Shown here: positions 1-64,000 of the stretch, in pieces
Layout: the number at the start of each line of letters is the position of its first letter
Position numbering within the stretch: position 1 is the first letter of the stretch
DNA from: Hydrolagus affinis
Lineage: Eukaryota
Length of the DNA stretch: 64,000 bases
Direction: 5' to 3'
Assembly: GCA_012026655.1 (NCBI GenBank)
Contig: JAAILG010000785.1
Span: 1-64,000, forward strand
The notes under the pieces: model-generated
The model's input: only the letters and a program-made list of their open reading frames with translations
Databases searched by the model: none
Told to the model about the DNA's origin: nothing
Position numbers and translations under genes: made by a program

Positions 1-24
1 GGCTGAGGGTGTGAATTTCAGTAG

Positions 25-179
25 GGGGCGGGGCTAGCCCAGCTTCTGCCATCAAACATGGCATTGCCAGGGAGGACTGAGCATGCGCAGCGAGTGCTGG
101 GATTGTAGTTGTTGACGGGCGGCGGCGGCGTTTCTGGGAATCAGAGCCCAAGACCTGGGAACTACAGCTCCCAGACTGC
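25..179 (+). promoter_or_regulatory. CpG-rich housekeeping-type promoter of the NACC gene
   Basis: GC box GGGGCGGGGC 25-34; NRF1-like TGAGCATGCGCA 78-89; two oppositely oriented ZNF143/THAP11-type motifs: minus-strand AACTACAATCCCAGCAC 94-110 and plus-strand ACTACAGCTCCCAGACTGC 161-179. Confidence 0.7.
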
Positions 180-278
180 CCCGCGGGTGGCCGGCAGAGA
201 TGGGAGCCAGGAGCTGAGCTAGAGAGAGAGAGAGAGACTCACTTCCCCCGGCGGGCAGGTGGCCCCAGCACAGCTCAG
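180..278 (+). other. Putative non-coding leader exon of NACC gene (start uncertain)
   Basis: Follows the promoter motifs and ends at donor CAG|GTGAGG (GT at 279-280); mammalian NACC genes have a non-coding first exon. Confidence 0.45.
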
Positions 279-1719
279 GTGAGGAGGGTGAAAGGCGGTA
301 TATAAATGTAACTTATTACAGTTTACACTAAAATGTGTAAGGGGAGGCTGGTGCATTTGTAGGGGAGCAGTGAGTGGGGTGGGGGGTGTTGGCAGCTGCT
401 GACAGGATCCTGCCCTGAGTTCAGGCTCTCGCTCTCTCTCTCTGGATGAAAATTGCACAGTTTCTAATCGTAGACAGGAGCCGGACAGAGACACACACAG
501 AGACAGAGAGATAATCATATATTCGCGGAGATCTCCCCCCACCCCCCCTACCCCCCACCACACACACACACACAGAAACAGAGAGACACTCATACATTCA
601 CAGAGAGAGAGAGACCCCCCCCCACACACACACACACAAAATTACAGATTCATATAGTACATTCAGAGAGGATGTCTCAAACCACTTCACAGCATATACT
701 GTAAAGTCTTGTGATTGTGTGTTTAACACTTTTCAGCTATTTGAAACTGAATTTAACAGTTTTAATAAAATTCTGGATGCTACGGAAATGTGGTTAATCC
801 AGACGGAGGTGTGGGATTTCTCCCCCAACAAAAAGATAGAGAGTTGGGGAACTATAACAAGAAGAAAAACAGCAATGTTAAAATAGTTGTTAATTTCCAC
901 AGCGTGTTTGCTGAACGCCTATATTTGTTGACTATTGTTTGCTGTGACTTTAAAGGGAGACAATGCTTGGGTTGATTTCTTTTTGATTTACCTGAGTGAT
1001 TCTGGGTCTATGTATTTTCCTTTTAGAAAGGTCAGCTGTGGTTTTAATTCACTCGCCAGCCACTTTGTTGCCGCAAAGCTAAACTGGCAAAAACAAATCA
1101 CAGGGGTTTTTGGTACATCCTGCAAATGCTGGCTGTCATCCCATGTTATCCCAGCAGAGAGGCTCAGGTATTCCCAGATGCTGGTGGGGAGCAGGTTGGG
1201 AGCCCTGTTCAAGAGAATCGCTCGCTCTGTTTTTTGGGTGTCAGCTGGGTGTCTGATATGAAGAAACCATTAGGCACAGGTGGCAGGAGCCAAGGCTTGG
1301 GAAACCCAGAATGTGGGTAACTGGGTAAGAGTCAATAACTGATTGAGTCTAACCAGCTAAAACTGCATAGCTTGGGATTCATATCGCTGTCTGGCAATCT
1401 TTCCTGTTGCTTGTCCAGCAAGGACCACCCTACCCATCAGGGCTTTGGCTTCCAGGGTTAACAGAAGCTGAGTGGAATGATTCCCTGCATCCAGTGACTA
1501 GTCTTCCCTTCCAGGTCCTGCTGAAGAACCAAGCTGTGCTTCTAGCAGTGTCCTGGAATATTGAGAACCTGCCTGCCTCAGGAACTGGATTACTGAGAGT
1601 ACCACAGAGAGCTGGCTCGATTCCAAAATTCTGTTGCCAAGTTTGTCACCTTGGAGCTAGTTCAGCTTCAAGAAGACCCCACTTACCTCCCCCCCTAAGG
1701 AGGATAGACAGCCCAGCTT

Positions 1720-1880
1720 GATTACTTGCATTCTCGCCACTAATTCAGAAGGTTGTTGGGATCAAGTCCCACAACAGCTTTGAGCTCACAGTCCAGGCGA
1801 AGAGAACAATGCTGGGGGAGCACTGGGTGAGAGCTGCTGTACTTCAGATGAGACAGTAATCATCAGAGTTGATGTGTCAC
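1720..1880 (+). mobile_element. Degenerate Deu-domain SINE fragment
   Basis: tRNA-like head (TTCAGAAGGTTGTTGGGATCAAGTCCCAC) and core similar to copies at 48740 and 55445. Confidence 0.55.
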
Positions 1881-2130
1881 ATGCATTTTTTTTATTATAT
1901 GGTGACTAATTTTTTTTCTTCTTTCTCTCAATCACTCTTTCCTCTGATTCTCAATCAGTGCTCTTTCCACTCACTCTAGCAGTCTCTCTCTCTCATTCGT
2001 TCTCTCTCCTCTCATATCTGTCTCTGGTCCTTTCTCTCTCTCAACAACAAGTTACATTTATATACCGCCTTTGACCTTGGGAGGAGGTGATCTGTGATCG
2101 TGGCCGTGATCTGGTCGTTGTCTCCCCGCT

Positions 2131-2920
2131 ATGGCTCAGTCGCTGCAGTTGGAGATTGTGAACTTTGGGAACACGGTGCTGGAATGCCTGAATGAGCAGA
2201 GGCAGCAGGGCCTGTACTGTGATGTCTCAGTGCTGGTGAAGGGGCAGACATTCAAAGCCCACCGCAGCGTCCTGGCCGCCAACAGCGGATATTTCCGTGA
2301 GCTCTTCACCGGAAACAACCGGAATGTCTTTGAGCTGCCGGGCGCAGTGCATCCACAGAGCTTCCAGAACATTTTGACCTTTTGCTACACGGGGCGTCTC
2401 TGCATGACGGCGGGCGAGCAGTTTGTGCTGATGTACACGGCAGGTTTCCTGCAAATACAGCGCATCATGGAGAAGGGGACGGAGCTGCTATCGAAGGTCA
2501 GCTCCCCGCGTTGCGACTCCCAGGGGCTGATCGCCGAGGAACCCCCCTCCGAGCCTCATAGCCCTTCCCCTGCTGGCAGTCAGGGCTCATCCCTCCCACT
2601 CCCTCTCCTCTCTCGCATCAAAGTGGAGCTCGGCGACAGGGAGCCGGGGGCGGCTGGCAAACGGGGGTCGGAGGTCGGGTACCCCGGGGGGAAGCTGGCC
2701 CGTCTGGGGGGCTTTGAGGGTCCGTGCGGTATCGGTGTCGCTGTTTCCCACCAACTCCCCGACTTGAGCAGCCCTGGTGCTGGCAGCCTGCAGCACAGTG
2801 ACAGCCCCTTCTCTTACCAGAATGAGGAGGAGGAGGAAGAGGAAGGTCTGGAGGACATGAGCGAGGAGCAGTACGTGCAGATGTGCAGCATGTACAACTC
2901 TGCGAACGGGACACACGCAG
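2131..2920 (+). CDS. NACC: NACC-family (BTB/POZ + BEN) protein, coding exon 1: BTB domain, IKVE SUMO-type motif, acidic patch
   Basis: [50 protein letters not shown] matches the NACC1/2 N-terminus; donor CAG|GTAATC at 2921; 790 nt, phase 1. Confidence 0.96.
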
Positions 2921-3269
2921 GTAATCGTGTCTGCACTCTCTCCCTGCCCGCATACACTCTCTGCCCGCGCACACACTCTCTCCCTGCCTACGCGCACGCT
3001 CTCTCTGTGTACACATCCACTCACGTTCCCGCAATTCCAGGAATTCTCCCAGGATCCGAGTAAGGAAGTTGCCAACCTCCTCTCAGTGTGCTGAGCAGCT
3101 GATGTCAGCCCCAATCTGGGTCAAGTCTGGAATTGAGCCTATGTGTGGTGTGTGGGCGGGAGGGGGGTGGTGGGTGCAGGGATAGAGAGTGAGTTAATGT
3201 GTGCATGTGGGAGGGGGCGGGTTCAGTTTCCCCCTGGCTGTGCCGCTGACCCTGTGCTCTCTCTCTCAG

Positions 3270-3443
3270 TACCCCATGAGCGGCTGGAGGCTGTGGCTGA
3301 CCACACCGAGAGCCGGGCTCGGCTGCGGATCCGCCACGACCTGGCCATGCTGCCGGCCGACCTCATCAACCAGATTGGACACCGGTGTCACCACAGGCTG
3401 TACGTGGAGGGTGATCCAGCCGAGAAACTGGAGCTGGTGGCGG
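3270..3443 (+). CDS. NACC: NACC coding exon 2
   Basis: Acceptor CTCTCTCAG, donor G|GTGAGT; 174 nt; encodes [39 protein letters not shown]. Confidence 0.96.
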
Positions 3444-3642
3444 GTGAGTGAGTGTCTAACCCATGCTGACACTGACCTGAGAGTGTGGATGGACAGTGTA
3501 GGGGGAAGCTTCGCTATGTTTCTAACCCATGCACTAGGGAAGGATTCCATCTGCAATACTAACGCCTCTAACACTATTCAGTGTAAACATTGACAGAGCA
3601 GTAACCTCGGTGTGACTGGTGCTGACCTGGGTGTCTCTATAG

Positions 3643-3748
3643 GTACAGCTGTGTACATCTCCCGCACCCAGTTGATGAATTGCCACATCTGTGCTGGGAC
3701 ACGACACAAGGTTCTTCTCCGCAGGCTCCTGGCAGCGTTTTTTGACCG
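3643..3748 (+). CDS. NACC: NACC coding exon 3 (BEN domain)
   Basis: Acceptor TCTCTATAG, donor CG|GTGAGT; 106 nt; [36 protein letters not shown]. Confidence 0.96.
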
Positions 3749-3850
3749 GTGAGTAACCATAGCAACATCTCCAGGCAAGACTATTATGGTTTCATTCCCA
3801 GTGTGTCAACAGACTGAAACTAAACCATCATCGAAGGATTTTTTAAGCAA

Positions 3851-4001
3851 GGTATCTGAGACACGCAGAAACCCCATCACCGTGATTAGCCAGGAGTCTG
3901 ACACACACAGAAACCCGTCACCGTGATCAGCTGGTGTGTGACCTACACAGAAACATATCACCGATCAGCTGGGTATCTGACACATGCGGAAACTAATCAC
4001 C
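3851..4001. repeat. ~40-bp minisatellite, 4 imperfect copies
   Basis: Unit approx GGTRTCTGACACAYRCRGAAACCCATCACCGTGATCAGCT repeated in tandem in a NACC intron. Confidence 0.85.
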
Positions 4002-4775
4002 ACCCACAGATAAAATCTCCCCGTGTTTATATCTGTCAAAGCACTTAGCACTGTGCCTCTGGGGTGGGTGGCAGTTGTGGGGTGGGTGGGGGTGGTGGGG
4101 GGAAGATGACTGAAGGTGCATCCAAAGAGATGGGCCGTGAAGTAGGCGGGGAGCAAATTGAAGAGAATGGCGTTCCACAGTAGGATGGTTCTGGAGGGAC
4201 CCACTCTGTTACTTCCTGCTGCAGTTTCCAGTGAGGATCATGTTAGCTGTTAGGCTTTTGTTTGCAAAAATAACAGGATCTGAATGGGAAGAGTCTCAAT
4301 GACTGATCTGCCTCTCCCAAGTCCTGCCAATATGTCAGGATGGCTGGTAGGTATTGGGTTATATGATTACAATAAATCCATAGAAACTACACCTGAGCAA
4401 GCCAAACATTTCATGGTATCTGTGCTGGTGCTCACTCCCTCACTGGAGTTCTCATCCAATTCCCTGCTCTCTCCCCATCGTGTCACTGGAGCTCTCCAAT
4501 CCTAAAGTCCAGTCCCCTTGAAATTGTTGCCTGCTGTAAATTACTAAACTTTCAGTAAAAATTACTTACTTAGTTACTCTTGGCCTGAGACTAAATTAAA
4601 AAAAAAAAACTTGTGGCCTCAGGGTCAAAATGCACAGACTGGAACATGCACAGTGACATGAGCTGGAGTGTACTGCTGCCACCTTCCGGTATTAATAAGC
4701 ATCTCAATAATGAAAGTCCAATTGAACTGACCTGTAATGTGCTGCTTCATTCTGTTGTTGCTCCTGATCCAATAG

Positions 4776-4873
4776 GAACACTCTGGCGAACAGCTGTGGG
4801 ACAGGAATACGCTCCTCCCTTTGTGATCCCAGCCGCAAACCTCTGGATAGTCGCATTCTCAACGCCATCAAAG
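4776..4873 (+). CDS. NACC: NACC coding exon 4 (BEN domain)
   Basis: Acceptor CCAATAG, donor AAG|GTAAAC; 98 nt; [32 protein letters not shown]. Confidence 0.96.
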
Positions 4874-4958
4874 GTAAACGCGCTTTACACAGCACAGTGC
4901 AATAATAATTACTGTATAATTCCTCCCATTTGCTTCTTCGTTGAGTCCTGTAGCAGAA

Positions 4959-5940
4959 TCGTCACCTCGCTCTCCTCGCAAACAAGAGGAAATTGGGTTT
5001 AATTCCCTTACTCTCGACCGTTTCATCCTCCCACACAGCCTCTTCTCTCAGCTTAATTTTCGTGGACCTGCCCTTTCCTGTTTTGTATTTTACCTCTCCT
5101 ACCCATCAGCCCATGACCGAGGCCCTCCTGATTGGCTCGCACCAGCACCTCCATACCTCAGGTATTGGCAGCATCAACCTCCCACCTCACCAAACCAGTC
5201 AGGAACCGGGTGTCTTGTTTGATCCTCAACTATCTTCTCTCCCTCATATCCATGCGATGATCCACTCTGCCTTCCCTTATTACCTCCACAACATTGCCCG
5301 ACTCCACCACTACCTCACCCCTCAGTCCGCTGAAACGTTCATTCATGCCTTCATTACTCCCAGGATCAAGTAAGCCAATGCCCGCTTGTCGGGCTCCCCA
5401 GTTCCTCCCTCCATGGGCTGCAGATCATCCAGAACTCTGCAGTCCAAGTCCTCTCCTGCACCGGACTCCACTACCCTATCACCCCCATTCTCGCCCGACT
5501 CCACTGGCTTCCCATCACTCAGAGGATTCAATTCAAGATCCTGGTCCTCACCTTCAAAGCCCTACATGGCCTTGCCCCACCCTACCTCTATGACCGCCTA
5601 ATCCCTACCAACCTGTCCACTCCCTTGGTTCATTGGGCTCCAGCCTGCTCCACGTCCACCAACCCACCGCCACATCCTCAGCGGACGAGCCTTCAGCCAC
5701 TTTGCACCCAACCTGTGGAATTGCATCCCGCAAACCCTCTGCCTCACTCCCTCTCAAGCCTCCTTCAAGTCCCGCTTCAAGACCCTCTTCGATCATGCCA
5801 TCGGTCCTCCCCCTTCTCCCCCCTTGCCTTTACCTTCCCCAATCCCAGCTCGGGTCTGAAACACTGACTGTCCAGTGCCTTGATATGTCCTCCCAATGTG
5901 AAGGGAGCTATATAAATGCAATGTTGTTTTATTATTGTTA
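4959..5940 (+). mobile_element. 5'-truncated, decayed L2-clade LINE (ORF2 C-terminus plus tail)
   Basis: Frameshifted remnants GVLFDPQLSSLPHI..YYLHNIARL..AETFIHAFIT and LHWLP..RIQFKILVLTFKALHGLAP; tail GTGAAGGGAGCTATATAAATGCAA(TGT)n. Confidence 0.9.
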
Positions 5941-6128
5941 GTCCACACTCCTCTGCAAGGATTATTATTATTATTATACTATCAAATATACAATCAGAGG
6001 ATTATTATAATATGAGGGCAACAGGTGAAATGTACCTGAATTGGGGTTGTTAAGAAGAGCCCCTTGTTATTTTCCTCTACTTGACTTTTGACTCTCTCTC
6101 TCTCTCTTGCTCACTCGCTCGCTCCCAG

Positions 6129-6532
6129 TTTACAGCCAGAACTTTGCTCCGAACTTCAAAGAGAGCGAGATGAACGCCATCGCCGCAGACATGTGCACGA
6201 ACGCCCGGCGAGTGGTCCGCAAACACTGGATCCCCAAACTCAAGCTGATGTTGTCGGAGGGAGAGGGGGTCTACCGCTCCGTCATCACTGACCTGGCGGG
6301 TAGCGGCCTGTCTGAGGGGACACCCGGACACCACGACACAGAGCTGCCCGGCCCTGGGCACAGATACGAGCCGGTGAGCCACGACCCCCTTGGCATGGTG
6401 AATATCGGAGCAGGGCACAGATACGATGGCGGAGGCCACGATGGCGGAAGTGGGATGACAGGCAGGTATGACACAGGGATACACGATGCAGGGGAGGAGC
6501 TGGGCAGTGGGGGAATGGAGGCTCCAAACTAA
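6129..6532 (+). CDS. NACC: NACC coding exon 5 (end of BEN domain, Gly/His-rich tail, stop)
   Basis: Acceptor after CT tract ..CTCCCAG; [36 protein letters not shown]; TAA 6530-6532; total CDS 1572 nt = 523 aa. Confidence 0.96.
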
Positions 6533-7100
6533 CCTGAGTTCCAGGAGGTCAAACACCCATGGGTGACGTGGGCAGCCTGCCTCACTCACACCCTGCTTGG
6601 CTGGGATGGGGGAGTTGTAGTTGACGCAAGGTGGAGGAAAGGGGGTGTTGAAGGCGGTTTATTCAGTGGGCTGGAGAACTGCAATGTCATATTGATTAAT
6701 CTTTTGACTGCTGTACGTCTCATCTGGCTTTGGAGGAAATGCTGTTATCAGCACTAACCGAAGTTAAAACCCAAAGAATACAGTTGAGCTGCTATCTTCC
6801 CCCCGACCCCTCTCTCCGCCTGCCCAACTCTCCGTACACACTATCGTCGTAAACGGCCTGTATGTGGAGCTATTGACGTTGATCGTGATCACATTTTAAA
6901 ATATATATATAATCTACAAAGTAAACCAGGCTAGCAAGTTATAAAAGTCCCCATTTAAATGTCAACCCAATCAAAATGGTTTAGCTCCATTCTGGGGAGA
7001 AATGGGAACGCAACACCGTTAGTCTTCTGACACAAAAGCTTTAGAGCTGAGGTTCTGCTGCCTTTGAAGATCAGAAAGACTTGAAGGGAAAAGGAAGCAT

Positions 7101-7415
7101 AGAGTCTCGTAGCCTAAAGGTTAGAAGCCCGAAGGCCCGGGTTCCATTCCTCAGGGGGCGAAACCTTAGGCAAGTTTCCTTTCTCCACAGTTAGTTAATT
7201 GATTGGTGGATGCCTTTCCCCCCACCACACATACACCCCAAAAATTTAGTCATTCAATCCACGACAGTTTGTGGGACACAACACGATAGCTGCTGAACCC
7301 AATTGGCTGCCATGTTATGCCCCAAAATTACAGTCAAATCATTTTACAGTGTATTCTGTGAAGCGCTTTGAGACGTGTCAACATGATAAGCTGCTGTCTC
7401 AAATGCAAGGATTGC
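7101..7415 (+). mobile_element. tRNA-derived SINE (dominant family in window)
   Basis: A/B-box-like head, GAAACCTTAGGCAAGTTTCC, body TTTGTGGGACAC, tail CTGTGAAGCGCTTTGAGAC..AAATGCAAGGATT. Confidence 0.8.
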
Positions 7416-7789
7416 ATTTGAGACAGCGTATGCTTTAAAGTGTGTTTTAAAGTGATAGAGTGTGCTTTAAAATCAGAAAAGCTTGAAGGAAGGTGCAATG
7501 CTAAACCTTCCCTCCCACCTGCAGCAACACCGCTTCTCAGGAATGGGCTGAGGGGAGGGCGACAGGAGAGGAGTTTAAGCCTTGTAGGTAAAGAGACCCA
7601 GGCTTGGTGACACAATGCACCTCTTGAAGTCTGGGAGAGACTGGAACACACAGAGTAGAAATCACAGCACAGAGATAAACAGTAGAGATATGCGTCAATA
7701 TTTTAGGCCTGTCTTTTAATTCGAGGTAGCTGCTCAATTCAATTACTAATCGTCTGTCTATTTTGTTCTTATTAGTTTCCTTTTATTGA

Positions 7790-8170
7790 GAACTACAATT
7801 CACCCACAAAATATACTGTCAATTCACTTTACAGTATATTCACTTTACAGTATATTCTTTACAGTATATATACTTTACAGTATATTCTGTGCTAAGTGCT
7901 TTATCACATCTTTGAGACATTTGAAAGCAAAATATACAAGATATACTGTAATATACTGTAAAGTGGATTGACTGAGGATTTTGAGGGCAAAACACAGCAG
8001 CCGGTTTGTGCACAGCTGTGTCTCACAAACTGATTGACCAATTATATTTGGGAGATTGTTGGCCAGGACACTGCGAGGGAGAAACTCCCTTCCCTTTTCC
8101 AATAGTGCCATGGCATCGTTAACATCCACCTGAACAGGCAGAGGGGACCTCGGTTTAACATCTCATTGGT
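7790..8170. mobile_element. Tail-to-tail SINE fragments with expanded CTTTACAGTATAT repeats
   Basis: Plus-strand SINE 3' part with 4 tandem copies of CTTTACAGTATAT, then a minus-strand Deu-type SINE (AACATCCACCTGAACAGGCAGA). Confidence 0.7.
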
Positions 8171-9267
8171 TATGAGACCAATATGTAAAAGGCCAACTGT
8201 GTTCACTCTGCCTAACAGGGCTGTGTGCCCTGAACAAACCTGAGGAAGATTAGAGTTATTTTATACCGAGGTTTATAACATGGCGGCCTATATTGAATAT
8301 TAAAATCACGCCCTCTACAGTGTCCATTGAAACACACTGAAAGAACTCCCCACGTTCCCCATGCTGAACAGACCCACTGACCTTGGCCAACAGATGGCTT
8401 CAGCTCCGGACACTGAGCAAAAACAGCTTGATGGTGAAATGGGAAGAGGGTGGAGAGGGCGTTTGTGTGTGTGTGTGTGTGTGTGTTTGCTGGAATCATG
8501 AGATCAAATGGACCAAGAACCTTCTTCACCCAAACCTCTTGTGTGATCACTTTCAACCCGTCACAATATAAAACGCTGCAGCTCTCGGTTTTAAATTGTG
8601 TGTTAGGAATGTAGGTAAACTGGATTATTGAGAGGCCCCCAAACTTCTATAATGTACTGGTTTATATACACTTTGTAAAGCTGTTGACTTCTTGACTGTT
8701 AAGTGGTGCTGAAAGACACATCTCTTCCCCTGGTTGCCTGTGTCTGAGAATCCCTCTGTGCATGCCTGTAACATTGTACTGGTTCCCTGTGGCCTTACAA
8801 CAATGACAAAATTACATATATAGAGCGCTTTTCACGTTGGGAGGATGTCCCAAGGCGCTGACACACACACAGACAGACAGATAAACACACACATACAGAT
8901 ACATACAGACAGACACACACACACACACAAAATGGGACGTCTGCTAAATAGCATATTTCAAAGCCAGTCATTGTTGCCATGAGGTGGCCTTGCTCCATGC
9001 GAATAACAAGAACCAATCACACACGTCAACTAATTGTTCCTCTCGCAGCCCAGGTTGGGCGGTTACATGTCCTTTTATACCGTACACCAAACAACAACAA
9101 CAGATTACATTTGTACAGCGCCTTTCACATCAAGAGGACAGGATTAGATTGGGCTCTGATGATCCTGAGGTTACACATATTCTCAGGTCCGCCTTGAAGA
9201 ATTCACACTCGATAAGGCGCTGAGTGAAAAGTGGTCCCTCTGACACTGCACCCATCTAGTGAAATCT

Positions 9268-9343
9268 CTCACCAGCTAAGCGAGTGCTGTGAAGCGACAA
9301 GTCAGTTTGACATCAGTCGTATCAGAGGCTCAGTGTGGGCGAG
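9268..9343 (-). ncRNA. Candidate structured RNA element, copy 1
   Basis: 49/50 identical to copy 2 over 9290-9339 with unrelated wider flanks; folds as an irregular hairpin; family unknown. Confidence 0.4.
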
Positions 9344-9687
9344 CAAAGCATATAAGAATATTTAACACAAAAATAAATTCATGTCAATCCATTAATACAA
9401 CAACAGCAAAAGTTAATAATCCCACTTTTCAACCCATCTAATGTTGTTCCTACACTGAGGACCAGGGATTTGGATAACGACACCATTTGCAGTGACCCCC
9501 CGTCCTGCCCTCCACTTCCCCACCTGTCTCACTCGCCCACTGTGAGAGGCAGCCAACAAGAAGAAAACATGCTGTAAGTACAGGTGCCTTATCTCAGCAC
9601 CAGCGCTGTGTCTGTCAAGAGGGCTTTGGCAGAGAGGTACACTTCCTCCTTAACCACTGGAGAGAGGGGGGATGTGGGGAGAAATCG

Positions 9688-9762
9688 CACCAGCTATTTG
9701 AGTGATATGAAGCGACAAGTCAGTTTGACATCAGTCGTATCAGAGTCTCAGTGTGGGTGAGT
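9688..9762 (-). ncRNA. Candidate structured RNA element, copy 2
   Basis: Core ACUGAUGUCAAACUGACUUGU, 58 nt upstream of a strong acceptor (AG at 9657-9658). Confidence 0.4.
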
Positions 9763-11459
9763 GGCTGTTTAAACCACACACATATTGCCTGTAATATCTC
9801 CAAACACAATCAACTGTAACTAGATACTGTTGTCATGTAAACTTCTCATGTAGAAATGAGACGTTTAGTAATAAACCCCTGAACAAAGAAAGCTGGTTCT
9901 CTTTATTCTTCCACACGCTCAGGTTTCTCTCAAAAACAAATTATTTTCAAGTGTAGTGACTGTATTTGTAGCAAAGGTATTTGACCAAAAGCAGAGGGAC
10001 TGAGGCAGAGAGTTCTATAGTTTTGGGGAGCAGTGTCTGAAAGCACGGTCACTGATGGTGGAGGGCACAAGGGAAAGTCAGGAGACCAGGCCTGTGGGCA
10101 GGATAGAAACTGGGTTGGAGGGAGAGGTGTGAGCGAAGTTGTTGGCAGCAATGTGGATAGAAGGAAACTGCACTTAAAGTAGATAATGTGTGTGCGGATT
10201 GCATCAAATTTCCCCCCCTCTTAAAATCCCTGTTGCTGATTTTCTGCACTGCTGAACACAGGTAATCTCCGGTGGGGGAACACAAAAGCTCAATTATCCC
10301 AAATCTGAATACAGTAGTAAAAGTTTATTTCAGAACTAATGGGTAACAATTTGTGGTATTAAAAATTCTGTGGAGCAGAATAAGACATAAAGACAATACA
10401 ATATAAAATTTCACAACACTGAGGTCAAAGCCCCCCCATCGTCACAAGACCAAGAGATCGAGAAAGAGAAAACAGCGATCCAAGCCACATTGCCACCCAG
10501 GTTAATGTTACATCACAACGGAACAAGGCAAGTACAGACAGGATAAAGACAAATTGTTAGAGAACTTCAGAAAAAGTACAGTAATAGGAATGTCAGAATA
10601 TCCTAATATGTGGAACCTGCAATAATCCCATCCCAAAATATAGTAGACTGTAATCCTGATGCGATAAAAATAATTGTGCATTTCTCGAAGGATGGATTGC
10701 CATCATTTCAGATTTTTGGGGGATCAGATTTGTTCAACTGAAACCGTTTCCAATTTCTTGATGTTTTTTTAAAAAAAATTGTAACGTTAAAGGCACATCT
10801 CTCCCCTTCCTTCCACCAGGTCTTCTCACAGTACAACATGCTGTGATTCCCCAATGCTAAAAAGCACCCAATTATGTATATAATTCACAGTCAAACTGGA
10901 ACAACTTTTGATAAAAGCAGTGAGCATTGAAAAAACCCCGAGGGAAAGCATTGGTGACTAGTAACATAATAAGGACCCCTTTATTCAGGTCAACAACAAA
11001 ATTGCATTTTTTTGGTTGCATTTTTAGACCTTTGATGTTTGGAAAACTTTAAAAAAACAAGAGTCTCTTATTTGAGGTGTAATACTGATCACCAGCCATT
11101 GATAACTGATAAGAAACACTGGATATTAGCCTACAACAGAAAGGTTCACTGGTGTCATTGTTTGGAAAGGAGAGGCTGTGACATACAGTCTCTTATTGTG
11201 TGATGGTTCAGGACACAGGCAGAAACTCTTTGAATTGTTTTGAGAAGGTCAGAAAATAAGAAAACCACCGTAAGAGCAGCACACACACAAAATCTTATAT
11301 AGACACACACTTGTGATAATGGGAAAAGCATCTCAGGAGAACATGTGCAGTACACAACTCCAACCTTTGTATTGGAAAATCATTGATCTGTCATAACTCA
11401 CATGACTCGAGTCTGAGAGCCGACCAATAGGTCAGCACATAGATCCCAGACGACAATAG

Positions 11460-11710
11460 TGAGGATCCCAGAGAAGTGTACCACACGCTAAATGGGATTG
11501 AGAAAGTAAACACAATCAGACTCGGGATAGGACAACAGGGCACAGATTCAGGGTGCATGAATTTCAAGGACAGACACCAGGTGCTTCTTTACTCAGAGGC
11601 TAATTAACACTTGGTGCTGGTTGAGACCAGGACATTGGACTTATTTAAGAAACAGCTTAATGCTGCAGTTTGAAGACAGTATGTTGGGAATTCTAAAGGA
11701 TGAGATAAGT
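11460..11710 (+). mobile_element. CR1 LINE 3' fragment
   Basis: Remnants of CR1 ORF2 end (EVY..LNGIEKV, TTGHRF, FFTQRLINTW, FKKQL). Confidence 0.65.
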
Positions 11711-11852
11711 GGGTTGAAGACACACCCAGATCTCTTTGGTGACAGAAATGATTGAAAGTGTCAAAGCTGGGGAGCTGGGGATTTGGCAATGCTCTCAGGC
11801 ATGTAACACTTTACTGTGTGGGGGAAAAAAGTGGGAAAGAAATACAATATAG

Positions 11853-11925
11853 GTGTATATCAGTAAGTTCACAAGTCAGGAGCTTGACATCAGTACTATA
11901 CCAAAGATATACTGTCCTCATACTC
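11853..11925 (-). ncRNA. Candidate structured RNA element, copy 3
   Basis: Core ACUGAUGUCAAGCUCCUGACUUGU; stem UUUGGUAU/AUGUCAAG; strong acceptor (AG at 11814-11815) 57 nt downstream. Confidence 0.4.
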
Positions 11926-12574
11926 GAGTCATTAACAGAGCTGAGACTTTGACAAATTAGTGAAATTGGTTTGTGGGGTCTTAGTCACAGCAATGTAGAA
12001 AGACATTTTGGGACTGACTGCATCTTTAACTCCTTCAAAAATGGAAGTATTAAAAAAAATTTAATCGAATGTTAGTGTGAGGTGATCATATCTTTAGAGA
12101 ATAATTTTCATTAAACTGGTGCAATTAATATTTTCTACAAAATCAAAACTGCACAAGTAGCTTTGGTAGCGACCTCCCTATTCACTCAAAGCACCAATGA
12201 CTCTCCCCTTGCCTCCCGCTTGCCTGGAGGTGCTGACCATGGGGACACTATTCCAAGAGTTTCTGATACCTTACCCTGACTCCATGTCTGTTCCTACTGA
12301 ACAGACATGGAGTGTTACTGGACAGTGGAGAACATTGCACCAGGTCCCAACCTCTCCACACGCGAGCAAGTAACCTGAACTGTATTCAGGCTGGTTGCTA
12401 AGCCGATCTCTAGCCGATGAGATGTTGAGGCATGTTGAAAGCTGCCTGTGCACCCTGGCGAACGTCACAAAAAATCAGTGCCCGTTAGGGAAGTGAGAAG
12501 CTGAGAGTACACTACTAATGGAGACATGTGCTGACTGTTGGTCAATCAAAACGGGGTAGGGTGTTGGGGTGAAA

Positions 12575-12642
12575 TGGGCAATGTTAGTAAGCTCACAAGT
12601 CAGGAACTTGGCATCAGTACTACACCAAGGCAAATCATTCCC
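12575..12642 (-). ncRNA. Candidate structured RNA element, copy 4
   Basis: 39/43 identical to copy 3; stem CUUGGUGU/AUGCCAAG; followed by TACTAAC and an acceptor (AG at 12535-12536). Confidence 0.4.
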
Positions 12643-15600
12643 AGGTTAGATTGACATTCCAGTTGATAGTTTACCTGAATCACATTGTATTAATGTTTTA
12701 CAAGAGAGAAAGGAAGAATTTGTGCATTTCATATGTTCCCTGTGTTTAAAATGAAAGCGAGTGGTTTATAAAACCAAAAAGCGATAGGGTGATGGTGTGG
12801 ACACAAATACAACTCCAGCTAGTATCAGCGTAACAATGCAGGTAATAAGCCACCATTTACAAACTGTTCCATCAGAGAGGTGAAGAGAAGGCATCCTTCT
12901 CAAATATCAACACTTAAACCACAGAAATCTACGCATCACCATCTACATATACAGCATTATTAGCACAATGGGCATCAGCCACAGGACACACCATAGACAA
13001 CTACTGTACAGAACCACAAAGAAGCATGGCAAGCTTGGCTTTACATCATGGAATCGCAAGCAACTAGTCAGCAATAGTGGGGAGAGCAGGGAAGAGGGCA
13101 CCAACTTACACTAATCACATTCCATATTCACTTTGTTCAATATACAGGGTTTGTAAGCAATAACACTAATAACAGTACTCTCCAAAAAAGGCTACATGTT
13201 CAATATGGAAGGTACTTTGTTCCAACAAAAGGACCAAACTGGGCCTTGGTACCTATTAGTCACCTAAAGGCTATAAGATATCCTGTCTGAGAAACATCCC
13301 AACATTCAAGATGATGTGAGACAAACAGTGATTGGCAACAAGCTGAAACAGAACCTGCTAAGAAACCCCATGATTCATTTTAGGCTGATTGTCTCTTTTT
13401 TTATTACACAAGAGAAAATGAGAGTGGGGAAGTGAGCTGCAGATGTGTATTGTCACTGCATGGCTAATCAGTGTTGATTTACCTCCTGATTACACTAGCT
13501 CTGGAGCCAGAATTTGATCCTTCACCGCTGATACTTACTGCTCAAGGTGAAAGCGAGTGCAACTAAATTAACTCAGTATTTAAATCTTTCATGATAAAGC
13601 AGTTTTTTCACATTAGTGAACAAAGGTGAAATTGCAGGTATCCTGTCTAGCATTTTAACAAACACCCCCACTCTAGCAGATTCTGTACAGATTTCATCAG
13701 ATTACTGCCTACTCTCACTTGTACGATACACATACTCTGTGAATGGAAAATGAATCACGGTTACAAAAAAACCTTTCTGCAATGGGTAGAAAATGTTAAT
13801 GAAATCCCTTGTGAAATCCTGTTGTTCTTTGCAGATTCACATGGATGTTGCTTTAATTCGTCTTTGAGGCATTTAAAACAAAATGTGTGTGGCCTTTGGG
13901 TGTGGCCAGTGTGTAAACATTAAGAGATCTGAACTCTCAGATTTATTGCAATATCTGTGTATGTGTGGGAGCGAGCGAGAGAGAGAATGACTGAATGACT
14001 GATCATCTCCAGAGGCTAAACAATCAGAATTAACTAGGGTCAGAAACAAATGAGCAACTCATCTACTGGCAATATTACAATCTGCATCTCTCATCTGTGG
14101 TCAGCAAGCATCAGCCACAGGCACAAGCACATGTGCTGCCATTGCAAAATAAATAAATTTAAATAATCCTTGTTTTGGATGCAGCCTCTTATGTCGAAAC
14201 TCTCAAAGAACTTCACAGAATGAATGACTTTGAAGCGCTCTGTGCTATGTACAGACAAAACAAAACGGCAGCTAATTGGAACCAGCAACACCACACTCAC
14301 ATAGCAAAGAGGTGAAGGGCTGAGCACTGAATTTATTTGCAGGAGAAATATCAGGTGAACTCTTCATCCCAAACGTGTATCATTAAAATCCACCTGAACT
14401 ATGGAACAGGTAGAGGACAGAAGAACAAAAAGCCCCAGAGTGTGGAACAAACTGTTTTGGAAATTTGGGTAAACGAACTAAGAGGGTCAGCGGTAAGCTA
14501 ACTACTGTTGGTAAGTAGGCCTAGTGGTAAGCTAAACTACTACTGTTGCCAGAGGGAGGGAGTATGGTGAGTGTGAGTTTGCTGACCTTTCAGCTGCTGT
14601 GGAAATGAAGCATAAAAAAACCGACCGACTATTTGCAAGACTGCCTTCAGGTGCTCCAGGAGACTGGGAATCCGAAATGGACTGGAGCTTTGCAACTTAG
14701 TCATTTTCTAATAAGCAAAAGAAAAAGATTATATCCAAGTAAACTAAGAAAGCGATATTTATATCAGAATACAACGTCGATTTGAACTCAGAATTCAAGC
14801 AGTAAACCTGTGCAATAATGTATGTGTCCTGTGGTTATTGGCAGAGTGTTTCAGTCACTAGTTCTGAGGTTTACTCTGGACACTTGCCCAGGAAATGTTT
14901 GTGTGAAACTGACAGACATGGTAGTTTGATTCAATCGTGTTGCTTTTTTTTCCTATATTTAATAAACTTTGCCACAAGACTCCAGAGAAATGAGGTAGGC
15001 GGTTACTTTCATTCCATCTTGAGTGTGGTCTCTTATCTCTTCATCAGCAAGCTACAATACCTCAGCCCAGGTGAACACACACTCTACTCTCTCTATGCTT
15101 TTCACCTAATGACAACATCACAGGCAGGAGTATTATACTGTCCAAACACTCCAGTGTTAGGTACGGAGTAAACCTCCTTCCTCTACCTTGGTAGACCAGT
15201 CAGAACCCACTAAAGCATATAATGCTATATAATGCTCTAGTTAGATACAGTATAAAGCTCCCTCTATCTCAATAGTGCACCTTAACCCCTACTTGAGAAA
15301 ACTCCTGCCATTTGTGTCAGCGTCATTTCCTGCACCGGCCATCATTGCTTTGCTAACGTAATAAACTGAATGGTATATGGGTTGGGTGAGCCTGAATTCT
15401 GCCATGGACAAGAGCAGTACAGTACATTTAGAACCCACAGGTTACTCAGATATGAACTAGATATTTTACACCACTCTTGTCATCTGACCATCCCCTGCTC
15501 TGGGAATCAAGCCCTACAAGTTTTAAACAAATCTACAAATATGAGTTACAAAACAAGACCCTGAGCACACGCTGATCCTGTGGGGCAGAATGCTGGCAGA

Positions 15601-17016
15601 CATAACACTGTCTGATCTCAGTGCCGCGTTTGTACATCTGGATGATATATCTCAAGTGTTAACTCGTAGAAAAAGGCTTTAGAAAAACCATGAGAATTGG
15701 TGCAGCACAGGTACAGGCACCTGGTTTCTATGACCCTGGAAATAGCAATAGCACTGGTGGTGGAACAAGAATTTGAGTCTGAAAAATCACAACAGTGACA
15801 AGTAACACTTAATCCTACTTCAAACAAACACCACGCAGGGAAAACTGAGTGGTTTGATGTTTAGTATTTGATGATCCTGAAGTGAAGTTCACAGCAGATG
15901 ATAAACAGGTGGAAGTTGTCTCCAGGTGGCTCGCCCCAGTCTCCCCATCAGTGAGAGTAAGCAGTGGCGCTAAAGATGTGATAGTTGCTATCAGGAGCAA
16001 CAAGACCAACGCTCCTTGCAAACCATTTGTTGCGTTCAGTTTTCGGCAGCATGGAAGCCAATGCACCTCCAGGAAGCCAGTCAGTCAGTCAGTCACACAG
16101 CACATCACAGTTATAAAAAAAACCTCACTCGATTCCCTAACAGCGAGATTCCCAGGCTCCCACATGCTTCTGAAACCGAGAAACTGAGCCAGTGTCTTGG
16201 ACCGACAGGATCAAAGGAGCTTCGGTCTGTGCACCTTTACTTGCCCTTTACTTGCAGATTAGTTAATGATTATCACTCAACTGTGATTCACTGTATGCAA
16301 GTCTCATGAAACCTCAATCAAGAAAATGGACTGCACAGCTGCTGGGCAGTAACGGAGATCAGATGCAGAATTTACTGAGAGAAAGTAATCTTTAAATCTC
16401 ATTGCTGAGCAGTTCTGGGCAAATATTGTACACGGCAGCTATTAATCCCACAGGGGAAATGCAGAGTGGAGCCCAAGCAGAGGTAGATCACCCAAACATC
16501 ACACTGAGTGCTGCTGTCCTGCTCTCAGCAAAGCAGGCAGATTATTGGCACCACTGAGAGGTATGCAGGATGTTCTCATTTTCTCATATTGAGGCAGGCA
16601 AAGTGGAATACTCAAAGGCAGCTGTAGGGACTATTATGCCTGTATTCTTAGATCCAATTTGGATTTCCAATAACAAACGAGTTGTTGATTGAACTCCCTG
16701 AAGCAGTTGGCTTGACTGTGCAGTTAAAGGTGATCGAGTTACCTTCACTTTGCCGGCTGTAATGTCTTTCCGAATGGCTAGGACAGTGTGGTTTGTTTCC
16801 CATGATACAGCACTACTGTTGCCGAGGACACACGAGAGCTCCCAGTGTAGCCCCGGGTCATCGCACTGCCACCACTCATCACACAGGCTGCCCTGCAACG
16901 CCATCCACTTAACCCTTCGAGGACAAACCACTCAAGCAATGGCCACTTTACTGAAAAATTCACACATCTCATGAGATGTCTGCTGTTGGTTGAAGCAAAG
17001 TCCTGGCTGGAGACAT

Positions 17017-17094
17017 TATTACATTATTGTTGATTGAACTCCCTGAAGCAGTTGGCTTGACTGTGCAGTTAAAGGTGATCGAGTATTACATTAT
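17017..17094 (+). repeat. 56-bp exact copy of 16683-16738 flanked by 11-bp direct repeats
   Basis: TATTACATTAT at 17017-17027 and 17084-17094 bracket TGTTGATTGAACT..GTGATCGAG. Confidence 0.92.
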
Positions 17095-17796
17095 AAGAGC
17101 ACTGAATCTAAAGCCAAGGTCCGTATCTCAGCTCATAGTGCTAACAAATCCAATTTACACTTATTCTGTGAAGCGCTTTGAGACGTCTAGAAGACTTGAA
17201 AAGCGTTTTATCAAATGTAATTATTATTATTTTTCCATATCAATAAGCAGATACTAGATAATTTTGAAATTATTATTATTATTTCAATAATTATTGAAAT
17301 TTGTTTGGATTAAATGCTAAGCACATTAGTGCGTCGTCAATTCAAAGCCATTGTAAATTGATGTTTCATTTTGGGGGTGGGGGGGATGTACAAGAGCTAA
17401 GTTAAGGTTCTGAGATTTACATTCTGTTTGTTGAGAATGGGAAAATCATACTGAGTGCTCCTGCTAAGTTAGATAAATTTACGGGCAGAAAATATATTTA
17501 AATTCTTTTAAATTTCTTTCTCCAATTTCTTTCTTTGCCACATCTTGCGCCTTTCCAGCCCAGGTTGGTACGGGCAGGCAGTTCAGTGCTAACCATCACA
17601 TTTACATGGTTCTCTACCTAGTCCTGTCATCGGAATATTTCTCTGTAGAGGCAGTCAGTGGGGACGGGCTGGGGTTTCAGGTTTACCTTCCACAGCTCTG
17701 CGGGAAGGTCAGATTTGGGGACTCTGCCTCAGTCGTTATGAATTCACATAACCTACCAATATTCACCGTCAAGTCTCCCACACGAGCAACAAATGC

Positions 17797-17818
17797 TTTA
17801 TTGATTTCAGTGTTTATT
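17797..17818 (-). terminator. Candidate XPR1 polyadenylation signals
   Basis: Two minus-strand AATAAA (17813-17818, 17797-17802) followed by GU-rich TTTGTTGCTCGTGTG, ~3.1 kb after the stop; another AATAAA at 18909-18914. Confidence 0.35.
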
Positions 17819-20800
17819 ATAGAGTTCTTTCGTATCATATTTAATATCCGTACGGTTGTGGATGCATTGAGGAACGTGAAAGAGCTGGCAGGAGGGGGAA
17901 AGAGCAAGTTTAACGTTAAACAAACTAATTCACGTGGCCCTGCCCACTTTCATTGCATAGAGCAGTACAGTTCTCGAAGGGTTAAATGGCTCCCACTTGC
18001 AAAAGAACAAGGAGGGAAGGAAATCTGTCTCCAGTCTCATCCCTAAAGGGTTCATACAACAGAACACTTCTGGGACAGAATGCAAGGAGCAAGCTTCACA
18101 ATTGCTGAGGCTAGATCCCAGCCCACCTCAGTGTTATGGGAAACTGAGTGGGTGCACACCTCACAGTGCCCACAGAATTAACAAAGTAGGATCTCCTCCT
18201 TTAACAACTACAGAGGAACCCAGTCACATGGTTAGAATTAACCTTGCAAGTATGGTCATCTCAACACTGAATGCACAGACTGAGTAATAGTCAGAGTTAA
18301 ACCACATTCCAATATGTTCAAAATTTTCAGTGTAAACTAATCATTCTGTGTCACCAATGCACCATTAAATTCAGAGCCTCATCCCCAGGTCACTCACTAC
18401 ATGAAAAAAACGCTCCCTGTAAATATATGGCACCTGAGCTGCAGAATATTGGCAATGCGTTTTATCTTGGTTTCATCTTCCCTCACACCCTGGCATTCAG
18501 GCTGTTAAAACTGGACTGCTATGTGGCTCGCTAAGTCTAACACTTTGTGGTGCTGAGTTAATTCTGAGCTGACTGTGAGTGTGCATTGTGCTCTGGTGTT
18601 GGTGCCAGTACAATGCATTACACATAATCCCCCTCAATACAGTGTTTATGTGAAATGCACCACCTCAGGGCACAGGTTACACCACAGGATCAGGAACCCA
18701 ACTAAGAGTCAGTGACTCCTCCCCGACACAGTGAATTCAGAAGATCAAGTTCATCTGTAAGGAGGAAGTGATATTACAATCTTTCACTTCCTCTTATTCT
18801 CAGTTCTGGTTAGTTTGCTAGTGGGCTAAAATTTCAATCCAAACCCCCGTCCCTCTCTGTTTTTGTGTGCGTCACAATTTGACTGAATCACATCTGTTTT
18901 GCGTACACTTTATTAACAAAAAGCATCAGGAATGTGAAATTCAGAGTTGACGGTACAAAATAAGCTTGTGCTGTGGCAGGTAGCAAGCCGAGGGTCGGTG
19001 CTAGCGAGGAGAATGGTAGCAACTTGGAGATATTTTGTCTTGGGTTTCTTTGATATTATATTCCCTACGAATGATTTATTCACCAAAAACTTTGATCATA
19101 TCGATGTTCTGCATTTGCACATTACAGATGCTCCTGTCATCCAATCCTGCCAAGTAAAATACACTTGTTTGGAAGGCCTGCAGGGCAGATCTCACGCAGA
19201 TTTGGGATCTGAGAATAGTTGGTAACCCATAACCCAACCATTCAAAATCCTTCCCCAGCCCCAAAGTCTCTAATACAGAGCAAGGTTTGGAGGTCGATGC
19301 CTGGATCTTGTCTTACCTTGATGTCTTCTTTATCTCAATGCTGAGGCACCAGGACTTTGGCCTTTCTCTTACAGTGGAGCCTACTTACGGTCATGCCAAC
19401 AGAAAGGTGTTAGGAGGAGCTTTCCCAGTGTTCCAAATCCAACCATATTAAACTGCAGTATTAAATAAAATCCTGTCTAGGATCAAAGTGGTGCACGAAC
19501 GTCAAAGCCATTAAATCACTGAACGTTCCCAACCCATCATTAATTTCAACAAGTGCTCAGCTCACTACTTCTGTAATTGGAATCTGACTCCACACTCGCA
19601 CTAAATTGTACATTGGGTATTTGGGAAGGGCTACTGAATAAATACAGGCAAGTAGATACTCCCTTTTTAAAGAAAAAAATGCAGTAACAAAATCTCTCTC
19701 TCTGTGTGGATGTTAACGTGGCAATGTAAGACTGATCTTAAGATGGCTCCACTGTCATATCAGGCGAGGTGCTTCCCAATCGTCCACCGGCAATCTTCCA
19801 CAAACTTCCACACAAGCTTCTGAAAGAAGCCCACTCCCATCTCCTGGCACAGACTGCTCTGAAAGCCTTCAGTCACCCACCCAGGTCACATTCCAGCTGC
19901 TATGGCCTGCTAATCCAGCAATGAATCAGCACTGGTTCCTATCAACTGGCACAAAGAATGGGAAATAAAATCAGCAGCCAGTCTTCCTGCAACAAATCCA
20001 ATGGGAATAGTGGGAATGGGTTTCGCCAAGATTATTATGTTCAATTTCCCTGCGAGATTTTCTACATTGTACAAACATCTGGAAATGGACCAGGATATGT
20101 AAGAACCGCAAGCATTGTATTTTGATGCATGGGGAAATAATGTAATTTGCTACATGCCTCCCTTACTAGATTCAGGTCAGAAAAATCTCTGACTAAATCT
20201 CCTGTAAAGTGGGAAACAGAGAAGTTATTTGTTGCAGCTGAAATGTCACTTGGGTGCTGTCTGGCTGCCATTTCAGGTGCCAGTTTCATTATAAGGAGAG
20301 TCCTAACTGTGGAAACTAGAACCTTTGGAGCTCCCTGCTCCCTGTTAAACAGAAGCCAACTGCTAAACCCAAACAAAAAATAATCCTCTAACATTAACAC
20401 GAAAAGATCGCAACATTGCACTGGAGATACGTTTTGCTTCATAAATAATATGGACAATTCCAATTGGAACAGAACAAATGCATATCAAAATGAAAAAAAA
20501 ACTTCACGTAGGAAGTATGAATAAGTGCACTTTCCCTGCAAGTGCCAACAGGGTCAGGAGCTGGTCAGATACGTGAGTGAACCAGTTTAGCCCAGCTTAA
20601 ACTGGCTCCAGCTTATTCTGAGCCTGAGAGAGAGAGAGAGAGCGCGCGAGAAAACAAAGTATTGTCCAGCTCAAAGTCTGTTCCATTTGATTTGATCCGT
20701 ACTGAGAAGATAAGAGAGATAGATGGATATTCCTGTAGTTGCAAATAGTCTTCAAAACTGGTTTGACTCGGTTTAAATTAATATCAGAAACAAAAAGAAA

Positions 20801-20905
20801 AAGAAAAGTGGAATTGAGTCTGTGTCCGGGCAGAGGAGCCAAGTGGCGTTCAGTGCCCGGTAAAACTGGAACGTGTCAATGACAGCGAGATGTCCGTGTC
20901 ACCTC

Positions 20906-20966
20906 TCATGTGAACGCCTCATCATCTGTGTCTTCGATCAACACATTTGTGTCCCTGGGTTTCAAT
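20906..20966 (-). CDS. XPR1: XPR1 last coding exon (15)
   Basis: Acceptor TTTCTGCCCCTCAG; [19 protein letters not shown]-stop, matching human [18 protein letters not shown]. Confidence 0.95.
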
Positions 20967-22049
20967 CTGAGGGGCAGAAACAGGTGGCATTAAGCATTTT
21001 GACCCAGAAATAGAATCGTAAACATTTACAGCACCGGAGGCCATTCAGCGCAGCGGCTTTGCAACCGGAAGCTGTACATTTAATCCCATTGCATCTCCCC
21101 TCATCTCCAGAACCCTTCAAATTTCTTTCATTCACCAATAATAATAATCCTTGCATTTGATATAGCGGCTTATTGCGTCTTCGAGGCATCTCAAAGCATT
21201 TCACAGAATACACTGTGAAGTGAATTGACTGTATATTTTGTGGGTGAAACGTGGCAGCAAATTGTGCACAGGAACTATCTATCTACTGTCTACTTTTCTC
21301 TCCAGCACCTTGTTTTGGAGCACTCTGAGATACAAGTAGTTCTTACTACTTAGCAGGACATCCACATCCTAGCAGAACTGTGAAAAATCCCCAAACAAAT
21401 TCCATCACTTTGCCAGCAGAGACAAACTTATCATCAGGAAACATCACAGAAACATGCATCATTTTTCACCTCAAGTGTCAAAACGTTTTATAGCAGGGGG
21501 TCAGGTGGTAAAAGCACTGTCCACGTGAGACAGGTCTCATCAAGTTAATCTTGGGATCATTGCCTTCAAATTTAGCCTCTAACAGAACTTTGAAAGATTG
21601 CATGTCTGTGTGGAGTTGACTGATCTCAGCTTTGATGGTAGCAAGAGATTTTCCAAACAGCTTCTTGAAGCTCATCCCAATATTAATAATGATTTGGTCA
21701 CTCAATTCACGGCTATTTGTGAGATACTGCAGTGCTCAATTGCCTGCTGGTTTCATTTTACAGTATATTCTGTGAAGCTCTGAGAATTCTTGCTATATCA
21801 AATGCAAGAATTATTATTATCTTATCCCTTCACATCTTCCCCCTTCACCCAAATCCAAATATACCTAATAGAAATTTCAAACAAGTTTTCAAAATAAATG
21901 ATTCCATTACTTCTTCCTGTGTGTTGTTGGTACCCAAAATAGGTCACACATACATCAGGATGGGGGTGAGGGGATAACCCACATTGCAGCAGTGGCAGAA
22001 AACCACCACTGGGTGTCAGTGATGCTATGAAGTCAAGGGGAAACAGTTG

Positions 22050-22170
22050 GTTCACACGGAGAGCAAAGTGAGTCATAGTGAAGGTGAGGGTAGTCATGGA
22101 GAGAGCAAGGGGGGCGGGGGCGGGCATGGAGGGAATGAGAGAAGTCATGGAGAGAGCAGGGCGAGTCAAT
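22050..22170. repeat. Purine-rich minisatellite
   Basis: Recurring AGTCATGGAGAGAGCA units. Confidence 0.65.
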
Positions 22171-22599
22171 TTGGTCCCAGTACAATTGTTAAGGTTCCAG
22201 TTTGTGACTTTTTCTTTCCAGCCAGTCTGCATTCCTCAGGCATTTCCTCAGGTTTGCCAGCCTGCTCCCCCCATACTGTCCTTCCCTTTCCTTCTATAAT
22301 CTGCTCTACCCATCATTCCCCTAACTGTCTTCCCGCAATTCCCCTCACTCTCTCCAATCTACTCTCCCATTAGTCTCTCCAGTCCCCTTCCCTCCAAGTA
22401 GTGTATCCGAGCCCGGTGTCATCTACATACAGTATCCACATACACACGTCATGGCTAGGGTCACTAGAGAACAATCAAGAAAGCTGGGTTCATTTCCTAA
22501 CCCCACCTCTTTGTCTTACATTTGTGTCCATCTAATTCAGCTGCCCATGAACAGGCCTGAGGTATTCAACCACAGAAAGATTAATTTGGAGCTTTCAAG

Positions 22600-22768
22600 T
22601 CATGGTGAAGTGATGGTGTGTAACGGACAGTGTGAGAATGAGTGAGAGCTGGTGTTATGTACAGTGAGGGGGTGGAGTGAAGGCTGATGTGTTATGTACA
22701 GTGTGTGAGGAATGAGGAGTATTGTGTTATATACAGTGAGAGGGAAGGAGTGAGGGGCTGTTACGTAC
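22600..22768. repeat. ~36-bp minisatellite abutting XPR1 exon 14 donor
   Basis: Units GTGTTATRTACAGTG..GGAGTGA..G, 4-5 copies. Confidence 0.75.
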
Positions 22769-22987
22769 ATTGGGCCGAGAGGTCTTCTCAGGGACATGCT
22801 ATAAGCGCGCTTCCACGCTTTCTGTTTCTGGCGGTTCCGGACTCCGTCCTCCTGATCCATCATTTGCTCCAAGAGTGTCTGGTCATCAGCGTTGAGCGGT
22901 GCCACAGAGATATCCCGGACAGCACGGAATTCACCACAGTTGTTCAGGTGCTCGTTCTCTAGACGGAAAAAATTCCACACAAAGCGC
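22769..22987 (-). CDS. XPR1: XPR1 exon 14
   Basis: [54 protein letters not shown]; 219 nt, phase 2-2; donor AT|GTACGT. Confidence 0.96.
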
Positions 22988-24116
22988 CTGCGTGAAAGAC
23001 AAAGGCCAAGGGTTAGTGAGCACTTTCGCTCAGTCTGACAATGCTCCTCATTAGCAGCACATTGAGCCAATGTACTTTCCTCTTGTGGGCGATGGGGAGT
23101 ATCAGGTAGGTGACTGAACAACGCAGGAATCAGTAAGTGGCAAGTGAGCTCTGGTCAGCCTCCCGAGTGTAAATCAGGTATCAGATAATGAAGGGAAAAA
23201 TGCACTGTTTCAAAACAGATTCAATGGGATAATTATCACACGTGAAGATAATCACAACTTCAGTCAACTAGGATCACTGTTTTACAATATTAACACCAAC
23301 TCCGTGACCTGGACACAACAGCTGCAATCTCTGTTCCTGCCTTGGATGCGGGTCAAAAGAGGAGACCCAAATGTTGTGCCAAGATGCTGACTAAGACCCT
23401 GATTCAGATTTATAAAAATCAAATAGTTTATGAAACATGCTTAGTGGTCGAGCACTTGCCTCACAAGCACGAGGGCCTGGGTTCAATTCCCGAGCAGGGC
23501 AAAACGTTAGGCAGGTTTTGTTATGCCACATGCCTCTGTTTAGCTGATAGTAGGTAGGATCCTGGTTAAGTCAATTTGTGGATTGCTTTCTAGGGATCTC
23601 AAAGCACTTCAAAGAATTTTCTGTGAAGTGACTTGACTGTATATTTTGTGGAATAAAGGCAGCAGCCAATTGCGCACAGGATTGAGTGACCACATAACTG
23701 ATTTATTTTTATTTATTGTTTTTGAAGGGATTATTACCCTCAGAAAAGTGATTCGCCAATAGACTAACCACTTCCCGCTAGGTAAACAGAGGTGTGTGGA
23801 GTAAGGACATTATTGTTAACGGTCACACTCTGCTGGTGACATGGGTGGGACAGAGATTCTCTCAGATTAGTGTGGGATGTCATGAACATGATTGGAAATG
23901 AGCATGGAGTTTCTGGTATCATGGTCTAGTATCAATGAACACATTTATCAGTTGTTCATTTCAGGAGATTTTGCTGCACAAATACCTACCTATTTGCCTA
24001 CAAAAAATGCAACACTCGACAGTAATTCTTTTTAAAACACCTTGAGATGTTCTGACATGATAAAAATGGAATTACTCTCCCTTGGTTCTGAACTGCTTTG
24101 GTGTAAATGACATTAC

Positions 24117-24256
24117 CGGAAGACTTCCAGAGGAGCCAGCACAGTCGACATGATGTCTGACGCTGAACTGAAGACGTTCAAGGAGCTGAGGGAGATGTGG
24201 ACAGTCCAGGCAAAGCGTAGAATGACATCCTCGATTATGGCACAGTAGTAATAGCT
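24117..24256 (-). CDS. XPR1: XPR1 exon 13
   Basis: [47 protein letters not shown]; 140 nt; ATACAG / CG|GTAATG. Confidence 0.96.
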
Positions 24257-24469
24257 CTGTATAATAAAAGAGAAACAAACTCGGTAACTTTACAATAAGA
24301 GCTGGCATGTTATTCTTCAATAGTGACCTCATCTGACAGAACTATCAGGTCGTAGTGACAACGCTGTTTCCACACCACTGCCATTTGCTCAGGCGTACAA
24401 GTCGCTGATACTCTGGCTATCTTCTACATGTTCATCCAAAACTCTGCTGTCACAATATCTCCCATAAGA

Positions 24470-24620
24470 GAAAATGAAAAGGAAGTTAAAGAAGATAAAA
24501 ACAAAATAAAGAAGATGATAAAGATGAAGATAAAAAGAGGATAAAGAAGAAGATCAAGAAGATAAACAGGGGGAGATAAAGAAGGAGATAGACAAGGGGA
24601 TAGACATGGGGTAGAGATAA
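24470..24620. repeat. Low-complexity (AAGATAAA)-like tract
   Basis: Directly visible purine-rich degenerate tandem repeat. Confidence 0.8.
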
Positions 24621-24773
24621 TAATAATAATCCTTGCATTTGATATAATCCAAATGGTCATGGATTGATTGACAAAAAAATTTTTGGAAGAAATTATTACC
24701 CCTGGAAAAGCAATCCGCCTAGTTGATAGTGACCAACTAGGTTCCTATTTACTGATTACTAGTGTTCCTAGTG

Positions 24774-25062
24774 TAGTCCTGTAGTTCAGTGACTACAGCA
24801 CTAGCCTCGCAAGTGAGAGACCTGGGTTCAATTCAAGTTTCCTTACTCAACATGCCTGATAATAATGCCCTCTAAAAAAAAATAATAAATTGGTAATTTT
24901 CAAACCATGACTGTTTGTGGGAGACTGCTGTGTGCAATTGGCTGCCATGTTTCACCTACAAAATACACAGTCAGTTCACTTTACAGTATATCTGTGAAGC
25001 TCTTTGGGATGTCTAGAAGATGTGAAAAGTGCTGTATCAAATGCAAGGATTATTATTATTAA
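24774..25062 (+). mobile_element. tRNA-derived SINE, near full length
   Basis: Head GTCCTGTAGTTCAGTG..GGGTTCAATTC to tail ATCAAATGCAAGG(ATT)n. Confidence 0.9.
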
Positions 25063-25064
25063 TA

Positions 25065-25340
25065 TTACTGCTAGGTAAACAGATGTGTGAAGTAAGGAAA
25101 CTTGCCCAACATTTCACCCTGCCCGGGAATGTAACCCATGTCTCTCACTTCCGAAGTGCACAGCAGTGTCCTACAAACAGTCATGGATTGAAATGTCCAA
25201 TTTATTATTGGGTTTTTTGGGAGGGATTATTATCAGGCATGTGGAGTAAAGAAACTTGCCCAAGGTTTCGCCCTTCCTGGAATCAAACTCAGGTCTCTCA
25301 CTTGGAGGCAAGTGTTCTAACCACTGAGCTACAGGACTCC
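25065..25340 (-). mobile_element. tRNA-derived SINE 5' parts, inverted relative to the neighbour
   Basis: Reverse complement reads GAGTCCTGTAGCTCAGTGGTTAGAACACTTGCC..GAAACCTTGGGCAAGTTTC. Confidence 0.88.
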
Positions 25341-25750
25341 TTGATATAAGAAATAAGATGATGAGAATTGTTTACCTATTCCCAGAGGTTAAGTGCATAT
25401 TGCCAAGAGTGTACTTTGGTGGGGAGAAGAATGGTACAGATGTCATTTAACCAGCTAAAGCATGCATTCTAGCAATGAAGAGCACTGGCAAGTTACCCAT
25501 AGCTTGTTCAGCCTTGACCAGTCTTAGGGCTTAGCACTGTTAGGGCTTTGGTTTGTGGGATTATCAAGATCCAATTGAAGAAACCTAGACCCATCAGTAA
25601 GTGGTCTGTCCCTCTAACCTCTCCCACAAGCCAGTCTAGCCTCAATATTAGAAAAGTAGTTACATCTCCTAGCCCATAGTAAACCCACAGCCAGTGTGGC
25701 ACAACATGGGTGTCCCACACACACCCACATAAACCCACCCACCCACATAC

Positions 25751-25917
25751 TTTCTGAGGGTAGACAATCTCCTCTCGCAGGAAGGTGTTCTCTCCAGCAT
25801 TCTTGTCAAACAGACCCCAGTCCATCTTTAGGTCCCACGTGAGGGTATAACAGGAGCTGATCACCAGGCAGACAATCCACAGATAGAAAAACACCACTGC
25901 ATCGTCGTGTTTCTGTT
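25751..25917 (-). CDS. XPR1: XPR1 exon 12
   Basis: [56 protein letters not shown]; 167 nt. Confidence 0.96.
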
Positions 25918-28719
25918 CTATAAGACAAACAAGAAACATGGTCACCCTCTTTCCCATTAACATGAGAGAGCTCTTCATTGAACATGGCAGGTTGGCTCAC
26001 TGGCTTGAAACATCAAACTAGAAGCTTCTGGGTTTGAACCTCTTTGAGTTGACTCTTAAATTCACCCTTACAAGACTAATAAGTGACCGTTCTAACTTTA
26101 TCGGTACAGTTCTCCCAGCAAGTCAGCAAGAGAAAAAGTTGAAAGCACAGTCATTTTTAATGTATATAATACTTGTTGCATTTGATATAGTGCCTTATCA
26201 CATCTTTGAGACATCTCAAAGTGCGTCATACGCAGAAGGCTGAACCGCTTCTACTGCATGTCTCCTTCTACTGGGGTTTGATTCCACAAGTGCCGATTGC
26301 CCTGAGCTATCTCGGTGAGGTGGCCATAAATGCTAGTCTCTGCAGGGGAGTCAGATTCAGATGCTGTTGGAAGATATGTGCAAGGACAGGAGTAGAAACC
26401 CTCCCAAATTTTCCTTTCCCGAGCCCAGAGGGAGGCTTTGCTTGGGGGGATCTCCTTCGGACTAAGGTGCCGTGCTTGGTGACTGAAAGTTGAAATTGAG
26501 TCCACCCTCTGTGGTGGTCTCAACAATCCAGAGTCAAGGCGGGTCATCGGATCTCTAGGGCACCATATCTATCAGTCACCAGAAAAATAGCTCAGAGGTC
26601 AATTCAGCTACTCAGCAAGGTCTGTGATTGGAATCTGGGACTTTTTCTAGCACGTGTGTCCTTTAACCATTAGTCGATCACCAAAACTCATGTTACACAA
26701 GTTAAAAGTATACCTGGCATTTTAGGCAACAACACCTACTGGGAGCTGAAAAACAAATAGCTGGTAATATGAACAGTGAGGTGTAGAGTGCCGCATAGCA
26801 ATGAGGACCCTTGGACTACGATGAAATCCTACCCTGTCACTTGCAGTTATTTAGTACTTCTGAAAGTGTAAGGACACTGGGGTGCCTCAATCACACATGA
26901 GAAGCATGCTTCATTTTTCTTAAAGTAACAGTAATGGCCTCATCATGTCATTCCCAAATAGAAAGCGTTTCCCAGAACATTCAGCTAAAAGCTGCCAAAC
27001 AATGTGTGAAAGCAGATTGTAATCTAAAACGATGCATAGGAAGTGTGATCATTCCACTGACCCTGCACTCGCAGCAGACAGGGTCAGTGCATAACACGAG
27101 AGGGACAGAGTATCAAGGTCTCGTTGCTGTATGTACAAAATTATATCCAGATTCCTAAATCTCAAAAGTGCGAAAGAATGAACTCAATATGAAAAGGCAT
27201 TCTCCAGCACGTACAAGGTTTTAAACATTCGATAACAGTACAGTTCTTATTAAGAAGTTAGTAAAAACATACTACTGTACCTAAATTCCCTACAGTATCA
27301 CTTACATGTATCATTAAAATAAAAGCAGGGATATCACTGCTCCATTAGGAACTGAACTCTGATTGCTTTGAGTAATAATTTACTGTGAATTACAGATAGA
27401 ACTCACGATTAGATCTGGGATGAAATAACCAGACACACAGCTCTGCGACCAGCAATTCATGCTATGCCAAACATCAGCCTTGATGGTGGGCGAGTTCTGG
27501 CTTATCTGCATTCACTTATTGCGATAGGTTTTGAAGTTGGACTTTCACCCTGTAATTTTTTCCCAAGTATAGAGTGAGACACTGGGAGCCTGGATACTCA
27601 GAACATGGCATCCCACAGGATGCATATTACCTACCCTTGTTCTTCATCTCAGTGCAAACATGTTACACAACAAACTGGAGTGTATTTGAAATTGTGAGGG
27701 ATTGCCACAAGCGATACTCTGAAAGTTCAGGCATGCAATAGCTGTGCTTCTCCCAGCAGCACTGCTGCAAAGCTTCCTTCAGAGTTGAATCAAATTATTT
27801 TAAAATGATATTTCCATTGCATATTACATGACGTTGTGCATTATGTAGTACTGCGCTGCATTAGTTTTAAATTCCAGACTAGTTTTGAACATATTTTATT
27901 AATCTTCACAAATCCAAGTGGAATAAAACAGAGCACAATTGCCCAGAGACCTTATTTAACCTCTACCACCAATGCAGCGAAGCAGAGGTAATTGGTGTGT
28001 AGTCCCACCTGCTGTGTTCAATGCACTGGCAAGGCTGGAATTGAAATTCACAGAACTGAGATTAGAACCTAGCTCACAAGTACAAGCACCCAATAAAATA
28101 ATGCCTACATTTGACTTTGTGCCTGATCACAGCAGAACATCTTAAAAGTGCAACAGACTAACTGAAGCTAATCTGAGATGCCGTCTGGCATGGAGGGCGC
28201 TATATAAATTCAAGTTGTTTTATTGTTGTTGTAATCTGTGCTCGCACATGTAGCAATAAACTGAACAATCAATGAAACTTCTACCTTTGTGAATTTGAAT
28301 GAGGAATGAATATTGGCATGAGAGCTCCTGTTATTTTTACATCAGCTGTAGGATCTTTAATGTCCACCTGAAGAGAAGGACCTCAGTTTAATGTCAATGT
28401 GGCACTCCCCCAGACTCATGTTGTCAGATTATGATCTCAGACCTGGTGCAAATATTGTGGTCGCTGAAGAGATTTAGCGAGGGAAGGCAGGCCGCAATTA
28501 CTGTTTTTGTTTGTATTGTGTTATTTTGGTCAGCCAAGCCCACGCGGAAAACCATCATCATGTAGTATCCAGACCAGACAGTTCCACCCGACACCTACAC
28601 ACGAAACATTACCGGTCTGGATTGAAATGCCCACTCTGTACCTATAGGGACACACTCTGCTGCTTACGGAAGGTATTAGGTGCAAGAATCACGAACTGGG
28701 GACCATAGAGTGTGCATTG

Positions 28720-29235
28720 GAGGCATCCCCATCCCTCCAGTCCTTGCCAGGCTCCACTGGAGCCTGGCAAGGACTGTTGCAGAATGGATCAATTTAAAAA
28801 TCCTTAGTACAAATCCCTTCACACCCTGGCATCTCCCTACCGCTGTGACATGCCTACACCCCATTCCTCTACCCGACCCTTCACTCAGTTGGCAGCGACT
28901 TCCCGCACATCACTTGTCCCTTGTCCCCTCCGCTCCACAATCGGCAGCAGCTCTTCTAATGTTTAAGCATTCTGAAACCTCCTGTTCGTGAAGTGAAGGG
29001 CGCTATATAAATGCAAGTTGTGGATGGAATTGTCATCCCCACGTTTAGCCACTATGCCTGGAAACGCAGGAACAGCCTTCCTCTAACTCTCCGCCTTTCC
29101 TACCTTCAGGTCGTGCCTGAAGACCCTTCCTGTTCGACTACGCCTATGGTCACCTCCCTGCAGCTCAGCATGGTGCTCTGCCACTGTTTGTGACTGTACC
29201 TTGATGAGGGGCGCTATATAAATACAAGTTGTTGT
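28720..29235 (+). mobile_element. L2 LINE 3' fragments
   Basis: PVLARLHW..INLKIL remnant and two GGGCGCTATATAAAT tails. Confidence 0.7.
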
Positions 29236-31249
29236 TGCATTAAAACTGCACAGCTTGCCATTGTCTGGTAAGTTTCCTGCTGGTTATTTCCTTGGGACGT
29301 CCTCACGGTGTAAAAGGTACTATACAAATGTAATGTGGTTGTTGTATTTTGATACAACTTATCTGTTTGGTGCCCTGGCCTTGTAGGGTAAACAGTAGGA
29401 GCTGAGTGGGAAGAATCCCTGACCTCAGTGGGTATACAGATCATAGTCATTCCATTCAAAAATAGTCACAATGAAAACTCTTTGTGCTGGTGAATAACAC
29501 TATGCACTGGTAAAGAAAAAATAGAACAATTTTGAAAACCACTGATATTACTCTGCGAGTCAGAGTGGATACAGTGATGGCCAATATCGCATAATAGTAA
29601 TAAGAATTCTTGATATATCATCTTATTATGTCTTTAAGACATCTCAAAGCACTTCACAGAATAGACAGTAAAGTTAATTAATTGCCTGTATATTTTGTGG
29701 GCGAATCCCAGCAGCCAATTGCACACAGCAGTGTCCCACAAACCGTTGTAGATTGAGTGACCAAATTATTTTTTTGTTTATTTTGAAGCAAAGTGAATTC
29801 ACATGGTCTGTGAATGTGATAGAGGGTGGGGGAAAAGAGGAACTGACTCAAAACTTTAGTTTGCCCTAAGTTAAATCTTTTCAAAGTTTAACTTGGGGAA
29901 AATGTCTTCATGTGAAATGTTGGAACAAATTAATAGGAGACATTTAGATGTATAATAGCTTTTCTGAAGTGATTTTCCTCTCCCACTCTCTCTTTCTGCA
30001 TCTCTATATAAATCCTGCCTCCAACCTACATATTCTACCTTCTTCTATGGTATATCGCAGATGACCTGCTGTGTGAAATACCCCAGACATTAAAGACATT
30101 TATCTGAGACAAAATTTATTTGTGCTGAATTCTTTAGAGGTACCTTGGGAAGTCAAATTGACCAACATTGACATCTAAATGCCTGCTGCCTCTTCCTCAA
30201 ACCACTGTGAATGGGCCTCTGTGCTGCCTCCCTTTTATCCCTTGTGGGTCCAACACTTCGCACTCAGCTCCTCCTCCTCTGCAAAGCGTACACTGGAATT
30301 TAGCTGCGGAAACCCACATCTTATCCTAATCCAATGCATTAAGTTAGAATCCTGGCTCAACCTGCACTGTAGTGAATGGGAGAAAAGTGTTCTTCAGGCC
30401 TGGAGCAAACATTCTCAAAGGAAAATGCGAGTATTCATCCAGAAAACAAGAGTTCTTTTGTACACTCTGGAGTGTGACTTCGAGCATTTTTCATGCATTG
30501 GTAACCGCGATAAATGCTCCCATATCTACTAAATTCACAGATTTCCCTCAAGCAATGGTCTCAGATTAACAGTGAAATACAGGACAGTGAATCCAATCAT
30601 TCAAATCTGATTGTCTGATCGTGTGTTTTGTGAAATCTAGCACTTCATGTGGCTGAAGGCATGTCCATTGATGGTGGGATGGAGTGGTTGAGGGACAAAG
30701 AGGAGGCCAGAGCCAGCTGAGCGGAGGCAGCAGGTGGTGGAGTGGGGGTAAGCAAATCAGATAGGTAGGATGGTGTGATGGCATGAAGAAATTTGATAAC
30801 AAGTGAGAGGATCTTGAAATTGATCGAGTTCAGTAATTCTGTCTGTCTCAGAAGGCCATATCTCTGTCACACCTCTTCTCTTCTCCCAGTGACAATCATA
30901 TTGGCCTAATAGACTTTCACTTATATTCTCCCAATCGCAAGGTTCCGCCCTTTTGCCGCAATTAACCTCTGATCAGGAAGTGTTGTCACTGTTCATCCCC
31001 TCAAAAGACCTCCCTTTGATCCTATCGTAATCTTCGCTGTTAAAATAAAAATAATGGAAGCCTAACCTCATTAACACAACATCTCATCTTTTGAACTTGC
31101 ACTGCACGCCTTCAGGTCCCTGATGTCTTGAATTGCCTGGAATTGGTCCACTAACCTTAGCATATCTTACTTGGGACATGTTTCCCATGTGAAAGACTCC
31201 TGTATATAGATGTCAATGTTTATTGTATTGTTACACTATATCAGAAGTC

Positions 31250-31545
31250 TGTGTACCTCAGTGTTTAGAGCACTCGCCTTACAAGTGAGACCTGGCTTCC
31301 CGACCAAGGTGAAACCTTGGACAAGTTTCCTTACTCCACACGCCTAATAATAATCCCTCGAAAATAAACAACAATAATAATTTGGTCACTCAATCCATGA
31401 CTGTTTGTGAGACACCGCTGTGTGCAATTGGCTGCTGCATTTTGCCCACAAACATACAGTCAATTTCCTTTACAGTATATTCTTTGAAGCGCATGGAGAT
31501 ATCTAGAGGACGTGAAAAGTGCGATAACAAATGCAAGAATTATCA
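31250..31545 (+). mobile_element. tRNA-derived SINE
   Basis: Same head, body and tail as the 24774 copy. Confidence 0.88.
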
Positions 31546-34269
31546 TTCATATTGTTACAACCATACACATATCCTACTCTACCACAATGCTGCTCACAAC
31601 AGTGATCTCAGTGCTAATTTTACAATTTATAATGGTCAAATGTGCTTTTTTCACTGTGAACCAAGAGGGGGCACTGTTGTTCCAGAATCAGATTATAATA
31701 AAATGTTTTTCCAAAGAACTTCTTGTCTTAAAACAATGGATTTCTCTCCTTCCAAAACGTAGTGCTTATTTTTTAGTTTTATGGAAGCTTTCAGTCTACA
31801 ACCGCCTCGTGCTACTGGACACCAATGGATGTAATTGAAACCTTATCTGCTGGGACCTACACCCAGATCACAATAATAATTTTTTTAAATGAATAATAAT
31901 GCTTGCATTTCACAGCATCTTCAAAGACGAAATGATTCAAAGCAATTTAGGGAAGTGTCAAGTGTAGTGACTATCTATAGACAGATACAGCAGCCAATTT
32001 GCGCATAGCATAGCAAGGTCCCTCAGACATCCATGAATGGATCTGGAAGATTGTAGGTTAGGATACCAGGAAGACCAAACTACTTCTTGAATTGTGTCAT
32101 AGGACCTTCAATGTCCACCTGAACAGGCAGACGGGAGCAGTCTTAACATCTTTTGCAAAGAACTCATGAGGGCTTAGTGAGTTTATCCAACTGAAAAGAG
32201 TAGACTGTCTACACTGTCAGACACTGTCCTCAACAGATCTATGTACACACCCAACACTGCACACACCCTAACAGGTAGGGTAGCCCTAACCCAAGCACTA
32301 GAAAGTTTAAGAATGAACGCTTCCCCTGAGTAAACTGCATGATTTTAGCTGATTCAATTTCAGCTTCACATCATTGTATACTAACACTGTGACTGCTACA
32401 TGTAAATTTGTCTCCACACCCCCTGGAGAGATCGTAAACAGAAACAGTGACTAAAAGCGCCAGGTGTAAATTGTAGTAAAGAAACCTGCAGCTAAAGATT
32501 TACTTTGTGATTTTTGCAAACGTGTTGGGAGCATGATTTGAGCAAGATGAAGTTGGTTTAACAAGTTGAACTGAAATCGTTCTTGAAAGAAAGCTACCAA
32601 AGTGAGTAAGGGCTGGGAAAAAATCCATGTTTAGGTGGCTGGTAATGTATGTAGCTCCTCCTGAGTCTTTTCAGCATGTTCAGCACTCTCTAAATGTACA
32701 AGATCTTCACATAGGAGGGAAATAGGTGAAAATAAATCAATTATAGGACTCCTGTACACTAAACACGGTGCTATAGGAAACGTGCAACAAATACCAATAG
32801 ACTATCTCTTTACTAGAAAAACATGGCTTGATGAATGCAAGGTGGTTGAAAAACGATTCCATAAGTTTCCTCTATATTATAGGTTTAGATACAGATGTTT
32901 CTGACAGGCATGGCAGGATTGGATTAACCGCTGGGAGGGTTAATGTCCTATACAATGGAATAGATGCTGATAGGAGTGGGTCCACATTGAGCCATTTTAA
33001 GTTATTTTGAATGACTAATTATGGTAAAAATAAATGTTATTGAGTCAACAGGAATTGGTGTAAATTTGGCCAGTGGGAAATTATTCCTGAGGGGTTTGAA
33101 GCAATGCACAAGGCTAACATGTTACAGAGTAAAAGCATTTCTTCCTTCTCATTCTCCAGAGGCAGGTCCAGCAGATGTTATTTATAGCATCAATGAACTT
33201 CCAATTTACTGAAGCAGATGATATTGCTTTTGGGTTTGTTGGGACTGGATTAAATTAAACTAGTGAAGAAACTCAGTTATTAGACAGTTGCAAAGCTCAC
33301 TGCAAACTGGACTCTAAGCAGTGTAACTCAGTCAGTCAGGACTGAGAGGCCCCGAATTCCAGCAGCATTCAGAGGTGACGACTGGTGTCAGACCGAACCA
33401 TTGGCTGGTTGGAAGTGGCTAATTAGACCGACGTTCAGGAGTTGGACAGGTTAGAATCAAACCTTTGATGGTATGATACTCAACTTTTTCATGATTGTGT
33501 GACTTGTCTGCTCTCACCATTTATATTTGAGGGAAATAATTATATTTCACTGTCCAATTGATCGGATCCCTCAATAATACTATGGTTATTGGTTTTGCCA
33601 CTACAGCAGCAAACTGATAGTTAAAACAAGTCCAGCATCTTTGTTGCACCCTCTCTTCCCAAAACCAGCTCCAGCTGTTGATGACCAGAATTAGAAAAAG
33701 CACAATAGGTTTACCCATCACCCTGGGATGTCCTCCTGACGTGAAAGGCGCTATACAAGTGTAATTTTGTGGTTGTTGCCCAAGTCACAAGCACTCTTGC
33801 CTCCGAGTCACCGTGCTAATTAAAAGGATAAGGAAGTTTCTCCCAGTGTTTTGGTCAAACATCCTCCAGATAAAAATAAGCATTTACTTCATGACGTGGG
33901 ACGTTGTTAGTCACAAATCAGATACCATAAATTCTGGTTTGCCCACAAATCCATAGTCACTACACTTTGTAATAAAATCCAGTGAAACACTTTTGAGATG
34001 GCTCGCCAATGTGATATGGCACTGTGTCAAATGCAAGCTTATTGTTACTTATAACTTCTCACTGGATCGAACAACACCATTTCCATATTAATTTATTACA
34101 AATTAATTTTCAAATTGATTAATTTATTCTAACTAAACCCTGAAGCAAGTTCAGGGACAATATTAGATTGTGTGGCTTAGCGGGGGGAACAAGGGAAAGA
34201 AAAGTTTCTAATAGAAAAAATAGGCCAATCTGAAAACCTTTTTGAATAGATTAAAACTCAATGTCAAGG

Positions 34270-34660
34270 CTTTTAAATACAATCTCATAATTATAATACT
34301 TGCATTTGATAAAGTGCCTTATTACATCTCAAGGTGTCTCAAAAAGTGCTTTTACAGAATATATCAAGTTATCAGGGATGCTACCCTGGGTGAGGGGCAC
34401 TATAATCAAGTTGTTGCTGCTGTAAAGGATTGACTGTATATTTTGTGGGTGAAACACAAAAACAATGTTCAATAAATAGTCATGGATTGAGTGATCAAAT
34501 TGTGTTTTACCCTGGAAAGCGATCCAGCAATTAAACAGCAATTAAACAGGTTCCTACTTACAGCTAGCTAAAAAGGCATGTGGAGTATGGAAACCTAGCG
34601 TTGCCTAAGGTTTCACCCACTTCACCTAATGTTTCCTCTTGCTTGTGAGGCAAGTGTGCT
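34270..34660 (-). mobile_element. tRNA-derived SINE (long form, interrupted)
   Basis: Tail ATAATACTTGCATTTGAT.. through GCCTAAGGTTTCACC head region. Confidence 0.75.
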
Positions 34661-37600
34661 AAATCTAATTCTGCGATGATAGAAATCTGGTTTACCAGCT
34701 GTGTCAGACAAATGAAAACTTGGCTCAGGATAGAGACCAGAGTCCACAGATGCTCATCTGGCTGGTGACCAGCTAGAGATTTGTTTTTAGTTTTGCAAAT
34801 ATTTGAAACAATGTCCCTTATTAATCAAAAACTGAGGAGAAATCCCACCAGTGGCTAGATTTGTGGCATTTCAGGGCATCCGGAATATGGACTCTCTGAA
34901 TTGCTTCCTGAATTTTGCTATGAGTTTTGGAGCCAGTTTTCTGTACATTCTTTTAAGAACAGGAATTTGACTTAAGAGTTAAAACTGAATCCAAGAGCTT
35001 TCCAAATTCTGAGTGATCTGAAATAGTACAAAAAGGTGTAACTATACATTCAATTAAAATTTACTCTCAATGAAGGTAATGAAATGGCTGGCAGTAGAGG
35101 TATGGAAACAAGATAACAACAACAAATTACATTTTAAAAAGTGCCTTCATAAGGAAAATATCCCAAGGCCCCGGACAATGAAGGGTTTGCAACTGAGCTG
35201 GGGGTTGGGATCAGGAGGGGTCAAAGGCTGCCATAGATGGTGGGGCAGGCCAGAGCCCACGAAATGGAGGTAGCGGAGAGATTGGTATGGAGTAAGCAGG
35301 TTACAGAGGAACAAGGAGATGGAGGGCTTTGAAAGCGAGGACGAGGTTTTTAACTCTAACCTCTAGGTAGTGGGGAACAACAACTTGTATTTATACAGTG
35401 CCCTTCAGGCATCAGGTCTAAGTCAGTGAAACAAGATATAGCAGGGGCATAGAAGCAGTCATGGGGAATCTTGCTCCATTGTTTTCATTGAGGTTTATCC
35501 ACAGCTGGGTTCAAGGTCAGTGCTTGGATTCAAACCAGCTTAACTCGATAGCCCATCCCTCAACCCATCCAAGGTGAATGGGAGCTGAAGCAAGTGGACA
35601 GGGCAAGGGATAAAGCACAGTCAAAGAGACACGTTTTAAGACAAGCTTTAAAATGAGTGAGTCTGATGAACTATGGGATGTAATTCCAGAGAGTGGCAAA
35701 ATATCTGAAAGCCGATGGTTGGATGGGTAGGGCAGGGAGCATGAAGAGGGCTGGTGGGTAAAGGAGATTGCTGTAAAGTGACTGAGCCTATGGTGGAGCG
35801 GTTGAACGCAAGGACGAGGATCTTGAATTCGATCCGCAAGGGGTGGGGGGTGGGTGAAGCCTCACAGGAGGAATAAAGAAAACACTGAAAGCTGAAAATT
35901 TTAAATAGCAATGTAGGTCAATGACTGTCGATCACTAGCTCCGAAGAGACCGTCAGCAACTCAAAGAGAGAGAGAGAGAAAAAGAGAGAGCAACAGTCAG
36001 TTTCCCTGAGAAAGAGAAGGAAAAAGAGGTATTCACAGTCTCTTAGAGAAAGGCAGTCAGTATCTCAGAGAAAGATAAAAACACACAGAGAGACAGGTAA
36101 GTCAATGTTCCACATGGATGCCTTTATCAGGAAAAGAACGGTTGTTTTGTGAAAGCCCCTAGAATACAGAGCAGAACAAGGAAATATACAGTCTCCTTTT
36201 TCATCTCTTTCAGAATAAGCCGACTGATCTGCATCTACAAGTTCCCTTTATTACACACTGTGAGACGTCTCTGACCACTCCACAAGGTGGGTATCATTGT
36301 GCCTGGTGCTACAATAGGTTGGGCACATTGCTGTGGCAGAAAGGAGGTCAGATCGCAGGATAATTCAGACACAAAGGAGGTTTAAAACTAGGCAGACTAT
36401 CTGAATTTAAGAACGTTGTGATTTTCATAGTACAACATTTCAATAGATATTAGTCGTCTAGATATTAGTTACAGATACTAGCAGCTAATCTATCTACAGT
36501 CCCCTGTGGTTAGAAAGGTCAGAAGTGACCCGCCTGGTTAGACCACACCATTTGGCTGGTACCCACCCCATCCCCGCTCCTGTGCCTCCTCTCGGTTGTT
36601 TGGGGCTGCTTTCCACCCACATTCACACAAGGAACAAAACAGTTTGGTGCTTTGCTCTTTGTTGTGTTCCCCTTCCCCCACCGCATACTCCCCCCACCAC
36701 CACACACACTTTCATCTTCTTATCATTCTGAACAGGTTTCACAGTCTGCTATCGCAGCAGGAAAGCAATTACAACTCAATCACCGCTGGCTACTCCTCAC
36801 GCCCCTGAACATTGCCAGCAATATAGAGAAAACAAGAGCATTGGTATTCCACCCAGCACATTTATTACTCTGGAGGCTTAGAAAAATCATTCCATCTGTA
36901 CCGCAGTGCCCAGCTTCCTGCAGAGAGAGCTCCAGCGTTTCAATCAAAAAGAAATAATGACTACAGCTTTGCAGTTACTTATCGTGGCAGAAGACAGTTT
37001 TGCTTCCAACAGGATGAATTCTGAATTTACATAGAAATAAGACAATATTTCTGCCAATATCATATAGGAAAAATTAGATTTCACAAACCGGTTTGCTCAG
37101 TTGACTTATTTTCTATTTGAAACGATCTATACATTTACTGCAGTTTTGTCAAATGAGCTGTTCTGGTATTAATTAAATGAAAAGCTTCCAGAATATTAGC
37201 ACAATATATAAATGTTATCCGTAGACAACCAAATTGTATGTAATGGGAGGCATCTGTATAATGGTTAACTATCTACAGTGGATAGATACATGTTCTGAAT
37301 CCAGAATATATTACTTTACACAAAGGGTTGTGTGAATATCGAATGCAATGCCCCTAGGAGACTACAGATGCACAATCGATCGAGTTTTTTTTTAATGTTG
37401 GCTTTGGTATTATGGACGCAGCTGTCACAGTAATGGCTCGATTGTGGATGAACTTGATCGGGCTCTTTTTCTACTCTCAGGAGCTAAATATCCAAAGGCT
37501 TTTCGTTCCATATAGGAGTTGGCATAATTTCCCCCAGGCCCCACCGCCCCCCCTCCCCCGATTAGCACTAACTAATTGTTGTGAAGCTGGAGAGTGGCCT

Positions 37601-37996
37601 GATATTCAGATACCTCTTGATCACCAAAGCTACTATTGAGCAGCTGCCAGGTGAACAGGAACAAGAGAGTACGGGCGTGAAATTAGAGGAGATAGCCAAC
37701 AACAGACCTGGCAGTATTAGCCCAGTCGTCACTCGTCATGCCCAAACAGCATGTGTCAACGATGAACAAGGCAAATAGGATGACAACACACTCGCATTTA
37801 TACAGCGCCCTCACACAGGATGATGTCCTAGAGCGCTTGACAGTATCAGAGCCAACACAGAGGTGGGGTAAGCACAGTCGTAAAGGAAGGACTTCAGGCG
37901 CAACCTGAAGAAAGGGATAGGGAATTTTTCAAAATAAATTTTCAGTTTAAGAAAAGAAGTGTGGCTGGGAATATCTGGTGCAGATTATAACCAGCA

Positions 37997-38340
37997 GATA
38001 ATAATAATAATTGCAATTGATATAGCGCCTTATCACATAATTGAGATGTCTTATAGCACCACAGAATATACTGTACACTGGACAAAATATGACAGCCAAT
38101 TGCGCACAGCAGTATCTCACAAACACTCTTGAATTGAATGACCCAAATTATTATTTTTTGAAGGGATTATTACCCCAGAAAGTTATCTGCCAGTCAACTA
38201 ACAACTGGGTTCTTACGTACTGGTAGGTAAACAGAGGCGTGTGGAGTAAAGAGACTTGCCTAAGGTTTCACCAACCCAGGAATCAAACTTGGCTCCTTTT
38301 GTTTTTGAGTGCTCTAACCACAACACTATAGGACTCAATC
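37997..38340 (-). mobile_element. tRNA-derived SINE (long form)
   Basis: Includes GGTAAACAGAGGCGTGTGGAGTAA segment and head ..TCTAACCAC..TATAGGACTC. Confidence 0.85.
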
Positions 38341-39429
38341 TCTGCATTGATACCATAACGATAGACCTGGGGTCACACCGATTACAAGCAAACACACTCT
38401 CACATGTCCCTAACATACATATACGCTACAGCACTCTGTACTGAAGCCGGCTTGGAATTTGTCAGAATCACTATAGCGCGTGAAAATGTTTACCATCAGC
38501 TCGTAATTCATCCTCTTCAGATAAATGATACTTCTGCTCCACTGAAAGAGATGGATGTACATTACTCCCTTTACACCCAGACCCACATCAGTCACTGAAC
38601 TGTTACATAACATGCCTCCTCCTGTTATGTACAGCATCCACACAGCTGCTTCCAAACCTTTAGGTCGCTTGGTTCAGAGGTGAACATAAATCAATGCCCA
38701 TCACACTGCAACCATGCACCACCAGCCAGGCCCCCATTCATCCAATTCTGCTCTTTTGGTTGTCACCTTGTGTTTCAATGAGGTATTCCAAACTTTCAGA
38801 GCACACCACGGGAGTGTCAGCTAAGTGCACAGCCCTGGAGTGTTACAGTGAGATCTGCTCATCTCCGCAAGGAAGGAGGTGAGACAGCATGAATAAAAGC
38901 AGTCTTAGGCCTGAGCACAGGTGCCTGGGATACGGCTCATCATAAGCCTCCTCCCCCACAGTGGTTATTTTAGATGATATTGGTCACAGGATATCAGCCC
39001 CATCAGCCCCTTTATTACAGTCTATTTCAGGTCTAATTGGACCTGATTAGAATTGAACATTTGACAGGCAATTCTGCTCAGAGGCGGACGTCACGAATTG
39101 ACAGTGTGCCAATCCCAGCATTCCCCCAGTACACACTCAGCCCAGCATGAGAGCAGATGGCAGCATATGTTTGGGATGTGGTAGCATTTTTACTGTCCTT
39201 GAAATGCCATTGAGGCAGGTTTGAGAGGTGGGTGTTCAGAAGCAAGTTATAAGCACTGTTGCCGCACTATTGTCCCATGAGTTTTGTCTTCCTCTCACCC
39301 TCACCTCCCATCCCTGCACCTGACTGCAGAAACTCACCGTTGCAGTACTTGCACTGCATAAGACACTAGGGGGCTGTTCCAATGTCCAACTGAACGGGTC
39401 TTTGTTTATAATCCACACAATAACAATTT

Positions 39430-39760
39430 CATTTGTATGGTACCTTTAACATCATGAGAATGTCCCAAGGTGCTGGACAGTCAAGGATTTGCATCCAAGT
39501 CGGGGATTGGGATCAGGAGGGGTAGAGGGCAGGGAGAGTGACCAATTATTTGATTGAATAGGAGGGTCTTGAGATGGGGGCCTTGAAAGAGGCAGGAGAG
39601 GAGGCGAGGCTGTTGGATGGAATTCCAAAAGGGGTGGGGAAAGGCTGAACGTCTGACTGCTGCTGGTGGGGTGGGTAGGGATATGGAATAAACCAGGGTC
39701 CACTAAGTGGAGTGAACATGTCAATATGGAGGTAGGAGGTCACAGAGGTAGGGAGGAGCA
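39430..39760 (-). mobile_element. L2 LINE 3' fragment
   Basis: Reverse complement aligns by eye with the 3' end of the 4959-5940 element. Confidence 0.75.
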
Positions 39761-41907
39761 TAGTTATACAATATAAAATACAATTTACATTTATACAAGT
39801 TTCATGTCAGGATCTCACATCGCTGATGATCAGCCGGGGGGTGGGGAAGATGACCAAAACGTGGTTTAAGATGCTTTGAATGAGGGAATTAGCTGAGCAA
39901 ATCAGAGGGACTCCAGTTCCAGCAAGCAGGAGTAGAAAGGCTGAAAGCTGGCCACTGAAGGTGGTTTAATGTCTTATCGGGAAAACGGCATGTCTGACAA
40001 TGCTGCTTACACAGCACTTCCAACAGACTAGTCTGTGCGCTGAAACTTCTTAGTTGCGGCTTAAACTCATAACCTTCTGACCAAATTGAGCTCCTCAATA
40101 GTTCCCGAATCTGTTGGGCAATGTCTTGCTTTTTAAAAATATACTGTAATTAAGAAGCAGGCAAAGCAAACAGCTAACCACAGGATATTAGATGATACAC
40201 AAAGGAGTATAAACAGGCTCTCAAGCTCCATATCACCCCATATCACCCCGTTAAGGTCCTTCACTACCAACTGCAAAATAACAGCATCATTTAACTTGCC
40301 CAGTGTGGGCTGTAGCTAGCCTGCACCCCTTCCAACATTCTCATTCCTGCCTTGCATTCTGATGAACTAAAAGCAGTTAAACAGCATCGTGGATCTTTAC
40401 CCAGGGGAGTGTGAGGAGGGAACAGATGAGAAGACAATAGATAAAATATGATACTAATAATAATTAGTATAATAATAATCCTTATTTGATTTGGCGCTTT
40501 GTCACATCACTGAGACACCTCACAGCGCTTCACAGAAGATAGTGTAAATGGATTGACTATATTTTGTGGGTGAAGCACAGCAGCCAATTACACACAGAAT
40601 GTCCCACAAACAGTCATGGATTGAGTGACTAAATTATTATTGTTAGTATTATTTAAAATATAATGAAGTGTCAGTATGTGGGGTGCTGCAGATATAATAT
40701 TCCATATCCCATATTGGAGCTGTGTGTGGTTCAGCACCAAATGATTTAAAACAAACTTGGAAATGTGCTTATTCACCTGTTACAATAATAACACCACATT
40801 TACACATGGACTAAAGCCAATCTTGTCACCAGCCTGTATATACCCACTGGTGACAAGAACTGCCGTAGGGGATATCAAATAACAAAAGAGCTCGAGATAG
40901 CTCTCACCATTACTGTATAAACTCAGGATCAAATGACAGCTTGTGGTATTTATTCTAACTAAGACTGGTTTGCAAGATAACTGGTCACTCATTGTGTCAC
41001 AACAGTGCAATATACAGCAGCAATGATGGCAGGCGATTCTCTTGGGGCAACAATTGCCCAGTATCTATAGTATCCAGGCATGGTAATATTTGATGTTGGA
41101 TTTTGATGCATGGCCATATTCTCAAGATTAATTTCAGTAACTGAAAGTTTCCAGGCATTGCATAACAGTGACCGTCATATACAATAAGCACATCTTTTTC
41201 ACTGTCCTATTGTGACAACTGTAAACCTCGACAATCACAATAGATCAATGGGACAGAAGCAAGAGAGATCCCAACGAACAGTCTGATCTGACAACTATCA
41301 TCCATCTCCAGGAGTCACTATCTATTTAATGATGGTCTGATTTAACTCAATTATCACAATATAATTTCTGGAGGAAAATGGGAAGATCAAATCTATTTTA
41401 TGACATGCCTACAGGCAGAAACAAAATCCCCAGGTTGGCGATAATAGAATTAAATCACTGAGCTATGGAGAAGGGGGTAATGTACTGAATCTGCCTCCAT
41501 TAGAAATCAGAGCTAAAGGAAAAGGATAGGAACCCAGGCGAATGTGGAGAATTCCTATTATCTCCCTGAAAAGCAGAGAACGTGAACTGAACACAATTTA
41601 GATCTGTAGGAAAGATAAAAATAACAATTCTTGCATTTGATGTAGCATCTCATTAAAGCACAGGATTTGACTGTAATGTGCAGCAATTATATATTTTGTA
41701 GGTGAACAATGTAGCCAATTTCTGCACACAGCAACGTCCCACAAACAGCTATGAAGTGAATGACCAATTTTATTTGTAAAATTGCAATAGAGTGTCCTGC
41801 CTGGGCTATGAGCTCAATCTCCAACGTGAGCTTGCATTCCAACCTTGTAACTCAACTTAGCCAGGCTGACAATCTAAAAGACAATCTAAAAGATCAGCCT
41901 CTATATT

Positions 41908-42240
41908 TGGAGTCCTGCAGTGTACCGGTTTGAGTATTCACCTCGTAAGCGAGAGGAAAATCTTAGGACGTCCCTTGCTCCACACACTTCTGTTTATCTA
42001 GCAGTAAGTAGGAACCCGGTTGTTAGTCGATTGGTGGATTGCTTTAGGGGGTATTAAATCCCTTAAAAAAAAATTGGTCACTCAATCGTTGACTGTTTGT
42101 GGGACACTATTGTGTTGGCTGCCACGTTTTAGCCCACAAAATTCAGTCAGTTCACTTCACAGTATATTCTGTAAAGTGCTTTGACGCTTCTTAAAGACAT
42201 AATAAGGCACTATATCAAATGCAGGAATCATTATTATATC
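41908..42240 (+). mobile_element. tRNA-derived SINE (long form)
   Basis: GGAGTCCTGCAG head, CTGTTTATCTAGCAGTAAGTAGGAACCC segment, ATATCAAATGCAGG tail. Confidence 0.85.
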
Positions 42241-42552
42241 TTGGATGGATTTGGGTTTCCTGAACATTTTAAGACAAATCACTCTATTCTAATTGTTGGG
42301 TCCTTCCCCTTCAACATGGATGATATATGTAAACGACAAAGGATGTGATAAAAATTAAATTTTGTTGTTGTTGATATTTTCTGGTGAATCTTTGTCTTCT
42401 TAAAGTCAGGGATATGAGCACTGGAACATCAAAAAGTGCTTCCTTCTACATTTCTCCCCTGGTGTCAGCTTCAGGCACTCATAGGCCATTTAGTCCACAT
42501 AAAACTCCCTTTACTGTGCCTCAGCAAGATATAACAACAACAAATTTGTAGT

Positions 42553-42850
42553 GTATTGTAGCTCAGTGGTTAGAACACTCGCCTTCCAAGCGAGACACCT
42601 CAGTTTGAATCCAGGCAGGAATCCAGGGTGAAACCTTGGGCAAGTTTCATTATTCCACACATCTGATAATAATCCCTCAAGAAAAAAATTGATAAATTGG
42701 TTAATTTTAATCCACGACTGTGGGACACTGCTGTGCGCAATTGGCTGCCGTATTTCACCCACAAATATACAGTATATTCTGTGAAATGCTTTGAGATGTC
42801 TAGAAGATGTGAAAAGCGCCATATCAAATGCAAGAATTACTATTATTAAA
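42553..42850 (+). mobile_element. tRNA-derived SINE (short form, full length)
   Basis: TGTAGCTCAGTGGTTAGAACACTCGCC head to ATCAAATGCAAGAATTACTATTATT tail. Confidence 0.9.
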
Positions 42851-44822
42851 TTAATATAGCGCCTTTTACTTCATGAGGATGTCCCATGCAATCACCAAGT
42901 GGTTCCACACTTCCACATGAACCTTTCCAGTTCCTGTGCAGTGAGTGCAATTGTCAAATGCAGGACTTTAAATATGGGAGTAGGCCATTAAGCCCCTGGT
43001 GCCTGTTCCGCCATTCTATTAGATCATGGGTGTGATCTGTACCCTAACACCAATTATTTATTATTTTAAAACATTTAAGAGTGGAGAACATGGTTTACCA
43101 TAACTTCATGGATACAACAATAATTGCACTTGACATAGGGAATTATCAAGTCTGAAAGCGCATTACAGAATATACTGTAAAGTGAACTGAGATTATGTAT
43201 TTTGTGGGCATTGATTTGGTCTCCAAGAACAAACTTCTCTGAACAGATAAAATCAACAGCCAGACTAGTCACGAAAATGCTGATGAAAATTTCTCTCCTC
43301 TAATAACATCCCATATCACCGCAAAGAGCGAGAGAATGACCTGATCCCATCAATGCTCAGCAGATGAACACTAAGTATCTCTTCAAAATGAACATACTGT
43401 AGCAGCAGTGAAACAAGGCAATTAGTCAAATGAGCCTGGCTTACATTTACTGCTCGTGTGGGTTCATGTGAATCATGCAGGAGATTGCCGTAGTGCTGAG
43501 TGACAGGCTTTTTATTACTATTAAGTAACGTACGGGCGAAAGCTTTGTAAACAATTCCTAAATCAAGCAAGCTTGTTGTGGTCAGTCAAAGAGATTTTGC
43601 TCTGAAGCCATAATGAAAAAAAATCAGTTCTGACGACCTGTCTCCTTGAAGAGAAAGGATCTCATTATAATGAGAAATGTCTTACAACATTTTAGAATGT
43701 ACAGCCTAGAGATATTAATTCAAATGATGTAAAGTAAATGTCCACAAAAGTAAAATAAGTAGAAACTTCAATTCTAAGTATTATGGTTATCAAATTAATG
43801 TTAAAAGAAACCCAGATGGAAACGTTCAATGTCAGTTTGTCAATGTTCAGACCATGCAGTTTCTCAGTTGCCTTCTTCACCTCATCTGTTCAAAGCAAGA
43901 TAACTGGGCAGAAAAATTAACTGGACAGGAGTTGTAGCCTGATCCCGCCACAAAGCATTGTAATGTGCAAATTCAGAACGTTAAGAAACAGTACACAACA
44001 GGAATATCGTTGTAGTGGTTAGCAGGAAAGTGCCTACTGAGCGGTGAGAGAGGACAAGTTGGTAGGGTTTTAGGAAGTCACAGAGGTAGGGTGGAGCAAG
44101 ACTACGGACAACTTTAAAGGTGAGGACAAGGATTTTAAACTCGATCCTCTGGTGGATGGGGAGTTAGTGAAGCCAGGCAAACCACACATAATAATAATAA
44201 TCCTTATATTTGATATAATGCTTTTTATGCCTTGGAGACATCTCAAACCACTTCACGGAATACACTGTAAAGTTAATTAACTGTATATATGTGGGCAAAA
44301 CGCAACAGCCAACTGCACACAGCAGTGTCCCACAAACAGTCGTGGATTGATATGATCAATTTATTATTTTTCCACATTTTCTGCAGAAACCATTGATTTG
44401 CAACAATTCTAACAAATTCTTCACTGCCCGGAGTGGATATGTGGTCTGATGAGGTTCCTCAGCCTCAGTACCTCATTGACAGGCCAGGTTTAACCTGAAA
44501 GCCAAGGAACACTGGAGCATCAGAACTGGAGCTCGGGGCGAGAGAATTCTGTGGACTAAGCCAAACACATTGATTTCCTTCTGTCAGCTCCCTGGAAAAG
44601 CCCTCCTTTTAGGCTCACTCTTTCATTTCCCCCAATACCCTGTGACAATTTTCTGTTTTAACTATGTGTCTAATTCCATCTTAAAAGCTATTCTTTCAAT
44701 TTAACAAACAAATCTATTAGTTCGCAAGATCTCAATTATAATAATAATACTTGCATTTGGTATATCCCTTATCACGCCTTTCAGACGTCTCAAAGCACTT
44801 CACAAAATGTACTGTTCCTTAA

Positions 44823-44855
<33 letters not shown>

Positions 44856-45771
44856 CCTATATATGAATGCACAGCAGCATAAGTGAATTTGGTGCATAAT
44901 GGGAGTTCGAAATCACTGAGCAAATTAGCTCACAGCGTTTAAATATTTAAGTTGAAAAGGGCGCAGAGAATGGCATTATCCTCTTTCAAGCCTTCAGTCA
45001 ATCTCACAACTGTATTAGCAAGCACGGCTCAAGTGAAAGGTTTGGGGAAGCAGATCTGCCCTTGCATTACAAAGAGCAGAAAAATTCAGCAGTTCAGCAC
45101 GATTTAAAACAAAATTCAGAGCCTCAGTATTGCGCGGAGGAATCCTGCATGTAACTTTCAGCAAAAGTGCTACATCTCGGTGATTCTGAGCATGTACAAT
45201 GACAAAGAAACCATACATCATTTGATATCATTTAAAAGTGTTCTTTTGAAAAACAAACACTGATTAAAACATATTTAGATCTGGTTTAACCACAATTAGA
45301 ATTTTTCATCTCTTATATTGTGTGGAAAGGTCATAAAAGGTGATGAAGCATAAAATGCCAAGTTTGGACTTGGTGTCACTGTCGATTTAGCAGCAAAATA
45401 GACATTAACCTACTGGATGCCAGTGTTTACTAGACATTTTCACAGCCCTCAGTCTGATCCCATGGGATAACCGATGAAGCAAATGCATCCTATCTAACCT
45501 GCCTCTAGCCACAAAACTGAAAGCTTTTCAGGGCATCAAACACAGGTTTCTGAGGCTGAGGTTTCCAAGGAAACGGGAGAAAAATGAACAAACATTAACC
45601 TGGATACAGAATGATGCCTGAGAAATGAGGAAATCAGTTTCTATTCCCTGAAAACACAGTGAATCATGTTTGCTGTCACTTCCGCTTCTATAAATCACAT
45701 TATTGAACTAGTACATTATTGAAGCATGTCTCCTGGGCTTGTTTGGTCCATCTGTTGGGGGAGAGGCTTAC

Positions 45772-45966
45772 CTTTGTGGGTCCTATAGAGAGCTCCGAAG
45801 GTGACCACGAAAAAGGTGGTGGAGTACTTGCCAGCGTTGACAAGGTGAGGAAACGCCCGCTTGGTGTCACGGTAACGGCGCAGACACTGAGTGAAGCGCA
45901 CCCACGCTGGCAGACACTGGACAATAGCTCTTACTCCATAGGAGTAGCTGGAGCACACAGCCATAC
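45772..45966 (-). CDS. XPR1: XPR1 exon 11
   Basis: [64 protein letters not shown]; 195 nt; followed by a ~19.9-kb intron. Confidence 0.96.
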
Positions 45967-48286
45967 CTAGAAAGAACAGGCACAAAGGGCAAGTCAGACA
46001 TGGTAAAAAAAACTTTACACTTACATAGGGAGGATAGCCCAAAGACAAATTCCGGTGATCACCAACAGCAACAAATTACATTTACACAGCGCCTTTGACT
46101 TTGCATTCCAAATGCTTGACCGAAAGTGAAAACAGAATTCCATTTTGAGGCACACCTTAAAAGAGAAGGACCAAATTACTTAGAATCGCAGAATGATATT
46201 TTGACGATGCGATGAGGCTCTGCATTGAATGCAAAAGTTATATTTATTATTGTGTATCCTGAAGTCAAATTGTCTGGCAACACTCACTTTGATTCCATGT
46301 ATAGGATACATGGAATCAAAGGAGGCCATTATTATTATTTCAGTGCTGTTACTAGCTCTCCCAGCAGAGCTGCTTACTCTAAACCCAATTCCTTCAATAT
46401 TTTCAATTGCTTATCTACATTAAATGACTGCTGTTGTGTTGAACTAATAATGCCATAGGCAAAAATAACACATAAAAATATAACCAAAATTCTTGGAGCC
46501 AAAGCATTGCATATGACAGGCTTCAACAGGTCTTGAGTGGGACAGGCAGATTGCAGAGCTGGGCAAGCAAACCTGGGAAAACTGTCCCATTAAACTCAAC
46601 CATTTCTCCCACAGCAGAAAGATCCCACCGCCCACTCCACATCATTGTCCCTTAAGATACACAATATTGCAGTGGTTTCTTGTGTTCAAGTATCAATCAA
46701 CTGCATTGTAACAAATCTGCTGTTAAATAACTCATTGTAGCTCCATAAAGTAGGCACGACTGTGTTTTGAAGCTAGGTGGACATAAATATTTAGCTGGAA
46801 GCAATATATGAATGTAGATAATGGTGAGCGAGACAAATGGGTGCAAGATAATTGCAGCATCACAATGAAAGGGAAACATGAAATAAAATTATGGTATTCA
46901 CTTGTTTAATATGGTCATTAAAAGCTACAGCAGGGTTGGCAATTCCATCAATTTCTGTGGTACACCAGTGTTATGTTACATTATTGCAGAATCACGCCAA
47001 ATAATAAACACATCAACTGCTTTAGGCAGATAATGGCTGAGGGATGCGATACCTAATGCTTCATATTCTTATATTCACAATCGATTTCCAGTTTCCTATT
47101 CTAGTTTGTTGAAGGTTTTCTACTCTCTGCAATTTGGCCACATGTGTAATTATGCAAATCCCCATGGTCCCCCAATTTGGAATAGATTATGCTTCTCAGA
47201 GAGAGAAGCCAAGCGTGAAATAACACCATGAGCCCTGATATTTACATATCAAATTAGACTTTCTCATAGGTCAAGCTGCGGAAATTTGCATTTTGTGTCC
47301 CAGCATAGATTCACTTAATCTTTCCTTACCAGCAGCAAAGCAAAGCCTTGCACCCATTTCCTATTTAGTGAATTCGGATGAATTTCCCATTAAAATCTAT
47401 TCTCTCCTCCACTTTTCAGGACATGGTGGAGTTTAGTTTCTGTATGGAATAAATGGTCGGTAAATACAGTCACTACACTAATTCCCTTTGAAGCACTTTG
47501 AGGGCTTTTGATATTAACTTTACTGCAAATGCAAGAATTATTTATTCAGCCAACACGAGAGTGGTAGCCTTTGTTTCAATACAAAATGGTTCAGAACTGC
47601 AAGCCACTCGAGGGATTTAGAGGATGTTAAAGCCCACAGAGAGCAAAGTGTGATCTATTTATAAATGCTGTCGTTAGATTGTGAGAGGCAGAGGGACGAA
47701 AGAGACTCCACTTATAGAGTAATAGCAGAATTGAGCAGGTCAGGTACAGCACACTGGCATTATCAGTTCTGACTCAATTCCACAAGCTCTTTCTTCAAGA
47801 CACCAGCCATCCTTCTGAGCAAAATTGCCAATATGTGATCAGTATCATTGTTGAGTTTAATTGTTGAGATGTTTATTCTACCCAAATGGACAATTGATAT
47901 TCATAAGTGCTTTTCATGTCAGGAGGATTTCTCCAAGGGCTAGACAATTCCAGTGGACACTCGAGCTGAGGCTGGGAGCTGACAGGGATGGAAATGGACT
48001 TGGAACATTGGGACTTTGAAGCCAACTGAAGCTACTCCTCCGTCACCGCAGCTCAGTCTAAATGTAAAACAGAGTAGCTTCCTCTGTGTGGTTCAGAATT
48101 AGAGGGATTTATCCACTGTGCTATTGGAAAAGCCTCAGATTTTGAACATGATTAGGGTGCCCCCCCCCCATCCCTCCATTTCCCTGCCCACTCACCGGTT
48201 CATCAGGTGGCACTAGTTTGTGGTGATAAAGGTAAGGCAAGGCCACCTAGAAACCAGAACTGTGGCTCTACAGTGCAGACAATTAC

Positions 48287-48449
48287 CTGGATAACCAACC
48301 AGTTTCTTCTCGCTCCAGTTGAGCTCAAAGCTGTAAAAGCAGATCATGTACTCCAAGTCCAACAGGATGAAACCCAGGCTGTTCAACTGGTCGGCCAGCC
48401 AGAAATCTGCAAACTCAACCTTATGGAATGGCGCTGTAAAGACTCTGAA
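48287..48449 (-). CDS. XPR1: XPR1 exon 10
   Basis: [54 protein letters not shown]; 163 nt; donor CAG|GTAATT. Confidence 0.95.
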
Positions 48450-48739
48450 CTAGGAACAGAAAATAAACAACAATTACACAATGTCAAAGCAGAGAAATCG
48501 CCCAACCTCATGTGCAGATCCCCCCACCCTCGATCAGCACTACCTCACGCTTACTGATTGGATCTACAGAGGTCAGAGGATCTTCCACGGCCATTACATA
48601 ATGTGCATCAAGGAATATGTGGAAAACACAGCAACCCAAGAACTAAACAACTAAATAGATGAGAAGGTGAGTAACATTCCAAGCAAATGCAACCAATAAA
48701 TTTGTATAAATATTTACTTTTTTGTAGTTACTGAGTGCC

Positions 48740-49095
48740 AGTCTCCGTCAGTTGGCAGTTCTCTCGCTGCAGTGAGAAAGTTGTGGGTTTAAGCCCCATA
48801 GTCTTGCTTAAACTCCAAACACAGTGCTGGTTGGAGTGAGCTGTAATGTTGGAGGTGGCATCCTTTGAATGAGAAGTTAAATCAAGAGGCCATCTGCCTG
48901 TTTGAGTGGGTATTGAGTGGGAAAATTCCCTTCTATTTAAAGCTACAAGGGAGTTTCTCCAGTTGTCCTGGCTAACAAACCACAAAATTGGTCATTCACT
49001 TCATGCCCGTTTTTGCAACATTGCTGTTGTTTGCCTACATAAATACAGTCATTCCACTTTACTTGGAATAATTTTGAGACTGCTCTCAATGTGAA
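48740..49095 (+). mobile_element. Deu-domain SINE (SacSINE1/AmnSINE1-like)
   Basis: tRNA head plus TTGGAGGTGGCATCCTTTGAATGAGAAGTTAAATCAAGAGGCC..GTCCTGGCTAACA core. Confidence 0.75.
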
Positions 49096-50574
49096 AGGAT
49101 GATTCTGAAGCCTTTTATCGGGCTTTGTTCCATTACCTGTGCCAGCAGTTTGTTGGACATACCAGCAACAAAATTACACATGTGTAGCACCTTTCACGTT
49201 AGGAGGACGTCCCAAGGCGCTGGACTCTGCTAAATAAAAAAGTTATTCTGGTGATTGTTATCCTTATTATGGAGCAATGAGCCCTTCTTTCTTTCGCTGG
49301 AGACCAATTGGTTAAAGAATGCCACTGGAAGAGGGTGGGGACGGCTTGTTCTAAACAGTGTTTGTAACTGCGGAACTAGAACCTGCAGTCACTTGAGGAG
49401 GGAGTTACCTGTTAGAGCAGAATGAACTGTGGAATTGCATCTTCAATCTTTTTTTCAGTCAGTGCAGAAGATTATTATAGAACTCAGAACACTTTGTTGA
49501 AAATCATTCAGGTCTTAAAATAAGAGGATTTTAACCAAAGAATTCAGAGTGCTAAAAATAGTTTCTTGACCGCACACTAAATAAAGGTTTATAAATGCAA
49601 GTGTCACACAAGTGAAAAGGTGACATCACCATCTGTGGTGCAGATTGTGATTGCTCTTAGTGAAGGGAAGTGAAGGTATAGTCACTGAAGGAAATCCCTA
49701 TTACAACTGTGCATTAACAGGTGGTGTTTGGTGAGCGTGCCTTTACATGTGGCTTGTGATAAATACGAGTTTACACATGGTGTATGATAAACACATATCT
49801 CGGTGCAGCATTACTAGGAACTTATAGCAATGAATTGCCAATATTTAAATATTTTTTGTTACACTCAATTAAAAGGTGAGCCTGACCGAACATGGAGAAC
49901 AATACCTGCACCCTGATGATAGACTTGTGCAGAGCAAGTGTTCATTAGAACTGAGTGGTGATGCGCAAAACACACAATGACGCCAGTTGTTTATCAACTC
50001 CCTTAATTTTCACACAATATGTCAGCACAAGGGCGTCTTTGCATCAAGGCCCTGGAGGAAGTGCTAGCTATTAACCAAATCATTTCAACGCAACACAGTC
50101 GATTGTTTGTGTATTTTTGTGGACTGATAAATTGTCTCTGACCAAACATATTATTGTAACTGAAGCACAAGGCAATGCTGAGCAGACGGTGTGGAATTCG
50201 AGCTTTCTTTCACAATCCACGGGTACAGAGTGCTCAATTCATCCAATCATTAGCTTGTCAATCAGCCAGTCTGTTTCTGAATGTGCTTTCATTACCCTCC
50301 ACATTAGACATTCTGCACTGGAGCCCGCTGGCAATGGCCTTTGAGAAAGCAATGAAAAAAACGATTGAGTTCCTTTTATACCCTCCAGCACATCTTTTTT
50401 CATCAAACGATCCACTGCAAAATACATTTTTTATAGATTTCTAGCACTCTTCACTGTTATTTAGAAAGAAGATTGATCTCAGATTGCACAGAGAAGCTAG
50501 GCAGTTTTCAGTCCGAGTCCATGGTGTACAAATGGCAGACTTGATGCATATATTAAAGCACACACATGTATTAT

Positions 50575-50867
50575 ATAATAATAATAATCCTTGCATTTGA
50601 TATGGCGCTTTTCACATCTTCTAGATGTTTCAAAACGCTTCACAGAATATATTGTAAAGTGAATTGACTGTATATTTGTGGGCGAAACAGAGCAACCAAT
50701 TGCGTATAGCAGTGTCCCACAAACAGTTGTGGATTGAAATGGCCAATTTTTTTTGTGCATTATTAGGCATGTGGAGTAAGCAAACTTGCCAAGGTTCTGC
50801 CCTGACCTGCCTGGATTTGAACACAGCTCTCACACGTGTACAGTGAGTGCTCTAACCACTGAGCTAC
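50575..50867 (-). mobile_element. tRNA-derived SINE, head abuts assembly gap
   Basis: Well-preserved copy ending TCTAACCACTGAGCTAC at the N run. Confidence 0.9.
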
Positions 50868-51023
50868 NNNNNNNNNNNNNNNNNNNNNNNNNNNNNNNNN
50901 NNNNNNNNNNNNNNNNNNNNNNNNNNNNNNNNNNNNNNNNNNNNNNNNNNNNNNNNNNNNNNNNNNNNNNNNNNNNNNNNNNNNNNNNNNNNNNNNNNNN
51001 NNNNNNNNNNNNNNNNNNNNNNN
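50868..51023. other. Assembly gap (156 N)
   Basis: Run of n. Confidence 1.
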
Positions 51024-51339
51024 TGAGGGAATGTTAAGATAGTTGTCTGCTTGAATTTTTTGGGGGTTGGCTGGGTGTCTACGACACATGCGGAAATCCA
51101 CCATCAGGTATAAAAGTATCCAAACCAAACTGAGATTTCCATGCCACACATAGAAATTCCAGAGATATTGTTGAAATGAAATGCACACTCTCCCTGAATG
51201 GACACATCCTGCTTATCTAATTCTGGAATGTATTAGGAGTAAGCAACAACGACAACTTGCATTTATACCCTGCACGGCGACTCGGAGTGTTTAACAATGC
51301 CAATGTTAAGTTTAGAAGATCGTCTGTGATACAGCCGAG

Positions 51340-51675
51340 ATTCACTAGTTACAAAGCTTAGAATTGATAGAACAGATATCGAGAAACTGTTTCTTCTGGC
51401 AGGTGGGTCCGTAACCAGAGGACATTATTGGTTAATTGGCATTATTGGTTAATTAGACTGGAGAAGAGGACAAATATTTTTACCCAGATCCATTTAGAAC
51501 TGGAATGCACTGTCAGGTTAGTGGAAGATTCACCAGTAGCTTTCAAAAGGCATTTGGAAAAGTATTTGACAAGGAAAAAAATGTAGGGCTATGGGTAAAT
51601 GGGACTGGTAGCATTGCTCTTTCAAAGATCTGGCACAGGCATGATGTCTGTGCTGTAACATCTATAGTTCTATAA
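51340..51675 (+). mobile_element. CR1 LINE 3' end
   Basis: EKLFLLAGGSVTRGH, FTQ..WNAL, FKRHLEKYL remnants, GGGCTATGGG, and (TTCTAT)-like tail. Confidence 0.8.
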
Positions 51676-51685
51676 GTTCCAAATA

Positions 51686-52042
51686 CAGGAAAAGCCTGTT
51701 TATCCATGACCCGATCAAATGGATTACTCGAACCCCTCCTAGGGTAATTCCCATTCCATCAATCGCGAGTATGCTCATGTGTCCGCATGGGCACTTATTA
51801 AACTTACGAACTTGGGTTTTTACCGATCAGTAAAAAATGCTGATTTACTGATCATTTTACTGAGTGTGCTGGAATCTTTATTGGTAAGTATCCATACAAT
51901 ATTCTGTTACTATTTAGTGTATTATTAATATGGCATGTTTTAAAACAAGTAAATTTTTTGTGTTGGGTTTTCGGCAACTTGCCACCCGATTATCCGGCAC
52001 AGTTGACCCCCCGGAGGGTGCCAGATAAACAGGCCTTTACTA
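51686..52042. mobile_element. Non-autonomous Tc1/pogo(Tigger)-type MITE
   Basis: Left end TA|CAGGAAAAGCCTGTTTATCCATGACCC versus right-end reverse complement TAGTAAAGGCCTGTTTATCTGGCACCC (imperfect ~27-bp TIRs). Confidence 0.7.
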
Positions 52043-52406
52043 TGATAAGAATTTCCAGCCTGTAATACCAGTTCACTAGTCTCTCACCCCCGAGAAAACA
52101 GAACAAATAAAATATATAAAAATTTATTGCTGTTGAAAATGGTGATTGGCTTATTTCCTTGGGGTACAGTGTTTTTTGAGAATGCTGCTTTGTATTAATT
52201 TGAGCACTCATTTGCCCCCAGGCAATTTCAACTTCATTGAATTTTAAAACATTTCTAATCAGCAAATTATGATTGCCAATAACCCTAATTTGTCCAAAAT
52301 TCATTCAATTTAACAACTTTACAAAGGTCTCAAGAGAGTACAGAACTTCCACCTCCCACTTCATCACATCGTTTGATACGAGGTCTAGTCAGCATCAAAC
52401 AGTGTG

Positions 52407-52482
52407 TTAACCCATGTTTTGGTTTTACACAGTGCACCAAAATCCTGTTACCCCATGTTTTTGTTTTACACAGTGCACCAAA
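52407..52482. repeat. Tandem duplication, ~41-bp unit x2
   Basis: CCCATGTTTTKGTTTTACACAGTGCACCAAA occurs twice. Confidence 0.85.
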
Positions 52483-54171
52483 TAACAACTGAAACATGTG
52501 GAAGAATGATTATAATTATATTAGAAATACTTCATTGTATTCAGTACAAGTGTTTATCTGTAGTTTGACGCCCAGATGATTGGTGTGAGTGAGCGCAATC
52601 ATTTTCATAGCAAATAATGATTCAACACCATGTTCAGTTCCACATCTTCTGTAACAAGGATGGAGTGACGAGGACAAAATGGATCTCTTACAGCTTGTTT
52701 CAGCTCCTCCGTAGTCTCATAGCACTATTTTGCAACAGGGGTAATAGGACTTTGTGGACAAGCTGTAGAAGGTCCTGAGGCAGATAGAGGAGCTAGCCAA
52801 CAGGTCTACAGGAAAAGAAAAGGGCCCAACGCTCCACAATCAGGCAATATAAGTAATTAAAATTTCTCTTTGCCACTGTTAACTGTAGGTGCAGCTTCTA
52901 TTAAACCTCAGTGGATTTGACAGCAACAAAACTGCTCACACACAGCTGTTAGATCTCAGTTGCTGGAGCAGTAATTTCACTGAAAATTACTTTCCTTTTT
53001 TCCCCCAAATCAATAGCAGCTTGCTGTTTGTCCCCTGTGATCTCTCTCCTTTCAACCACTAGAGTGCTATGGCACTATTATGGGAACGATTATAGGGAAT
53101 GGAACATTACAGCTCTCCAATGCACTAAACACTGAGCGACTTGTAAGCGGATGGATTGGATACTGTCGGGGTTCTTTGGCTGGCTCATGGCACAAAGGAA
53201 GTAAACAATTCTAATAATCCTTGCATTTGATATAGAACCTTACATCAAAGTGCTTTACAGAATATACAGTAAAGTTAATTTACTTCATTTTGTGGGTGAA
53301 ACACAGCAGTCAATTGCACAGATCCAGCCAGATCTGATCGCCACACGCATTCACCTTTCAGCAGGGCGATTCAAAGCAAGAAACCTGGCTAACTTTCCCT
53401 TCACTAACCACAAACCTAAACCTAACTCCTGAGCACAGATTGCTTGAACATTGAAGTCTATATCTTGGTGATACCTACTCGGCTATCAGAGAATCCTAAC
53501 ACTTTGTCTCAGAGGTTATGGTGTGTCACAAGTATAATCGAGGAATTCATCAATTCTACCCTGTGGCTGTCGTAGCAAGGTGTAGTGGATTCTGTGTTTT
53601 GTGAACTATACAAAATAACTATAGCTTTTGCAGCATGGATGCAGTGAGGTGGAATATATACAGCTTGCTTTCTCTGATTAGATGACCCACCAGGCAACAG
53701 AACTGTGTATTTTTAATGTTGTAAGGCTAGTCTGTGAGAAACTGCCTCCATGCAGACATGTTGCGGTGAATAATGTGTCAGTGAATGATCTGAGAAGCAC
53801 AGAGTCATTTAATTCACATGATGTACAATATAAGCTACATGCTGTGAGAGCCAGAAATGACAGCTGTTGATAAATCTATTGCAGTGATTTCTATTCCTAT
53901 TGTTTTCAATTTTAATTTTATTGAAGGTTAATGAATAGCACAGCTTATTTACAATCCAGCTCCCATTACACCAAGACCTTACTGAGTTCAGTATGATTAG
54001 TTCACATAAATTTGTTACAAAAGGAAACATTTCTGTAACAAGGTATAATGTTGATTCAGTGCTGGATATGTGTGTGTGTGAGAGAGAGAGACAGAGAGAG
54101 AGAACGATTGGTCACATTTCACTCTTCACTTCACTCTCTTGCTGATTAAGGTCAAACACAACCGAACTTAC

Positions 54172-54351
54172 CAGAAGCTTTAGGAGCCAGAACCTGGACT
54201 TGTAGTAGCAGGTTTTGGTGGGATTAATCAGGAACAATAACATGAAGCCGTACAGGGCGAGAGGGTTGACTTGCACTGGAATCGTGGGGAACGGGTTAAA
54301 CAAACAGAACAAAAGACTCAATCCCCACAGCACTCCTAGGAAGCCAGCAAT
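54172..54351 (-). CDS. XPR1: XPR1 exon 9
   Basis: [60 protein letters not shown]; 180 nt. Confidence 0.96.
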
Positions 54352-54587
54352 CTGAAAATAAATCAGAAGAAAAACTTCAGAAGAGCAACATTGGAGAGAA
54401 CATTGGGAAGAAGATCCTTTTCAAGTGATGTATTCTGTGTCTTGAGGTGATAAATTTATGGTGAACTTGGTATTCCCTTGGAGGGCTGATTATTAATGAC
54501 ACTCGGTCCAATATGCAGCTCAGAGCCACACAAGGGTTAACACTTTCAGTGCCTCGTAGCAGCTTGCTTAACCCTGAAGCGACTGAC

Positions 54588-54772
54588 CTCAAAGAGATGT
54601 TGATGGGACAAGTTGTTCCTGGGATTGAGTTCGAAGATCAGCACGTGGTTCACTCCGGCCTGCCGCCAACCGTAGGTATTGATGCCGAGCAGAAAGAGGA
54701 ACTCGATCAGGAGAAATCCACCTCGGTAAATACGCACCAAGGGCCAGTAGTCGGAAATATTTTGTCTAGCCA
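54588..54772 (-). CDS. XPR1: XPR1 exon 8
   Basis: [53 protein letters not shown]; 185 nt. Confidence 0.96.
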
Positions 54773-54900
54773 CTGCAGAGAGGTGGGAAAACACTGATTA
54801 TGAATGAGAAACATTGCAGGAATGGAAATGTTTCATCGGGAACTCAACAAGATAGCATTCATAAGATGGATGGTCACTGTAATGTAATGTAGCTGGCACC

Positions 54901-55030
54901 CCCGGGTCAGTGATATCACAGATTAGAGACAGAGTAAAGCTTCCTCTACACATCAATACTCCAAGGACAGCCATAGCACAGGTTAGAGACAGAGTAAAGC
55001 TCTCTCTGCACTGTCTGTCCAATACTCTAA
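54901..55030. repeat. 60-bp-period tandem repeat
   Basis: TTAGAGACAGAGTAAAGCT recurs exactly 60 nt apart; a related monomer lies at ~15240-15268. Confidence 0.8.
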
Positions 55031-55444
55031 GATCAAAACAACCCAACACACTATCCAGTTTCTCCTGAAACAGAAGCAGTGAACTTCTCTGATCAGTTTG
55101 TGGGTAAACACACTTTCTGGCTGGTACAGAACAATGCAGACCATGTTGTGCAGAGTGAGCTTGGTCAGTGTTGTCATCCAAGTGGTGCTGATGATGGATG
55201 CTGTCCAGCACCTCTATTGGAGACACTTAAACCAATGTACTCATCTCAGCAGAGGCAACTCAAACAACTGCTGTTTTGCAATGCATCGCTTCACACATCA
55301 GCACAGGGGGGAGTTTGGCACTGGGCTTGTGGGTTTTATATATATGTTTATATATAATATTTTTTAAAACTCATAAAACATACCCCATCCCCCCCACACC
55401 CAATTTGGAATGCTAATCCCCAGATGTGTATTTAGGGCCTATTT

Positions 55445-55860
55445 ATTATAATCCTTGCAATTGATCAAGCATCGTTTGAGAGTCTCAAAGCACTTCACAG
55501 GACTTTCTGTAGATTTACCTTATATTTTTGTAGAAAAAAACCAACAGCCAGTTTGCGCACAGTGCTGAGCGACAAATAGCCATAGAGTGAACAACCGATT
55601 TTATTTGGAGGAATTGTTGGCCAGGACACCAGAAGAGAGAAACTATGTTCGCTTTTCAAGTAGCACCGTGGGATCGTTAACATCCATCTGAATGAGCAGG
55701 TGGGACATTTGTTTAACCTCTCATCTTAAGGACAGCACATCCGACAATGCAACACATCCCCAGCTCTGCATTGGAATGTCAACTTGGTCAATATGATTCC
55801 AACGTGAGACTTGAACCCACAATCTTCTGACTCAGAGGCAAGAGTGCTACCAGAGCCAGG
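55445..55860 (-). mobile_element. Deu-domain SINE, near full length
   Basis: GGCCAGGACACC..GGGATCGTTAACATCCA..GACTTGAACCCACAATCTTCTGACTCAGAGGCAAGAGTGCTACC. Confidence 0.82.
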
Positions 55861-57145
55861 CTTGGAAATAACATTGTCCTCGTGTCCCCAATTATGCACC
55901 TGGAATGACAAGTTAACTGGGGATTGGTTAGAGGCTATTTCTAGAACCCACCTTGTTTCAAGTTGGTCATCTCTACACGAAAGTGCTGTAAATGTAGACG
56001 AGCTGACTGGTGATCGTGCCCCCTGATAACACTGTTATATGGTTACAACAACAACAACAACAAAATTACATTTGTATAGTGCCTTTCAAGTCAGGACGAC
56101 CCCAGCGTGGGTGAATACCCTTGATTGTCCGCCACCTTGGGACTTCCTTCACAGGTGAAAGGCTCTGTGTAAATGTAATTTGTTGTTGCTGGTTGCGATC
56201 TTATGGACCACAACTATATATGGTGTAGAGCTACTTATAGTGTACTGGTGACCTATGGAGGAGACCCATAATCATAGTACACCACAGGTTACGTCAGCCG
56301 GTCTTGAAAACTGCTTGGGCAGAGTGGGAAAGAAGAGTAACTATAACTAGAACAACCACCAGTTAGTTGACCACATGTACGTAGTTTCAGCATCATAATA
56401 AACTCCGTCTCAGTTGGTAACTTACTCTTTTTAAACAAAAATTGATCTCATAGAGAGCAGGGAGAGGCTGAATGCCCTGAATTTCCCAGCTTCTATTTTG
56501 GTTTCACTCAGGGACACTTTCCTTGAATAACTCCACCGAAAAAGTTTAATCATCGTATCTCTGACCAAAATCACAACCAGCATTTCGAGTTTGTAGATAA
56601 AAGTAGTCTCTAAGCTTCCGGTTTTTTTTAAAAGAGAAAATACGCAGCATATTTCAATAGATTTTAGTTTACAGCACTTCTGTCTTTCACACAGGGCAGT
56701 GTCTTGGAGCACTAAAGCGTCTGGGTACCCCGCGTGAGGGGTGCTATATAAATGCAAGTTGTTGTCGTCTCATGATCAATAGTGGAGCCCCATGGGAAAA
56801 GCAGAAAGCATACTGGTTTGGATTTACTGAACTTCGGGTTCAGTTATAATTGATTGTGTTTGGATAAATGTGGTTTTGATGGATTTCACATAATCAACAA
56901 CTATCCTCAATTCAAATTGAGGAAAATAAAAGTTTGTCCACAAATATACAGTCAATCCACGTTACAGTATAGTCCGTAAAGTTTTGAGATGTCTCAATGA
57001 CATAATAAGGCACTATATTAAATGCAAGGATCATTATTATGTTCAATCCCTGGGGTAGTATACCTAGGTGAATAGCAGCATATGTCATAGTCATTTCAAG
57101 TAGGTTAAGATGAGTTACACTTAATGGTGCACAGTCACACCTTAC

Positions 57146-57227
57146 CTTGATATATCAGAGCAACAATAAACACAACGAAAATTCCAAAGTACATCCCCAC
57201 CCTGAATGTGGTCCACGCTGGGGCTGG
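57146..57227 (-). CDS. XPR1: XPR1 exon 7 (TM1)
   Basis: PAPAWTTFRVGMYFGIFVVFIVALIYQ; 82 nt; TTTTACAG / AAG|GTAAGG. Confidence 0.95.
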
Positions 57228-57649
57228 CTGTAAAACAGACACCGGAGTTAGATTCTAACAGACATGATGAGAAAAGCACAAGGACATATACCTTAGTGAC
57301 CATGAGCTCACTGCTTTCTGAGGGCAAGGATGATGATTCTATTCTGTTCAACACATGCAAGAAGCCACTCACTGAACTCACAACAGACACATAGAAATAG
57401 CAGCAAAACAGACCATTCAGCCTAACTGTCCCTGCTGGAGTCTATACTCCACACAAGCCTCTATCCATCCTAATTCATCCTCTCTTCACCCCCCACCCAC
57501 ACACTCCTAAGCTTCTCCACAGATCCCTCTATTCGCTTCTCTTTCATGTATGCAACACGTTTCATCATAAATGTATTGATGTTTTCTGCTTCAACCACAT
57601 GCCACTGCTTCAACCGTGTGCCACAGTGAGTTCCACATTCTTACCACCA

Positions 57650-57865
57650 TCTGTCGCCTAATAATAATCCCTCCAAAAAAAACATAATAATAAAAATTGA
57701 TCATTTCAATCCACGACTGTTTGTGGGGACACTGCTGTGCACGATTGGCTGCTGCGTTTCGCCCACAAATCTACAGTCAATTCACTTTACGGTATATTCT
57801 GTGAAGCGCTTTGAAACGTCGATAAGATATGAAAAGTGCTATATCAAATGCAATTGTTATTATTA
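57650..57865 (+). mobile_element. 5'-truncated tRNA-derived SINE next to a minus-strand CR1 end (57390-57650)
   Basis: Body and tail match the family consensus seen elsewhere in the window. Confidence 0.8.
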
Positions 57866-58205
57866 AGTTCCACCTAAACTTGCTTTATTGTAATTGTATT
57901 GCCTCTTTATTGCTCCGAGACATTACCTGTGTGATAAGCGCCATATAGAAAGATGAAATTTGTTGCACTGCAATGTCAGTTGCAGGAAATGCTTGAAATG
58001 AATATTGTACAATCATTAAACCACTTCAACTGCTTGTGCGTCTAGGCCAATAACAGAACACAGCTCTGAATTTACAAGTAATTCACTTGTTCTGATTATC
58101 AGTACCAACATTGTTCTGTGTGGCTTGGCTTCACACTAAACATTTAACCACAGCCACCAATAAATAGAGAAGCCGCCGCTCTAAATTATTAGAAACACAA
58201 CTAAC

Positions 58206-58289
58206 CTGAGCAGCTCCGAGAGGCGGTACTCGCAACCTCTTCATAGCTTTCTGTCGGTCACCTTCTTCCAGCTCCATGGTGACAAGAGT
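58206..58289 (-). CDS. XPR1: XPR1 exon 6
   Basis: [28 protein letters not shown]; 84 nt. Confidence 0.96.
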
Positions 58290-58658
58290 CTAACAAGAAA
58301 TCATGCTGTTTAGAATCCAGATAGACATCGTGGTTGTAATGACAGAAACAAAATTACATTAAAATATAAATATAACCATCAGAATAAAGACAACTGAATC
58401 CAGGGCAACAATAAGTCACAGATGGACCCAGAGTCCCTTAAACTCACTCTTTCCCTCCCCTCTTACAAGATCCGCCTCAAGACCATCCTCTTTGACTGTG
58501 CTGCCGTCCATCTTTAGCCCTCCTCGCCCCACCACCCCCATCCCCTCAACCCAAACTTTGGTCTGTCCAGCACCTTGGAATATCCTCCTGATAAATGTAA
58601 ATTTGTTGCCATTGAGCCAGAGCTTCACACCCCAGATACAAGGCTGTATAGGACTTAC

Positions 58659-58808
58659 TTCGGTCTCAGTGATGAGTTGAGTGATTTTTTTGCAGGTGTA
58701 GAAGGGAGCCACCTCCACATGAGCCACTCTCCAGTCAGCCCCCCGGCTCGTCTCCAGCATCTTATCATGTTTCTTCAGGATCTTTCGGAAACCAGTGAAA
58801 TTCAGATT
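58659..58808 (-). CDS. XPR1: XPR1 exon 5 (end of SPX domain); exons 1-4 outside window
   Basis: [50 protein letters not shown]; 150 nt; the 11 exons sum to 1626 nt in frame. Confidence 0.97.
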
Positions 58809-61800
58809 CTGGAGAACAAAAAAAGGACACAAACTAGAACGTTCATTTTTAACATGTTGTGCAAGCTTTCATTTCTAATCTATCACTGGGGAGCGTACTG
58901 GGGCTACTCACAGGTTTAGTTTACACCATTAGCTTGCTGCTATGTAATGCACTCTGTCCTTTAATTCTTTACCCGTTTGCTTGATGCAAGACACCAGACC
59001 GACCGTACATGAAGCTTCTTCCTTCAGTCTTTGCTATAATGCCGCTAATTTTCAATACAAGTCAAACTCCTCCCTCGACTCCCTTTCCCTGCCAAATAAC
59101 ATCTGTTCCTGACTCCCCTCTGCCATGAGCCAAGTGTCTCCCCACCTCTATGTCCCTCCATGAAGCATGTCCATTGGACTGCTGCTCTATTAACAGCACA
59201 AGAACTGCTCTGTGTATCTGCTGCTTACTATCTAATGCCAAGCTTTTCCTTATCTGAACCATAACACAAAATACTTCCTCAGGGACTTGATCAGGAATCT
59301 CAAGTGGTTTCAATATACTAGCTCAGAAATAGCCTTGGTATTTTCATTCCTCATAGTTGGAGCCCATGATGTCCCACTGCAATTTCCTGTGAAATAATTT
59401 GAAGCTTAAAAATAATAAATATTTCCTTCTATCGTCTCGCTTCACATGTTAGGACATTCTTTCAAAGCTCTTCATAGGATTAACAGTAAAGTGTAGTGAC
59501 TATGTATATTATCGGTGAAAACGGGTCAACCAATTTACGAAGAGCAATGTCTCACAGACAGACAGACCTATTTAATCTAGGATATATTGACCTTCTCATT
59601 TCAAAATGGGATCTTTAACATCCACCTGAACAGAAAGATTATCAGTGTAACTTGTCATCCGAAGGACCTCCAACAGTACAGTGCTTCCCCAGCACTGCAA
59701 AGGGGTCACCGAAAAGCATTGTGGTCCCCCACTGAGGCTGTCAAAAAAGGTGTTTGAAAAGCACTGGTTAAGACTATGTTAGTCTAAAGTCTTAATGTAA
59801 GGCTTGAACCTACAACAAACAACAACAATTTGGATTTACATAGGGCCCTCCACACCAGACAGGTGCTGTTGTGAGGACAGAGGAGTTTACAGAGGTAGGG
59901 GGTGCAGAGGAGCGGAGGAATTTGAACACAAGAGTGAGAATCTTGAAATCGATCCGCTCTGAGACAGGAATCCAGTGAAGTCTGACAAGGAATGGGGTAA
60001 TCGGAGAGCAAAGTACCGTAATGCACAGACAGAAGAGTCCCACCAACTGAACCAGGCTGACACCAATTATAATGTTCATTATTATAGCACTTAGCTACAA
60101 AATAGTCACTACATATGGAAAATATGTGTTTGATATCCTCCTGACGTGGAAAGCCCTATGTCAATGCAACGATTTTTATAATAAAATCCTATCTCTTTGG
60201 CCAACGCACTTGATTTCTCTTTGCACTTCTCATTGCTCCTTACTGTCTCTGTCAAGGGCTTCAAGATGTTCATCCTTCATGACAAGGGCAAGTAATTGTT
60301 GTGGAAATTAAACTGCCAAACATTCTGCTGCATACATAACACTAAACTTAATTACTTTTCATTTTTAGTTTAGTATTATTGTCCAAGTAATGCCTTTTTA
60401 ATAATAGCTTTTAATAGGGGAGCCTGCAGAGGATTGATCTGCTGTTGAGTCTCAGTATCACGATTTTAATGCCTGCACTGTTCTTGCCGGCATTAAAATT
60501 CCAATAATAACACTTTGGAACACAGGAACCTCTAACCAGCTATTTCCAATCACACTGCTTCTCCATAATATGCTGCTGTTTTTTTTAAAGTGAAAATCCT
60601 TTCAGATGGAATGACAGCAACACTAACAGGAGCCTTTATACTCTTACATGCAACATCTCCCCGTGTCACAGAGATTAAGATCCTTAGGAGTGGTAATTTT
60701 TTCAAGTCTATAATGGGGGCATGAATGTGATTCATGTTCCGGAAAGAAAGAATTCTACAATACCTATACCGTAGAAATGTATCACGTTAGTAAACATGAA
60801 TGCTTTTGTAGGCAAATTCAGCAGACAGTTTGTTCACAGTAAAGTGCCACAATGAGGTGAATAACCAATTTATCAGCAGGATAGGTTACCCAGTCCAGTT
60901 AACTCTTCCTTCTTGCCCCCCTTTCTCCCTGATTTTGTCCCCCACCCACCTTTCCCTCCCTCTCTCCTTTGCCCCACCTTTCTCCCCACTCTTCCTCCCT
61001 GACCTTGCTCTACACCACCTTTCCCTCCCTCTCCCTCCCTCTCCCCCCTTGCCCTCTTTTCCCCCGTTCTCCCCTGGCCTCATTTCTGCGATTGTTTGTG
61101 AGACACTGCTGTGCGCAATTTGGCTGCTGCGTTTCGCCCACAAGTATACAGTTGGCTTTCCTGCTCTCCTTCCCCCTGCCCCGACCCCTCCCCTTGACAT
61201 CTTTTCCTCCCATTTCCCTTAATCCACTTCCATGACTGTTTGTGGGAAACTGCTATGCACACTTTGGCTGCCGCGTTTCACTCACAAATATAGTCAATTT
61301 TCCTACTCTTCTTCATCCTGCCCTGATCCCTCCCACCCTGCTCTTGTCCCTACCTAACTGTACTGCGCCTTGGGACGTCCTCCCGACGTGAAAAGTGTTA
61401 TATAAATGTAAGGATTGATTGGTTGATTGATTAATTGAAATTCCTTTATTAATATTATATATATATATATATACATTATATCCAAAAAGTGCCAGAGATG
61501 GGATCTAGTTTAACATCTTAAGCAAAAGGACTGGACTAGAGTGTTAGCCTAGACTGTGATTTCAAGAGATAGAATCCACAACCTTCTGTCCTCGGGGCGA
61601 GAGTTGCCAGCAAATGGAACCAGTCTGACCTGGGTAGTACTTTTCAAGCCATGTAAATGAAAAAACAATCTATATAATTGCTTGGTTTGCCGAATGTATT
61701 AAACGCAGATTGGGGAAGCTGAATCATATATGCCATTTAATATTCTAAATGTAGGGCTCTGCAGATCTGCACTGAATTGGCAAATAATCATAAAATGGAG

Positions 61801-62204
61801 GGCATACCAGCAATTGCGCTGAGCTCAGAGAAGGATCAGCAGTCAGACATTGAGAATGTCACAAACGTAAATAAATAGGATCTAGAAAATATATCAAATC
61901 AAAGCAATACCACTTCAGTGAGGTGAAATGGGCCACACTATCTAGGAGGGACTGCTTCACTGAGGCTGGTCAAATACCACTGAGTTTATCAAATTATTCT
62001 CAAAATCGGAAAGTGAATGTAAAGAGAATTTGCAGAAATTCGCCACAGAATTACTGACGTGCAGAAAAGCTGGAAGACAGAAAACAAAGGGACCACACTT
62101 CTCTTTGACTCAAGATGTGCATTGTCAGCGGTGTCATCATTTGGGTGCCATATTAAACTGAGGACTCATCCATCGCTGCCTGTTCAGGACCTTTGGGATC
62201 CCAT

Positions 62205-62515
62205 AAATAATAATCCTTGCATTTAGTATAGTGCCTTTTCACATCAGGAGAGCTTCTTAAGATTTTCACAGGATTTATTGCAATGGAATGAAAGACCAAT
62301 TTTATCTGAGAGATTGTTTCCTTTTCAAATAATCTCATGAGATTTTCAATGCGTGCTTGAACAGGCAAATGGCACCTTGGTTTAACATCTTGTCTGAAAG
62401 ACCGCAACTCCCCCATTGCTGCATTGGAGCGTTAACGTAGACATGTACCAAGCCTCGAAATGCGCCTGGAACCCACAAACTTGATGACTCAGAGTGAGTG
62501 GAGCCCGATGCCGGC
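62205..62515 (-). mobile_element. Deu-domain SINE
   Basis: TGAACAGGCAAATGGCACCTTGGTTTAACATCTTGTCTGAAAGAC core and GAACCCACAA..GACTCAGAG head. Confidence 0.75.
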
Positions 62516-64000
62516 CTCAAAACAGAGAGCAAGTCGTTTCTCCCAATGTTCTAGCCAATAATCGCTTTATTAAAACCGACCATTCCCTTTTCAGCAGTTT
62601 GTGGGTCTTTGCTGTGTGCATCAGATTTGATCCCAGGTTATTCTGCTTCCCCCACATCTGGTACCTGGCCAGGTTCGCTTTCCTCCACCTCCGCCTTCAG
62701 CCACCACACCCTGAACTATGGAACTCCTTCCCTCAATCTCTTCGCCTTGCCCCCTCTTTCCCCATTTTCAGGTTGAACAACTCCCTCTCTGGGATGCCGC
62801 TCGTTGTGGAGGGGGATATATAAATGCAAGTTGTTGATGTGGTTGTGTGCAAATTGGCCTACAAAAGACGGTCCCTACATTTCACAGTAAATGCTGTGCA
62901 GCATGGATTGGATGTTGCAGTAAATCTTGTGTAAATGCAAAGATTATTAATATGCTTAAGAGTGGAGCAATGTTCCCTCGACGCTGGCTCAGTATTTTAG
63001 TAATAATGATAATGTGTGGCAAACACACGAGTGAAGCAGAAGATGACCTTTTCAGGCTGAACTTGATTACCACTGCAGTGCTAGTCACTGCTGAACCAAA
63101 CACTCCAGTGATGTGAAACTTTTCTGTGCCATGTTTCAAACTCTCATAGGAAGAGGAGGAAGTCATTCATCCGTCCGAGCCTCTTCTGGCCCGGGGATGA
63201 ACATTTTGCTTTCCTTTTCCAACAACCTACTAAAGAATAGCTGAGGCGTGAAAGACGATTGACAGATAAAATGCGTCATTCACTTCATGTATATTTGTGG
63301 GAGATTGTTCTGTGCAAATTGGCTGCTACATTCACCTACAAATGCTGCGCTGTCACTGACCATCTGTACAGATGTTTACTGCAGCTCTCATGCTATCATG
63401 TTCAGTAACATCTCCCATTAGGTACCATGTTATTGACTGTATATGTAACAATAATATAATGTTTCTTGTAAAGTATTGTGCGCTTTCATGTTATTAAGAC
63501 TTCTCGAAGGGCTTCACAAGTGTTTACTGTGAAGTAGTGACTGTATTTGTAGTCAATGTTAAATGTACTAGGGTTAATCTAGCTCTTTCACACTGTGTCT
63601 CTAATGACATACAAAGAACAACAGATTTGGAGCAAAGATACAGTTGCCCTTCCTGTTGGGGGAAGTATTGTTTGTGACAGGTACTCACTAAAATTACAAA
63701 AGTTTACAATTCCACCATATAATATGGGTCAGCTTTGAACTTTCAGACAGACTACAAGAAATGTTTCACGTTCTATACATTTGAAACTCATTCCCATTCA
63801 ATTTGACATATCCAATTTGTTTAATGTGAAAAACATGTCTGACAAACATCAAATCATTATAATGCAGCCTTTGGCAAAAGCCAAGAGGCAGAAAATGTGC
63901 AAAATGGTATTTGTAGAACATAATTAAATCTGATAAACTTGAAACAGATTGTAAATGAAAATGAAAAATGAAAATTTAAAATCCCGGCATAACAATATAT

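Follow-up and report, generated by a model that had tools for sequence, protein, structure and literature searches.

Why should a short motif recur four times on the minus strand of a Hydrolagus affinis contig (JAAILG010000785.1), each time just under or at 60 nt ahead of an AG? The original prediction, made from the window (the whole stretch of 64,000 nt analysed here), proposed either a cluster of novel intron-encoded small RNAs or a structured splicing-control element. The copies are likely to be switched-off splicing signals rather than members of a new small intronic RNA family.

Four Copies of a Minus-Strand Motif

A pattern scan recovers all four predicted motifs as exact minus-strand matches, at 9297-9317, 9715-9735, 11871-11894 and 12595-12618; none of 100 shuffles contained any match, a lenient null given that the pattern was derived from these same copies. 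The motifs sit in minus-strand cores at 9290-9339 (copy 1), 9708-9757 (copy 2), 11857-11906 (copy 3) and 12581-12630 (copy 4), which are 86-98% alike and have unrelated flanks. The predicted identities of 49/50 between copies 1 and 2 and 39/43 between copies 3 and 4 are exact on recount, and over its whole core copy 4 is identical to copy 3 at 43 of 50 positions. The members of each pair are short, non-tandem copies, 418 nt and 724 nt apart respectively. An initial impression of long flank homology vanished on comparison with shuffles: the upstream 150 nt behave like shuffled sequence in both pairs (z = 0.6), and the tracts behind the cores of copies 3 and 4 are unalignable (z = -0.3). The exception to the predicted lack of flank relationship lies 15-60 nt downstream of copies 1 and 2, the only flank stretch still alike (z = 5.4 against shuffles).

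The 1.11-Gb assembly contains these four exact matches and no others, so that neither the thousands of copies named beforehand as the mark of a transposon relic nor the many dispersed copies of an interspersed repeat (SINE or MITE) are found. A looser pattern has eight matches genome-wide, the four extra ones lacking similar flanks. DNA searches with copies 2 and 3 as queries each returned the sister copy only, in a method that may skip very common words. Under a sequence-only model the four copies reach 51-58 bits, and the next-best match in the window 4.9 bits. The motif is absent downstream of the paralogous XPR1 (10,000 bases) and NACC (5,700 bases) genes, where the best model score is 6.8 bits. 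Six exact matches in metagenomes are read as chance: none has the tract-and-AG layout, four of the six lie opposite open frames of 124-701 aa, and the best-scoring one falls, as judged by eye, inside an apparent decayed retroelement (L014). A literature search by motif string found no account of such an element among the titles and abstract openings of the papers listed, and one on XPR1 UTRs gave nothing relevant by title among those listed.

Spacing to Acceptor-Like AGs

The distances from motif to AG are, as predicted, 57, 58, 57 and 60 nt for the AGs at 9240, 9657, 11814 and 12535. These were ranked among the 905 AGs on the minus strand of 6533-20906 by AG-free run, pyrimidine share and YAG jointly. 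On the three together no AG surpasses that at 9657 or that at 11814, and 9 of the 905 equal or beat the AG at 12535. Their description as 3' splice sites thus holds in composition for copies 2-4 and falls for copy 1, since 309 of the 905 AGs are as good as or better than that at 9240. Copy 2 is followed by a pyrimidine tract and CAG at 9657-9683 (pyrimidine share 0.92, rank 2 of 905), copy 3 by one at 11814-11840 (AG-free run 67 nt, pyrimidine share 0.88), and copy 4 by a C-rich tract and CAG at 12535-12561 (AG-free run 55 nt, pyrimidine share 0.64). A good AG stands 57-60 nt downstream of only 0.9% of random positions, and the fixed spacing to acceptor-like AGs in copies 2-4 is far beyond chance.

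The cores also contain three CURAY (branch-point-type) pentamers per copy, compared with 0.28 per 50 nt in the region. Branch-type tracts include TACTGAT at 11859-11865 in copy 3 and, as had been noticed, TACTAAC at 12583-12589 in copy 4. Copies 2-4 combine the branch-type tract, YAG, pyrimidine tract and AG-free zone expected of a 3' splice site, a combination not seen in copy 1; every strand-asymmetric feature favours the minus strand. A coding reading was rejected, the frames beyond the four AGs being short and mutually unrelated.

Host Genes and RNA Evidence

The copies lie between two genes arranged tail-to-tail. On the plus strand is a gene at 2134-6532 (BTB domain exon 2134-3060; last coding exon ending at 6532), which we take to be NACC-like from the BTB domain match and a general resemblance. 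Its 3' UTR, 6533-9890, ends near AATAAA at 9870-9875, the end being placed by read drop-off. On the minus strand is the 3' part of an XPR1-like gene, 20906-58868, with an SPX-type exon at about 58419-58868, an EXS-type exon at about 22777-22959 and a last exon at 20906-20966; the SPX and EXS Pfam matches are single-exon and both below the curated cut-off. A long XPR1-like 3' UTR (or read-through) of about 10.6 kb follows at 10305-20905, ends near AATAAA at 10324-10329, and is connected with the gene through read coverage that extends across every bin, not through long reads. Copies 1 and 2 are beyond this distal poly(A) signal.

RNA evidence comes from stranded poly(A) reads, three runs of one sample. 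In these data copies 3 and 4 fall within exonic, polyadenylated minus-strand RNA, the XPR1-like 3' UTR. Copies 1 and 2 have no minus-strand reads in this sample and lie antisense in the NACC-like 3' UTR, with plus-strand depths in the three runs of 6/16/7 at position 9282 in copy 1 and of 4/8/7 at 9686 and 3/7/7 at 9785 around copy 2. Among 327 reads in 11500-13300 there are no splice joints, at a threshold of 3 reads per run and a depth of about 10 reads per AG that leave room for minor splicing. Reads cross the AGs of copies 3 and 4 unspliced; those at 12535 continue across without a break, and the majority have a 2-nt insertion that leaves the CAG intact. The intronic placement originally proposed therefore fails in this sample, with no joints at copies 3 and 4 and no minus-strand RNA at copies 1 and 2. 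Two observations that the original prediction had itself named as contrary were thus made in one RNA sample: missing minus-strand transcription at copies 1 and 2, and acceptors without detected use at copies 3 and 4.

Predicted Folding

The stem that had been described as covarying around ACUG can be drawn from the letters, yet folding predicts a pair probability of 0.00 for it in copies 1-3, rising only to 0.08-0.09 in copy 4. RNAalifold prefers a different fold of 7 pairs at -3.95 kcal/mol, to which covariation contributes only -0.25, and the claimed series of A-U, G-U and G-C pairs requires, by eye, a 2-nt shift absent from the MAFFT alignment. A U-to-C change at 11900, found in both related organisms, keeps the proposed stem (U-G to C-G) and breaks one pair of a different, outer helix. 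In copy 4 this outer helix has a predicted probability of 0.68-0.98 in contexts of 30-100 nt, and its 5' arm (12618-12625) is predicted to pair with TACTAAC at 12583-12589, leaving one A out. The copy 3 branch tract is likewise predicted to be largely closed (unpaired at 0.25 or less in 30-100-nt contexts); it pairs in another register, the outer one reaching 0.01 at most. One double change, G-C to A-U, is seen by eye in the outer helix on passing from copy 4 to copy 3. An inner stem has a probability of 0.96-0.99 in copies 1-3 and 0 in copy 4. With 200-nt flanks the outer helix of copy 4 drops to 0.08 and the tract of copy 3 partly opens. No single predicted fold is common to all copies, and folding z-scores are unremarkable, at -2.1 to +0.6.

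A Proposed Family of Silent Splice-Acceptor Units

The best, though tentative, explanation is that the copies are duplicated and probably selected 3'-splice-site units, silenced by a predicted hairpin over the branch tract. The ancestral minus-strand unit would have comprised a 45-50-nt core with three branch-point-type pentamers, followed by a pyrimidine tract and a CAG 57-60 nt on, and duplication would have spread it to four copies in and just past the long XPR1-like 3' UTR. The predicted hairpin would hide the branch tract and keep the acceptor mostly off. U2 snRNA pairs with the branch sequence leaving an A out, and in copy 4 the 5' arm may pair with TACTAAC in the same U2-like manner. 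The core is presumably under selection, and copy 1 may be a decaying duplicate whose acceptor has been lost. Lifting of the block in some tissue or state might yield 3' UTR introns, and hence decay, or alternative last exons.

Behind copies 3 and 4 acceptor composition has been kept while sequence has not (AG-free runs of 55-67 nt in unalignable tracts), as in real acceptors. Against silent acceptors, splicing at these sites is unseen in the sample tested, and copies 1 and 2, which have no minus-strand RNA, are yet the best-preserved pair. The lack of one shared fold, the unremarkable folding z-scores, the outer-helix pair broken by the change at 11900 and a perfect 58-nt doublet in the same UTR count against it as well. 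A relative diverged by 2% is unchanged at all 40 bases that are invariant in copies 3 and 4, but with only 0.85 changes expected there this is too little to speak for selection. With spacing beyond chance and neither transposon nor Rfam family in evidence, the splicing-control half of the original interpretation survives as the best reading. The small RNA half is not supported.

A bolder model, which we consider unlikely as a whole, is a self-silencing acceptor cassette: in each unit a U2-like strand would pair with the branch point, and four tandem units would gate 3' UTR splicing, hence decay or last-exon choice, of a second, fish-type phosphate exporter gene. Less likely again under the same conjecture, the units would be released, in an unsampled tissue, as intronic kink-turn RNAs of 40 nt that form a new class. 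Were the units conserved and switchable, they would form a compact repeated RNA switch on an XPR1-type phosphate exporter, acting via its 3' UTR, and a natural transcript that hides its own branch point by mimicking U2 pairing. Were they neutral, local duplication could be said to counterfeit a snoRNA-host layout, a caution for sequence-only scans.

Alternative Explanations

Silent acceptors must be weighed against neutral, functionless duplication, in which nested local repair-mediated events (an old one of 25-85 nt, then others of 83 nt and 50 nt) came to share a core by chance. Such duplicates are typically local, 824 of 1,136 in human lying within 5 kb according to PMC2671141, and local copying does occur here, as a perfect 58-nt non-tandem doublet 345 nt apart in the same UTR attests. 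The unrelated flanks, the paralogous downstream regions without the motif, the unseen splicing in one sample and the selection for coincidences inherent in scanning many windows all fit. It would take three events all striking one core, however, and top-1% acceptors at equal distance in each of two or three unalignable tracts; the differences between copies 3 and 4 are transitions in 7 of 7 cases, compared with 23 of 37 in the relative. We regard neutral duplication as improbable, though worth weighing.

Similarly doubtful is a 3' UTR element bound by STAR or poly(C)-binding proteins, or by the miR-125b 3p arm, with the AG incidental. STAR proteins prefer ACURAY-type words and poly(C)-binding proteins C-rich tracts, and copies 3 and 4 do lie in exonic polyadenylated RNA; the fixed distance to CAG is left unexplained. 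As for the microRNA, the second invariant block is by eye perfectly complementary to nucleotides 1-9 of the rodent miR-125b-2-3p arm given in PMC4142392 and PMC8499475. Copies 3 and 4 pair with the 3p arm of the genome's own L037 at -23.3 and -24.1 kcal/mol, energies that 2 of 5,000 shuffled arms reach in either case, which is near chance when hundreds of miRNA arms could have been chosen. Among tiles of the window the two sites come no higher than 4th and 11th, G-U accounts for two of the seed pairs with the own-genome arm, copies 1 and 2 pair weakly (568/5,000) and are antisense in the RNA, and searches of this assembly did not turn up the rodent-type arm. A miR-125 copy or target was rejected, the pairing being weak once many miRNAs are allowed for. 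Nor are the copies pre-miRNAs, which are long, stable, near-perfect hairpins: their fold z-scores of -2.1 and above compare with about -6 for the two mir-125b hairpins found in this genome. A mir-10 family search gave three other hairpins, and a lin-4 family search gave no match, its control being silent too.

Less probable still is a cluster of very short intron-encoded RNAs, of kink-turn or single-hairpin H/ACA-like type, whose host is expressed in an unsampled tissue. There is one element per acceptor, poly(A) libraries lose small RNAs, and UGAUG and CUGA are invariant as claimed, with two CUGA words in every copy. A donor-like site lies upstream of each (12277, 11404, 9535/9525), but such words are common (15 in 4.8 kb), and no spliced host or minus-strand RNA at copies 1 and 2 was seen in the one sample. 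The lack of a canonical upstream C box, already noted in the original prediction, is borne out: none with one mismatch or fewer occurs within 150 nt of copies 1, 2 and 4, and copy 3 has a single word one mismatch from RUGAUGA, with which the RNA would measure about 46 nt. The invariant UGAUG word itself has two mismatches to RUGAUGA. Rfam yields no match to any copy, whether 1-30000 is searched at E<=1 or 9200-12750 at E<=10, in keeping with the original prediction, in which no family was recognised. A box C/D-type kink-turn has tandem G-A pairs, a 3-nt bulge and a canonical stem, and its middle bulge base is usually a purine. Here that base is C; by eye, the G-A, A-G, U-U and G-C pairs can be drawn in all four copies, with a canonical stem of 6/7 pairs in copies 1 and 2 and 2 pairs in copies 3 and 4. 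Copies 3 and 4 have by eye an H/ACA-like geometry, with ACA or AUA 14 nt from the upper stem, but that stem is 4 bp and the distance is 10 nt in copies 1 and 2; a single small hairpin stands in place of two hairpins with H and ACA boxes 14-16 nt from the pocket. Where a C/D guide would need an antisense run of at least 10 nt to rRNA or snRNA, the longest run here is 6-8 nt when the copies are set against partial 18S (1,378 nt, two of four loci), which also lacks an H/ACA-type pocket target; no 28S was found in this genome, leaving partial 18S as the sole comparison.

A cluster of transcription-factor sites between the convergent genes (what we take to be bZIP or nuclear-receptor-like half sites in a quasi-palindromic core) would explain copies kept whichever strand is transcribed, but is very unlikely, the spacer varying by 3 nt, the copies sharing a single orientation and the association with pyrimidine tract and CAG going unexplained.

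Comparison with Known Systems

The copies resemble repair-mediated doublets (PMC2671141) in being short and non-tandem with unrelated flanks, and differ in sharing one core four times, three of them with an acceptor-like tail at constant distance. A miR-125b-2-3p target site (PMC4142392, PMC8499475) is likewise approached by the second block, to which copies 3 and 4 add pairing of nucleotides 13-17; the G-U seed pairs of the own arms, a largely unexplained first block and the antisense copies 1 and 2 set the locus apart. Intronic box C/D snoRNA clusters (PMC10234308) share the layout of one element per acceptor-like site at fixed distance, with UGAUG and CUGA, the second CUGA ending 62-65 nt before the AG. 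In that source a few C/D RNAs lie 40-50 nt from the branch point and most expressed snoRNAs farther, not closer; here about 12 nt separate the D-like box from the branch-type tract. The D box CUGA is present, while canonical C box, spliced intron on the host strand and known family are missing: the elements are 39-46 nt at most, with no guide against partial 18S, no Rfam match and a non-intronic position in the tested RNA. Known RNA structures in which a branch point or 3' splice site is sequestered differ from this locus in that here there are four repeats in a 3' UTR and the acceptor is a candidate only. The likeness to them is that a predicted stem holds a branch-type tract before a pyrimidine tract and AG, and that the acceptor is apparently off.

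Motif Copies and Acceptor-Like Sites

The four minus-strand motif copies were all found where predicted, at 9297-9317, 9715-9735, 11871-11894, and 12595-12618 (copies 1-4), and none of 100 shuffles matched a search pattern that was itself taken from these copies. The identities of 49/50 (copies 1/2) and 39/43 (copies 3/4) proved exact, as did the distances of 57, 58, 57, and 60 nt to AGs at 9240, 9657, 11814, and 12535. Flanks described as unrelated are so past ~25 nt, where similarity is at shuffle level, but copies 1/2 are still alike 15-60 nt downstream. The exact pattern occurs in the 1.11-Gb assembly of the same genome as copies 1-4 only, and DNA searches with copy 2 or copy 3 returned the sister copy only. 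A loosened pattern gave eight matches, the four additional ones without related flanks. An Rfam search returned nothing matching any copy, six metagenome matches were judged chance, and titles and abstract openings in the literature yielded no description of the element. A 22/26 look-alike of copy 3 lies on another contig (L031:1490-1530 on G000:C34576) without related flanks; by our estimate ~0.6 matches as good are expected by chance. Upstream of copy 4, a ~20-nt minus-strand word with CTGATG occurs at 14100-14125 and at about 12975-12995, 1.1 kb apart, the former also matching the loose CTGATG..CTGAC pattern.

Among the 905 minus-strand AGs in 6533-20906, ranked on three measures jointly, those at 9657 and 11814 are each unbeaten, 12535 is equalled or beaten by 9, and 9240 (copy 1) by 309. 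From a random position, a good AG is found 57-60 nt on in 0.9% of cases and any AG in 24%; the acceptor-like AGs at fixed spacing are not chance. Each copy carries three CURAY pentamers, versus 0.28 expected per 50 nt. An interspersed-repeat tail lies behind copy 1 (9088-9140), and the tract of this copy may have been lost by an insertion. The tracts of copies 3/4 are unalignable, while their cores are 43/50 alike, all seven differences being transitions. If the tracts are homologous, the core has decayed more slowly than they have, which would imply selection; otherwise two top-1% acceptors are there by coincidence.

Transcription and Splicing

The copies are situated between the stops of a plus-strand BTB-domain gene (2134 to 6532), which we call NACC-like by resemblance, and a minus-strand XPR1-like gene (20906-58868, last exon ending at 20906), whose SPX-type and EXS-type matches are single exons under the curated cut-off. 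Each gene has one paralogue in the genome, and the motif is absent downstream of both paralogues. The two XPR1-type genes (20906-58868, minus strand, and one on contig G000:C6834) are 63% identical over the searched exon. A partial tRNA-like match at 23439-23493 (plus strand), under the Rfam cut-off, probably represents the head of a tRNA-derived SINE.

RNA evidence came from one sample of a near-identical organism, in three stranded poly(A) runs (~27-30% of each run read). Strand was calibrated internally: reads right after the NACC-like stop were all plus-strand RNA, and those following the stop of the XPR1-like gene came exclusively from minus-strand RNA. Copies 1 and 2 are covered by plus-strand RNA (depths in the three runs of 6, 16, and 7 at 9282 and 4, 8, and 7 at 9686), which fades at 9862, next to AATAAA at 9870; the minus-strand transcription expected here was contradicted by zero reads on that strand in the sample. 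Every bin from about 10.4 to 21 kb contains minus-strand RNA, which is missing at 10232, next to AATAAA at 10324. Copies 1/2 are thus antisense within the NACC-like 3' UTR, and the XPR1-like 3' UTR carries copies 3/4 in sense orientation. The XPR1-like gene appears to have 3' UTR isoforms of ~10.6 kb (10305-20905, minus strand) and ~2 kb, and depth falls ~tenfold below AATAAA at 18909; the long UTR and the convergent NACC-like UTR end ~400 nt apart.

The original prediction placed the copies in introns; around copies 3/4, no joint was seen among 327 RNA reads at 11500-13300 in this sample. Depth on the would-be intron side is as high as on the exon side, and at 12536 a 2-nt insertion occurs in 8/11 reads, which continue through the AG. 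With ~10 reads per AG, one sample, joints listed from three reads per run, and decay-prone spliced forms under-represented, the data are compatible with splicing of as many as about one in four molecules. A strong donor-like site at 12277 on the minus strand is immediately followed by a 35-nt imperfect inverted repeat (12279-12313).

Predicted Structure

The covarying stem proposed to enclose ACUG has a pair probability of 0.08-0.09 in copy 4 and 0.00 in the other three, and its covariation depends on a 2-nt shift absent from a MAFFT alignment; in its favor, wobble pairing is retained through all of the four internal changes in copies 3/4 and relatives, including that at 11900. Consensus folding gives a weak 7-pair hairpin whose inner GUCA/UGAC stem is predicted to be strong in every copy except copy 4, which lacks it. 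An outer helix would pair the 5' arm with the branch-type tract; its probability in copy 4 is 0.68-0.98 with 30-100-nt flanks, both As of the tract then being about half unpaired, and falls to 0.08 with 200-nt flanks. In copy 3 the tract is predicted to be paired in shorter contexts, in a different register. The outer helix gains support from one G-C/A-U double change and loses one pair through the change at 11900. Whole-element fold z-scores run from -2.1 to +0.6, and these models do not establish one structure shared by copies 1-4.

Interpretation

The observations comprise the repeated copies and their spacing, the composition of the acceptors, the exonic location, and the absence of detected splicing; the elements are real and probably not neutral. 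Our leading but tentative explanation is a duplicated, likely selected 3'-splice-site unit, which predicted pairing over the branch tract would keep silent and whose conditional use could give rise to alternative last exons or to introns within the 3' UTR. The main fact this leaves unexplained is that copies 1/2, the best-preserved pair, lie outside any minus-strand RNA seen. Against the one DNA relative (~2% diverged), 37 substitutions were counted over ~1,750 nt; the 40 invariant bases of copies 3/4 had none, a comparison without power at 0.85 expected.

Neutral local duplication, with a documented mechanism (PMC2671141), is an unlikely alternative, favored by a perfect 58-nt non-tandem doublet in the same UTR (16682-16739 and 17027-17084, 345 nt apart). 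Similarly doubtful is a 3' UTR element read by a protein or miRNA. The lead here is exact complementarity to nucleotides 1-9 of the rodent miR-125b-3p arm as printed, but the genome's own two mir-125b hairpins (L036:1053-1120, plus strand, and L037:875-942, minus strand) give G-U seed pairs; own-arm pairing with copies 3/4 was matched in strength by 2/5,000 shuffles and places 4th and 11th across the window. The L037 3p arm shows several differences from that printed rodent arm, and three further mir-10-family hairpins (L032, L033, and L034) are present. Less probable again is an intronic small RNA made in an unsampled tissue, for which C box, length, and intron tests all failed and the guide search had as target only partial 18S, 28S not being found. 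Such an RNA would also sit far nearer its branch tract than the distance of 40-50 nt given for C/D RNAs in PMC10234308. An intronic RNA family is not supported on present evidence. That the copies form a DNA site cluster is very improbable.

The boldest reading, itself improbable, takes the copies for self-silencing acceptor cassettes gating XPR1-like 3' UTR splicing or, less likely, for intronic kink-turn RNAs.
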